Source: an archaeon (GTDB lineage Archaea; Nanobdellota; Nanobdellia; Pacearchaeales; GW2011-AR1). From it: a DNA stretch of 51,706 nucleotides. A program made the position numbers and the translations under genes. Positions 1 to 51,706 of this stretch are shown here, piece after piece. The stretch spans positions 1-51,706 of the forward strand of contig JBDRCB010000010.1 in NCBI GenBank assembly GCA_043822125.1. The letters are read 5' to 3'. The notes below the pieces were generated by a model. That model ran no database searches. It worked only from the letters and a program-made list of their open reading frames with translations, and was not told the origin of the DNA. Every line of letters begins with the position of its first letter. Positions within the stretch are counted from its first letter, which is position 1.

Positions 1-3000
1 AAGGGGTTGCAGATTTGAATGCGACGATAAAATATGATTATGCAGGAGGTGAAAAAGAAAGAAAGGCAGAATGGGAAATTGAAGAAGGAAGTGCAATTCC
101 TATTTTAGAAGTTGTCAGGGAAACACCGACGGTGATTGGAACAAGCACAGAATTTGTTTCAAAGTTGGCGGTTTATAACAAGGGATGTGCTGATGCAAGC
201 ACAATAAGTTTGACAGAAAAAGTCGGCTCTGGATGGATAGCGTATACACCTTCTATTGACAATGTTCTTGGAGGAATTGCAGATATTCCTAGAGGAGAAA
301 TAAGATATACAACAAGTGATTTGGAAACAATAAGAGCTGGAGAATACAAGGTTCTTTCTTATCTTATGCTGTCTCCTTCTGAACTCAATGATGAAGGAAC
401 ATTAAGATATAATTTAACTTGGGGTTCTAGAAATAAATATGAATCCTCTGATTATGAATTAAGCACATTTATGTATGCAAATGAATCCCGCCTTTTTTAC
501 AGCATAAGCACTGTTGATAGCTTCAAACATCGTTCAGCAGAGGCAAATGATAATATTTTATATGAATTCAATGTGACAAATGTGGGAGATTTGAACATAG
601 CAAACTCGACGTGGAATGTATCTCTTTCAATTCCTGTGCAGTGCGAGGCATCAAATTTCACTGGAAGTTTCAACGATACAACAAGAAAAATAATGTGGAA
701 TCTCGGAAGTTTAAATGTCGGAAGCACAAATTCATTTTATTTTAACTTAAACTGCACAGAAGAAAATAAATATGTTTTGAGAGCAGAAGGAATAAATGAC
801 ACAAGAGCGAGCTTGATGGTTGCAAATGGAAATGCAGGACTTGGATGCTCTGGGGCAAGTTGTGATACAGAAACCTCATTTACATTTACAGAACCTTCTG
901 AACTCAGATACAAAGAGCATTCGAGAATTGATATGAAAGTATATTATGAATGGACAGGCTATAGAATCACAGTCGGAGAAGGGCTTGTTGGACTGCGTGA
1001 TGCAAGTGGAAATGAATTAATTCAATGGCAGAATTATTCTCTGAATTCTTCTGGAAGTTCAGGAACTGTTTGGGTGAATTATACTTTAGATGAATCAGAA
1101 AAAAGCAATTTCCAGAGTGGTATTGGAAACTTTAGTTATGATTTGCATATAAGGAGTTATACAAATGCTACATCTAGTCCATCTGGAAATGTGACTGTGG
1201 TTGCGATTAATAATTTATGGGATTATGGAAAATTATTCAATGAAACTCAGGATTTATTTATTGACATACACTCATTTATTTTTGATTTACCGACGCCAGT
1301 GCTTCAAACTCCTCTGAATGATTCACTTCAGGCAGCAACTCCTATTGGACTTTCTTGGGAGGCGATTTCTGCCCCTGGAGAAATAACTATAACTTATTAT
1401 GTATATGGAGATGACACAGATGCATCAACATTATTAGAAACAACGACGGAGAATCTTTATTTGTGGAGAGAGTTAGGGGAACAGCAAGGAGTATTCTATT
1501 GGAAAATTATTGCCAGCGACGGAACTTCAAATGCAACATCTGAAGTGAGGCAATTTACTCTTGATACTTGTCAGCCAAATCCAAATTATGCTTATGCTTC
1601 GAATTATCCTATGGGTTACGACGAGGCGACAGATACAATCACTGTCTGGGGAAGCAATGGAAGTGCAGGCAAGACACCAATGGGAAACAACGAGAGTAGT
1701 CCTATAATTTTTGAAAGAATTTTTGAATTTGGGCAGGCAGCGAGGGGTATTTGCGCTGTGACAAAACCAGCATCAGGAACTTATGCTGTTTTAAGCAGAT
1801 TAGAATTAGGAAATGTAACAGATGCATTGAATACCACATTTGTAAAAACAACAGGAGAATCAATAAGCTTCAGCAAACAGATTCAGCTGAATTTCAATGC
1901 AACTTTAATTTCAGGACAACTAACATCAGGAGGCTCTCCATTTGCAGGTTCAACTCTTTCATTTTCAGGATTAGACGCGACTGATAGTGAAGAAGGGCAA
2001 TTTTATTTAAAGGACGGCTCTAAATTAAGATTGTATAACACAGGTGTATCTCATACAATAGATGCAAATAATTCCGCTCCTTTTAGATTATATTGGAATG
2101 GGGACACAATTGCAAAAGCGAGCACACTACAAAACTGGTATACAGTAAGATTTTTAGGAAGCAACAACACAATTGATAATTTGATTTTAACTAACATGGG
2201 AGAAGGATTTTTCCCTGCATCAACGCAAGTGGGAACATTGACAAACATAAAGCCGAGTGGAATTCAAACAGGAGGGCTTGTTCTTGAAGGAGATTCTAAT
2301 GTAATTATAACAGGACTTGAAATTGCAGAATCTGGAAATGATGTTTTAATAATTAGTTACAATGGCACTACAAATTTAATCAATCCTGTTTTGAATTTTA
2401 GCAATTTGAATTGGACAGAAGGAAGTTTTGACGGAAGCATAAACAGAAAGCACACTTATCTTGCGACTGTTACTGATTCAACTGGGGCTGTTTTAGCAAA
2501 TACTACTCTGGTACTGATTGATGTGAGAGGAGATGTTATATTCAGTTTGACAACAGACTCCAACGGGCAGATATCTTCTCAAACAATTACAAGGGCGATT
2601 TATGATTATGCACACAAAACAGGAGATGAAAGAGGACCTCATTTGTTGCTTGTTAAAAAATTCCAGAAAAGGTTCCAAGAGAATGCTAAATCGTTTTCAG
2701 CAGCGACAGTTGAAACTCTTCAGGTATCTGATAATGGTTTCTCTACACTTTCAGAGGCAGAAGTTTTAGCACTGACTGGATTAGATTATTATCCTCCTAC
2801 AAAAGTAAGTTATGGAGAAGAAACTAATTCCTCATGGACAACTGCCGGGCAATTAGCACATTATCCAGTGGATAGCTGTCAGTATTATGCTTTATTTGCA
2901 AATGGAACAAAATTGGTTGAAGGAACAAATTATTCATTAAATAAGCAGACAGGATTAATCGGTTTTGACACAAATATGGATGGTTATAATGTGTCTGCTG

Positions 3001-6000
3001 TTTATTATTATGGAGGAAGCATAAATGTTACAAATGGAATTACAATTGCAAATGCTTTTTCCCTGAATCAGATTTATGATTTTATGCAGTATGAAACAGC
3101 ACTGAATAATCTTTCAGAGGAGCTTACAACTGTTGATGGCTTGGCATATCAGTTCTGTGTTGACCTTTCAGTAGGAAATGAAACAGACGGAGGAAGTATA
3201 CAGGATGCTAGTAAGACAATATCATTTAATCCAGGTTATGATGTTAGGACAGGGGAAGCAGGGGCAATTATTGACTTGGCAGGAGTCGGGGGTGCAGGAA
3301 TTATCGGAGCAATTCAGATTGCAAAAGCTCAGGTTATAGAAGGAGAATGGCAGACAGTTTATGTAAGTATGTCAAATGATTTAGGACAGCCACTTACTGG
3401 AAGAAATATCTACGGAATGGTTCATTATCCAAATGGAAGCATATGGATTGATGCAACATTATTTGAAGAAGTGGGAGATTTTGGACTTTATAAATTTGAA
3501 TTTCAAATACCTGTTGGACATGCTCCTTTTGGAGTTTATGCTGCTCATATAACTTCTATTGGAGTTAATGAAGTGAGAGTATTTGAATATATTCCTGAAT
3601 CAGATATTATAGTGAGAGACCATCTTGACACTAACCAATTTCTTGATTGGGTTTATGCTCCTATAATGAATAGTTCAGAAATATGGCTGTACCCTACTAT
3701 TGAAAATCAGCATAATTATGCACTTAATTTATCACAGTATTATTTATGGAATAATAATTATTTTTTCTTCATAGGAGGAAAATTAAAAAGCAGTCTTGAT
3801 GCGATGATGATTTATGAAGAAGAACCAGCAAATCAATTTAAAATAGATAGAATAAATGAAACAACTATAAACAACTGGACATATTCAGGAGATATTTTTA
3901 ATATTAGTTTAGATGGTTCTAGAAAATATGAAGGAAGTTATTCTATAAATATTACTTTAAATTATTCAACAGGAATTGGGGCAGTTTCAAGAAATTTTTC
4001 CAGTGTAAATTTATCTTCGCAGTTTTCACCAGAGCTTCTTATTCACACTTCTGTTGCAATGCTTGATACAAATTTGTATCTGCCAGACCTTGTCGGCATA
4101 AAGAATATTTCTATGAAACTAAAAACTGACGAAGAAAATTATTATTTATTGTCAGGAAATCTCTCTTATTGGAAAATTCATAGATATGGATGGAATTCAC
4201 TGAAAGTAACACTGCCTTATGATGCACAGGAGATTGGTGTCCCAGATATGACTGATATATCTGGATATGAAGTTATTTTTGAGCATAATTATACTACTCC
4301 TACTAGAATTAATTTAGATAATCTTCATATTAATAGATTTGATTATGTTCCTTGGGAGCAATGGGGATTCAGAGACCAAGCAGATGGAGTTACTGTATAT
4401 TGGTGGAATGGAAATCAAAGATTTAATATTAATGCATTAGAAAGCAGAAATGCTTTTGTAAAAATTTATTCTCCGCAATACGAGTATTTAACTATGTGGC
4501 ATAATCAATATCCAAATGATGCTTATATCACACAACAGTATAATGCAATGATGAATGCTGAATTTTATTATGAGCATTGGATTGCTGAAGAAAAAGCATT
4601 TAATTATCTGCAGGCACTTCCTGAACAATTGCTGTATATTATTTCAAGTTTGTCTGGCTCATATACAAAAGGAGATGTTGCGAATTTGAATCTGCTTACA
4701 ACAGATATTTCCGGAGCATTGGTAAGTTCAAGTGTTTTCATTAACATAACTTATCCGAATGGGACAACTTTCTTATCAGGAACTCCGACAGAATATGGAA
4801 CAGGAAGGTATAATTATACTTTCATAATACCGACGAGTGTTATAGAAGGAGATTATCTTGTAAAAATAAATGCAAATTATTCTGGAAGAAATGCAAGCGA
4901 CATTAAAACCTTTTCTGTTTTGAATTCAACAAGTAGTGATTCAGGAGGACTTCCGTTGAGTATTATGAGTGGAGTCGGTTCAAAATACGCACCAGGAGAA
5001 ACTGTTTATATAATTTCAACAGCAATAGATTCGTCTGGAAATTTAGTTAATGCAAGTGTGAGTAATTCATTGTATTATCCAAATGGAAGTTTCATGACTT
5101 CAGGAGAGGGAGTGCAAATTTCAGAGGGAAGAACAAGATATAATTATACCCTTCCTTCTAATACTCCAGAAGGAGATTATTATGTAGTTATTGATGCAGA
5201 ATACTTGGGGAACACTGCACATGAAAATTTGGTATTTCAAGTTGGATATTCAACAGTAGGTGCAGGCGGACTTGCACTTAATATGTTTAATTCTGTGGGT
5301 TCGATTTATTCTCCTGGAAATGCCGTCAGACTGTTTACAACAACAGTAAATTCTTCAGGGGCACTTGTAAATTCAACAGTAGATGCAAATGTTTATTATC
5401 CAAATGGAAGTCTGCTTAATTCAGGAGAATCTGATTTAATCTCAGCAGGAAGATTTGAATATAATTTCACCGCTCCAATAATAGAAGGGACTTACAGAAT
5501 TGAAGTTGATGCTAATTATTCTGATGACGAGGCACACAGCACAGAAGCATTTGTCGTCGCTGTTGGAGGTGCAGGAGGAGAAGGAGATGCATCTGTTCCT
5601 AGAATTCAGGTTGAAGCACCTGCAATTGTCAGCACAAACACAAATTTCAGCATAACTACTTTATCAACAAATGAAAATGGGTATGCAACAAGTTGTAACA
5701 CACCAGCATTATTAACAATCAAAAATCTTTTAACAGGAGAGAATTTTTTATCAGGCAGCGAGATGACAAATTTTGGAACAGGATTATATAATTATACTTA
5801 TTCTGTAAATGCGTCTTCTAGTTATCTTGCGATAGTTGAATGCACAATATTAGGAGTGCCATATTATGGAATAAAGTCTTTCTCAACACAGGGAGTTCCA
5901 TTCCCTACTGGAAATTACATTGAACTGACTGGATATTCAGAAGTTTTAACAGAAGATGATTACAAGGCAAAGTTGTATGTGTTTGATTTAAACGGTGTGC

Positions 6001-6944
6001 CTGTAAATGCAGATACAACTCCTAAAGTAACCCTATACGATGCATCAGGAAATACTATTGTAGAAGAGGTTTCAATGACACCTGATTCAACAGGGACTTA
6101 TTCTTACAGCTATACAACTTCTTCAGGGCAGATAGAAGGAAACTGGGAGACTAATGTGACTTTAAGTGTTAATGGAATTAATTATCAAAAGACGCATTTC
6201 TGGAAACTTATGGGGGGAATTTTTGATGTAAGGGACATTACAATAATTAATCCAGCTGTAGATGGTTTGCAGATAAGTGTGGTGACAGAAAATGTTGGAG
6301 GAACTCCGAAAGATTTGTATTTAGAATGGCAGTTGAGGAGAGTTGATACTGATGAATTGTTAAGAGCAGGTGCTGATACTTTTGCGGTTGGGGCATTTTC
6401 TGAGAGAGTCTGGACAATTTCTCCGACGATAAGTTATGTTGGAGAAGTAGAGATAACTTTTGTGGGAACCCCTCTACCAGTTGGTTCAGGCGACAGAGCA
6501 GGAGCATACACAACATTCAGCACAACAGAAGGAGCTGTTGAGCCACCAGTTACTCCTCCATCTGCAGGAGGCAGTTCAGGAGGAGTTCCAACACCGTCGG
6601 TTATTGTTCCAATTCCTACTCCAGAAGAAGAGGTTCCAGAAGTACCTGAAGAAGCTCCTGAAAAACCAGAAGAAGAGGTATCAGAATTACCTGAAGAAGC
6701 TCCTGCAGTTTGTAAATTTAAATTTATTTTCTGCTGGTATTGGTGGATAGTTATAATTTTAGGGTTAATTGGATTAATAGCCTTGATTAAGATAATTATC
6801 AGAAAAAAAATAATGAGAATAACTTTTAATTTTATGAAATCAAGAAGATATGCAGGACACCCGAGAAAAATTAAGAAAATATTCAGAAAAAGAAGAGAAG
6901 GGGAAGATTTAAATAAATTAGTTCGTTATATAAAAAATAAATAA
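1..6944 (+). CDS. Giant cell-surface protein with Ig-like repeats, Pro/Glu linker and C-terminal membrane anchor (5'-truncated)
   Basis: 2309-aa ORF whose frame stays open to the window edge. Rich in S/T/N/G with many N-x-S/T sequons, recurring YPNG[ST] units, a PEEEVPEVPEEAP linker, TM helix WWIVIILGLIGLIALIKIII and a basic tail. Confidence 0.8.
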   Translation, partial: GVADLNATIKYDYAGGEKERKAEWEIEEGSAIPILEVVRETPTVIGTSTEFVSKLAVYNKGCADASTISLTEKVGSGWIAYTPSIDNVLGGIADIPRGEIRYTTSDLETIRAGEYKVLSYLMLSPSELNDEGTLRYNLTWGSRNKYESSDYELSTFMYANESRLFYSISTVDSFKHRSAEANDNILYEFNVTNVGDLNIANSTWNVSLSIPVQCEASNFTGSFNDTTRKIMWNLGSLNVGSTNSFYFNLNCTEENKYVLRAEGINDTRASLMVANGNAGLGCSGASCDTETSFTFTEPSELRYKEHSRIDMKVYYEWTGYRITVGEGLVGLRDASGNELIQWQNYSLNSSGSSGTVWVNYTLDESEKSNFQSGIGNFSYDLHIRSYTNATSSPSGNVTVVAINNLWDYGKLFNETQDLFIDIHSFIFDLPTPVLQTPLNDSLQAATPIGLSWEAISAPGEITITYYVYGDDTDASTLLETTTENLYLWRELGEQQGVFYWKIIASDGTSNATSEVRQFTLDTCQPNPNYAYASNYPMGYDEATDTITVWGSNGSAGKTPMGNNESSPIIFERIFEFGQAARGICAVTKPASGTYAVLSRLELGNVTDALNTTFVKTTGESISFSKQIQLNFNATLISGQLTSGGSPFAGSTLSFSGLDATDSEEGQFYLKDGSKLRLYNTGVSHTIDANNSAPFRLYWNGDTIAKASTLQNWYTVRFLGSNNTIDNLILTNMGEGFFPASTQVGTLTNIKPSGIQTGGLVLEGDSNVIITGLEIAESGNDVLIISYNGTTNLINPVLNFSNLNWTEGSFDGSINRKHTYLATVTDSTGAVLANTTLVLIDVRGDVIFSLTTDSNGQISSQTITRAIYDYAHKTGDERGPHLLLVKKFQKRFQENAKSFSAATVETLQVSDNGFSTLSEAEVLALTGLDYYPPTKVSYGEETNSSWTTAGQLAHYPVDSCQYYALFANGTKLVEGTNYSLNKQTGLIGFDTNMDGYNVSAVYYYGGSINVTNGITIANAFSLNQIYDFMQYETALNNLSEELTTVDGLAYQFCVDLSVGNETDGGSIQDASKTISFNPGYDVRTGEAGAIIDLAGVGGAGIIGAIQIAKAQVIEGEWQTVYVSMSNDLGQPLTGRNIYGMVHYPNGSIWIDATLFEEVGDFGLYKFEFQIPVGHAPFGVYAAHITSIGVNEVRVFEYIPESDIIVRDHLDTNQFLDWVYAPIMNSSEIWLYPTIENQHNYALNLSQYYLWNNNYFFFIGGKLKSSLDAMMIYEEEPANQFKIDRINETTINNWTYSGDIFNISLDGSRKYEGSYSINITLNYSTGIGAVSRNFSSVNLSSQFSPELLIHTSVAMLDTNLYLPDLVGIKNISMKLKTDEENYYLLSGNLSYWKIHRYGWNSLKVTLPYDAQEIGVPDMTDISGYEVIFEHNYTTPTRINLDNLHINRFDYVPWEQWGFRDQADGVTVYWWNGNQRFNINALESRNAFVKIYSPQYEYLTMWHNQYPNDAYITQQYNAMMNAEFYYEHWIAEEKAFNYLQALPEQLLYIISSLSGSYTKGDVANLNLLTTDISGALVSSSVFINITYPNGTTFLSGTPTEYGTGRYNYTFIIPTSVIEGDYLVKINANYSGRNASDIKTFSVLNSTSSDSGGLPLSIMSGVGSKYAPGETVYIISTAIDSSGNLVNASVSNSLYYPNGSFMTSGEGVQISEGRTRYNYTLPSNTPEGDYYVVIDAEYLGNTAHENLVFQVGYSTVGAGGLALNMFNSVGSIYSPGNAVRLFTTTVNSSGALVNSTVDANVYYPNGSLLNSGESDLISAGRFEYNFTAPIIEGTYRIEVDANYSDDEAHSTEAFVVAVGGAGGEGDASVPRIQVEAPAIVSTNTNFSITTLSTNENGYATSCNTPALLTIKNLLTGENFLSGSEMTNFGTGLYNYTYSVNASSSYLAIVECTILGVPYYGIKSFSTQGVPFPTGNYIELTGYSEVLTEDDYKAKLYVFDLNGVPVNADTTPKVTLYDASGNTIVEEVSMTPDSTGTYSYSYTTSSGQIEGNWETNVTLSVNGINYQKTHFWKLMGGIFDVRDITIINPAVDGLQISVVTENVGGTPKDLYLEWQLRRVDTDELLRAGADTFAVGAFSERVWTISPTISYVGEVEITFVGTPLPVGSGDRAGAYTTFSTTEGAVEPPVTPPSAGGSSGGVPTPSVIVPIPTPEEEVPEVPEEAPEKPEEEVSELPEEAPAVCKFKFIFCWYWWIVIILGLIGLIALIKIIIRKKIMRITFNFMKSRRYAGHPRKIKKIFRKRREGEDLNKLVRYIKNK
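6621..6706 (+). repeat. 45-bp-period coding repeat (PEEEVPEVPEEAP / PEEEVSELPEEAP)
   Basis: ccagaagaagaggt..cagaa.tacctgaagaagctcctg occurs twice. Confidence 0.8.
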
Positions 6945-6945
6945 G

Positions 6946-7212
6946 ATGGTGAAGAAAATAAAGAAAAGAGGCAAAAAATCTAAACCTGAGAAAAAGGTGA
7001 CTGGGTATACTGAAGATATAAAAAAGGATATTAGAAAAGTGAAAAAATTGTATCAGAAGAAAATTGCAGATGAAAAAAGATTTGAAAAAAACCGGAAAAA
7101 TTTTATGGAAAATAAAGAAAAAGTGCTGAAGGAATTGGAAAATCTTAAAGAGAAAAAAAAATTAGAAAAAGAAAATTTAACTAAATTAATTAGTTATGTG
7201 AAGAAAAAATAA
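6946..7212 (+). CDS. Small Lys-rich coiled-coil-like protein
   Basis: 88-aa ORF separated by 1 bp from each neighbour. Confidence 0.7.
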   Translation: MVKKIKKRGKKSKPEKKVTGYTEDIKKDIRKVKKLYQKKIADEKRFEKNRKNFMENKEKVLKELENLKEKKKLEKENLTKLISYVKKK

Positions 7213-7213
7213 A

Positions 7214-8017
7214 ATGGTGAGGAGAAAAAATGTTATTGCAGTGATGTCTCCGAAGGGAGGAGTTGGAAAGACAATTACAACAGCTAATCTTGCTGCTGCA
7301 CTTGCTACTGAGTTCGATAAAAAAATTTTGACAATAGATACGAATGTTTCAACTTCTTCTTTAGGACTGCACTTTGATATTTTCTACCCTAAAAAAACTC
7401 TGCATGATATAACCGATAAAAAAACACAAAAAAAATCCATTCACATTTATCACAGAAATCTGCATATTATTCCCTCCTGCATTAAAATAAAAAAAAGGCG
7501 AGATAAAGATGTTTTAACCATGAGGAGAAATATTGAAAAGATAACAAGGCAATATGATAAGATGCTGAGTGAATTTTCCAAAGAATATGATTTGATTTTG
7601 CTTGACTGCGCCCCTGGTTATGATTTAGAGACTATTGCTGCGATGCGAGTTGCGGGAGGTTTGCTGTTAGTGACTAATCCAGAATATCCTGCAATTGTTA
7701 CAGCTACCCGTGCGATTGAATATGCAAAATTAATGGGAGTTCCGTTGGGAGGGATAGTTCTAAACAAAGTAACTAAGGAAAAATACGAACTTGTAAAAGA
7801 GGATATTGAGAATGCCCTGAAAGTTAAGGTTATTGAACAGATACCTTTTGACAAAAAAATTCCAGAATCAATTGCTAAAAAAGTTCCTGTTGTGCTGTTT
7901 AAACCAAGAGCTAAATCAAGCATTGCCTACAAAAAATTAGCAGCGTCTTTAGTCGGAGAGACATATCCTCTTGGATTTTTTGATAGAATAGGAAAATTCT
8001 TTAGAAAGAGTTCTTGA
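7214..8017 (+). CDS. minD: MinD/ParA-family ATPase
   Basis: Deviant Walker A PKGGVGKT, ILLDCAPG, GIVLNKV, IPFD and a C-terminal amphipathic GFFDRIGKFF helix. Confidence 0.85.
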   Translation: MVRRKNVIAVMSPKGGVGKTITTANLAAALATEFDKKILTIDTNVSTSSLGLHFDIFYPKKTLHDITDKKTQKKSIHIYHRNLHIIPSCIKIKKRRDKDVLTMRRNIEKITRQYDKMLSEFSKEYDLILLDCAPGYDLETIAAMRVAGGLLLVTNPEYPAIVTATRAIEYAKLMGVPLGGIVLNKVTKEKYELVKEDIENALKVKVIEQIPFDKKIPESIAKKVPVVLFKPRAKSSIAYKKLAASLVGETYPLGFFDRIGKFFRKSS

Positions 8018-8061
8018 CTTATTATAATAAAATTTATATATCTTCTTTGCAGGAATTTTTA

Positions 8062-8202
8062 ATGGGAGATGTTTTGTGCACAGCTATGGGGGTGCTTGAT
8101 ATTCTTGCAGGAGTGCTGATAATATTCGGATTTGGAATAAACTTTTTTGCAGTTATTATCGGATTGCTGATGATTGGAAAAGGAGTTTTTAGCTTTTTGT
8201 AA
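8062..8202 (+). CDS. Small membrane protein
   Basis: Hydrophobic MGDVLCTAMGVLDILAGVLII...; ATG at 8062 follows a tttata box. Confidence 0.6.
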   Translation: MGDVLCTAMGVLDILAGVLIIFGFGINFFAVIIGLLMIGKGVFSFL

Positions 8203-8850
8203 TTATCTGCTTTTTGTTATGTTATTTTTTTGGCAGTATTTTTCTATAGGACATTTACTGCACAAAGGAGAAACTGGCTGGCAGATTGTTTTTCCGAAGA
8301 GAACGAAAATCCCGTTGAATTCATTCCAATATTTTTTAGGAAGAATTTTTTCAAGTTCTTTTTCTGTCTGCTCAGGAGTTTTTGTTTTTACCCAACCGAT
8401 GCGATTGGGAATCCTATGGCAGTGAGTGTCGACTGGAATTACAGATTTTCCAAATGCAAATGCGAGGACTATGTTTGCTGTTTTAGGTCCGATTCCCTTG
8501 ATTGACAACAGCTCTTCTTTTGAATTAGGAACTTTTGAGTTGTATTTTTTAATTAATATTTTTGAAACATACTGAATTGTCCTCGCCTTTTTTTTATAAT
8601 GTCCAGAGGAGAAAATTATTTTTTCAAGTTTCTTTACCGGTATTTGCAAGATTTTTTTAGGTGTGTCAGCGACGGCAAAGAGTTTTTCTGAAACTTTTTC
8701 TGTGTTTTCATCTCTTGCGCGGAGAGATAGAAGACATGCAATAAGAACTTTGTAAGGATTTGGTTTCTCTCTCATGCGGTTTAAGGTAGTTCTTTCTGTG
8801 TAATTGAAATGTTTGCTGAGGATTTTCATAATTTTTGGAATGTTTTTCAT
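8203..8850 (-). CDS. nth: Endonuclease III (HhH-GPD glycosylase with 4Fe-4S cluster)
   Basis: LLSIKGIGPKTA, PVDTHCHRI, CQPVSPLCSKCPIEKYC. Confidence 0.95.
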   Translation of the reverse strand: MKNIPKIMKILSKHFNYTERTTLNRMREKPNPYKVLIACLLSLRARDENTEKVSEKLFAVADTPKKILQIPVKKLEKIIFSSGHYKKKARTIQYVSKILIKKYNSKVPNSKEELLSIKGIGPKTANIVLAFAFGKSVIPVDTHCHRIPNRIGWVKTKTPEQTEKELEKILPKKYWNEFNGIFVLFGKTICQPVSPLCSKCPIEKYCQKNNITKSR

Positions 8851-8897
8851 TTTGTGTTAAAAATATTTTTGAGTTTTACTACGTTCGAATCTAATTA

Positions 8898-9097
8898 CGC
8901 TCCCGCCGAGATTCGAACTCGGGTCACCGCCGTTCTCCATAATTAAAAAGCAGTTGCGTTGAGACGCTAGGTTGTGGACTCTCGTCGAGTTTTGACCCTG
9001 CTTATTTATTTAATCAGAGCCTTGAGTTTCCTCAATGAAACAGTAACATAGTCACTGTTTGAGAGGGCGGCATTCTTGGCCTCTGAACTACGGGAGC
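8898..9097 (-). tRNA. tRNA-Glu(CTC) with 127-nt intron at 37/38 (intron 8933-9059)
   Basis: 5' exon GCTCCCGTAGTTCAGAGGCCAAGAATGCCGCCCTCTCA; 3' exon CGGCGGTGACCCGAGTTCGAATCTCGGCGGGAGC. The stems pair, and CUCU/GGAG forms a helix with 3-nt bulges (BHB-like). Confidence 0.92.
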
Positions 9098-9180
9098 TTA
9101 GAGAGATATACTCTCGTTTTGAAATTTTAATGAAACTCCGTTCTTTAAAAATAAAGAAAAATAGTTTATAAATTTTTAAT

Positions 9181-9435
9181 TTACTTTATCAGAAAAACTT
9201 TGTCATTCGGCCGCACTTTTTCTGGAACTTTTATCCCGATGTGCTCTCCTTTTTTTGCTTCATTCACATCTTTTTTGTTTACTTGTATTCCTTCTACTTC
9301 CTGCTCAAAATCTGTTGTGTGACCTTTTATGTGGATTTTATTGCCGACTTTCAGTTTTCCAGAAAGTTTTATGGCAGCAACTTCCACATGACTAAAGTAA
9401 CTGGAAACTACTCCAATTTCTTTTTCTTCCATCAT
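9181..9435 (-). CDS. Small EF-Tu domain II-like beta-barrel protein
   Basis: IGVVSSYFSHVEVAAIKL...KGHTTDFEQ...GIKVPEKVRPNDKVF. Confidence 0.7.
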   Translation of the reverse strand: MMEEKEIGVVSSYFSHVEVAAIKLSGKLKVGNKIHIKGHTTDFEQEVEGIQVNKKDVNEAKKGEHIGIKVPEKVRPNDKVFLIK

Positions 9436-9640
9436 GTATTTCATAGGATAAAAGGATATATAAATTTAGCGATAGATAGTTTTTAATACTTTTAAGAATA
9501 TAAATAAATCTTAAATAAAGTATTTAATCTCTTTTATGAGCAGATAAAATATAGAACTCTAAGCCGACGTCGCTACGGCGGTTTAGTTGGAAGATTTCGC
9601 AGGAAATCTTTTTCAAGTTGTTGAACATTTTCAGAAAGAA

Positions 9641-9736
9641 AAAGCCCTGTAGTACAAGCAAAAGTTTAACAACTTTTACTTCGTTCGTATGTTATACATC
9701 CAAACGAGCGGATGATACATAAAGCCCTGTAGTACA
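9641..9736 (+). repeat. 16-bp direct repeat of the tRNA-Gln 5' end
   Basis: aaagccctgtagtaca at 9641-9656 and 9721-9736. Confidence 0.9.
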
Positions 9737-9795
9737 GCGGTCAAGTATGCGAGACTCTGGCTCTCGTGACCCAGGTTCGAATCCTGGCAGGGCTA
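9723..9795 (+). tRNA. tRNA-Gln(CTG)
   Basis: AGCCCTG/CAGGGCT acceptor stem, CGAGA-CTCTGGC-TCTCG anticodon arm, CCAGG-TTCGAAT-CCTGG T arm. Confidence 0.95.
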
Positions 9796-9894
9796 CTCAT
9801 AATTAATTAAAAAAGAAATAATGCCTGAATTTGATAGAGGGTTAATTCGGGTGGATGATTTGGGAAGGATTCAAGGGTTGTGGAAAAGTGGGGG

Positions 9895-10491
9895 TTAATT
9901 TTTTTGAGCAATTAGGAAACCTATTTTGTTATTCCATTCTTCGTCCTCATCGTATTCTTCAAATTCCTCATAATTCAAAATATTCCATTCAGAATAAATT
10001 TCTTTTAATTCTTTTAGTTTAAAATAATAACCTTCTGAATCATCCTCTTGAGAAGGATCTCCTTCTAAAAGAACTTTGAAAATATTTAATCCTTTATTGT
10101 TTGTTTTTTTCTTACAATCTTCAAGCAATTCCCTTAAGCTTTTTTCAGAGAGAAAATGAAATGTTCCTGTCGAGATAATAATATCATAATCTTCTCTAAT
10201 AGGATAATTTTCTAAATCCGCAATAATGGAATTTATCTTAATCATCTTTTTTTCAGCTTCTTTTTTAAGTTTCTTAATCACTGTTTTAGAAATATCTACA
10301 CAAGTTACATCAAATCCTAATTCTGCTAATTTTAATGTGGTTCCTCCTTCTCCACAACCCAAGTCTAAGACTTTTCCTAATTTTTTATACTTCAGAATTT
10401 CTTTGATTATATTTTCATCTGGAGAAAACTCAAAGTTATAATCTTCTCTTGAAAAAACATTTTTTTCAAAATGATATTTTTCTTCAGTCAT
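9895..10491 (-). CDS. Class I SAM-dependent methyltransferase (TehB-like)
   Basis: VLDLGCGEG, VTCVDIS, YDIIISTGTFHFL. Confidence 0.85.
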   Translation of the reverse strand: MTEEKYHFEKNVFSREDYNFEFSPDENIIKEILKYKKLGKVLDLGCGEGGTTLKLAELGFDVTCVDISKTVIKKLKKEAEKKMIKINSIIADLENYPIREDYDIIISTGTFHFLSEKSLRELLEDCKKKTNNKGLNIFKVLLEGDPSQEDDSEGYYFKLKELKEIYSEWNILNYEEFEEYDEDEEWNNKIGFLIAQKN

Positions 10492-11569
10492 CTATAATCA
10501 CCTTGTTTCTTATTTTTAAAAATTTACTGATTTCATCTTCCAAAGTTTGTTTTGGAATTTTATCTTCAAATTCTGTTGAATACCCTATATTAAATCCCTC
10601 CACTAAGCGAATTGCTACAAAACTGGCTAAACTATTTTCAAAGTAATTCATAGATTCATAAAAAGCAGTTATTGCTAATTGAATATCTGTCTTTTTTAAT
10701 TCTTCAAATAATTCTTCATTCTGAATTTCTTCTTTACTAAAACAACTTTCTAAATCACATATTCCTATTGAACCATCAGGGCAAATTACTTCGTTGCCAT
10801 ACCAGGAATTTCCAATACCTCTTAAATATCCTTCTTTGTGAATTCTCTTATAAATTCCTCCGATTATCTTTCCAAGGTGAAGAAATTTTTCTCCATAATT
10901 GACATTTAAAATCTTTAATCCCTCATTTAGAAAATACTTTGGGAAAAACATTTGAAACTTCTTTAAATCAATTTTAAACTCTTCTTCATAAACCTCCTGT
11001 AAAAAATTAGTAAGAAGCATCATACAAAACTCATCTGCTCTAAAATCTGATTCTATTTCTTGGATTAGTGCGACAGCATCTTCAGAATCTTCAAAAAGAA
11101 GTTCAATTTTATGAAGTGCAATTGTCCTTTGAGGAACATTAAATCCCTTAGATACAAATTCTTTTTCAATCTTAATTTCTCTTTGAGCATCTTCTAAACT
11201 CATTGCTCCCCCAAATTCATTAGAAGATTCTTCAGTTAATCCATTTGATAAGTTAAAGGTTCTATCGGGAATAATTTTTTCCTTAAATCCTTCTAATCTA
11301 TAACCGTTCCGTTTAATCTTATAAAATTTTTCATTTATTTTTATGATTGAAGAACCAACTCCGCTACTCAGCCCAATTAAATTTTCCCCTTCAGATTTGA
11401 TTAAAAAAGGAACTTTTTCTTTTTCAAAAATAGGAATATATTTTGAATTAACTAAATTTACTTTTTTTCTATTTGTTAAACTCAAACTAATTGTAGGGGA
11501 ATTATTAGATGAAGACCATCCACTATGAAATCCGATTGCAAAATAAGGGAATCTTAAATCAGTTTCCAT
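10484..11569 (-). CDS. Hypothetical protein, probable kinase-like/SelO-like fold
   Basis: YKIKRNG, GGAMSLEDAQRE..EKEF..KGFNVPQR, HKEGYLRG...GN...ICDLES. Confidence 0.5.
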   Translation of the reverse strand: METDLRFPYFAIGFHSGWSSSNNSPTISLSLTNRKKVNLVNSKYIPIFEKEKVPFLIKSEGENLIGLSSGVGSSIIKINEKFYKIKRNGYRLEGFKEKIIPDRTFNLSNGLTEESSNEFGGAMSLEDAQREIKIEKEFVSKGFNVPQRTIALHKIELLFEDSEDAVALIQEIESDFRADEFCMMLLTNFLQEVYEEEFKIDLKKFQMFFPKYFLNEGLKILNVNYGEKFLHLGKIIGGIYKRIHKEGYLRGIGNSWYGNEVICPDGSIGICDLESCFSKEEIQNEELFEELKKTDIQLAITAFYESMNYFENSLASFVAIRLVEGFNIGYSTEFEDKIPKQTLEDEISKFLKIRNKVIIDD

Positions 11570-12536
11570 GTTTTAAAATTTTAGCTATTGAAGTTCCGCC
11601 AGAACATGCATCGGTCAAATATTCACAACTTTTACATTCATCAAAAACCCCTTTATCCAAATAAGGAATTTTAACTTTATTCAGATGCCTATAAGCTTGT
11701 TTAAATGAATCAAATTCTAAAAGTGAAGATAAATCATTTCCTGCTAAGGGTAGGCATCTCCATATCTTTAAATCTGGAGAAATATCAAAGAACGGAGGGC
11801 ATTTAAATTGAATATCATTTTGAGTTCCTTCAAAGATATAAAGGTCTTCCTTTGGAATAGCACATTTTGGAACAGTTAAATCTGCCCATGTTTTTATACC
11901 TCTTTTATTTGCTTCCTTTACAATTTCTATTGCCCTCTTACTTATCCCTTGAACATTCTCTAATGATTGATAACCTTTTGTTAACCCAGATTTAATTGTA
12001 GGTTCAACAATCGCCCATCTTAATTGAAATCCATATTCTTCTGCTAAATCTAAGTGCTCTTCAAATCTAGTTTGCGGTGTATCCAAAATTAACCCCACAC
12101 TTGTGGGGTGCCCTTTTAATTGTTCAAATGTTTTAATTATCTTTTTTAATTTTTCTTCAGAATAAGCATGTTTTCCGAGATAAGTTATTTCTGCTTCTAA
12201 TGGATAATTAATGTTTGAAAATTTTTCTCTAAACGAATTTGGCCAGAGAGCATTAGTACTAAATCCCACTGGGATTCCCAAATTATGAACAGATTCTCCA
12301 AAATCTAATGCTTGTGGGTGCAAGGATGGTTCTCCCCCCAAAAGATTAACTTGTAATAATTTTTCTTGTTCTAATTTTTTTAAAAGAATTTCCATACTTC
12401 CCTCAGACATCTTTTTTGAAGCATGTTGATTTTTCATAAAATCATCTGCAATGCACCAAGAACATCCAGCATTACATGTAGACGTTAGAAGAACGTTCAC
12501 ACAGAGGTCATCTTCTGAGTGTTTTAATAAACTCAT
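11559..12536 (-). CDS. Radical SAM protein with Cys-rich SPASM-like C-terminus
   Basis: CNAGCSWC, LLGGEPSLHP, KCPPF...WRCLP...CKSCEYLTDACSGG. Confidence 0.9.
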   Translation of the reverse strand: MSLLKHSEDDLCVNVLLTSTCNAGCSWCIADDFMKNQHASKKMSEGSMEILLKKLEQEKLLQVNLLGGEPSLHPQALDFGESVHNLGIPVGFSTNALWPNSFREKFSNINYPLEAEITYLGKHAYSEEKLKKIIKTFEQLKGHPTSVGLILDTPQTRFEEHLDLAEEYGFQLRWAIVEPTIKSGLTKGYQSLENVQGISKRAIEIVKEANKRGIKTWADLTVPKCAIPKEDLYIFEGTQNDIQFKCPPFFDISPDLKIWRCLPLAGNDLSSLLEFDSFKQAYRHLNKVKIPYLDKGVFDECKSCEYLTDACSGGTSIAKILKHGN

Positions 12537-12788
12537 AAAATTGGAATAAATACCTAACTTTTAAATCTTTCTTATTAGAATATTTCTTCTTACAACTTAA
12601 CCCCAAATTTTCCATTTCTACGTCGCTAATTCTCCAATTTTCTCAGTAAACATTTATTAATGAGTAAGTTTTTATTTTGCTGTAAAATGGCGACGAGGAA
12701 ATTAAAAAATAATAAAATAAAAAAGAGTGAAATTGGTTCGGAAGGAATAATAGAAAGATTTATATAATACTTATAGTTAATATATAAC

Positions 12789-13025
12789 ATGGAAAAAACT
12801 ACTATTCAAATAAATGTTGAAACTCTTGAAAGATTGAAAGCTCTAAAAAACTTTGAAAGACAGTCTTATGACGAACTCTTAACTAACCTAATAAATAATT
12901 GTGAGGAAGAAGTTATGGGAGAAGATGAAATCAATGAAATTCAAAAAGGACTAGAAGACATTAAAAAAGGGAAAGTTTATTCTATTGAATCTGTTGCCAA
13001 AGAATTAGGGATAATGCTCAATTAA
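12789..13025 (+). CDS. Putative antitoxin (RHH-like N-terminus, acidic C-terminus)
   Basis: TTIQINVETLERLKALK...SYDELL; lies 1 bp upstream of a RelE-like gene. Confidence 0.75.
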   Translation: MEKTTIQINVETLERLKALKNFERQSYDELLTNLINNCEEEVMGEDEINEIQKGLEDIKKGKVYSIESVAKELGIMLN

Positions 13026-13026
13026 A

Positions 13027-13275
13027 ATGTTTCAGATAGAATTAACTGAAACAGCAAAAGGATTTCTTAAAAAGTTACAAAAAAAGGATATGGAGATAAT
13101 CTTAAATAAAATCTATTCTCTAAGAGAAAATCCTTATAGGTTTCTTAAAAGATTACATGGCGAAAAATTATGGAGATTAAGAATTGGAGATTATCGAGCA
13201 ATCATTGATGTTATAGTTTCTATGAATAAAGTTGTGGTCGTGAGAGTTGGTCGCAGAAAAAACGTTTACAATTAA
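13027..13275 (+). CDS. relE: RelE/ParE-family toxin
   Basis: KRLHGEKLWRLRIGDYRAI...VGRRKNVY. Confidence 0.9.
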   Translation: MFQIELTETAKGFLKKLQKKDMEIILNKIYSLRENPYRFLKRLHGEKLWRLRIGDYRAIIDVIVSMNKVVVVRVGRRKNVYN

Positions 13276-13393
13276 CTTTTAATTCTATTTTTTCAGTAAA
13301 CATTTAAATATCAGTAAGCTTTTATTTTGCTGTAAAATTCTTGAAATGACAAATTTTCAAAAGATTTTTATACTTTCTACTCTTAATTTTTTT

Positions 13394-13702
13394 ATGATTG
13401 GAACTACTCTTATTGTTATTGCTGTTTTTGTTATAGCAGCGTGGATAATAATTGAAATGAAAAGATTCAGGCACAAAATTTTGGCGATTTTTTTAATAGC
13501 TTTAATATTGTTTTCTTACCTCAGTTTTACAGCAGTTTTCAGAGAGAGAAATATTGATTATAAAAGTTTGAATGGTGTGACTGAAGCAACTAAAATTTAT
13601 TTCTCCTGGCTTGGCTCTGTTTTTGGAAATATAAAATCAATTACAACAAATGCTGTGAAAATGGATTGGGGGGCTAATTCATCTTCGATAAAATCATCTT
13701 GA
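13394..13702 (+). CDS. Membrane protein, unknown function
   Basis: Two hydrophobic helices; internal ATG chosen as start. Confidence 0.7.
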   Translation: MIGTTLIVIAVFVIAAWIIIEMKRFRHKILAIFLIALILFSYLSFTAVFRERNIDYKSLNGVTEATKIYFSWLGSVFGNIKSITTNAVKMDWGANSSSIKSS

Positions 13703-13742
13703 GTAATATTTATAAACTATACATTATAATATATATTATAAA

Positions 13743-14051
13743 ATGGTGGTGAAAAAAAAGGCGAGAGCTAATCCTAGAACAGTTAAGAAAAGTTCGCGAA
13801 AAATAAAATCTAAAAAAAGTTCTGAAACAGCCAAAGGTTTGCGTTCTACTTCCAGGAAAATTAAATTAGTAATAAAAAATATTATTTTATTCACAATTCT
13901 ATTTATTTCGATGTTGTTATTGTATAAAATTTCAAATGAAGAAATATATGTTGATTTGTTCTTTTTGCTGTCATTTTTATTTGGGTTTGTGCTTTTGGCA
14001 TTTGTAATCGCACTGCTTGTATTTGTCTTTTTAAGAATATTGAAGAGATAA
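13743..14051 (+). CDS. Membrane protein with basic N-terminus
   Basis: K/R-rich N-terminus followed by two TM helices. Confidence 0.7.
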   Translation: MVVKKKARANPRTVKKSSRKIKSKKSSETAKGLRSTSRKIKLVIKNIILFTILFISMLLLYKISNEEIYVDLFFLLSFLFGFVLLAFVIALLVFVFLRILKR

Positions 14052-14074
14052 ATTAATTAATTCTTTGAAAATTA

Positions 14075-14147
14075 AGCCACAACTGAGATTCGAACTCAGG
14101 ACCTTTACCTTACCAAGGTAATGCTCTACCTGCTGAGCTATTGTGGC
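14075..14147 (-). tRNA. tRNA-Thr(GGT)
   Basis: GCCACAA...TTACC-TTGGTAA-GGTAA...CTGAGTTCGAATCTCAG-TTGTGGC. Confidence 0.95.
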
Positions 14148-14199
14148 TGTTTATTTTATATGTCATTAAGTTTATAAAATCTTTTTGTTAGGTTTTTAT

Positions 14200-14685
14200 A
14201 TGGAGAAAGAGTTTACACTTGATGATTTGAAGAAGAGATATAAAGAAATTCAGATTAAACATAAACTTCCTAGTTTTGAACAGCTGAATGAAGATTTTAG
14301 CATAGAGAAGACAGTTGAAACTGAATCTGAGATTTTAATTAGAGAAGTGAGGAGATATATCGGGGAAAAATTTTTAGGTTATCTTCGTTTTATTGAGATG
14401 CTGATAAATCCTGTTAACTCTCCAATGTTTATTTTTAGTATTATTAAAACTCTTAATCTTAAGGATAGAGAGAAACTGAATGAAATTTATAAAAAACTTT
14501 CAAAAATGCAAATTAAATTTCTTGAACTGGATGTTGATTTTTCAGAGGAGAAAGAGGCGGTTTTTATAAGAGAATCCTATACTCTTTGGCAGGAGATTAA
14601 GAGAGAACTTCTTGAGATTGTTGAAACAATAAATAAAAATTGGGACAATAAGATTGAGAAAGAAGGCAAAGGATATTTTGGATGA
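14200..14685 (+). CDS. Hypothetical helical protein
   Basis: ORF with ATG at 14200, ending ..GYFG. Confidence 0.65.
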   Translation: MEKEFTLDDLKKRYKEIQIKHKLPSFEQLNEDFSIEKTVETESEILIREVRRYIGEKFLGYLRFIEMLINPVNSPMFIFSIIKTLNLKDREKLNEIYKKLSKMQIKFLELDVDFSEEKEAVFIRESYTLWQEIKRELLEIVETINKNWDNKIEKEGKGYFG

Positions 14686-14687
14686 TG

Positions 14688-16331
14688 TTAATGTTTAAAT
14701 TTTAAAATCTCCTCCAGATTAATTTCAAACAGTGCAACAGGCATCTTTATTTTCCAGCTTCTCAAAATTTTGGGGTGAATTTCTCCTACAAATCCTATTT
14801 GTTTTTTATTGAAAATTATTTTTGCTGTCCTGCCCTCAATAAAATAAGTAGGCGTGTTTTCTGCTTCTTCTAATTTTATTTCTTCTCCAGTTATCTTGGA
14901 TAGATATTCTAAAATCTGCTTTACTTCTGTGAAGCTTCCAGGAGAGACAGCAACTGCAAGATTTTCATTTTCATTTATCTCTTCTTTTAATTCAAAAACC
15001 TTGCCTATTTCAAAAATTTTCTGAGGATATTCTGCGTCGATATTTTCTGATAAATTCTTAAGAAGGAAGTGGGTCAAATCTTTTCTTAAAACTGAATAAT
15101 CTGTTTTTGATTTTTCAACTTCAATTAATTTTACTCCATTTTTCTCTGAGACACCCATTTTTGCTAACTGATCTTTTTTTGTAGTCAGATGATAATTTGA
15201 AACTTCCAACATATTTATTCCTGCGAGAATTTCTCCTATTTTTCTTTTTATTGTTTCCCGAGGGTCTTCTTCTCCGATTGTTGAGAGTGCAGGTATTTCA
15301 GGTATTATGTTATCATACCCATATGCGATGGCAATATCCTCTATTAAATCAACTTCATGCAGAATGTCTGTTCTCCACGCAGGGTATTCTACAAATCCTT
15401 TCTTATAATTACAGCCCATCTTTTCTATTAATTTTTTAATTTCTTTTTCATTGAGTTTTATTCCTATTAGTTTGTTTACATTTTCCAGAGATATTTTCAT
15501 TTTTTCAGGGGCTAAATCAGGTGTGGTGATTTTCTTTTTATAGTGGAGCTCCATTTGGCAGATTTTCCCCCCCATTTCTGCGAAGGCTGTTGCAATAATG
15601 TTGATGCATTTTTTTAAAATCTCAAAATCATTTCCAGAACATTCTATAAACACTTCTTTTGTGTTTTCTGTGATTTTCCCAGTCATTTGTGAGTTTATTA
15701 TCGGAGGCATACTTAAAATATTATTATTTAAATCTGTGAAAATGGGGAACTTGCTTTTTCCTGCGAGAAGGTGGGCGTATTCTTTTCCTGCTGGATGACG
15801 TTGAAGAATCTGCAATCCTGAAAGCTCCCTGTCCATTTCAAGAGGGACGAATTTTATTTTATCCGGCTCTATTGCTTTGAGTGTTATCGGCAGTTTTATT
15901 TTTTCAAGAGGATAGATTCCTATTGCAACTTTTTTTCTTTTTCTTCCGACTGTGTTGTGCAGTTTTTCCTGAATTTCAATAACTTCTTTTATTTTCTCGT
16001 CGTCAAATTTGAGATTTTTGACAATAGCGCATGCAGTGTAAGGTCTTATATCTCTTACAGAAGAATCTATGATAACTTTGTAGTCCTTCTCAGGTCTGTT
16101 AATCTTGTATTCTCTTAGTCCTGTTTTTTTTCCAAGAAAAGCAAGAAAAGAGCGCTTCCATCCCTGATAAGAAAGAAGGTCCGGCCTATTTGGAAATATC
16201 TCCACTTCTATCTCTTCATTATTAAAATTTTCAAGAGGGGTCCCAAACATCGCTATTTTATGCTGCATTTTCTCGTCGAGTTTTCCTATTTCTCTTTCAA
16301 AAATTTTTCTGTTAAATTTTATGTTAGCCAT
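14688..16331 (-). CDS. pheT: Phenylalanine-tRNA ligase beta subunit (archaeal type)
   Basis: PNRPDLLS, QEKLH, SMPPIINS, RTDILHEVDLIEDIAIAYGY, GEIHP. Confidence 0.97.
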   Translation of the reverse strand: MANIKFNRKIFEREIGKLDEKMQHKIAMFGTPLENFNNEEIEVEIFPNRPDLLSYQGWKRSFLAFLGKKTGLREYKINRPEKDYKVIIDSSVRDIRPYTACAIVKNLKFDDEKIKEVIEIQEKLHNTVGRKRKKVAIGIYPLEKIKLPITLKAIEPDKIKFVPLEMDRELSGLQILQRHPAGKEYAHLLAGKSKFPIFTDLNNNILSMPPIINSQMTGKITENTKEVFIECSGNDFEILKKCINIIATAFAEMGGKICQMELHYKKKITTPDLAPEKMKISLENVNKLIGIKLNEKEIKKLIEKMGCNYKKGFVEYPAWRTDILHEVDLIEDIAIAYGYDNIIPEIPALSTIGEEDPRETIKRKIGEILAGINMLEVSNYHLTTKKDQLAKMGVSEKNGVKLIEVEKSKTDYSVLRKDLTHFLLKNLSENIDAEYPQKIFEIGKVFELKEEINENENLAVAVSPGSFTEVKQILEYLSKITGEEIKLEEAENTPTYFIEGRTAKIIFNKKQIGFVGEIHPKILRSWKIKMPVALFEINLEEILKFKH

Positions 16332-16477
16332 TGAAAATAACCTAAGTGGTTTTTCTTGATTTTCCCTTCTTGCATTGAAAAGCGATTTCTCTACTACAAT
16401 CCGACGGAAATCGTACGAAAGGCAATTGTTTAATTTTAGTTATCATTTTTTATTATTTTCTATAAATTTATTTCATC

Positions 16478-16738
16478 TCACTCAAATTCAATTAAATAAT
16501 GTCCGTGTTTAATTATTTCTTCCACAGAGTTGAATTCTGCTGTTTTTATTTTATTCAAATTTTTTATTCTTTTTCTGATAAATCTTCCTGTGTATTTTTT
16601 TGCTTTTGGATTATACTCTTCTAAAACTAAGACATCTCCTTCTTTTATTTCAAAATCAGCGAGGCGCAAATCAGCATTTTTCTTTTTTGAGAGGATTTTT
16701 TCAAACAATTCAGGCCAGCATTTCTTTTTTATTTCCAT
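16478..16738 (-). CDS. ASCH/DUF3850-like protein
   Basis: KCWPELFEKILSKKKNADLR..DFEIKEGDVLVLEEY...YTGR. Confidence 0.75.
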   Translation of the reverse strand: MEIKKKCWPELFEKILSKKKNADLRLADFEIKEGDVLVLEEYNPKAKKYTGRFIRKRIKNLNKIKTAEFNSVEEIIKHGHYLIEFE

Positions 16739-16739
16739 T

Positions 16740-18257
16740 TTAACTTTTCATCCAGAATTTCATTTTTCTTAATTGTGTGATGTTATTTTTGTATAACTCC
16801 CTTAAATCTTTTATGTCATAATAATCCATAATTGTCCTATCAAATCCAGGACCCCATGCAAGAACAGGAATGTGCTCTCCGAGAAGAGGGATTGTTACTT
16901 CTGGCCTGAAAATTCCTGCACCGCCGAGTTCCAACCAGACATTTCTTTCTGGATGCCACACATGAATTTCAACAGACGGCTCTGTGTACGCAAAATATGC
17001 AGGACAGAATCTTATTTTCTCAAACCCCATTTTTTTGAAAAATTGTTTAAGATAACCCAGCAGATGCCTGAAATTAGCGTCTTTATCGACGACAATTCCT
17101 TCTGTCTGATTAAATTCAAACCCATGGCTCCAGTCAACTGTTTCGTTTCTGAAGCATTTTCCCATCGCAAAAAACTTTGCAGGAAGCTTTTCTTTTTTTA
17201 TTTTTGCAAGAGTAAGTGCAGAAAGACAAGTAGTATGAGTTCTGAGAACAATTCTTTTCGCTTCATTTTCATCCCATCTATATTTCCATCCTTTGCTTCC
17301 TCCGACACCTTTCTCGTGGCTCTCTCTTACTTTGTCTACAATTTTTTTATCAGGGAGATTTGTTTTTTTATCTATAAAAAAAGTGTCCTGCATTTCTCTT
17401 ACAGGGTGGTCCTGAGCTGTGAATAAGGCATCAAAATTCCAAAATGAACTTTGTATTATTTCTCCTGTCATTTCCCTGAATCCCATCTCTGTCCAAATTT
17501 TTCTTCCATAATCAATTGATTGATTCACAAAATGCCTACGACCTCCATAAATTTTCGGAACAGGAGACAAGACATTATATCTCCTGAATTTTTTTCCTCT
17601 CCATAATTTTTCGTTCTTTAAAATTTCAGGAGTTACTTGTTCTATTAAATCAAATTCATTTATTTTTGACTGAATAACCTTTTTTCCTAATTCAGTAATG
17701 TTAATTTTTATTATTTTTTCTTCTTTTATCTGAATAATCCCTTTTCTACTCTGGAGAGATTTTAAAGCATAAAGCTGTTCTGAAGAGAGGGTGCTGACTT
17801 CAGCAGGAAGGAACTCTAAAAATAACTCCTCCAAACTTTTTTTCGCGATTTCTTCTTTTACAGAATTTAAAACTATTTTTTCTTTTCGCAGCTCTATCAT
17901 TGCTTTTTTCTTGAGAACTCCTATGGACGCCTTGAATTCATCTTCTGAAAGATTGCTTTGTTTCAGAGCTTCTTTGACAGGAATAATTCTTTTTTCCTCT
18001 AGCAGATGCAGGAGCCGTCTTTCAGGAAGTCCTTTTTTTCTGTATAATATCCCGTTGACATCTAGTTCTACTATTTTTTTTCTTTCTTCACTTAAAGTAA
18101 TTATCTTTTTACTTTCTAAATATTTAAGAGCCCTAAGAACAGAAACTTTATCAAGATTTGATTTTTTGCAGATTTCACCTATTTTTTTCTCTTCTAAGTG
18201 AGGGAGAATTTTCCTCTCATTTGGACTTAAAGATTCTGTTATTTTTTTAATATCCAT
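16740..18257 (-). CDS. pheS: Phenylalanine-tRNA ligase alpha subunit (archaeal type)
   Basis: FWNFDALF..QDHPVREMQDTF, LRTHTT, FRNETVD, YTEPS, GIFRPEV. Confidence 0.97.
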   Translation of the reverse strand: MDIKKITESLSPNERKILPHLEEKKIGEICKKSNLDKVSVLRALKYLESKKIITLSEERKKIVELDVNGILYRKKGLPERRLLHLLEEKRIIPVKEALKQSNLSEDEFKASIGVLKKKAMIELRKEKIVLNSVKEEIAKKSLEELFLEFLPAEVSTLSSEQLYALKSLQSRKGIIQIKEEKIIKINITELGKKVIQSKINEFDLIEQVTPEILKNEKLWRGKKFRRYNVLSPVPKIYGGRRHFVNQSIDYGRKIWTEMGFREMTGEIIQSSFWNFDALFTAQDHPVREMQDTFFIDKKTNLPDKKIVDKVRESHEKGVGGSKGWKYRWDENEAKRIVLRTHTTCLSALTLAKIKKEKLPAKFFAMGKCFRNETVDWSHGFEFNQTEGIVVDKDANFRHLLGYLKQFFKKMGFEKIRFCPAYFAYTEPSVEIHVWHPERNVWLELGGAGIFRPEVTIPLLGEHIPVLAWGPGFDRTIMDYYDIKDLRELYKNNITQLRKMKFWMKS

Positions 18258-18291
18258 TTTATTTTTAAGAAAGTTGGATTAAAAAAGGTTT

Positions 18292-18747
18292 TTAATTAAA
18301 AAATTTAACCATTGAAGTAGGCATTTTGAGAACTAATCCAAGTGCCTTTAAATCATGGAGATTTCTGCTGTTTTCTTCTGCTGAGATAAACTCCATTTTT
18401 AGCTTGTTTTTATTGCATACTTTTATGTTTTGCTGAACTCTTGCAAGAATTTTTGCTTTCTGCATTTTTTCTGAGAAAATTATTTCATCTAGATTTATTC
18501 CAATTATGACTTTATTTTTTTTAGCAATCTTTGCCATGACATGGTTAAAGCCGGAGTCTCTCTGTTTTTGGAAATCTTTCCTGTTTTTTTGACTTAAAAG
18601 AAGAACTTCTATCTTCTCTTTTTCAATTATTTTTCTGTTAAGCTCATCATCCTCGCTGGTGAAAATTATTTTTTTGTCTTTGTTTTTTCTAATTTCTTTT
18701 CTTGCTTTTTCAAAAGATGCTTCATGTATTAGAATTTTGTTTTTCAT
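18292..18747 (-). CDS. RNase P subunit p30 (Rpp30)-like protein, shortened
   Basis: QRDSGFNHVMAKIAKKNKVIIGINL; SRNLHDLKAL. Confidence 0.65.
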   Translation of the reverse strand: MKNKILIHEASFEKARKEIRKNKDKKIIFTSEDDELNRKIIEKEKIEVLLLSQKNRKDFQKQRDSGFNHVMAKIAKKNKVIIGINLDEIIFSEKMQKAKILARVQQNIKVCNKNKLKMEFISAEENSRNLHDLKALGLVLKMPTSMVKFFN

Positions 18748-18748
18748 A

Positions 18749-19438
18749 TTAATCTTTGATAATCGTGCCTTTAAATTTTTTATTTTTAAGAAGATTGTTT
18801 AGATTGTTCATGTTTTTCCCAAGAATATAAGTTGTAATTTTATTTTTTAAAATCATTTCAGATGCAGACTGGTCCAGAACAAAATGTTGTCCTGGCTTAA
18901 ATTTTATTTTGCCGGCTATTTTATTAAATTCCTTCCATGAGATTGAGGGAATAAACTTAGCATCTTTAAATTTTTTCGGATTTTTGTTGTAAAGTCCGTC
19001 GACATTTGTAAGATTTATGATTTCTGCTTTCAGGTGGGCTGATATTTCTGCTGCAGTTGAATCAGAAGTTTGATTAGGTTTATATTCCAGAGCACCGCAG
19101 AAAACTATATCTCTTTTTTTAATTTGTTTTTCTAGTGATCTCATAGTGTGCGGGACTCCTCCCTTGGAATCTATTCCAAAAAAATAACTCATAAATCTCG
19201 CATTCATTCTCGTCGCTGAAATCCCAGCAAAACTCTGGAGCAGAGCATTTATTTTTGATTTTTCCAGTGCAGAAATATATTTTCTCGCAACACTCCCCCC
19301 ACCACATACTATTACAAATTTGTGACTTTTTGTATTTTTCAGAATTGTTTTTTTGAATTTTTTTAGGAAATTTATATCGATGTCATTTGGTATTATCAAA
19401 CTTCCGCCGAGACTTAACACAATCACTCTTTTTTTCAT
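18749..19438 (-). CDS. pyrH: UMP kinase
   Basis: VLSLGGS, VCGGG..AR.YI, TSDSTAA, NVDGLY.KNPK, PGQHFVLD. Confidence 0.93.
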   Translation of the reverse strand: MKKRVIVLSLGGSLIIPNDIDINFLKKFKKTILKNTKSHKFVIVCGGGSVARKYISALEKSKINALLQSFAGISATRMNARFMSYFFGIDSKGGVPHTMRSLEKQIKKRDIVFCGALEYKPNQTSDSTAAEISAHLKAEIINLTNVDGLYNKNPKKFKDAKFIPSISWKEFNKIAGKIKFKPGQHFVLDQSASEMILKNKITTYILGKNMNNLNNLLKNKKFKGTIIKD

Positions 19439-19472
19439 ATAGTTAAAATGTGAATTAGTTTTTATATCTTTC

Positions 19473-20001
19473 TTATATTCGTCTATAGAATACTAAATAT
19501 TTTTCTCCACCCCTTCCTGAATAACCTTTTTTTATCTGTTTTGTCTTAAATTTTTTTAAAAGTTTTATTGCACCCTCATTAGAAGATTCTATTACAGATA
19601 TCATTCTTTTTATTTCAACACCCTTTTTTTTCATTTCTTTTGTCTGAGATATTATCCCTCTTCTTAAAAGACTTCCCAACCCATTTTTTCTGTGCTCGGG
19701 TATAATAAAAGACTCTGTTTCTACATCTCCTTTTTCTCCTGTATTCATCGACATTGTTCTCCCATAGGTGAGCTTTTGTGAAACCAACTATTTGTTCTGA
19801 ACGAATTCCTACTACTCCCCACATTTTATTTTCTGTTTTCAGCCCATTAATAATTTTTTCTAATTCTCTCTCTAAAATCTCTCTTTGGGAATTTGGTACG
19901 AATCCTTTAAACTCTATTTCCTTGTAAAAATCACGCATAATTGTTTTAAGATATTCTAGATCCGAGGGAGAGATATTTCTTACTAAGTAATTAGATAGCA
20001 T
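19473..20001 (-). pseudogene. GNAT acetyltransferase split by a 1-bp frameshift near 19740
   Basis: N-half (..IVGFTKAHLWENNVDEY) and C-half (GEKGDVETESFIIPEHRKNGLG..SNEGAIKL) lie in different frames. Confidence 0.7.
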
Positions 20002-20055
20002 TAAATTTTTAGAATTATTCCTTTTTAAATTTTATTCTCAAAAAATTTATATATA

Positions 20056-20334
20056 TTAATTTACTGTGAATAACTTATTATCTTTCACATTGAATATTTT
20101 CAGCCGAACCCCTGCATCCAGCCATCCGTGGGCATAATTAATTGCAGCGAAGGAGTTTACAAAATCTCCTTTGTTTCTGAAGTAAACTGAATCTGAAAGA
20201 TAATTTTCAACCATGTTTATTATCTCCTCTGCTTCTTTTTTTTTGTTTTTAATTATTTTTTTCTTTGCTTCTTTTAATGCAGTTGATGTCAGCCCCAAAT
20301 ATTTTTCAATTTTTTGTTTGGTTATTTTATCCAT
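20056..20334 (-). CDS. DUF357-family protein
   Basis: YLSDS.YF..KGD.VNSFAAINYAHGWLDAG. Confidence 0.85.
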   Translation of the reverse strand: MDKITKQKIEKYLGLTSTALKEAKKKIIKNKKKEAEEIINMVENYLSDSVYFRNKGDFVNSFAAINYAHGWLDAGVRLKIFNVKDNKLFTVN

Positions 20335-20384
20335 TTATCTAATAAGATGGTTAAGTTTAAAAAGATAATTTTCTTGCTGTAATC

Positions 20385-20642
20385 ATGGTTAAAGACAGAA
20401 AAAGATTAACTATTATATTGTTGACAGCTGTGATTGTCCTTTTACTTATAATTCTTGTTTATCTGGTTATTGTAAAACCTTATTTTAAGAATTATGTCTT
20501 GAATCTTCAAATGGAATCTTATAATGCAGGCATTGAAGATTTTGTTTCTGCTATGATGGATTATTCTGAAAAATGCCAACAAATCCCTCTTTTTTATTAT
20601 AACAAAACAGTTAATCTTATCTCAATTGACTGCCTTGGTTAA
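20385..20642 (+). CDS. Small membrane-anchored protein
   Basis: N-terminal TM helix and two Cys. Confidence 0.65.
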   Translation: MVKDRKRLTIILLTAVIVLLLIILVYLVIVKPYFKNYVLNLQMESYNAGIEDFVSAMMDYSEKCQQIPLFYYNKTVNLISIDCLG

Positions 20643-21282
20643 TTCGCAATGGATTATATCTCATTTTTCTTATGATGAATCTTGATGTTACTAAGCTTGA
20701 AATTACTGCGATAAATATTAATTTCCCGACAGCGACGCGATAAACCCCCTCATGAGTTGGTATTCTTGACAGTCTTGAAAATTCATAAATTACTTCATTT
20801 ATTTCTTCTTCTGATAAAGTGATATTTGTGTTTTTTATACCCATTGAACCACTGACTATTATCGGAATGTTAGGGCCGTTACATTCTATTGAAAAGACCA
20901 TTGGATCTTTTAGCAGGGGAATTAACTTATCAAATTCAATCTCCACCTCTGCTCCTGGAACTGGTTTAAGATACATAAGTCTTTGAGGTAGCATCGGTTC
21001 TGGAACTCTCAATACTGGCTGGGAAATTCTTCTGGGCGGAGAAATTCTTTTTCTTAGTAATAGTGGTTTTTTTAAATTTGAAGCTATTGATTTTTTGAAC
21101 TGCTCTTCTTCTTGTTTTTCTTTTTGAACTTCTTTTTTTATTTTTTCTTTCTGCTCTTTGCTTTCATCTCTTATTATTTTTTCAAGTTTAAAAATATCAC
21201 CCGGCGAAGAGTTTTTAATAAGCTCTTTTGTGAACCGAAGCAGAAAAAATTTTCTGAACTCAACAGAAGTTTGTTTTAGCAT
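20617..21282 (-). CDS. Hypothetical protein with a secretion-ATPase (VirB11/ArlI/TadA) N-domain-like region and no P-loop
   Basis: KLIPLLKDPMVFSIECNGPNIPIIV. Confidence 0.55.
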   Translation of the reverse strand: MLKQTSVEFRKFFLLRFTKELIKNSSPGDIFKLEKIIRDESKEQKEKIKKEVQKEKQEEEQFKKSIASNLKKPLLLRKRISPPRRISQPVLRVPEPMLPQRLMYLKPVPGAEVEIEFDKLIPLLKDPMVFSIECNGPNIPIIVSGSMGIKNTNITLSEEEINEVIYEFSRLSRIPTHEGVYRVAVGKLIFIAVISSLVTSRFIIRKMRYNPLRINQGSQLR

Positions 21283-21283
21283 T

Positions 21284-21829
21284 TTACATTTTTGGGAGCT
21301 GTTTGAATCTTGGAGGAGCAGTTTCATCTGACTTTTGAGATGCTATTGATTTTTGATATCCTTGAATCCCCTGCTGTGGAGGTATTTGTTGCATTGGAGG
21401 TCTTTGCTGTAATTGCGGTTGCCCTGAGAGATTTTCATGCATAAGAGTCATACCTTTTGCAATTATTTTATTCTGGTCAAGAAGATTATCTATTTTTTCA
21501 ATTATTTTTTTATTGTCTTTGTTTTCCTTCTCAAAGTTGTAATCCTTTTCTACAAGAGCTTTTGCAGAAATTTCAAATAATTCAAGAAGAGTTGAAATCT
21601 GCTTCGTGAGGCTGTCTACTTTTAGAGAAAGATTTACAAGAACTTTCTGCAGTGAAACAAAATTTTCAAAAAGAGTCTTTTCAATAACTATTTCTTTAGC
21701 ATTATTTTTTATTTTTAATTCTTTATTCCTCTCTGTTTTTTTTCTGCCCTTTTTAGAAGATGTTTTTTTTCTATTTTTTACTAGCTTTTCAGGAGATTTA
21801 ATCTTTGTTTTTCCCTCTTTTTTAGCCAT
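21284..21829 (-). CDS. Hypothetical coiled-coil protein
   Basis: ENFVSLQKVLVNLSLK...LLDQNKIIAKG; Q/P-rich tail. Confidence 0.65.
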   Translation of the reverse strand: MAKKEGKTKIKSPEKLVKNRKKTSSKKGRKKTERNKELKIKNNAKEIVIEKTLFENFVSLQKVLVNLSLKVDSLTKQISTLLELFEISAKALVEKDYNFEKENKDNKKIIEKIDNLLDQNKIIAKGMTLMHENLSGQPQLQQRPPMQQIPPQQGIQGYQKSIASQKSDETAPPRFKQLPKM

Positions 21830-21863
21830 ATTTTAATTAAGAGAATTATGTTTATAAAACTTT

Positions 21864-24431
21864 TTAGAAAATGTCAAGAGCTTCCCCTTTCTTATTTTTT
21901 TGTTTTCCTGAAACCTCTTCTTCAAATTCTGATTCTTCATTAGAGTTTTCTTTTAGATTTTTTTTGAGATATTCCTGTTTTTCCTTCTCAATTGCTTTAA
22001 TATCTTCTTCTAAATGCGGGTTTTCGTGATTTGCAAATTCCTCTAATTTTTCTGAGGTTAATCTTTCTGCTCCTGGTATTTTCGGAAATTCTTCTTTTTC
22101 TGAATGGGTTTCTTTTTTTAAATCGTATCTTCTCGGCTCTTTGTCTGTTCCTTTTATAGATTCCTGCTCTATTTCTGCTACATAGTCAGAAATTTCTTTT
22201 GCTGCATCTGCATTTACACTTATGCTGTCAATTTCTTTTTCGATGAGAAATTTAACCATTTCTTTTTCACTTCCTGCCTGTCCACAGATACTTGTTTCCA
22301 CATTATTTCTCTTGCAGACTCTTATTACATATTCTATTTGATGCAAAACTGCAGGATGCATTTCATTGTAAAGATGCTGAACCTGTTCGTTTCCCCTGTC
22401 AACAGCGAGGATGTATTGAGTCAGGTCATTTGTTCCAAAAGAGATAAAATCTATTTTCTCCTCGCATAATTCTCTTATCATCTGGACTGAAGCAGGTGTT
22501 TCTATCATAACTCCTAATTTTACATTTGAGAAGTTTATTTCTTTAAGTATTTTTTTTATCTTTTTGACTTCCTCAACAGAAATTATCTGCGGTGCGAGTA
22601 TTCCTATTTTAACTCCATCTTCTGAAACTCTTTTGAGGGCATTTAACTCTGCTTTTAATATTTCAGGGTGTTTGATTCCGTATCTTATTCCGTGCATGCC
22701 GAGCATAGGATTTGGTTCAATTTCTTCAGGTGCTTCCTCTAAATTCTGAAACTCATCGCTTCTTATATCAGAAGTTCTCACCCATATTTCCTCAAAATAT
22801 TCTGCAATTCCTTTTACACCTCTGAAAATTATGTCTTCATAGTCTTTGATTTTATTTTTTTTCAGAAAATACTGCGGGTGCTTTCCTGATTCTGCAATTA
22901 TCCCTTCAATTCTTGTTAAACCTGTTTGCTTTATTCCTGTTTTTGCTGCTCGTTTTGCATAAGTCGGCAAATCAACAATTATTTTTATTTTGGTTTTTGT
23001 CTTTGCTGTTACAGGCAGAATTTCTTTCTGGATATCTTCTGAAACTTTCCCTTTGTAAATCTTTCCTGAAAATCCGTCGACAGTTATTACTTCTCCTTCT
23101 TTTAATCTTTCTGTTGCATATTCTGTTCCCACTATGCACGGAATCCCCATTTCTCTTGAAACAATTGCTGCATGGGCCGTCAGTCCGCCTTCGTCTGTAA
23201 CTATTGCCGCTGATTTTTGCATAGTTACAACCATGTCTGGATTTGTCATCTTTGTGACTAAAATATTGCCCTGCTTCACTTTGTCTAAATCTTTCATTTC
23301 GTTCACTATTTTTATTTTTCCCGATGCTATCCCAGGTGATGCAGGAATTCCTGTCAGAATCGCCTCGCCTTTTATTTCAATTTTGCTTTCTTCTATTCTT
23401 TTCTCAATAGTTGTTACAGGCCTTGTCTGGACAATGTAAATATTCTCTCCTTCTATCGCAAATTCAATATCCTGGGGCTTTTTATAATGCTCCTCTAATT
23501 TTAATGCTATTTCAGTGAGTTTTTTAATTTCATAATCTGTTAAAACCTGATGTTTTGATTTCTCTTCCCTCAACTTGACAATTTTATTTTTTCCTTCAGA
23601 ATTTCTTGTTATTGCTATTTTTTTATTAGAAATTTTTTTATCAATTATCTTCAAATCAGATGATAAAATATATTTGTCAGGTGTGATTTTTCCTGAAACA
23701 ATTCCTTCTCCAAGCCCCCAGACAGCTTCGATAATTGTGTTTTCATTTTTATATGAAGGGTCTTTTGAGAAGATAACTCCTGATTTGTCTGAATCCACCA
23801 TTTTCTGAACTACAACCGCTAAACTAGTCTCCTCGTGCTTGAATCCTTTTTTGTTTCTGTAATATGTTGCCCTTGATGTGAACAGCGACGCAAAGCATTT
23901 TTTTATGTGCTCCAGCAATTCTTTATCTCCTTTGATATTTACAAATGAATCCTGCTGTCCTGCGAAGCTTGCGTCTTCTAAATCTTCTGCAGTAGCAGAG
24001 CTCCTGACAGCGACGAAAATAGGTTCAGCTGAGTTTTTTAAAATATCAAGTGCAGAGCCTTTTGCTAAATCCATATTGACTGCTCCGAGGTGCTCGTAAG
24101 ATTCTAAAATTTCTTCTTCTATTTCTTTAGGCAATTTTGAATTGAGAATAAGTTCTCTTATTTGTATTACAACTTCATCTAAATTTTTAGTGTCTTCATA
24201 TTTTATTGTTTCTAAAAGGGATTTTATTTTTTGCTTTATTCCTGCTTTTTCTATAAAATAATCATAAGCTTGAGCAGTTACAACAAATCCAGGCGGGACA
24301 GGAATTTTTAAGTTGTAAATTTCAGCGAGGTTTGCACCTTTTCCTCCTGCAATTTTTCCAGAATCTTTATTTAATTCCTGAAACCATTTTACAAAGTCTG
24401 GTTTTTCTTTATCACTCTTTTTTTCCTGCAT
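21864..24431 (-). CDS. ppsA: Phosphoenolpyruvate synthase
   Basis: GGKGANL, AVRSSATAEDL..ASFAGQQ, QTRPVT, GGLTAHAAIVSRE, GTNDLTQ, ICGQ. Confidence 0.95.
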   Translation of the reverse strand: MQEKKSDKEKPDFVKWFQELNKDSGKIAGGKGANLAEIYNLKIPVPPGFVVTAQAYDYFIEKAGIKQKIKSLLETIKYEDTKNLDEVVIQIRELILNSKLPKEIEEEILESYEHLGAVNMDLAKGSALDILKNSAEPIFVAVRSSATAEDLEDASFAGQQDSFVNIKGDKELLEHIKKCFASLFTSRATYYRNKKGFKHEETSLAVVVQKMVDSDKSGVIFSKDPSYKNENTIIEAVWGLGEGIVSGKITPDKYILSSDLKIIDKKISNKKIAITRNSEGKNKIVKLREEKSKHQVLTDYEIKKLTEIALKLEEHYKKPQDIEFAIEGENIYIVQTRPVTTIEKRIEESKIEIKGEAILTGIPASPGIASGKIKIVNEMKDLDKVKQGNILVTKMTNPDMVVTMQKSAAIVTDEGGLTAHAAIVSREMGIPCIVGTEYATERLKEGEVITVDGFSGKIYKGKVSEDIQKEILPVTAKTKTKIKIIVDLPTYAKRAAKTGIKQTGLTRIEGIIAESGKHPQYFLKKNKIKDYEDIIFRGVKGIAEYFEEIWVRTSDIRSDEFQNLEEAPEEIEPNPMLGMHGIRYGIKHPEILKAELNALKRVSEDGVKIGILAPQIISVEEVKKIKKILKEINFSNVKLGVMIETPASVQMIRELCEEKIDFISFGTNDLTQYILAVDRGNEQVQHLYNEMHPAVLHQIEYVIRVCKRNNVETSICGQAGSEKEMVKFLIEKEIDSISVNADAAKEISDYVAEIEQESIKGTDKEPRRYDLKKETHSEKEEFPKIPGAERLTSEKLEEFANHENPHLEEDIKAIEKEKQEYLKKNLKENSNEESEFEEEVSGKQKNKKGEALDIF

Positions 24432-24504
24432 GAAAAATAAAATCTTAGAAACTTAATAAAGGTTTTTGTTGGAAAATAAAATAGAGAATAGAGTTTTTAA
24501 ATTT

Positions 24505-25101
24505 TTAATAAGATGTTGTATAAGAACAAGTCGTATCCACAATTAATCCTCCAACAACTTTTAGATTACAACTCCCAACATAAATAGTTGCCTTTTTAAC
24601 AACTTCTCCAGATTCTAATCCACAATACTCACTTCCAATAGCACTTTCTGCGCAATAGTATTCTGCTTTTACTCCACCACCAACATCAAGTTTTAAATCT
24701 CTATTAGTACTAGGGATTTTACCAATTCCCACATTACCAATACTAGTTATCACTAATCTTTCTACTCCAGCAGTGCTGTCTCTTATTGCAAAGCGAGGTG
24801 TTGAGCTGGTAATGCTGATTAAATCCCAAATACGTGTATTTGAATTTAAAGTATAACCAATTAAATCTCCTCCTGAAAGTGCCTGAACTCTTCCTGCACC
24901 ATAACTACCACTAGCAGAAGATAATTTAATATTTCCACTAACACCCCCACTTAAATCCACTTCTCCAGCACTGTGCCCGAATGTCGACGGAGAAGAAGTT
25001 TGCCAGGCATAAACCCCGACACCAGCAAGAATTATTATTGTTATTGCAATTAAGGTATAACTTAATCTGTTAGAAATTTTATTTTTACATCCTCTTTTCA
25101 T
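24505..25101 (-). CDS. Membrane-anchored surface/fibre-like protein
   Basis: N-terminal TM helix, GHSAGEV, Gly/Ser-rich, GNVGIG..KLDVGG motif. Confidence 0.55.
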   Translation of the reverse strand: MKRGCKNKISNRLSYTLIAITIIILAGVGVYAWQTSSPSTFGHSAGEVDLSGGVSGNIKLSSASGSYGAGRVQALSGGDLIGYTLNSNTRIWDLISITSSTPRFAIRDSTAGVERLVITSIGNVGIGKIPSTNRDLKLDVGGGVKAEYYCAESAIGSEYCGLESGEVVKKATIYVGSCNLKVVGGLIVDTTCSYTTSY

Positions 25102-25138
25102 GATTAAGATAACTTTCTTTGATTTAAATATTTTTGTG

Positions 25139-25309
25139 TTATTCACTTATTGCTTCAACAGGGCAGGAGTTTATTGCTTCTTTCACGCAGGGAATTTTTT
25201 CCTGAGATTTTACATATGCCTTGTAGCTTTCATCTATTTCAAAAACCTCGTCGCAGATTGAAACACAAAGCCCGCACCCAATGCAAGTGTCTTTATTTAT
25301 TTTAACCAT
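25139..25309 (-). CDS. Ferredoxin, single 4Fe-4S cluster type (56 aa; absent from ORF track)
   Basis: Hand-translated: MVKINKDTCIGCGLCVSICDEVFEIDESYKAYVKSQEKIPCVKEAINSCPVEAISE. Confidence 0.93.
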   Translation of the reverse strand: MVKINKDTCIGCGLCVSICDEVFEIDESYKAYVKSQEKIPCVKEAINSCPVEAISE

Positions 25310-25358
25310 TGCAAAAAAAATCAGTTAAGTTTATAAATTTAATTTTTCTAATTGAATT

Positions 25359-25913
25359 ATGGTATTCACATGGATAATTATTGGGGTTGCAGTATTTATT
25401 GGACTGCTGTTTTTTATTTACTATAATAGATTTAATATTTTTGAAAACAGAATTGATAATTCTCTTTCGCAGATTGATGTTCAGCTGAAAAGACGTGCTG
25501 ATTTGATTCCTAATTTAATTGAAACAGTTAAAGGGTATGTGAAGCACGAGAAATCAGCGATAAAAGCAGTTACTGAAGCGCGCAAGGCACTTGTCTCTGC
25601 AAAAGATGTTGTCGGAAAAGTAAAAGCAAATGATCAGTTGCAGTCTGCTCTCAAAACAATTTTTGCAATTGCAGAAGGTTATCCTGATTTGAAAGCGAAT
25701 ACAAACTTCCTTGAATTACAAAAAGAACTTTCATCAACAGAGGATAGAGTTGCTTATGCAAGGCAGTATTACAATGACAGTATTTTGACGTATAATAATT
25801 TGTGCAAAACATTCCCAGGAAAATTCTTCTCAGGAATTTATGGAAGAAAATCCAGAGAATATTTGAAGATAGCAGAGGCTGAAAAAAAGAATGTGAAAGT
25901 TAGTTTTGGCTGA
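25359..25913 (+). CDS. lemA: LemA family protein
   Basis: IDVQLKRRADLIPNL, EGYPDLKANTNF, RQYYND. Confidence 0.95.
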   Translation: MVFTWIIIGVAVFIGLLFFIYYNRFNIFENRIDNSLSQIDVQLKRRADLIPNLIETVKGYVKHEKSAIKAVTEARKALVSAKDVVGKVKANDQLQSALKTIFAIAEGYPDLKANTNFLELQKELSSTEDRVAYARQYYNDSILTYNNLCKTFPGKFFSGIYGRKSREYLKIAEAEKKNVKVSFG

Positions 25914-25956
25914 TTTTGAAAGATAAACTTAAAAATAAAAAATTCTTATTGCAACT

Positions 25957-26835
25957 ATGACACAAAGAATTGATTTTCGCGACCAGATTTCAAGGAATAA
26001 GTTGAAGTCGTTTTTTTTAATGGCTGTTATCTTTGCTGTGTTTGTTGTTTTAGGTTATGTGGTTTCTCAGATATACGGAGATGGCGGGCTTTTTTTTATA
26101 ATTATGATTGTTTTTATAATTTTTTCAATAAGTTATATTTTGCTGAGCTATTATAAATCAGATAAAATTGCACTGGCGAGTGTGCGGGCGAAGAAAGCGT
26201 CGAGAGTTCAGCACAAGCAGTTTTATGATTTAGTCGAGGGGCTTACAATAGCGTCGGGAATGCCTATGCCTGGGCTTTATGTTATGGATTCTTTCCAGAT
26301 AAATGCTTTTGCTTCTGGAAGAGACCCTAAACATGCTGTTATCTGCGTTACAACAGGTGCATTGGAAAAATTAGACAAGAGAGAGTTGGAAGGTGTTTTG
26401 GCTCATGAGTTAAGCCATATTGCAAATTATGATGTTAGATATATGACTCTCACTGCAGTGATGGTTGGTATGATTGCAATAATTTCAGAAATTTTTCTGA
26501 GGAGTTTGTGGTTTGGAAGCGGAAGAGACAATAAAAATACTATTTTTATTTTAATAGGAATACTTCTTGCGATTTTAGCTCCAATAGCAGTTAAACTTGT
26601 TCAGCTTGCGATTTCAAGAAAAAGAGAATTTGCCTCTGACGCGTCTGCTGTTCTTTTTACAAGAAATCCGAGGGGGTTGATAAGTGCTCTTAAAAAAATA
26701 AAATCTGATTCTGTCCAGCAGGAGAAAAAAGTTAGCAAGGCAGTTGCACCTTTGTTTTTTGCAAATCCTCTGAAAGGCATAACTTCGACACATCCACCGA
26801 TTGAGAAGAGAATTGAAATTCTTGAAAAAATGTAA
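25957..26835 (+). CDS. htpX: HtpX-like M48 membrane zinc protease
   Basis: NAFASGR, AHELSH, SRKREF.SD, STHPP...RI. Confidence 0.93.
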   Translation: MTQRIDFRDQISRNKLKSFFLMAVIFAVFVVLGYVVSQIYGDGGLFFIIMIVFIIFSISYILLSYYKSDKIALASVRAKKASRVQHKQFYDLVEGLTIASGMPMPGLYVMDSFQINAFASGRDPKHAVICVTTGALEKLDKRELEGVLAHELSHIANYDVRYMTLTAVMVGMIAIISEIFLRSLWFGSGRDNKNTIFILIGILLAILAPIAVKLVQLAISRKREFASDASAVLFTRNPRGLISALKKIKSDSVQQEKKVSKAVAPLFFANPLKGITSTHPPIEKRIEILEKM

Positions 26836-26867
26836 TAATTTAAAAACTATTTTTTCTTATCTTGAAA

Positions 26868-27671
26868 ATGGGGCTGATAAAAAAAGGGATGCTTGTGATT
26901 GTGAGTGTTATTTTTTTGGTTTCTATGCTGATTTTAAATTCTTTTTTCACTGTTTATTCTTCTCTTGATTATAATACAGTCAGCGAAGAGCTGGAAGAGG
27001 TTGTTACAGAGATGGCTGAAAAAGATGCTGAGATTATGGGGATGATTAATCTTCAAATGCCGATGATGATTTCCCACTGCGAGAATAATTCAGAATATAT
27101 TTTTTTCAATAGTCTTACAGGAGAAGAGATAGAGATTTCCTGCAGTTCTGTAAATGAAAGTGCTGACGCTGTTTTCGAGGAGATTATTAATAAAACTATT
27201 GAGCAGATTTATTACGAAGATTACTCCTGCAGTGGATTGGGATGTGTTGCTGAGGAAAAGAATCCTTTTGTTTTGCTCTCAGAAAATTTTAGAAATTATT
27301 GCTTTGAGAAATTTTACATTTTGCTGTTTGTTTCTGTTTTTTTATTTGCACTTATAGTTTTTCTTACTGATAATAAATCAAACGCATTTATTCTTGGAGG
27401 AGTGCTGATAATTATCTCGTCTTTGCCCATGATGAAACTTGAAGGTGTTTTGAATTTTTTTGCAGGCAAATTTATCATAGATGTTTTTTCAATTTTTTTC
27501 AGCCAATCTGGAGCTGTTTTTTGGAAAGTTTTAATTATTGGAATTATAACCTTGTCTGCTGGAGTTTTTATGAAACTTTTTGGGGTTGGATTTAAGATTG
27601 CGAATTTTTTTGAAAAATTCAAGAAAGATAAGAAAATTATTGTTCAGAAGCAACCTTCTGTGACAAAATAA
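26868..27671 (+). CDS. Membrane protein
   Basis: Several TM helices and a Cys-containing loop. Confidence 0.7.
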   Translation: MGLIKKGMLVIVSVIFLVSMLILNSFFTVYSSLDYNTVSEELEEVVTEMAEKDAEIMGMINLQMPMMISHCENNSEYIFFNSLTGEEIEISCSSVNESADAVFEEIINKTIEQIYYEDYSCSGLGCVAEEKNPFVLLSENFRNYCFEKFYILLFVSVFLFALIVFLTDNKSNAFILGGVLIIISSLPMMKLEGVLNFFAGKFIIDVFSIFFSQSGAVFWKVLIIGIITLSAGVFMKLFGVGFKIANFFEKFKKDKKIIVQKQPSVTK

Positions 27672-27700
27672 TTTTTATAGTTGTTTATTTTTGATTTTTT

Positions 27701-28531
27701 ATGAAAAAGTGCATTGTTTTATTTTCAGGAGGGCTTGACAGCAGACTTGCAGTGAAAATTATGCAGGAGAGGGGATTTGAGGTTTTTGCTGTTTATTTTA
27801 AACTGCCTTTTTCTAAAAACAGCGAGAGTGAAGTTGAGAATTTTTCTAAAAAACAAAAAATTAAATTTGATGTTTTTGACTGCACTAAGGGGAAGTTATT
27901 AAAAGAATATTTGGAGGTTTTGAAAAAAACGAAATACGGACGAGGTGCTGGGTTTAATCCGTGCGTTGACTGCAAAATTTTTATGTTTAGAAAGGCAGGT
28001 GAATTTGCGAAAAAGAAAGAAATAATTTTTCTCGCGACAGGAGAAGTTGAAGGGCAGAGGCCAATGTCACAAACAGCGAGGGCAATGAAAATTATTAATA
28101 GAGAAACTGGGGTTCAGCTCATTCGTCCGCTGACTGAGATTGGAATTTCAGGAAGGAGCAGAAAGAAGCAGATTGAACTTGCTGAGAAATTTAAAATAAA
28201 TTATCCCTCTCCTGCAGGGGGCTGTCTGCTATGCGAGAAAGAATTAAAAAAAAGATTTGAGATTTTAGTTGGAAAGAATTTAATTAATGAAAAAACTCTT
28301 CCCTTAGTTAATATTGGAAGGCATTTCTTCATCAAAAATTGCTGGTTTGTCGTCGGAAGAAATGAAGAAGAAAATGAAGTAATTGAAGAATCTAAAGGAA
28401 ATTTTATTGAAAGTGAAAAAGGAAAACCTGCTGTTTATTATTCTAAAAAAAACAGAAAAAGTTTTGCAGAAGAACTTCAGAAGGATTATATGAAAGGAGG
28501 GTGTAGGGAATTTAAGAGTGAGAGATTGTAA
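27701..28531 (+). CDS. ThiI/MnmA-like PP-loop tRNA sulfurtransferase
   Basis: LFSGGLDS, NPCVDCK, GEVEGQRPMSQ, PAGGCLLC. Confidence 0.85.
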   Translation: MKKCIVLFSGGLDSRLAVKIMQERGFEVFAVYFKLPFSKNSESEVENFSKKQKIKFDVFDCTKGKLLKEYLEVLKKTKYGRGAGFNPCVDCKIFMFRKAGEFAKKKEIIFLATGEVEGQRPMSQTARAMKIINRETGVQLIRPLTEIGISGRSRKKQIELAEKFKINYPSPAGGCLLCEKELKKRFEILVGKNLINEKTLPLVNIGRHFFIKNCWFVVGRNEEENEVIEESKGNFIESEKGKPAVYYSKKNRKSFAEELQKDYMKGGCREFKSERL

Positions 28532-28539
28532 TCTAATTT

Positions 28540-29297
28540 TTAAAGATGTCTAGCCATTGCTTGAAGAATTTCATAAGCTGTTCCTCTTCTATCCTTTGCT
28601 GTAGTTATTGCTCCACCTATAACAAGAATGGAATTAGTGCAATCTTGAACTGCTAAATCTGGAGTATATAATTGTTTTTGACCTTCTCTTTGTATTCCTG
28701 CCCATTTAATTCCTGGTGTAACATACATAAAATCAGAACCAAATTCTTTTTCAAGTCCTCCTGCCTTATTTGCTGGACATACAACTCCATCTAATCCCCA
28801 TCCCTAGCAAGTTCTGTTCTTCTCCTAACCAAATTATCATATCCAAAATCTATACCTTCTTTTTTTAAATCATCGTCACTTATACTTGTTAATACAGTTA
28901 CACCGATTACTTTTGGTCTTTCTATTCCTATAACTTGTGCTCCTTCATAAGCTCCTTCAACTGCTTTTTTACACATGTTCTCTCCACTTTCTCCGACGTG
29001 AATATTAAAAAAAGAAACACCTGGAACTGCACTTGCTTTTGCTGCTCCATAAACTGTATTTGGAGTATCATGAAATTTCAAATCTAAAAATACTGCGCCT
29101 TTTCTATCAAAAATTTCTTTTACAATAGGTGTTCCTTTATTACATGCTGCAGTATGAAGTTCTTTACCTATTTTACACATTCCAACATAATCTGATAATT
29201 CTCCTGCGAGTGCTATTGCTTCTGCAACTGTAGGCACATCTAAGGCTAAACAAACTCTTCTTCTCGCTTCTTGTTCTTTTTGTGTTAATTGTATCAT
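28540..29297 (-). pseudogene. pyrF: Orotidine-5'-phosphate decarboxylase with a 1-bp deletion frameshift near 28801
   Basis: LALD, FLDLKFHDTPNTV and VTVLTS are in one frame; WGLDGVVCP...YVTPGI..Q..VIGGAIT continues in another. Confidence 0.9.
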
Positions 29298-30019
29298 TTT
29301 TTTTCTACTTTTGGAAAGCCACGTTTTTCTCCCCACCCAAAAGGGTCTACTTTCCATTTAGCTAACATTTCTACCTGTTGATCATTAATATATCCAGTAT
29401 CTTTAGCAACTTCTAATAAAGTATCATAAGTTAGTATTGATTTTGAAATACATGATGATGCAAGTTTTTTATTTTGTTTTTCATCATAAGCAATATTTCC
29501 TGCAAACATTTGGGTGGGTTTATCAAAACCATAATTAAATATTGAGTAACAATGATTGCAAACACCATTCGCATTTCTTAGTGCTTGAACAGCAGCAACA
29601 GAACTTCCCCCAGTAGAAATTAAATCTTCTATTAATATTCCTCTTTTTCCTTGTAAATTTGATTCTGCATCAATTCCTTCTATTTGATTTTTTAGCCCAT
29701 GATCTTTTGGTTTGTCTCTTACATAAACCATTGGTTTGAATAAATCATCTGCTAGTTTTTCTGCCCATGGTATTCCTGATGTAGATGTTCCAGCAATAAA
29801 ATCATATTTATCTCCTCCAGGAAAGAACCCTTCTCCATTCATAAGCTGTCGAAATCCTAATGTTATTAATCTTCTATATTCAGGAAACCAAAGAAACATT
29901 CTATTATCATTATAAATCGGCATTCTAAATCCAGAAGCCCATGTAAAAGGATTATCAGGTTTTAGTTTAATCGCCTTTATTTTCAAACCTGCTTTTGCAA
30001 CTTCTTCTCCATAATCCAT
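29294..30019 (-). CDS. pyrE: Orotate phosphoribosyltransferase
   Basis: PFTWASG..PIYNDNR, VYVRDKPKDHG, LIEDLISTGGSS. Confidence 0.95.
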   Translation of the reverse strand: MDYGEEVAKAGLKIKAIKLKPDNPFTWASGFRMPIYNDNRMFLWFPEYRRLITLGFRQLMNGEGFFPGGDKYDFIAGTSTSGIPWAEKLADDLFKPMVYVRDKPKDHGLKNQIEGIDAESNLQGKRGILIEDLISTGGSSVAAVQALRNANGVCNHCYSIFNYGFDKPTQMFAGNIAYDEKQNKKLASSCISKSILTYDTLLEVAKDTGYINDQQVEMLAKWKVDPFGWGEKRGFPKVEKK

Positions 30020-30087
30020 TTCAAATAAGATAAATTTAATTTAAAAAGATTATTATATTAAGAAGTCATATTTTGAATTATACAAAA

Positions 30088-30633
30088 ATGTGCCACATAT
30101 GCAACACCAAACCAGTCTATGAATTTACAAACAAAAGAAAATTATGCAAGAATTGTTTTATCAAATGGTTTGAAAAAAAAGCTTTGTATACTGCAAGAAA
30201 ATTTAATATGTTAAATAAAGGGGATTTTGTTTGTTATAAAAAAAGTAGTGATTTTAGAGATGTTGTCTTGGAAAATACCTTAAAGATGTTTGCTGAAAAA
30301 GGAAGGATTAAACTAACTAAAGGAAGAAAATATGACAAGTTTGCAATTCCTGTGACAATTAATTTAACTGCTTATGAGTTTGCTGATAAAATTATTAATA
30401 AGAGTGTTAAAAATATGAATGAATTTCTTCCTAAAAATAAAAAAATTATCAAACCACTTTATTTTTTTCTTGACGAGGAGGTTTTGCTGTATGTTCAATT
30501 AAAAAAACTTAAATTTAAAAAAATCAAGGAAAAGAAAAAAGACAAAATTTCGCAATTTATCAATGAACTGGAGAAAAAACACCCTGAAGTCAAAAGGGCG
30601 GTTGTCAGTAGCTATCTTAAATTATATTGCTGA
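30088..30633 (+). CDS. Degenerate TtcA/TtuA-like protein (Zn-finger present, PP-loop absent)
   Basis: CHIC...LCKNCF...IIKPLY..LDEEV..Y..., LEKKHPEVK; SGGKDS is missing. Confidence 0.6.
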   Translation: MCHICNTKPVYEFTNKRKLCKNCFIKWFEKKALYTARKFNMLNKGDFVCYKKSSDFRDVVLENTLKMFAEKGRIKLTKGRKYDKFAIPVTINLTAYEFADKIINKSVKNMNEFLPKNKKIIKPLYFFLDEEVLLYVQLKKLKFKKIKEKKKDKISQFINELEKKHPEVKRAVVSSYLKLYC

Positions 30634-30666
30634 TGATTATATATTTTCTTGAGTATGGGAAAAAGT

Positions 30667-32661
30667 TTAATCTTTCTTTTCTAATTTTTTGACAAATTCG
30701 TTTATGAATTTTTTATGCTCTTCTCTGTTTTTGATTTCTTTTATCTTATAATAGGCTGTGTTCCCTTCCTCGTGCTTTTGAGTTTTTATATTTGCTCCTA
30801 ATTTATCTCTTATTTTTTCTCCTATTAACACCTCTTCTTCAGACAATGAGGAAATTTTTTTTGCTGATGTAACCAGAGTTCCCATACTCATGAACTTCAA
30901 AACATTTTGTTCTTGCCTTGCAACAATTGCCCCGTAATTCACTGAAATTCCAAATTTTATTTTTTGTTTGAATAATCTATTATGATGGTTTAATTCTTCT
31001 TTTATTTTCTCAGCAAAATGTATCGCAGTATCTTCATTTCTGAATGTTTTGGTTCTTATCGGAGCAAAGATAAAAAATAAATATTCTTGATTTCTATAGA
31101 CAAATGCTTTTTTTTCATCTGACATATCAATTAATTTATTGACTGCTTCTTTTGCATTTCCTTCTCCTGATTCAATTTCTTTTGAATTTTTTATTTTCAG
31201 ACAGATAATGCTCACATCCTGTTTATCTCCTTTTATTGACAAGGAAAGTTCTGCTCTGTTTTTTACTCCTTCAGGGTTTTTTGAGTTTATTTCTCTTTCT
31301 TTATTTCTCCTTAATCCTGATAGATTTATTTTTCCTATAAAACTTTTGTTGTACCCCTTTTTGAAGATTATAAATGCTGTTAAAAAAAGAATAATTATTA
31401 TGAAAATCCAGGAGAGAGGATGCCTCATTATGTTCACAAATCCCTCTGAAAGTTCCTCTGCACTTATTGCTTTTCCTGTTAATAAAACCTGCTCGCTTAT
31501 TATGCTGTTTTCGTCGGCAATCACCTCCACTTGATATTCGCCGTTAGGAGCAGTTAAAGAATATTTCTGAACTTCATCTATTTTTAGATTAGTTTTGATG
31601 TTAATTGTCTGCTCGCTTATTTTTACAAGAACTGTTTCATTGTAGGGGACGTTTCCAATGTTGGTGATTATTAATGTGCTGTTAATAATATCTAATTTTA
31701 CTTTTTTATTTTCTGTTATTTTGAATTTTGCCTCTGCTGTCAGGCGGTTTGAAACAGATACTACTGTCCAATCCCTAGGAGGTTCGTTGTGTTTTATTGG
31801 AAGTTCAAAATACTCGTCTGTGGATATTTCCCTCTGCTCTAAAATTTTGTTGTTGTAGTCTTTTACTGTCATAATTGCTGTTGATTTTATTTTTTCGCCT
31901 GTCTGGTCGTGGAGAATTGATTTTACTCTTAAATCTGTTCCGGGTATTACTTCTTTTGTTTCAAATGCAATTTCTAAACTTGTTGGAATTTGACTGATGA
32001 CAATATTATATTCTGAAAATCCAATGTTTGTCTCCTGCCCCCACAAATCTTTTTCATATGCTTTTAAGTGGACAGTGTAAACTCCTGCTTTCATGTTTTT
32101 TAGGGTTTTCATTTTTATAGAAAAATATCCGTTGCTGATTGATTCTGTTTGGGAGATTGAGGTTGAATTTTTTAAAATTAAATCTATGGATATAAATCCG
32201 TTTGAGTTTTTTCCATTTTCTTTTATTGCTCTTCCCCCCGCAATGATTTCTTCTCCTGGATTGAATTCAACTCTCAGGTTTTCTGTTGTTATGCTGATTT
32301 TGTCTGAAATTTTAAATTCATTTGACAGGTCATAATCGTCGAGAATCATTGCCTTTATTTTGCAGGCCCCGCGCATATTTTCTATCTGCTCGTTTGTGAG
32401 AATCAAAGACGCTTCTATCCTTTTTTCTTCGCCGGAAAGGAGATTTATTCCGTTTGTGTAAAAATTTGCTTCTTTTCCACTGCAGATTAAATTCATTTTC
32501 AATATACTTGTTATTGCTGAAGATGATTTTACAATTACTGGGACCTGTATTGTGTCTCCTATGTTGCTAATTTCAGGAATTTGCTGAGTTATTTTAATTT
32601 CCGCAGAAATATTTGAGAGTAGAAAGATTGCAAAAATAAATAAAATAACCTCTTTTTTCAT
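30667..32661 (-). CDS. Single-pass membrane protein with a large extracellular region and a class III cyclase-like cytoplasmic domain
   Basis: Signal peptide, TM helix near aa 415-435, VSIICLKI...FGISVNYG.IV...MGTLVTSAKKISSLS..EVLIGE. Confidence 0.6.
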   Translation of the reverse strand: MKKEVILFIFAIFLLSNISAEIKITQQIPEISNIGDTIQVPVIVKSSSAITSILKMNLICSGKEANFYTNGINLLSGEEKRIEASLILTNEQIENMRGACKIKAMILDDYDLSNEFKISDKISITTENLRVEFNPGEEIIAGGRAIKENGKNSNGFISIDLILKNSTSISQTESISNGYFSIKMKTLKNMKAGVYTVHLKAYEKDLWGQETNIGFSEYNIVISQIPTSLEIAFETKEVIPGTDLRVKSILHDQTGEKIKSTAIMTVKDYNNKILEQREISTDEYFELPIKHNEPPRDWTVVSVSNRLTAEAKFKITENKKVKLDIINSTLIITNIGNVPYNETVLVKISEQTINIKTNLKIDEVQKYSLTAPNGEYQVEVIADENSIISEQVLLTGKAISAEELSEGFVNIMRHPLSWIFIIIILFLTAFIIFKKGYNKSFIGKINLSGLRRNKEREINSKNPEGVKNRAELSLSIKGDKQDVSIICLKIKNSKEIESGEGNAKEAVNKLIDMSDEKKAFVYRNQEYLFFIFAPIRTKTFRNEDTAIHFAEKIKEELNHHNRLFKQKIKFGISVNYGAIVARQEQNVLKFMSMGTLVTSAKKISSLSEEEVLIGEKIRDKLGANIKTQKHEEGNTAYYKIKEIKNREEHKKFINEFVKKLEKKD

Positions 32662-32743
32662 TTTATAATTTAATGATGTCTTATTTATAAATATTTGGTG
32701 ATTTTTAGATAATGTTTAAAAATGCAGATGGTTTTAATTGAAT

Positions 32744-33865
32744 ATGCCAAAAGATATGAAGGTGACGCCGTGGGAGGTTTCTGGAAAAGTTGATTATGAT
32801 AGGTTAGTGAGGGAGTTTGGACTGGAAAAAATTGACAATGAAATTTTGAAAAGAATAGAGGAGCATTCTGGGGATCTGCATTTTATGCTGAGGAGAGGAA
32901 TTTTTTTTGCAGGACGGGATTTAAAATGGATTTTGGATGAATATGACAAAGGTAATAAGTTTTTTCTTTATACTGGGAGAGGGCCCTCTGGACCTGTGCA
33001 CCTTGGGCATTTAGGAACATGGATTTTTACTAAATGGTTGCAGGAGGTTTTTGATGCAGAGCTGTGGTTTCAGTTTACTGACGATGAAAAATTTATGTTT
33101 AGTGAAAAATCCTATGAAGAGATAGACAGATGGACTTATGAAAATATGCTCGACATTATTGCATTGGGTTTTAATCCCAAAAAAACTTTTTTTCTAATTG
33201 ACACTAAACATGCTGGATTGATGTATAAAGAAGCTACAAAAGTCGCGAGGAAGATTACTTTTTCAATGGTTAAATCTTCTTTTGGAATGAACAACGAGGA
33301 CAATGTCGGCAAGATTTTTTTTACAAGTGTTCAGGCAGTTCCTGCATTTTTGCCTTCTGTAATTAAGAAAAAAAAGATTCCGTGCTTAATTCCTCATGCT
33401 GTTGATCAAGACCCTCATTTTAGATTAACAAGAGATATCCTTCCTAAACTCGGATATTACAAACCAGCGAGTATTCAGGGCTCTTTTCTGCCTCCTCTTA
33501 CTGGAAGTGAAGGAAAAATGAGCAGCAGTGAATCTGGTGTTGCGGTTTTGACAACAGACTCTCCGAAAGAAGTTGAGAGGAAAATAAAAAAATATGCTTT
33601 TTCAGGAGGACGGCCGACAGTTGAGGAGCACAGGAAAAAAGGAGGGAATCCTGACGTAGATGTTTCATTTCAATATCTAAAAATGTTTTTTGAACCAGAC
33701 GACGAGAAACTTAAAAAAATTGAGGATGATTATAGAGGTGGTAGAATGACAACTGCTGAATTAAAAGATTATCTTATTGAAAAAATAAATGCATTTTTAA
33801 AACAGCATCAGAAGAGAAGAGAAGAAGCGAAGAAGAGGGTTGAGGAGTTTATTTTTAAGGTTTAA
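32744..33865 (+). CDS. trpS: Tryptophan-tRNA ligase (archaeal type)
   Basis: VTPWEV, YTGRGPS, HLGH, DQDPHFR, KMSSS, AFSGG. Confidence 0.97.
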   Translation: MPKDMKVTPWEVSGKVDYDRLVREFGLEKIDNEILKRIEEHSGDLHFMLRRGIFFAGRDLKWILDEYDKGNKFFLYTGRGPSGPVHLGHLGTWIFTKWLQEVFDAELWFQFTDDEKFMFSEKSYEEIDRWTYENMLDIIALGFNPKKTFFLIDTKHAGLMYKEATKVARKITFSMVKSSFGMNNEDNVGKIFFTSVQAVPAFLPSVIKKKKIPCLIPHAVDQDPHFRLTRDILPKLGYYKPASIQGSFLPPLTGSEGKMSSSESGVAVLTTDSPKEVERKIKKYAFSGGRPTVEEHRKKGGNPDVDVSFQYLKMFFEPDDEKLKKIEDDYRGGRMTTAELKDYLIEKINAFLKQHQKRREEAKKRVEEFIFKV

Positions 33866-34482
33866 CCAATTAAATCTTCTAATTTTTCTTTTTCTTTTAG
33901 GACTTTTGGAACATAAAATTGAGTTTCTTTTGGCATTTTAGAGAGGTCAAAACTATTTTTAAGATATCTTCCTATTCCTCCATTATAAGAGGCTAAAAAA
34001 TGTTTTGTTTTTTCTTTTTCAGAAAGTTTATTCCATTTTTTATTGTATATTTTTAATGCATTATCAAGCCACTGAAAATAATCTAATCCTGTTTTTATGT
34101 TTGTTTCAGGAGAGAAAACTTTTTCATACCCATTTAAATTTCCATTAACTTCCCTCCAAACACAAGGCATTATTTGAAGCAGACCTCTTGCACCTGCACT
34201 ACTCATTAAATGAATATTGTCGTTAGATTCAACTTTTACTATTGCTCTTACTAGCGACGGAGAGATATATCTTGGATAGTTTTCTTTTTGAGACATTTGC
34301 TTGAGTATTAGAGAATAAATCCAGTCGTTATTTATTTTTTTTACTAGCTCCGATCTTGTTGAATAAAATTCTTTTTTTATTTCTTCAGCATCTGCTCGTG
34401 GCAGATTGTAAAAACTTCCCGCTGTCAAAATACCAGATAAGACAGCATATTTTATAATATCTGAAAATTTTTTTGATGTCAT
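33862..34482 (-). CDS. Lytic transglycosylase (SLT/GH23 domain)
   Basis: AIVKVES, SSAGARGLLQIMP, ASYNGG, ETQFYVPKV; hydrophobic N-terminal signal. Confidence 0.9.
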   Translation of the reverse strand: MTSKKFSDIIKYAVLSGILTAGSFYNLPRADAEEIKKEFYSTRSELVKKINNDWIYSLILKQMSQKENYPRYISPSLVRAIVKVESNDNIHLMSSAGARGLLQIMPCVWREVNGNLNGYEKVFSPETNIKTGLDYFQWLDNALKIYNKKWNKLSEKEKTKHFLASYNGGIGRYLKNSFDLSKMPKETQFYVPKVLKEKEKLEDLIG

Positions 34483-34561
34483 TTTCACAGTTAGTTTTTT
34501 GTATTTTATGAAAAAATTAATTTTTAAGAAAAAAACTATTTATAAATTTTTCGCTATGTTT

Positions 34562-35230
34562 TTATAATTTTTTTAAATTATATTTCTCATTTTCAATTAA
34601 AGAAGGTATTATATAATCAGCAGTTACTCCTAAATCATGAGCAAGAATGATGCTTCCTTCTTTGTTTGTATCACAATTATGCATAATTTTGTTTAAACTT
34701 TTTTTATGTCTATTTGAGTAATATTTCCAATCTTCTGTATCTACATCCCAGAAAAATGTTTGATATCCATTTTCTCTTAAAAACTCTGCGATATTTCTTT
34801 TATTTTTTCCTCCATCGTCCCCGTAGGGAAACCTAAATAATCTTGGATTTTTAATATTTAGTTTATTATAGATATTTTCAATTACATCATGTGTTTTTGT
34901 TATTTCCCATTTTGCTCTATCCAAGTTAATTCCTGAAAAAAATGGATGAGTAAAAGAATGATTTCCAACGCTGTGTCCTTTTTCCAATGCTTTATATACA
35001 ACCGGAAGAGTGTTTGTATTTATCTGGCTTCCAATTAGAAAAAATGTAGATGGGTTTTCATCTTCTAGAGTGTTGAGTATTTTTTCCATATACATACGCG
35101 GGCCGTCGTCTATTGTTAGATAAATATTTATCTTATTGCCTAATCCCGCATTTGCAAATTTTGGAATCCTTTCTATAAATAGACCTGCTCCTACTCTTAC
35201 ACACCATTTTAAGAAATTTCTTCTATTCAT
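34562..35230 (-). CDS. Polysaccharide deacetylase (NodB/CE4) with Tat-like signal
   Basis: MNRRNFLK, LTIDDGP, GNHSFTH, FRFPYG, WDVDTEDW, ILAHD. Confidence 0.92.
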   Translation of the reverse strand: MNRRNFLKWCVRVGAGLFIERIPKFANAGLGNKINIYLTIDDGPRMYMEKILNTLEDENPSTFFLIGSQINTNTLPVVYKALEKGHSVGNHSFTHPFFSGINLDRAKWEITKTHDVIENIYNKLNIKNPRLFRFPYGDDGGKNKRNIAEFLRENGYQTFFWDVDTEDWKYYSNRHKKSLNKIMHNCDTNKEGSIILAHDLGVTADYIIPSLIENEKYNLKKL

Positions 35231-35369
35231 AATATTGATTAATTTTTATATTTTATAAATCTTTGTTTTGTGACTATTTTGAAGTGATTACTTATCCTTG
35301 GATAAATTCTTTTAGATGTTGTTTATTTATTGAAGATAATTTTATAAAATCATTTTGTGTAAATAATTC

Positions 35370-37088
35370 ATGAAAATTTTATCCCTGCATACTGATTATA
35401 TAAAATTCAAGCCCTTGAAAAAGGCACTGAAGAAAATTGAGCCTTTGTCTGATGCTGAAAAAGAAGAGAGGCATGTTGAAAATGCACTTGCTATTATGAC
35501 TGCTGTTGAAAAGCACGATACTGATGTGAAGGGTGTTGTTGAAAAACTTGTCGAGGAGATAAAGCTAATTGCAGAGCAGATTAATGTTGAAAATATTGTT
35601 CTTTATCCTTATGCACATTTGTCGAGTGAACTGGCAGTGCCTGAGCTTGCTGTTAATGTTCTGAATGAAGCAGAAAAAGCACTGAAAAAATTTTTCAAGG
35701 TTTTCCGCGCGCCGTTTGGATATTACAAAGAATTTGAAATGAAAGTGAAGGGGCATCCTTTGAGTGAGTTGAGTAGGGAAATAAGGATTAAAGGAAGAGA
35801 GGACAGCGATGATTATAATCCTAAAAACCTACTGAAAGAAATTTCAAAAGTTAAACTCGATTCTTCGAAACTTAAAGAAAATGATCACAGAATTTTAGGA
35901 CAGCAAATGGATTTGTTTAGTTTTTCTGAGATTGCACCTGGAATGGTTTTTTGGCATAACAATGGATTGATAATAAGGAAGGAATTGGTTAGTTTCTGGA
36001 GAGAAATGCATAGAAAAAATGAATATCAGGAGATTTCAACACCGCAGATTTTGGACAAGAGATTGTGGCAAATTTCAGGGCATTGGGAAAAATACAAGGA
36101 GAATATTTTCTTAACTGATTATGAGAAAAGGATTTTTGCTGTGAAGCCGATGAATTGTCCAGGAGGGATTTTGATTTTTAAAAATAAGCCAAAGAGTTAC
36201 AGGGATTTGCCTCTTCGCGTCGGTGAACTTGGAGTTGTGCACAGACAGGAATTATCAGGAGTTTTAGGCGGATTGTTCAGAGTTATTCAGTTCACACAGG
36301 ATGATGCTCATATTTACTGCACAGAAAAACAAGTGGAAGATGAGCTAAAAAGAGTTATTGATTTGGTTTCTGATTTTTATAAAATTTTTAACCTGCCTTT
36401 TAGAGTCGAGATTTCCACTCGCCCTGAAAAAAGAATTGGCGACGATAAATTGTGGGATAAAGCAGAAGCAATTTTGAAGAAAGTTGTAAAAGAAAAAAAA
36501 TTAAATTCAAAAATCAACGAAGGGGACGGAGCTTTTTATGGACCTAAAGTTGATTTTCATGTAACAGATTCTCTTGGAAGAAACTGGCAGTGTGCGACTT
36601 TGCAGCTGGATTTTGCAATGCCTGAAAGATTTGAACTTGAATATACTGACAAAGACAACAAGAAAAAAAGACCTGTAATGCTGCATAGAACTATTTACGG
36701 AAGTTTGGAGAGATTTATTGGAATTCTTATTGAGCATTATAAGGGAAGATTTCCGACATGGCTTGCTCCTGTGCAGGTAAGAGTTTTGAATTTTACAGAT
36801 AGAAATAAAAATTATGCTGAAAAAATTACAGAAGAATTAAAAAATAAGATTCCAAATTTAAGAATTGATTTTGATTTTTCTCAGACAACTGTTCCTTCTA
36901 AAGTTAAGGATGCTGAAATGATGAAAGTGCCGTATATAATTGTAGTTGGCGACAAAGAGGAAAAAGAAAACACTGTTGCTGTGCGTGTGCGGGGCAGTAA
37001 AGAAATTCAGAATTCTAGTGTTGAGGATTTTGCGGAGAAGGTGAAGAGGGAGATTGAGAGGAGAGAAATAGGAAAGTTTAAAGATTGA
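35370..37088 (+). CDS. thrS: Threonine-tRNA ligase
   Basis: LYPYAHLS editing domain; DHRILG, KPMNCPG, FTQDDAH, GAFYGPK, GSLERF. Confidence 0.97.
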   Translation: MKILSLHTDYIKFKPLKKALKKIEPLSDAEKEERHVENALAIMTAVEKHDTDVKGVVEKLVEEIKLIAEQINVENIVLYPYAHLSSELAVPELAVNVLNEAEKALKKFFKVFRAPFGYYKEFEMKVKGHPLSELSREIRIKGREDSDDYNPKNLLKEISKVKLDSSKLKENDHRILGQQMDLFSFSEIAPGMVFWHNNGLIIRKELVSFWREMHRKNEYQEISTPQILDKRLWQISGHWEKYKENIFLTDYEKRIFAVKPMNCPGGILIFKNKPKSYRDLPLRVGELGVVHRQELSGVLGGLFRVIQFTQDDAHIYCTEKQVEDELKRVIDLVSDFYKIFNLPFRVEISTRPEKRIGDDKLWDKAEAILKKVVKEKKLNSKINEGDGAFYGPKVDFHVTDSLGRNWQCATLQLDFAMPERFELEYTDKDNKKKRPVMLHRTIYGSLERFIGILIEHYKGRFPTWLAPVQVRVLNFTDRNKNYAEKITEELKNKIPNLRIDFDFSQTTVPSKVKDAEMMKVPYIIVVGDKEEKENTVAVRVRGSKEIQNSSVEDFAEKVKREIERREIGKFKD

Positions 37089-37105
37089 AATTTCTTGATT
37101 GTTTA

Positions 37106-37507
37106 ATGAAGGAAGAAATAAAGAATGATACAATTTTTATGGAAAATGTTGAACGAGGCATTAAAGAAAAAATCATTAAATTTTCTGATGATAAAAAGCG
37201 AATAACTTATTTTTGTAAGCGAGAGTATTCTACTACTTTTACAAATCCAGAGGAAAAAGTAAGGGCTTCTTATTTTGTGGAGTTAGTTTTGGATAAAAAA
37301 TATCCTAAAGAAAATATTGATATTGAAGTAAAAGTTGAGCGAAGAATACCAGATGATAGAGCTGATATTGTTGTTTATGATGAAGATGGACACGATTATT
37401 TAATCGTTGAATGTAAAAAAGATGGCATTACTGACGCTGAATTTAAACAAGCAATAGAACAAGCGTTTGGAATTGCAACTTTTTTAAGGTGGACTATTTG
37501 CAATTAA
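37106..37507 (+). pseudogene. Truncated HsdR_N-type restriction enzyme domain (R-M remnant)
   Basis: PEEKVRA..., RADIVVY...IVECKK...AIEQAFG, then an abrupt stop. Confidence 0.7.
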
Positions 37508-37514
37508 TTCTAAG

Positions 37515-37865
37515 TTAGTGTGTTAAAACAGGACTTTTTTCTTTGATGTGCGGAATTAAGAAGTTCGCTGTCTCCTCCTGTCCGTCTGCAATAATCTTGA
37601 ATTTTATTCCTTCTATGTTTCTAAAATTAATTATTTCTGTTCTAACTTCATTTATCTTTGATGCTTCTTTTATTTTTGAAAAAAATCTATTTAAAATATC
37701 AGAGATATTTAATATCTGAATAGCAACTAAATCTCCTTTGCTGTCAAAGTCCAACACGAAATTTCCCAACTCTACTGCCCCTGAAGATTTCTTGCCCTCT
37801 AAATAAACAAACAAATCATCACTTTCCAAATCATAATTAAAATTAAATTTTTTCATTTTACCCAA
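37515..37865 (-). CDS. DUF2283-like protein (putative antitoxin)
   Basis: YDLESDDLFVY...VLDFDSKGDLVAIQILNIS. Confidence 0.8.
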   Translation of the reverse strand: MGKMKKFNFNYDLESDDLFVYLEGKKSSGAVELGNFVLDFDSKGDLVAIQILNISDILNRFFSKIKEASKINEVRTEIINFRNIEGIKFKIIADGQEETANFLIPHIKEKSPVLTH

Positions 37866-38169
37866 TTGCCTTTTGCCAGTTTCTATTTATTTTAATGATA
37901 GTTACTATAATAATCTTTTGGTTTATTGTTAAGGTATATCTGTGATAAAGATGTTTTGAATAGGAAAAATAGCAATCATATTTTTCTTCTCCTTTAAATT
38001 TTGCATCCTGTTTTTTAGCGTAAACCAACCTCACAGGATTAACAATATTTTCTTTAACTTCTTCTAAATCCACATTTCTAACAAATGCCTGCAAATCTGC
38101 ATGGTCTGTGATAATTATATCTGATTTTTTATATTCTCTTAATTTTGTTTTTAATTGCTCTAATTCCAT
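37858..38169 (-). CDS. DUF4258/RelE-like putative toxin
   Basis: IIITDHA...R.V...V...I.NP..., IIIVTII; overlaps the DUF2283-like gene. Confidence 0.6.
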   Translation of the reverse strand: MELEQLKTKLREYKKSDIIITDHADLQAFVRNVDLEEVKENIVNPVRLVYAKKQDAKFKGEEKYDCYFSYSKHLYHRYTLTINQKIIIVTIIKINRNWQKAIG

Positions 38170-38295
38170 TACTAAATAATATCATTTTCTTTAAATAGCC
38201 TTTTATCTTTGAGTTTTTATTAAGATAATATTGAAAATTAAAAAGTGAATGGAAACCTCCTAAAAAAATATAAACTTTGTTTTTTCTATATTAAA

Positions 38296-39234
38296 ATGAA
38301 GAAGATTGTAACTATCGGCGGTGGGACAGGGCAGTATTCTATTCTACAGGGGTTGAAAAATTACGACGTGGAGTTGACTGCTATCGTGAACATTGTTGAC
38401 AGCGGGGGCTCGTCAGGAGAGTTGAGGGCGAGTTTTGGAGTTTTGCCTCCAGGAGATATCAGGAATTGTTTAATTGCATTGGCAGATGATTCCAAGATGA
38501 AAGAGCTTGCAGATTTATTTGCATACAGATTTTCAGGAGGGGAAAAAATGAACCACAACCTCGGAAATTTAATTCTCACTGCACTTTCAAAAAAATACGG
38601 AGATATGGGACAAGCAGCTAAAATAGCAGGGGAAATTTTAGGAATCAAGGGAAAAGTTTTTCCAGTTTCTATTGACAGCACTAATCTTTTTGCAGAAACT
38701 TCTGAGGGAAAAATTCTGAAAGGAGAAGATAAAATAACTACTCTAGATAAAAATGAAAAGATAAAAAAAATCTGGTTAGAGCCAAATGCTTATATTTACA
38801 AGGACGCTGCTGATGCAATCCGCGATGCTGATTTAATTATAGTTTGTGCAGGAGAGATTCACGGAAGCATTCTCCCGCATTTTTTAGTCAAAGGAGTTAA
38901 TGAAGCGATTCAGCAGAGCAGGGGGAAATTTATTTATATCTGCAATCTTGGGACAAAGCAGGGAAGCTATGGATTTAGGGCAAGTGATTTTGTGGGATGG
39001 ATTGAGGATTATTGCAAGAGAAAATTAGACATTATAATCTGCAACTCAAAAAAGCCAACGCAGAAAGTTGTTGACAAATACAAAGCAGAAGAAAGTTTTT
39101 TTGTTGAACCTGATTTAATGGGAGAAAAAGTTATTCTTGTTGAATTGCTGGTGGAAAAAGAACTTGGAGGAAAAATCGTCGCGAGGCATGATTCAGAAAA
39201 AATTGCTAAATTAATTATGGATTTATTAAAATGA
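38296..39234 (+). CDS. YvcK/GlmR (UPF0052, CofD-like) family protein
   Basis: IGGGTG, DSGGSSGELR, PPGDIRNCL, HNLGNL, RHDSEK. Confidence 0.9.
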   Translation: MKKIVTIGGGTGQYSILQGLKNYDVELTAIVNIVDSGGSSGELRASFGVLPPGDIRNCLIALADDSKMKELADLFAYRFSGGEKMNHNLGNLILTALSKKYGDMGQAAKIAGEILGIKGKVFPVSIDSTNLFAETSEGKILKGEDKITTLDKNEKIKKIWLEPNAYIYKDAADAIRDADLIIVCAGEIHGSILPHFLVKGVNEAIQQSRGKFIYICNLGTKQGSYGFRASDFVGWIEDYCKRKLDIIICNSKKPTQKVVDKYKAEESFFVEPDLMGEKVILVELLVEKELGGKIVARHDSEKIAKLIMDLLK

Positions 39235-39728
39235 ATTTCCAATTTTATTTAGAAAAACTGCATTCGTCTGATGTTTTCAAAAAATTTAAAAGAGAAAATC
39301 CAAAATCTTATTTGTGCTCGAGTTTTTTTATTTTTGATTTTCGCAGAGAAGGAAATAAACAGCATTTTGATTTTTATGCTCCTGAAGAAAAAAAGATTTT
39401 TAGCTTTCAAATAGAGGAAAATTTCAAAATTGTCCCGATAGAGCAGATAAAAAAAGAAATTCCTGAGAAAATTTCTCTGAATCTGAATTTCGATTTTGAT
39501 GAAATAAAGAGAATTATCTTGAATAAAATTGAAGAGGAAAAAATAAAAAATAAAATTGAAGAGATGATGCTTTCTCTTCAGAGAGTAGGTAAAATAAATC
39601 TTTTAATTGGGACAATTTTTGTTTCTGGGCTTGGGCTGATAAAATTAACTGTTGATTTATCTAAGAAAGAAATTATAGAATTTGAAAAGAAAAGTTTTTT
39701 TGATATGATGAAAATTTTCAGGAAATGA
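39231..39728 (+). CDS. Hypothetical protein
   Basis: 165-aa ORF with ATGA overlap. Confidence 0.65.
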   Translation: MNFQFYLEKLHSSDVFKKFKRENPKSYLCSSFFIFDFRREGNKQHFDFYAPEEKKIFSFQIEENFKIVPIEQIKKEIPEKISLNLNFDFDEIKRIILNKIEEEKIKNKIEEMMLSLQRVGKINLLIGTIFVSGLGLIKLTVDLSKKEIIEFEKKSFFDMMKIFRK

Positions 39729-39755
39729 TTTGCTTAATTTTTCTGCAGTAATGTT

Positions 39756-40352
39756 TTATGTCTTTTCAGCAATAAAATTTATCATTAATTCTGAGCTTAG
39801 TGTAGATGTTATTTTAAATCCTCTTTTTTTAAAAAGTTTATGAATTTCATCTTCTTCAAAAAGATAATAATATCTCTCTCCTTTGTCCCTCCATTTTACA
39901 TATTTTTCGTTTTGTGCGTTTTTGAATCTTTTTGAGTTTTTGTTCCAAACACCGACGAAAACTTCTGCATTTGATTTTAAAACTCTGTGTAATTCTTCAA
40001 CTGCTTTTTCTCTTTTTTTACTTCCTTTAATGCAGTGAAGAGAGGAGATGAAGACTGCAGAATCAAAAAAATCATTTTGAAATGGGAGTTTTGTAAAATC
40101 CGCCTTAATAAACTCTGCCTTGATGTTTCTTTCGTCTGCTTTTTTTCCAGCGAGCTTCAGCATTTTTTCTGAAAAATCAACAAGATATATTTTTCCTTTT
40201 TTTATTTTTATTAAATGCCTTCCTGAACCACTGCCTAAATCCAGGACATTTCCAGTCTGTTTTTTCAAAAATTCAATTACATTTTCTGCTGGTTTTGTTT
40301 TGAACTCATGCCATTCCTCTGCTATGTTATTCCAGATTTTTTTTTGGTTCAT
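39756..40352 (-). CDS. Class I SAM methyltransferase, Trm9-like
   Basis: VLDLGSGSGRH, FISSLHCI...REKAVEELHRVLK...VGVW, VKW...RYYYLF...EI. Confidence 0.8.
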   Translation of the reverse strand: MNQKKIWNNIAEEWHEFKTKPAENVIEFLKKQTGNVLDLGSGSGRHLIKIKKGKIYLVDFSEKMLKLAGKKADERNIKAEFIKADFTKLPFQNDFFDSAVFISSLHCIKGSKKREKAVEELHRVLKSNAEVFVGVWNKNSKRFKNAQNEKYVKWRDKGERYYYLFEEDEIHKLFKKRGFKITSTLSSELMINFIAEKT

Positions 40353-40448
40353 TTTAAATTAATTCTCTTATTTTATAAAAGGAAAAAGTAGTTAAAAATA
40401 TTTGTTCTTTTTTAGAAAGTTTTATCAATTAATTATTTTTTAATTAAA

Positions 40449-40751
40449 ATGGGCTCTATAGAAGAAGATGTAGCAGATTACAGATGGATTCCTGACCTCT
40501 CTGGAAAAGAATTAGGAGCATTATTAAAATATGAAGAAAAACATAGAGTAGAATCTAAAGAAGATTCTCATTTATTGGATTTGTTTGGGGTATGGGTGAA
40601 AAGAAAGAAAGAAGTTAAGCTTGGGGAAATCATTGAAACTGCTGAAATTGTCGAGCCAAATATTATTGCACTTATTAAACGTTATCGTTTATATAAAATT
40701 CCTTTTTTTGGAGGTATAATAAAAGTTTTTTATCCAGCTCCTTATTCATAG
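40449..40751 (+). CDS. Hypothetical protein
   Basis: 100-aa ORF filling an intergenic gap. Confidence 0.55.
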   Translation: MGSIEEDVADYRWIPDLSGKELGALLKYEEKHRVESKEDSHLLDLFGVWVKRKKEVKLGEIIETAEIVEPNIIALIKRYRLYKIPFFGGIIKVFYPAPYS

Positions 40752-40790
40752 TTTTATAAAATTTATATAGTATATCTTAATGCAATTATA

Positions 40791-42161
40791 ATGCTAAAAC
40801 CCTCAAAAGATGAAATCAGAAAGCCGACGAAGACAATTTCTGGCGTCACTCCAATAGCAGTTATGCTTCCTCCTCGGCAGTGCAACCACGGAAAGTGTAT
40901 TTACTGTCCGTCGCTGGATGTTCCTCAGAGTTATACTCCGAAAAGTCCTGTTGTTATGAGGGCAGAGAGATTAGATTATGATCCGTATAAGCAGGTTCGC
41001 GCGAGGATTAAAGCATTTAGAATTATGAACCATCCTACTGATAAAATAGAATTAATAATAATGGGTGGGACTTTTTTGCAGTACCCTAAGCAGTTTCAGT
41101 ATGATTTTATAAGAAGATGCTACGACGGATTGAATGAAAAAGAATCTAAAAATTTAGGAGATGCGCAGAAAATTAATGAAAAGGCGAAAAACAGGTGTGT
41201 TGCACTTTGCATTGAAACCCGTCCTGATTACTGCATTAAATTCATAAAAAGAATGCGGGAGTTTGGAGTTACGAGGGTTGAGCTGGGGGTGCAGATTATC
41301 GACGATAAAATTTATAGTTTGATTAACCGAGGGCATAGGGTTGAAGATGTTATCAATGCAACACGCGCGCTGAAAGATGCAGGGTTTAAAATAGGATATC
41401 ATATTATGCCGGGGCTTCCAGGAAGCAATCTTAAAAAAGATTTGAGACTTTTCAAAAAGCTTTTTTCCGACGAGAAATTCAGACCAGACCAGCTTAAAAT
41501 TTATCCGTGCCAGGTTATGCCGGGCTCTGAACTTGAAAAATTATATTGGGGCAAAAAATATATTCCATATAACAAACAGCAGATTAAGGAGATTGTTATT
41601 GCTATGCTGCGGGAAGTTCCGAGATACTGCAGAGTCATGCGCGTGATGAGGGAGATTCCACCTTCTTATCTTGTGGCTGGAACAAAAAATATTGATTTGC
41701 GGAGAGATATAGAATATGAATTTCGGAAAAGAAAAGAGGAATTAAAAGAAATAAGATACAGGGAAATTGGTTTTGCTTTAAGAGGTGAAGAAGAAGTTGA
41801 TATGAATTTAAATCTTAAAATTACAAAATATAAATCTTCAGGAGGAATTGAATATTTTCTGGAAATTATTAATAAAAAAAATATTTTGTTTGGGTTGTTG
41901 CGACTGCGAATTTCCTGTAATCAAGGAATTGTCAGAGAACTACATGTTTACGGCCCTGCATTGAGATTAGGTGAAAAAAGCAAAACCTCTTCTCAGCACG
42001 GGGGGCTTGGAAAATGGCTTCTCAGCGAGGCAGAAAAAATAGCAAAGAGAAACAAGATGAAATTTTTAAAGATAATCAGCGGGGTGGGAGTCAGGGAATA
42101 TTATAAAAAATTTAATTATAAAACCGGAGAGATGGGTTATATGATTAAATCTCTGGAATGA
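40791..42161 (+). CDS. elp3: Elp3 tRNA uridine(34) acetyltransferase (radical SAM + KAT)
   Basis: CNHGKCIYCP, MGGTF, ETRPD, HIMPGLP, KIYP, VRELHVYG, QHGGLG, ISGVGVREYY. Confidence 0.95.
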   Translation: MLKPSKDEIRKPTKTISGVTPIAVMLPPRQCNHGKCIYCPSLDVPQSYTPKSPVVMRAERLDYDPYKQVRARIKAFRIMNHPTDKIELIIMGGTFLQYPKQFQYDFIRRCYDGLNEKESKNLGDAQKINEKAKNRCVALCIETRPDYCIKFIKRMREFGVTRVELGVQIIDDKIYSLINRGHRVEDVINATRALKDAGFKIGYHIMPGLPGSNLKKDLRLFKKLFSDEKFRPDQLKIYPCQVMPGSELEKLYWGKKYIPYNKQQIKEIVIAMLREVPRYCRVMRVMREIPPSYLVAGTKNIDLRRDIEYEFRKRKEELKEIRYREIGFALRGEEEVDMNLNLKITKYKSSGGIEYFLEIINKKNILFGLLRLRISCNQGIVRELHVYGPALRLGEKSKTSSQHGGLGKWLLSEAEKIAKRNKMKFLKIISGVGVREYYKKFNYKTGEMGYMIKSLE

Positions 42162-43349
42162 TTATTTTCTTCTGCTTTCTACTATGTTTTTAATTTTAAG
42201 GGAGAGAAGCGCGAAGAAGAGCATGCATATTCCTATGAAAATAAAAATAAATTTAAACGGCAGAAAAAACAAAACCGCTGCACACAGGAAAAGAGAAATG
42301 CCGTTGTTCACATCAAGAGTAGTATTGTAAGGGCCGTAATATTTGTCTTTTTGCTCTTTTGTAACTAAATCAAAAAAATATGCTTCTGTTGTTGGTTCGA
42401 GCATTGCAACAAAGACACTTGCTAAAATTAATAGTGCTAAGATTAAATATATGCTGCCTATGAAGAAACAAGATAGTGCAAAAAAGCTGAGTGCTATGTT
42501 TCCTATAAAAAATATTTTTTTGAATCCTATTTTTCCGGTGAGTTTTCCGAATGAGTATTCACACAAAATCAGCGGGACTACCACAAGTGCCAGAAAATAA
42601 CCAACGATAATTTCATTTAATCCTGAATCAACTATGTAAATTGGAATATAGATATAGATTAAAGTCCACCAAAATGTGACACTTCCACTTATTATGTAAA
42701 TTAAAAGTCTGTCCTTGTTTTTAAGAAAATCTATTAGAACTTTTAGAACATTTTTGTCGATTCTTTTTTTCTTTCTCTCATCTTTTATTTTGAAATCCTT
42801 GAATAAAATCATTGTAAGAAGCATGAATGCTGCTGCTAGGAAAAAGACATTTTTTATTCCATATCTGTTTGCAACAAAACCTGCTACTATCGGGCCTATT
42901 AGCCAGGAGATGTTGAAGAATGTATAAATTAAACTGATATTTTTTGAGACTGCTGTGTTTTTGGACTTGTCCCGCAGGATTATTCCAAAAGCAGTGATTT
43001 TCATAGAGGTTGCTACTGCGAGAATTATTCCTGTGATTGTTATTGCCCAGATTGTTGAAAATAATGCAAAAGATAAGTATGAAATAATAAAAATTCCTAC
43101 TGCGAACAAATATATTTTAGCCTTACTGTTTTTTTCAATTATCGGAATTAAGAATATGTATGAAAGTCCTGCGACGATTGTGAAAAATGTCAGCAAAATA
43201 CCAACATAAGACGGGTTTTTTAAAATTGATTCAAGATAAATTGCCCAGATTGTTGCGACGAGAGCTGAGCTTAAAGAAGAGATTAAAGAGATAATCCCTA
43301 ATTTATTGATTTGGGTTAGGGCGAGACCTCTTTTTTTTATTGTGTGCAT
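42162..43349 (-). CDS. MFS transporter
   Basis: About 12 hydrophobic segments; GKLTGKIGFKK loop. Confidence 0.85.
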   Translation of the reverse strand: MHTIKKRGLALTQINKLGIISLISSLSSALVATIWAIYLESILKNPSYVGILLTFFTIVAGLSYIFLIPIIEKNSKAKIYLFAVGIFIISYLSFALFSTIWAITITGIILAVATSMKITAFGIILRDKSKNTAVSKNISLIYTFFNISWLIGPIVAGFVANRYGIKNVFFLAAAFMLLTMILFKDFKIKDERKKKRIDKNVLKVLIDFLKNKDRLLIYIISGSVTFWWTLIYIYIPIYIVDSGLNEIIVGYFLALVVVPLILCEYSFGKLTGKIGFKKIFFIGNIALSFFALSCFFIGSIYLILALLILASVFVAMLEPTTEAYFFDLVTKEQKDKYYGPYNTTLDVNNGISLFLCAAVLFFLPFKFIFIFIGICMLFFALLSLKIKNIVESRRK

Positions 43350-43372
43350 GGAACTATAACTTTTTTGTATTT

Positions 43373-44191
43373 TTAAACTTTAATTATTCCTTTCTGCCAT
43401 TCTTTAAGAATAAAACGGGATGTTTTGTCTTCGTTGACGTCCCCGCCTTTTTTCAAGAAGCCCTTTTTTCTCCCGAGTTTTTCTATTAATATTTCTGAGT
43501 CTCCTTCTGAATTTATTTTATAATGCTTATCCAGTAAATTCCCATATTTTTCCATTAGTTTTGAAATAATTATTTCAGGTTCTTTAACCTGGCTGTAAGA
43601 ACGTCCGCTAACTTCAGCATGTTTCGCGAGGGCATTTTTTTCTGTTCCAGAATAGTCTTCTTCTGGTATTACTCCAGGGGTATCAATTAGCATAATTTCA
43701 GGAGTTAATTTTAATTTTTGAATTCCTTTAGTAAACCCTGCATCAGCACCTGTTCCAGCAGAGCTTTTTCCTACGAGGGTGTTTATCAAAGAAGATTTTC
43801 CTGTGTTTGGATAGCCGATAACTCCGACATTTATTTTTTCACTTACAGGATTTTCTATTTTTTTAGAGATTAGTTTTATTTTATCTCTCAGCTCTTTTAT
43901 TCCTGTGCGGGATTTACACGAAACAAAAATATGAGGGATTAAATTTTTTGGAATTTTTTTGTATTTTATTAAATCTGATTTATTTAATACATAAATTATT
44001 TTTTTATCCTGTTTTTTTGCTTCTTTTTCAATGGATTTATTTCTTGTTTCTTTTATGAACCGCGCATCTAAAACTTCTAGAATTATGTCAGAAATGCTGA
44101 CTATTTTTTTTAACAGCAAAGGGTATTTTTTCTTCTGCTTAGTCTGATTTTTTAATTTTTTTTCAGAACGGAGCTGTTTTTTTGTCGGCAT
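43373..44191 (-). CDS. Circularly permuted ribosome-biogenesis GTPase (RbgA/YlqF family)
   Basis: VLDAR, NKSD, GYPNTGKSS, DTPG in permuted order. Confidence 0.92.
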   Translation of the reverse strand: MPTKKQLRSEKKLKNQTKQKKKYPLLLKKIVSISDIILEVLDARFIKETRNKSIEKEAKKQDKKIIYVLNKSDLIKYKKIPKNLIPHIFVSCKSRTGIKELRDKIKLISKKIENPVSEKINVGVIGYPNTGKSSLINTLVGKSSAGTGADAGFTKGIQKLKLTPEIMLIDTPGVIPEEDYSGTEKNALAKHAEVSGRSYSQVKEPEIIISKLMEKYGNLLDKHYKINSEGDSEILIEKLGRKKGFLKKGGDVNEDKTSRFILKEWQKGIIKV

Positions 44192-44221
44192 AAAAGAATA
44201 AAGAGAAAAGAGTTTATAAAA

Positions 44222-44310
44222 ACGCCCCGACCGGGGGTCTTTTTTAGCCCTTTTTCTCATCACGCCCCATTGGGGTGTTTTTTCCGTTTCGACGCACCGA
44301 CAGGGCGTCG
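44222..44310. repeat. Three tandem GC-rich hairpins
   Basis: acgccccgaccgggggt, acgccccattggggtg, cgacgc-N9-gcgtcg. Confidence 0.65.
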
Positions 44311-44452
44311 TATTATCTAAGAGCTTCCTTCATTGAAAGAAAGTATCTTTTGCTTTTTCCTCCACTTGTGTGAATATTATTTCTGATTTCATTCTTATTT
44401 TTATTAAAAGTCGTCGGAGTTTATTTAGTTTTCTATTGAGCAAGATGATAAA

Positions 44453-45061
44453 TTATTCATCTTGAAGAAATTTAACTTCTGGAATTCTTGGATACGAATT
44501 CATTTTACATGCCTTCTCTAAATATTCTCTCTTCCAATCCCTTTTATCTGTTGTTATAAGAATAAGATTATTTTTTTTATATTCTTCTATTCCAGAAGCA
44601 ATTATCTTGGAATCTGCTTTATTTTTGTTTAATTCAAATAAAGAATTTACTAGAGATGGATTTATTTTATCCAAGGGAGTAACAAATCGTTTAATTTTTG
44701 TTTTAATGAAATTATTTAGTTTTCTTTCTAAGAGATATGTTTGTTCTTGCAAATCAAATATATCTTTAATATTAATTAATCCTAATTCATAATTTGCTAA
44801 TATCTTACGAACCTTCATTTTATCTTCTTTAGTTAACATTTTTATTTCAGGTGTCTCCTTAGAAGAAAACAGGGCCTTTGTCTTAATTATTTTTGATGTA
44901 AGTTTTAATCTCCAAATTAAATAAGGAATCTCTTTTTGTTTTTGATAAAAACAAAGAATAATGTTCTGATTTCCAAAAATAAATTTTTTAGATATCTCGT
45001 TAAAGGAGCTCTTTTCATCGAAATTATTAATAATTATGCATGTATCAAGAAAAGTTTCCAT
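44453..45061 (-). CDS. PIN-domain protein
   Basis: FLDTCIII, DSKIIASG, LITTD. Confidence 0.75.
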   Translation of the reverse strand: METFLDTCIIINNFDEKSSFNEISKKFIFGNQNIILCFYQKQKEIPYLIWRLKLTSKIIKTKALFSSKETPEIKMLTKEDKMKVRKILANYELGLINIKDIFDLQEQTYLLERKLNNFIKTKIKRFVTPLDKINPSLVNSLFELNKNKADSKIIASGIEEYKKNNLILITTDKRDWKREYLEKACKMNSYPRIPEVKFLQDE

Positions 45062-45065
45062 TTTA

Positions 45066-46103
45066 CTAATCACTTAATAATGAGTGAAGTAATTCCTTAG
45101 ATTTTTCATTTGAAAAACTTTTAAAATTTTCTTCAGACAGATTATCTAACTCTTCTTTTAATTCATTCAAAACAGTTTCTATATTTGCTATCTTAGAATT
45201 TAACTGGTTTGATTTTATTTGATAAAATAATTCTCTTTTTTCTTCTGAAATCAAATTTTCAGCATCATAGAAAAAATACTCTGTCGTTAAACAATCCCAA
45301 ACAAGAGTGAATATTTCTTTTAATTTCATCAAATAATTTTTTAATTCTTCCGAATCTTCCAAATTAATAATATTAATAACACAATAAACAAATTTATCAA
45401 AAACTTCAAAACTTTCTTTTAATTCAATTGGATAAAAAGAAGATAATTTTAAAATACTTTCTTTTAAATCTTTCAGATTATTTGCTACAAAAAGATTGGT
45501 TGTTTTTGTTTCTTTTTCATAGTAGAATTTCATTTCTGGTTTTTCATATTGTTCTAGTTGAACTCTATGAGCAGACCAATCCTTATATTTATCAATTAGT
45601 TGTGAAAGCAAGGTTTGTTGTTTGGAATTCAAATTAAAAGTCTTATAATCTATCAAATTATTTTCATACCTTAAAGCAAGTGTTTGACCATAATGAAAAT
45701 TTAAAATAGGAACATTTTTAATGTCTCCATCTTCAATAAGTTTAACTGCAATTTTTTGAAGTTTTGTTCTTGAAATTTCTTGATTGGTCTTTTTTCTCCA
45801 AATATTTGAGATTGTGTGAAGGAGGCTAAGAGTATTTCCTCTTACTTCCTCTTTAAAAGGCAAACAATAAAAAGCTAAATCTTCAGAACTACAGTATACT
45901 TTTGATTTTGATGCAGAAATTAATTCATAAACTTTTCTTTCTTTTTCTTGCATTAATTCATCTAAAAATTTTTCAATAGTGAGCCAATTGGAATTTATAT
46001 TCTCACTAATTTCAGAGATTGTTTTAGGTCCTTCTTTTAATTCATTGAGGATATCTTCTTTAATTTGTTCAGGAGTTTTCTTTGCCTTTGTTTTAACTGT
46101 CAT
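45066..46103 (-). CDS. wHTH protein with a Panacea/SocA-like central region
   Basis: PKTISEISENINSNWLTIEKFL; SRTKLQKI...NFHYGQ. Confidence 0.55.
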   Translation of the reverse strand: MTVKTKAKKTPEQIKEDILNELKEGPKTISEISENINSNWLTIEKFLDELMQEKERKVYELISASKSKVYCSSEDLAFYCLPFKEEVRGNTLSLLHTISNIWRKKTNQEISRTKLQKIAVKLIEDGDIKNVPILNFHYGQTLALRYENNLIDYKTFNLNSKQQTLLSQLIDKYKDWSAHRVQLEQYEKPEMKFYYEKETKTTNLFVANNLKDLKESILKLSSFYPIELKESFEVFDKFVYCVINIINLEDSEELKNYLMKLKEIFTLVWDCLTTEYFFYDAENLISEEKRELFYQIKSNQLNSKIANIETVLNELKEELDNLSEENFKSFSNEKSKELLHSLLSD

Positions 46104-46255
46104 AGAATTCACCCCCTCTTTTCATAATTATTAATAATGATTTATGTTTATAAATGTTTGGTTATGTTTAATAATGTCTGATAACTTTGGATATAATGAT
46201 AACATTTATAAATAGGTATTTCATTAAATATTCAATTAAATTTAAAAAAATTTAA

Positions 46256-46507
46256 ATGACAATTAGAAGAAAAGTCAAAAAGATTATTGATGGAGATACG
46301 TTCCAGACCTATACAAGGGTTAACGGAAGCAACTATGTCCGAATAGCTGGAAAGAATGCTCCTGAAAAACACCAATTCGGTGGAAGTGCTGCTACTCAAA
46401 AACTGAAAAGACAAATTCAAGGCAAAACTGTAACTCTTAAACCAGTAGGAAGATCTTTTGGTAGGGTTGTTGCTAAAGTCAGACATAATAGGAGATTGTT
46501 AAAATAA
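46256..46507 (+). CDS. Minimal thermonuclease (SNase)-family protein
   Basis: VKKIIDGDTF, VRIAGKNAPE, SFGRVVAKV. Confidence 0.85.
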   Translation: MTIRRKVKKIIDGDTFQTYTRVNGSNYVRIAGKNAPEKHQFGGSAATQKLKRQIQGKTVTLKPVGRSFGRVVAKVRHNRRLLK

Positions 46508-46695
46508 TGGTACAAAAACTATTTGGATTAGGTTTAGGAGCTACTGGGACGGCAGCGATACTTATCATTGGAGGAATTTTAGTAACTCAATTTGCTTCTG
46601 AGAGTCTAGGAAATTTTGCTATTTTTGGGGGAATTATTTTAGCCCTTATATTCGGAGGATTAGGGGTTTTGGGAATTCTAAAGAGATTATTTTAA
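46507..46695 (+). CDS. Small two-TM Gly-rich membrane protein
   Basis: Hydrophobic 62 aa; TAATG coupling to the upstream gene. Confidence 0.7.
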   Translation: MVQKLFGLGLGATGTAAILIIGGILVTQFASESLGNFAIFGGIILALIFGGLGVLGILKRLF

Positions 46696-46696
46696 T

Positions 46697-46933
46697 ATGG
46701 AAGGAGAAAGAAAATCAGAAGAATTTGAAGATGATAGAAAAAAGTGGAAAATTTATTTTGATTTAGAATCAGATAGCCCTGGAGGAGAGAGTGTTGTAAT
46801 GATAAGATTTAGACGAAGTGAAAATGGAAAACATTTTTTGAATACTAAAGATCTAGAGAAACTCAAACAAGATTTAAGGGATTTGGGAAAACTTAGAATA
46901 ATTAAACAAGGGAAGGATTTTTTAGAGGGATGA
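46697..46933 (+). CDS. Hypothetical protein
   Basis: 78-aa ORF starting 1 bp after the previous gene. Confidence 0.55.
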   Translation: MEGERKSEEFEDDRKKWKIYFDLESDSPGGESVVMIRFRRSENGKHFLNTKDLEKLKQDLRDLGKLRIIKQGKDFLEG

Positions 46934-47059
46934 AAGTAGAACATAGTTTGATAATTAATCATTGCATTTATCTTCTTTACAAGATTAAAGAATTCTAAAG
47001 GATAAAGGTATTTGGTATAGAAAAGAAAACTATAAAATCCTATGAAAATCTTAAATAAT

Positions 47060-47728
47060 ATGAAGATCAAAGACCTTCCAGAGCAAAATAGGCCAAGAGA
47101 GAGATTTCTTAAACATGGACCTGAAACACTTAGTGATGCAGAATTGTTTGCAATAATTCTAAGAACTGGTTCTCAAAAAGAAAATGTTATTGACATGTCT
47201 AACAGACTCATTAAAGAATATGGATTAAATAATTTATTTGATTGCTCACTTAAAGAACTCCAAAAAATAAAAGGAATTGGCCCATCAAAAGCAATGCAAC
47301 TTCTGGCGATGGCAGAGTTGGGAAAGAGATACAATCAATCTCAAATACTTCAAAAAAAGAAAATAACCTGTGCAGAAGATGTGTTTAATCATTTTCATGA
47401 ACGTCTTAAAGACAAAAAACAAGAAGAGTTTCATATACTCATGCTCAATACTCAAAATCATATAATTGGAGAGCAGTTAATAAGTAAGGGAACCTTAGAT
47501 GCGTCTCTTGTCCATCCAAGAGAAGTGTTTAAACCTGCGATAAAGAATTCAGCATCAAAGATTATCCTGGTTCATAATCATCCAAGTGGAGATTGTTTTC
47601 CAAGCGATGAAGACTATGAAATATTTAGAATAATTTCAGAAACAGGGAAAAATCTACAAATAAAAATTTTAGATAATGTGATTATTGCTAATAATAAAAA
47701 ATGGAGTTACGTTGAAGATAGAATTTAA
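47060..47728 (+). CDS. radC: RadC/UPF0758 JAB-domain protein
   Basis: RPRERF..G...LSDAEL, KGIGPSKA, VHPREVF, HNHPSGD..PS.ED. Confidence 0.95.
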   Translation: MKIKDLPEQNRPRERFLKHGPETLSDAELFAIILRTGSQKENVIDMSNRLIKEYGLNNLFDCSLKELQKIKGIGPSKAMQLLAMAELGKRYNQSQILQKKKITCAEDVFNHFHERLKDKKQEEFHILMLNTQNHIIGEQLISKGTLDASLVHPREVFKPAIKNSASKIILVHNHPSGDCFPSDEDYEIFRIISETGKNLQIKILDNVIIANNKKWSYVEDRI

Positions 47729-50403
47729 GAAATATTTTTTATTAATTCTTCACCAAATCCATTTTCTGTTTCCTGATTATAGAATGGCAATCCAATAACT
47801 CTATAATTTTTTGTTTCAACAAATTTTTTTAGACCGTATTTTGCAGATCTTTCTTTAACTTTAAGTAAAAGTTTTTCTTTCCATTTATCGGTTTCTTCGA
47901 TATGTTTTCCTTTTGGTTCTATAAATATTTGATAGGTAAAAGTTTTTCCATTTTTGATTTTTAAAAATAAAACAAAATCGGGAGCAAATGCCTGCCCATC
48001 ATCAAAATCATAAATTTTAAAGTGCAATTCATTTCTTATCAGATAGATCTTTTCGTAATTATCTTTGATATTCTTAGATTCAATTATTTTGTCTATAAAT
48101 TTTACACAGGCTTTCTCCTCAGAAGTGCCATAATTTGCATTAAAAACATACCATTCTTTATCTTTTACAAAATCTTCCATCCCCTTGGACCTTTCACTAT
48201 TTTTTGGTAATTTCAAAGTCAACTCTTTAAATATTTCTGAAATTTTTTCTTGCTTAATAAATTCTGAACCAACATAATTAACCCTTGTTCTTTCTAAACT
48301 TTCTTTAATTTTGTTTAATAATTTCAGAATAGCATCTAATTTATATTTATTTGATATATTTTCCAAGTCCTCTTTAGTACCTTTAAAATCCATACTGATC
48401 CCTGATAAAAACTCTCTTTTTCTTACTAAATCATTAATTGAATTAAGTGCATTCGGAAACATTTGTTTTAAATTTTCAAAATTAAAGAACTCTATTTTTG
48501 ATAAGGCATTTTTTATTATATGTTTGTCTATATCTTTTAATGAAATAGTTTTAATTTTCTTATTTATATTAGAACTATCATAAGTTGAATCATTAAATGC
48601 CATAGATACCTCTCCTTTTCCCGAATAAATTTCATAAATCTCATTCTTTTGTGTGAAATCCATATCTGCAAATGATTTTATATTAGAATAATCTTTTTTT
48701 ATTTTTTTATTAAGATAAATTATTCCATTTTTATAAAAAGAGGTTTTCTTGAATTCTTCTTTTAGAATTAATTCTTTTTCTACCACATCATCTAAATCAA
48801 TGCCTAATTCTTCTCTTATTGCATTCTTTAAGTCTGCTACATATCTTGATTCATTCCAACTATGAAAATATAACTCTTCTAAAATTCTTAATTCTCTTTG
48901 AGTATCTCCATCAAACTTTCTTTTATACCTTTCTTGTGTTCCATCTAATATGAATGGATAATATCTTGCTCCTCTACCTATTAGTTGAGCTTCTGAAATT
49001 GTTGATTGAGCAATTCTTCCCCTTGTGCTTCCACCTGTTGCCTGTTTATCTGAAACTCTAACTATATCAAATAAATTTAATACCTCCCATCCTTCGTTTA
49101 GTTTTTGAACTGCAAAAATTGCCCTTATGTTGTTATTGGCGGATTCTAAAGAATTTAAGATTTTTTCTTGGGATATTACTTCTTCTTTATCTCTTTGAGA
49201 AATTGATTTTTTATCCAAACTTTCTTCATTTACATTTAAGCAATTTTTTTCAGAAAATCCTCTTTGTATTTTTTTAATTAAATCAGATATTGATATTTTT
49301 TCTTTATTATAGAATTCAAATACTTTTTTCATAATCTTTTCATTGCTTTTTCTTTTAATCTCTTCAATATTCTTATTTGAAAGATTATCTATCAGTTTTC
49401 TAAAATCTAATTCATTTTGTTTTGATTCTTCTATAGTCAGAGTTGCTTTAAACATAATTACTGGCTTAAAATTCTTTAAACCTAAAGATTCTGGAAATTC
49501 TTTTGCGTATTTTGATGCTACATCTTGCCTGTATTGGTTTACTAAAACTGCTGTAAGCATCCTATACCTTTTATCTCCATCTACCCTGAATAATTCAATA
49601 TCTTTAGAATATCCTGCTTGATGAAAACTTGGTAAATCATATTTATACAATAATCTTTTTAGGTATTTTTCTTTAATGCCAGGATAACTTTCAAAACCCA
49701 TTGTTGCTGTAAATTCTAAAAGTAAGCTTAGTTTGTCTTTCTTTAGGATTTCTTCAATAGTGTTTTCCCAGTTTGGCTTATTAGTTAATGTTTTTTGTTT
49801 AGTCTGAACTTGTCCATGATGGGCTTCATCTGCGATTAAGACTATTCTTTTATCCTTAAAACTATCAAATGTAACTGCATTTTCTTTTTCGTTGTGCATA
49901 TCTGAATGAAGTTTTTGTATTGTTGTAAAACAGATATTTATTTCATCTTTATTCGAAGAGTCAAAATTATCTACTTCTCTTATTTGGATAGGTTTTCTAT
50001 CAATCACAATTTTTTGGTTAAATAGATATTTTATTGAGCTTTGATCTAAGAAGTTTTCTTTAGTTTTCCCAATGATATTATTAGAATTTACAAAAAATAA
50101 GAAGTTATTATATCCTTTTTTGTAAAGATAATTTATCAATCCTGCCATAATTAGAGTTTTACCTGAACCTGTTGCCATGTTAAATAAAACTGCTTTTGGA
50201 ATTGGTTTTTCTTGATATTGCTCAAAATAAGAAATAAACATCTGAAAAGCTTTTTCTTGATATTCTCTTAATGGAAAGTCTGGATTTAGATTATCCTTTA
50301 TTTCTTTAGGAATTTCTATTCTTTCAATATCTCTTGTTCCAATGTATTTTTCAATGTCTTCATATAACCAGTCTTTATTTCCTGCAAGAGTAGTCTGCCC
50401 CAT
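47725..50403 (-). CDS. res: Type III restriction-modification Res subunit
   Basis: MATGSGKT, DEAHH, EFTAT, EGWEV, QLIGRGAR, PDF...IEPKG. Confidence 0.92.
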   Translation of the reverse strand: MGQTTLAGNKDWLYEDIEKYIGTRDIERIEIPKEIKDNLNPDFPLREYQEKAFQMFISYFEQYQEKPIPKAVLFNMATGSGKTLIMAGLINYLYKKGYNNFLFFVNSNNIIGKTKENFLDQSSIKYLFNQKIVIDRKPIQIREVDNFDSSNKDEINICFTTIQKLHSDMHNEKENAVTFDSFKDKRIVLIADEAHHGQVQTKQKTLTNKPNWENTIEEILKKDKLSLLLEFTATMGFESYPGIKEKYLKRLLYKYDLPSFHQAGYSKDIELFRVDGDKRYRMLTAVLVNQYRQDVASKYAKEFPESLGLKNFKPVIMFKATLTIEESKQNELDFRKLIDNLSNKNIEEIKRKSNEKIMKKVFEFYNKEKISISDLIKKIQRGFSEKNCLNVNEESLDKKSISQRDKEEVISQEKILNSLESANNNIRAIFAVQKLNEGWEVLNLFDIVRVSDKQATGGSTRGRIAQSTISEAQLIGRGARYYPFILDGTQERYKRKFDGDTQRELRILEELYFHSWNESRYVADLKNAIREELGIDLDDVVEKELILKEEFKKTSFYKNGIIYLNKKIKKDYSNIKSFADMDFTQKNEIYEIYSGKGEVSMAFNDSTYDSSNINKKIKTISLKDIDKHIIKNALSKIEFFNFENLKQMFPNALNSINDLVRKREFLSGISMDFKGTKEDLENISNKYKLDAILKLLNKIKESLERTRVNYVGSEFIKQEKISEIFKELTLKLPKNSERSKGMEDFVKDKEWYVFNANYGTSEEKACVKFIDKIIESKNIKDNYEKIYLIRNELHFKIYDFDDGQAFAPDFVLFLKIKNGKTFTYQIFIEPKGKHIEETDKWKEKLLLKVKERSAKYGLKKFVETKNYRVIGLPFYNQETENGFGEELIKNIS

Positions 50404-51706
50404 CTATTTTCCTCCATAGAATTTTTTATTAAGTTCCTTGTCTTCTTTAGAAACCTTAAACTGAGAATCTTCTATTTCTGAAAGATTTACATAAAGCTGG
50501 TTTTTATTGAGCATTTCCACTAAGGTTTCTTTTTGTTGTTTTAATGTTAATTTCTCAAAATCCTTCTTATTATCATTAAACTTCTTAATCTCTACATCAT
50601 AATTCAAGAAATAATATTCGCACATCTCATCCCATATTTTAAGAAGAGATTTTGTATCCTTTGCATCTTGAATTTTATCAATCGCATCCTCATTATATTT
50701 TAGAAGTTCGCAATAAGTGAAAGATTCTTTTGACTTATCATTCTCTAAAACTTTTGTTATCCTTTTTTTTATTACATCTGCATGGGTATCTAATTGTTCA
50801 ATAAGAATAAATTGCCTATTTCCGCTATCTTCTTTATTTAATTCTAATGTTGCATGAGCAGTTGTTCCACTTCCACCAAAGAAATCCATAATAATGTCAT
50901 TATTTGAAGTCATTATCTTTAAGGTATCTACAACAGCATACAGAGATTTTGGATAACTAAAAATATTTTCGCCTAAAATCTTTTTTAAGAGATTTGTTCC
51001 TTGGAATTCTGGCAAATATTTTTTATCTGTCCAAATATTTTTTAAAACTTGTTGTTCTCTAAATTTATGATATATTTTTATTTCCCCATTTTCTTTCTTT
51101 GCTACAAAAAAGCCATTCACATTTCTTTCATCAAATGTTTCAGGTTTAGTCTTCCATGTAAATTCTGAACCATTCTTTTTAGGAAGTATTTCATAGTATC
51201 CTGATTTTTTTTCTAAAGTTACTTCTTTTAAGTCTTTACTAACATAAATTGGATACCAAAAAGATGGTTTACTCTTTCTAGAAGTACTAGACCTTGCTCT
51301 TATGAATTGTTCCCATCTAAACTTCCCTTCTTCATCTTCCTGATTAAAAGATTGGGCAACCCCCTCATCAAGCGTTACACTTCTAAATCTTCCTATGTTA
51401 CTATTTTTCGCATAAACTAACATATATTCTGTAGATGCAGAGAAAAATCTTTCATGTTGCCTACCTTTTGGATTGATTAGTATTGTAACGATTCCAACCC
51501 TATTTTCAGCTCCAAATATCTCGTCAGCGATTGCACCCAAATAAAACAATTCAACATGGTCTATTGTTATAGCAACAAAGCCATCATCTCTCAGAAAATC
51601 ATTAGCTACTTCTAATCTATTTTTCATAAATGTAAGCCAAGTTGAGTGTTTGAAATTATTATTATATGTGAATATTTCCGTTGCTCCTCCTGTATTATAT
51701 GGGGGG
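50404..51706 (-). CDS. mod: Type III R-M Mod DNA methyltransferase (5'-truncated)
   Basis: Frame open to the window edge reading PPYNTG...KHSTWLTFMKNRL; FSYPKS, DFFGGSGTTAHA. Confidence 0.92.
   Translation of the reverse strand, partial: PPYNTGGATEIFTYNNNFKHSTWLTFMKNRLEVANDFLRDDGFVAITIDHVELFYLGAIADEIFGAENRVGIVTILINPKGRQHERFFSASTEYMLVYAKNSNIGRFRSVTLDEGVAQSFNQEDEEGKFRWEQFIRARSSTSRKSKPSFWYPIYVSKDLKEVTLEKKSGYYEILPKKNGSEFTWKTKPETFDERNVNGFFVAKKENGEIKIYHKFREQQVLKNIWTDKKYLPEFQGTNLLKKILGENIFSYPKSLYAVVDTLKIMTSNNDIIMDFFGGSGTTAHATLELNKEDSGNRQFILIEQLDTHADVIKKRITKVLENDKSKESFTYCELLKYNEDAIDKIQDAKDTKSLLKIWDEMCEYYFLNYDVEIKKFNDNKKDFEKLTLKQQKETLVEMLNKNQLYVNLSEIEDSQFKVSKEDKELNKKFYGGK

Follow-up and report, generated by a model that had tools for sequence, protein, structure and literature searches.

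What could a radical SAM enzyme, an unfamiliar 361-aa protein and a methyltransferase do together in a member of the Nanobdellota with a very small genome? The three genes lie side by side on contig JBDRCB010000010.1, whose whole analysed stretch of 51,706 nucleotides is called the window here. An earlier note on this DNA, made from the letters alone, had proposed an undescribed modification or defence system. In archaea with very small genomes, polyamine metabolism is thought to comprise little more than the supply of spermidine, for example for deoxyhypusine synthase.

The ORF list of the window contains the three genes, hereafter the trio, as overlapping and co-oriented ORFs on the minus strand (Table 1). 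The overlaps measure 11 nt (rSAM/X) and 8 nt (X/MT), and the trio is best explained as one translationally coupled operon. ORF calls, the tRNA and the RelB/ParE matches confirmed the position of the trio between tRNA-Gln and a toxin-antitoxin module. This module is bracketed by its own pair of 52-nt direct repeats and therefore looks like a separate insertion. A search for tRNA-end repeats marking an integrated island around the trio gave a single match, a 23-nt stretch repeating the 5' end of tRNA-Gln. It lies beyond the tRNA as seen from the trio, so that no clear island boundary emerges. Rfam detected two tRNAs and nothing else in the window, and no riboswitch. Among public sequencing runs, none of RNA was listed as containing this DNA, and one DNA run contained a small share (0.07).

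Table 1. Positions of the trio, its flanks and key residues, and gene orders at related loci.
Feature	Position or locus	Strand	Remarks
Radical SAM enzyme (rSAM)	12536..11559	-	325 aa
Protein X	11569..10484	-	361 aa
TehB-like methyltransferase (MT)	10491..9895	-	198 aa; class I, SAM-dependent
tRNA-Gln(CTG)	9723-9796		one flank of the trio
RelB/ParE module	12789-13275		other flank of the trio; DUF7557/RelB-like gene and ParE-family gene
Key residues of X	Gly-rich loop 66-73, K86, E131, R177/D179/E180, H244, R250-G251-I252, N259, D272		residue numbers of X
Arrangement 1	L001, L003, L004, L014		dc1-speE-dc2-rSAM-X-MT
Arrangement 2	L010, L013, L023		dc1-speE-rSAM-X-MT, without dc2
Arrangement 3	L021		convergent
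Arrangement 4	L046		BpsA_C-like-speE-SpeD-X-MT-rSAM; homologue at 39% identity
CARF/Csa3-like regulator	L013:6205-6888		sole full-length defence-family match among 54 flanking proteins

The trio recurs in related loci, which makes it more than a chance association; co-occurrence elsewhere had been named as a check, and it was found. MT follows X in 25 of the 26 sources that have more than 300 nt of downstream sequence. The rSAM gene lies directly 5' of X wherever the 5' end of X and its upstream flank are present, with a permuted order in L046. Neither Pfam, NCBIfam nor PADLOC holds a model of the trio and our literature searches found no paper on it, in agreement with the view that it is not a described system.

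Of the 19 sources that could be judged, 14 have SpeE and/or SpeD-family genes next to the trio; they represent 12 of the 15 distinct loci. The operon of most relatives has spermidine synthesis genes as its 5' half and the trio as its 3' half, in several arrangements (Table 1). Sharing an operon with spermidine-making genes narrows the likely substrate class. This operon context in the relatives is a point absent from the earlier note. At L003, SpeE scored 305.5 bits against PRK00811 (cut-off 260); dc1 scored 91.9 against TIGR03330 (cut-off 75.65), and dc2 is a divergent SpeD paralogue. In DPANN and other lineages, such SpeD paralogues decarboxylate arginine or ornithine (PMC10407285). Polyamine neighbours are absent at three distinct loci, and in two of these (L005/L018 and L002/L012) a gene of the ThiF family (E1-like) adjoins the trio instead; a 197-aa neighbour in L005 had no significant solved relative. 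Adjacency to polyamine genes could also be explained by shared SAM use or shared regulation alone. Pairwise identities of SpeE and SpeD correlated with those of X (r 0.94-0.97; SpeE r 0.94, 36 pairs from 9 loci). We set this correlation aside as evidence of linkage, because organismal relatedness confounds it and shared ancestry explains it.

In a sample of 401 genomes of the phylum, X was present in eight and a strong SpeE (E <= 1e-40) likewise in eight. Only one of the eight genomes with a strong SpeE has X, which makes the trio look like an optional extra of polyamine synthesis. The window itself carries the trio without linked SpeD/SpeE genes. In its assembly, which is 71% complete, no SpeE or BpsA-like gene was detected, and its two SpeD paralogues are encoded on other contigs; the polyamine link is therefore indirect in this genome. 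The genome also encodes deoxyhypusine synthase. A KamA-family aminomutase, other than the one described below, adjoins a SpeD paralogue of this genome.

For protein X, searches of Pfam, NCBIfam and PADLOC gave no match. Its AlphaFold model (pLDDT 91.5, pTM 0.91) adopts a protein-kinase-like fold, with two lobes, a Gly-rich loop, a beta-3 Lys, an alpha-C Glu and a DFG-type Asp. X represents a new family with this fold, which probably uses ATP. K86/R87/G89, G121, E131, H244, R250/G251, N259 and D272 are conserved across the family, so that the motifs first noticed in the single sequence hold beyond it. The predicted structure likewise favours the kinase fold that had been suggested for the 361-aa protein. 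The accompanying suggestion of SelO-likeness fared differently in its two parts: SelO/YdiU stood among the top structural matches, whereas likeness in sequence was without significance (hhalign against six SelO sequences, E 0.09, probability 0.6). An hhalign comparison with one SelO sequence from E. coli was uninformative. The SelO model PF02696 did not match X at E <= 0.1, nor anything genome-wide at E <= 10. R250-G251-I252 sits at the place of the kinase H-x-D motif, and hhalign placed it opposite H-G-V of SelO (low probability, 0.6) and H-G-D of Bud32 (low probability, 4.9). In the profile alignment, D272 stood opposite the DFG aspartate. On these weak alignments, the aspartate that phosphotransferases use in catalysis seems to be missing from X.

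Three groups of kinase-fold proteins offer comparisons for X. The first is that of the SelO/YdiU adenylyltransferases and their remote MchC/MceJ branch; SelO is about 480 aa long, and X lacks its C-terminal part. NIS siderophore synthetases of the IucA/IucC type (SbnC, AcsD, AsbB, IucA) are built of thumb, palm and finger domains, measure 550-600 aa and share 7-9% identity with the 361-aa X; PF04183 (IucA_IucC) found nothing for X at E <= 10. To our knowledge, a radical SAM enzyme is not a usual member of NIS clusters. Bud32/PRPK, the KEOPS kinase-fold ATPase, is about 200 aa long and spans only residues 40-334 or so of X, where Ile replaces the HGD aspartate in the low-probability alignment. 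These ATPases/kinases scored level with the AMP-transferring enzymes as structural matches, which counts against the polyamine reading given below. Gene neighbourhoods of SelO, as described in PMC3281104, are unlike that of X.

More distant relatives of X were also surveyed. The 55 representative homologues include bacterial ones. Pfam assigned no significant family to 26 distant homologues, five of which (P0038 among them) carry N-terminal extensions of roughly 130-210 aa. Fused or longer forms were not found among proteins of 997-2845 aa, and viral contigs yielded 56 pattern matches, none of which was confirmed. In G099, the gene after an X homologue (28% identity) encodes a KamA-family amino-acid 2,3-aminomutase (TIGR00238, 264.8 bits, cut-off 199.2), which fits a theme of amino-acid or amine ligation.

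The rSAM protein belongs to the radical SAM superfamily (PF04055, 49.4 bits, cut-off 29.5). Its CxxxCxxC motif, C21-x3-C25-x2-C28, is invariant in the alignment of homologues, and six further Cys (C225, C246, C261, C301, C304, C311) are invariant among 20 aligned homologues. The residue after C311-S-G-G is Thr in the window protein and Pro in most relatives; among the homologues, P0115 and P0116 alone, the most distant pair, have a Cys after C311-x-G-G. The replacement of the final SPASM Cys by Thr, as first read from this single gene, is therefore real, and with Thr or Pro at the site across the core-family alignment the loss is family-wide. Hence the full Cys set of the auxiliary clusters is absent.

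The C-terminal part of rSAM is nevertheless SPASM-like, and its overall fold resembles solved SPASM/twitch enzymes (SuiB, ChlB, anSME, PqqE, SkfB, BlsE). It differs from them in that the SPASM model PF13186 did not match (Pfam reported only PF04055 and PF13353 at E <= 0.1) and the last Cys of the canonical motif Cx2Cx5Cx3C is missing. Moreover, all NCBIfam equivalogs scored far under their cut-offs, and rSAM has no N-terminal extension.

MT matched the TehB model PF03848 with 96.6 bits (cut-off 20.4), and its nearest solved relative is the TehB homologue 3m70 (PDB; E 7.5e-22), as expected from its first description as a TehB-like methyltransferase. Although the best solved relatives are TehB proteins, MT remained under the cut-offs of the NCBIfam TehB equivalogs (110.6 vs 303, 96.8 vs 219.5 and 88.9 vs 218), and its gene context is entirely unlike that of the tellurite-resistance methyltransferase.

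We tentatively favour, as a plausible reading that falls short of probable, that the trio encodes an accessory pathway in which ATP/AMP activation, radical chemistry and methylation turn a polyamine into a derivative or join it to a carboxylate. We infer every chemical step and the substrate from the observed gene structure, folds, conserved residues and neighbourhoods. SpeD and SpeE, encoded elsewhere or missing in the window's assembly, would supply spermidine or a related polyamine. X would activate one partner with ATP; transfer of AMP (adenylation) seems likelier than that of phosphate, by analogy with SelO, MchC and the NIS synthetases, AMP-transferring or ligating enzymes of kinase fold. 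The SPASM-like rSAM would act on the same substrate by radical C-H chemistry, and the loss of one usual Cys ligand may leave an iron of the auxiliary clusters open for substrate binding. Finally, MT would methylate the product, perhaps at an amine. Possible but more doubtful is a fuller version, an unreported polyamine branch of DPANN archaea. Here, the SelO-like, aspartate-less X family would adenylate either a carboxylate or the partner of the polyamine and link spermidine to it, and the open-site SPASM enzyme and an N-methyltransferase would finish the conjugate, which could be free in the cell as a metabolite or mark a protein in the manner of hypusine. The diphthamide and EF-P beta-lysylation pathways, three-step protein modifications with radical SAM, adenylating and tailoring steps, offer an analogy in enzyme-class logic. 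However, as far as tested, no member of the trio is homologous to their enzymes, and the KamA-like gene lies outside the trio.

The main rival, which we consider unlikely, is modification of a peptide or protein, either RiPP-like or directed at a protein of the cell. In this scheme, cross-linking or oxidation of a residue would fall to the SPASM enzyme, X would add AMP or phosphate to a residue or C-terminus or ligate another group there, and MT would methylate; the attached group could even be a polyamine. The six best structural matches of rSAM are all peptide or protein modifiers, which counts against the polyamine reading. Conversely, no conserved small ORF was found within 700 nt downstream of MT in 21 sources, and none of the four intergenic small ORFs of the window recurs elsewhere (ORFs of at least 12-15 aa), consistent with the precursor peptide already reported as absent nearby. 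The recognition domain of SuiB is the N-terminal stretch that precedes the aligned region, and the rSAM model aligns to SuiB only from chain residue 101 onwards, without such an extra domain. Modification of peptides or proteins alone also leaves the polyamine neighbourhood unexplained. Modification of tRNA, rRNA or DNA is improbable. In such a pathway, activation by X of a position on a base or sugar would precede attachment of an amine or polyamine, but the genome has a separate true Bud32 (C9:112873-113454), the sole match to TIGR03724 (201 bits, cut-off 125), a model that leaves X unmatched. Furthermore, Pfam detected no RNA-binding domain in the trio, the restriction of X to so few genomes of the sample argues against this function, and the tRNA adjacency is absent in related loci.

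Less probable again is an antiviral system, for example a viperin-like maker of modified nucleotides with a kinase. The prokaryotic viperin model of NCBIfam, NF038283, matched rSAM with 36.1 bits against a cut-off of 180 and over residues 11-96 only, and the PADLOC pVip models covered residues 10-97 only. We know of no viperins with a Cys-rich SPASM-like tail such as that of rSAM. In PADLOC 2.0, X was unmatched, and the matches of rSAM and MT to the pVip, mad2 and methylase models were confined to generic regions. The 54 flanking proteins (L003, L013, L005, L046 and the window) included one full-length defence-family match (Table 1) and otherwise generic domains; the recurrent neighbours of the trio are polyamine genes. 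No homologue was found in viral contigs, and the toxin-antitoxin module next to the trio appears to be an insertion of its own. The antiviral role raised in the earlier note was thus not borne out. Least probable of all is the handling of SAM by-products (methylthioadenosine, 5'-deoxyadenosine) from neighbouring SAM-consuming enzymes, with X as a sugar or nucleoside kinase. Such kinases scored below Bud32, SelO and the NIS synthetases as matches of X, the catalytic aspartate of phosphotransferases appears to be missing, and a radical SAM enzyme would be a source of these by-products rather than their remover.

If the polyamine pathway is true, the extended SpeD/SpeE operon would imply a polyamine derivative, or a polyamine-based modification, that is new to science. 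It would also offer a first clue to the function of a protein family that Pfam and NCBIfam lack, and X would be one more case of a kinase-fold enzyme that works without use of the catalytic aspartate.

The ORF listing and the positions of tRNA-Gln and of a RelB/ParE pair confirm that, as the earlier note had read the sequence, three overlapping, co-oriented genes lie between a tRNA-Gln and a toxin-antitoxin module. They encode a radical SAM enzyme (rSAM), a kinase-fold protein (X) and a methyltransferase (MT), and the neighbouring ORFs overlap by 11 nt and 8 nt. MT, described there as TehB-like, exceeded the cut-off of the Pfam TehB model and matched TehB structures in the PDB (3m70 at E 7.5e-22); it fell short of the NCBIfam TehB equivalog cut-offs.

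Direct repeats of 52 nt (12637-12688 and 13287-13338, 88% identical) flank the RelB-like/ParE pair, which therefore looks like a small cassette inserted separately from the trio. The sequence across the start of tRNA-Gln (9714-9736) has a 23-nt copy (87%) 80 nt upstream of the tRNA, at 9634-9656, which may be the remnant of an old integration or duplication. GC content was 0.285 at 10-14 kb vs 0.344-0.347 at 2-10 kb, with equally low values elsewhere in the window. The remainder of the window is largely housekeeping (PheRS, ThrRS, a PEP-utilising enzyme and others), and the product of the giant ORF is probably a surface protein. At 39756-42161, an Elp3-like radical SAM gene (456 aa, Radical_SAM_C) and another small class I methyltransferase gene (198 aa, minus strand) face each other; this pair has no sequence kinship with the trio. 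The assembly totals 519 kb across 10 contigs, with a completeness of 71%, and its relatives are metagenome-assembled Woese-, Pace- and Nanoarchaeota genomes.

Features of the window and of the compared loci (L), including one from the window's own genome (G000); dc1, SpeD (AdoMet decarboxylase); dc2, divergent SpeD paralogue; speE, spermidine-making aminopropyltransferase
Feature	Location	Strand	Details
rSAM	window 12536..11559	minus	ORF, 325 aa
X	window 11569..10484	minus	ORF, 361 aa
MT	window 10491..9895	minus	ORF, 198 aa
tRNA-Gln(CTG)	window 9723-9796		
DUF7557/RelB-like gene + ParE-family gene	window 12789-13275	opposite to trio	
Giant ORF	window 15-6944		2309 aa; sole Pfam match MG2 (macroglobulin-like) domain
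Type III restriction-modification pair	window 47725-51627 (far end)		ResIII helicase-like subunit + N6/N4 DNA methylase; adjoins RadC gene
Arrangement 1	L001, L003, L004, L014		dc1-speE-dc2-rSAM-X-MT + divergent AsnC-type regulator
Arrangement 2	L010, L013, L023		dc1-speE-rSAM-X-MT, without dc2
Arrangement 3	L021		trio convergent with speE-dc1
Arrangement 4	L046		BpsA_C-like-speE-SpeD-X-MT-rSAM; Pacearchaeota-type genome; X 39% identical
SpeD-family paralogue + divergent KamA/lysine-2,3-aminomutase-like radical SAM gene	G000 contig C4:9806-12057 (L058:4807-7058)		131 aa; 378 aa, LAM_C
ThiF-type neighbourhood without polyamine genes	L005:431-4182 (same in L018); L012:1679-2265 (same in L002)		
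CARF/Csa3-like regulator	L013:6205-6888		full-length; PADLOC PDLC01849, 227 bits; ~900 nt downstream of trio

We compared 34 sources: the window, 6 loci from genome collections, 24 from metagenomes and 3 from a phylum scan. The trio recurs elsewhere. Of the 26 sources that extend more than 300 nt downstream of X, 25 had an MT homologue after it, the exception being the distant X-like gene of L048, and rSAM lay directly upstream of X wherever the 5' end of X and some upstream flank were present. Gene order was permuted in L046 (X-MT-rSAM), and rSAM was reduced to a 62-aa fragment in L002/L012. At four loci (L006, L029, L030, L038), just the C-terminal 129-162 residues of X were left, upstream sequence notwithstanding, with MT intact beside the truncated X in L029; at these loci the cluster seems to be in decay.

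X had no match to a Pfam, NCBIfam or PADLOC model, and nor had any of 26 distant homologues. We found 38 clusters at 90% identity, and searching 1.84 billion proteins exhaustively yielded 55 representatives at the 50% level, of which 11 reached E <= 1e-30. The clusters listed as nearest to X in the Atlas search are largely unnamed and come from CPR bacteria and Thermoplasmatota, with an 'MchC protein' cluster (35% with a SelO domain) at rank 19. The structure model of X was confident (pLDDT 91.5, pTM 0.91), and Foldseek matched it to protein kinases, YdiU and SelO with probability 0.99-1.00 at low global TM-scores. Structural scores against NIS synthetases (SbnC 12.6, AcsD 11.3, AsbB 10.0, IucA 9.4) came from 249-265 aligned residues covering X residues 1-334; small-molecule kinases gave lower scores (WaaP 11.0, maltokinase 10.6, APH about 9.5, methylthioribose kinase 9.1).

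G70, K86, R87, G89, G121, R177, D179, E180, W256, N259 and D272 are among the positions invariant in 34 family members, while E131, H244, R250 and G251 are nearly invariant. A weak profile-profile alignment with ten archaeal Bud32 sequences (E 0.0081, probability 4.9, 84 columns) put H244 at the 'KLH' histidine, aligned R250-G251-I252 with the H-G-D catalytic motif and matched D272 to the DFG aspartate. A profile alignment with six SelO sequences, also weak (E 0.09, probability 0.6, 121 columns), set 'RGIGNS' of X opposite 'HGVMNT' of SelO and also aligned the alpha-C 'RE' and an 'S-x-x-R' segment; HGV is the SelO counterpart of the kinase HGD motif, according to Dudkiewicz et al. (PMC3281104). 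Though each is weak, the two alignments are mutually consistent and also agree with the structural matches. X had previously been called SelO/kinase-like. The AlphaFold model and Foldseek uphold the kinase fold. Neither the Pfam SelO nor the IucA_IucC model found a match in the window's genome, even at E <= 10, and this genome also carries a separate, true Bud32. X is therefore a new kinase-fold family, outside SelO, NIS synthetases and Bud32.

SpeE and/or SpeD-family genes adjoined the trio in 14 of the 19 judgeable sources. With identical contigs merged (L003=L015, L004=L016, L005=L018, L002=L012), this became 12 of 15 distinct loci, of which L031 counts by a weak partial match. In L003, SpeE and dc1 scored above the thresholds that NCBI curates for polyamine aminopropyltransferase and AdoMet decarboxylase. 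This did not hold for dc2, which is similar to the SpeD-derived arginine or ornithine decarboxylases of Li et al. (PMC10407285). Downstream of this operon, on the other strand (L003:7449-9504), lie a CofC/DUF2064-like nucleotidyltransferase-NUDIX fusion and a MoaA-like radical SAM gene. In L046, the gene immediately before speE (10613-11626) encodes a 337-aa protein whose C-terminal domain is that of branched-chain polyamine synthase (PF01861, 87.7 bits).

In genome G099, the genes after an X homologue (28% identical) encode a KamA-family amino-acid 2,3-aminomutase, a TrmB regulator and a CysK/SbnA-like PLP enzyme. The window's genome has a KamA-like gene with a LAM_C domain, 38% identical to that of G099, adjoining a dc2-like SpeD paralogue. 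A related KamA-like gene comes after a distant X homologue in L048; an aminomutase is thus linked both to a pyruvoyl decarboxylase and to the X family.

The fold, the conserved residues and the gene neighbourhood are most consistent with X being an ATP-using enzyme that transfers AMP (adenylation) rather than phosphate, on amines or carboxylates. NIS synthetases perform such AMP transfer with di- and polyamines (PMC9356276), and MchC, a remote SelO branch, participates in a comparable ligation on a peptide. We therefore rank first, as a tentative choice whose chemistry we infer, a pathway of polyamine derivatisation or conjugation. Some observations count against a polyamine link. No SpeE or BpsA-like gene was detectable in the window's 71%-complete assembly, whose two SpeD paralogues lie on contigs C6 and C4, and SpeE was not found in G177 and G099 (each at least 96% complete), which retain an X remnant or X-like gene. 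In L005/L018, the trio instead stands beside genes for a ThiF-family E1-like protein, a 197-aa unknown protein, another methyltransferase and another rSAM/SPASM enzyme. In L002/L012, a deletion has joined part of the same ThiF gene to the rSAM fragment, and this arrangement therefore recurs in two X lineages. It fits better with peptide or protein modification, which we rank second and consider rather unlikely.

Modification of nucleic acids is very improbable. A role in defence, raised as possibly antiviral in the earlier note, is slightly less probable again: the trio's PADLOC matches were generic only, one of 54 flanking proteins at five loci matched a defence-associated family over its full length, and a scan of viral contigs found no relative. 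Handling of SAM by-products ranks as the least probable of these readings. Judged by titles and abstracts, literature searches on radical SAM/SPASM enzymes, spermidine and gene clusters brought up no description of such a cluster, and no paper in the library searched mentions DPANN, spermidine synthase and radical SAM together.

Among 401 genomes of the phylum, in a survey whose overall tallies include three genomes flagged as unpublished, X occurred in 8 and strong SpeE (E <= 1e-40) in 8, with both in one only (G348). The trio thus appears to be an optional extension of polyamine synthesis that few genomes carry.
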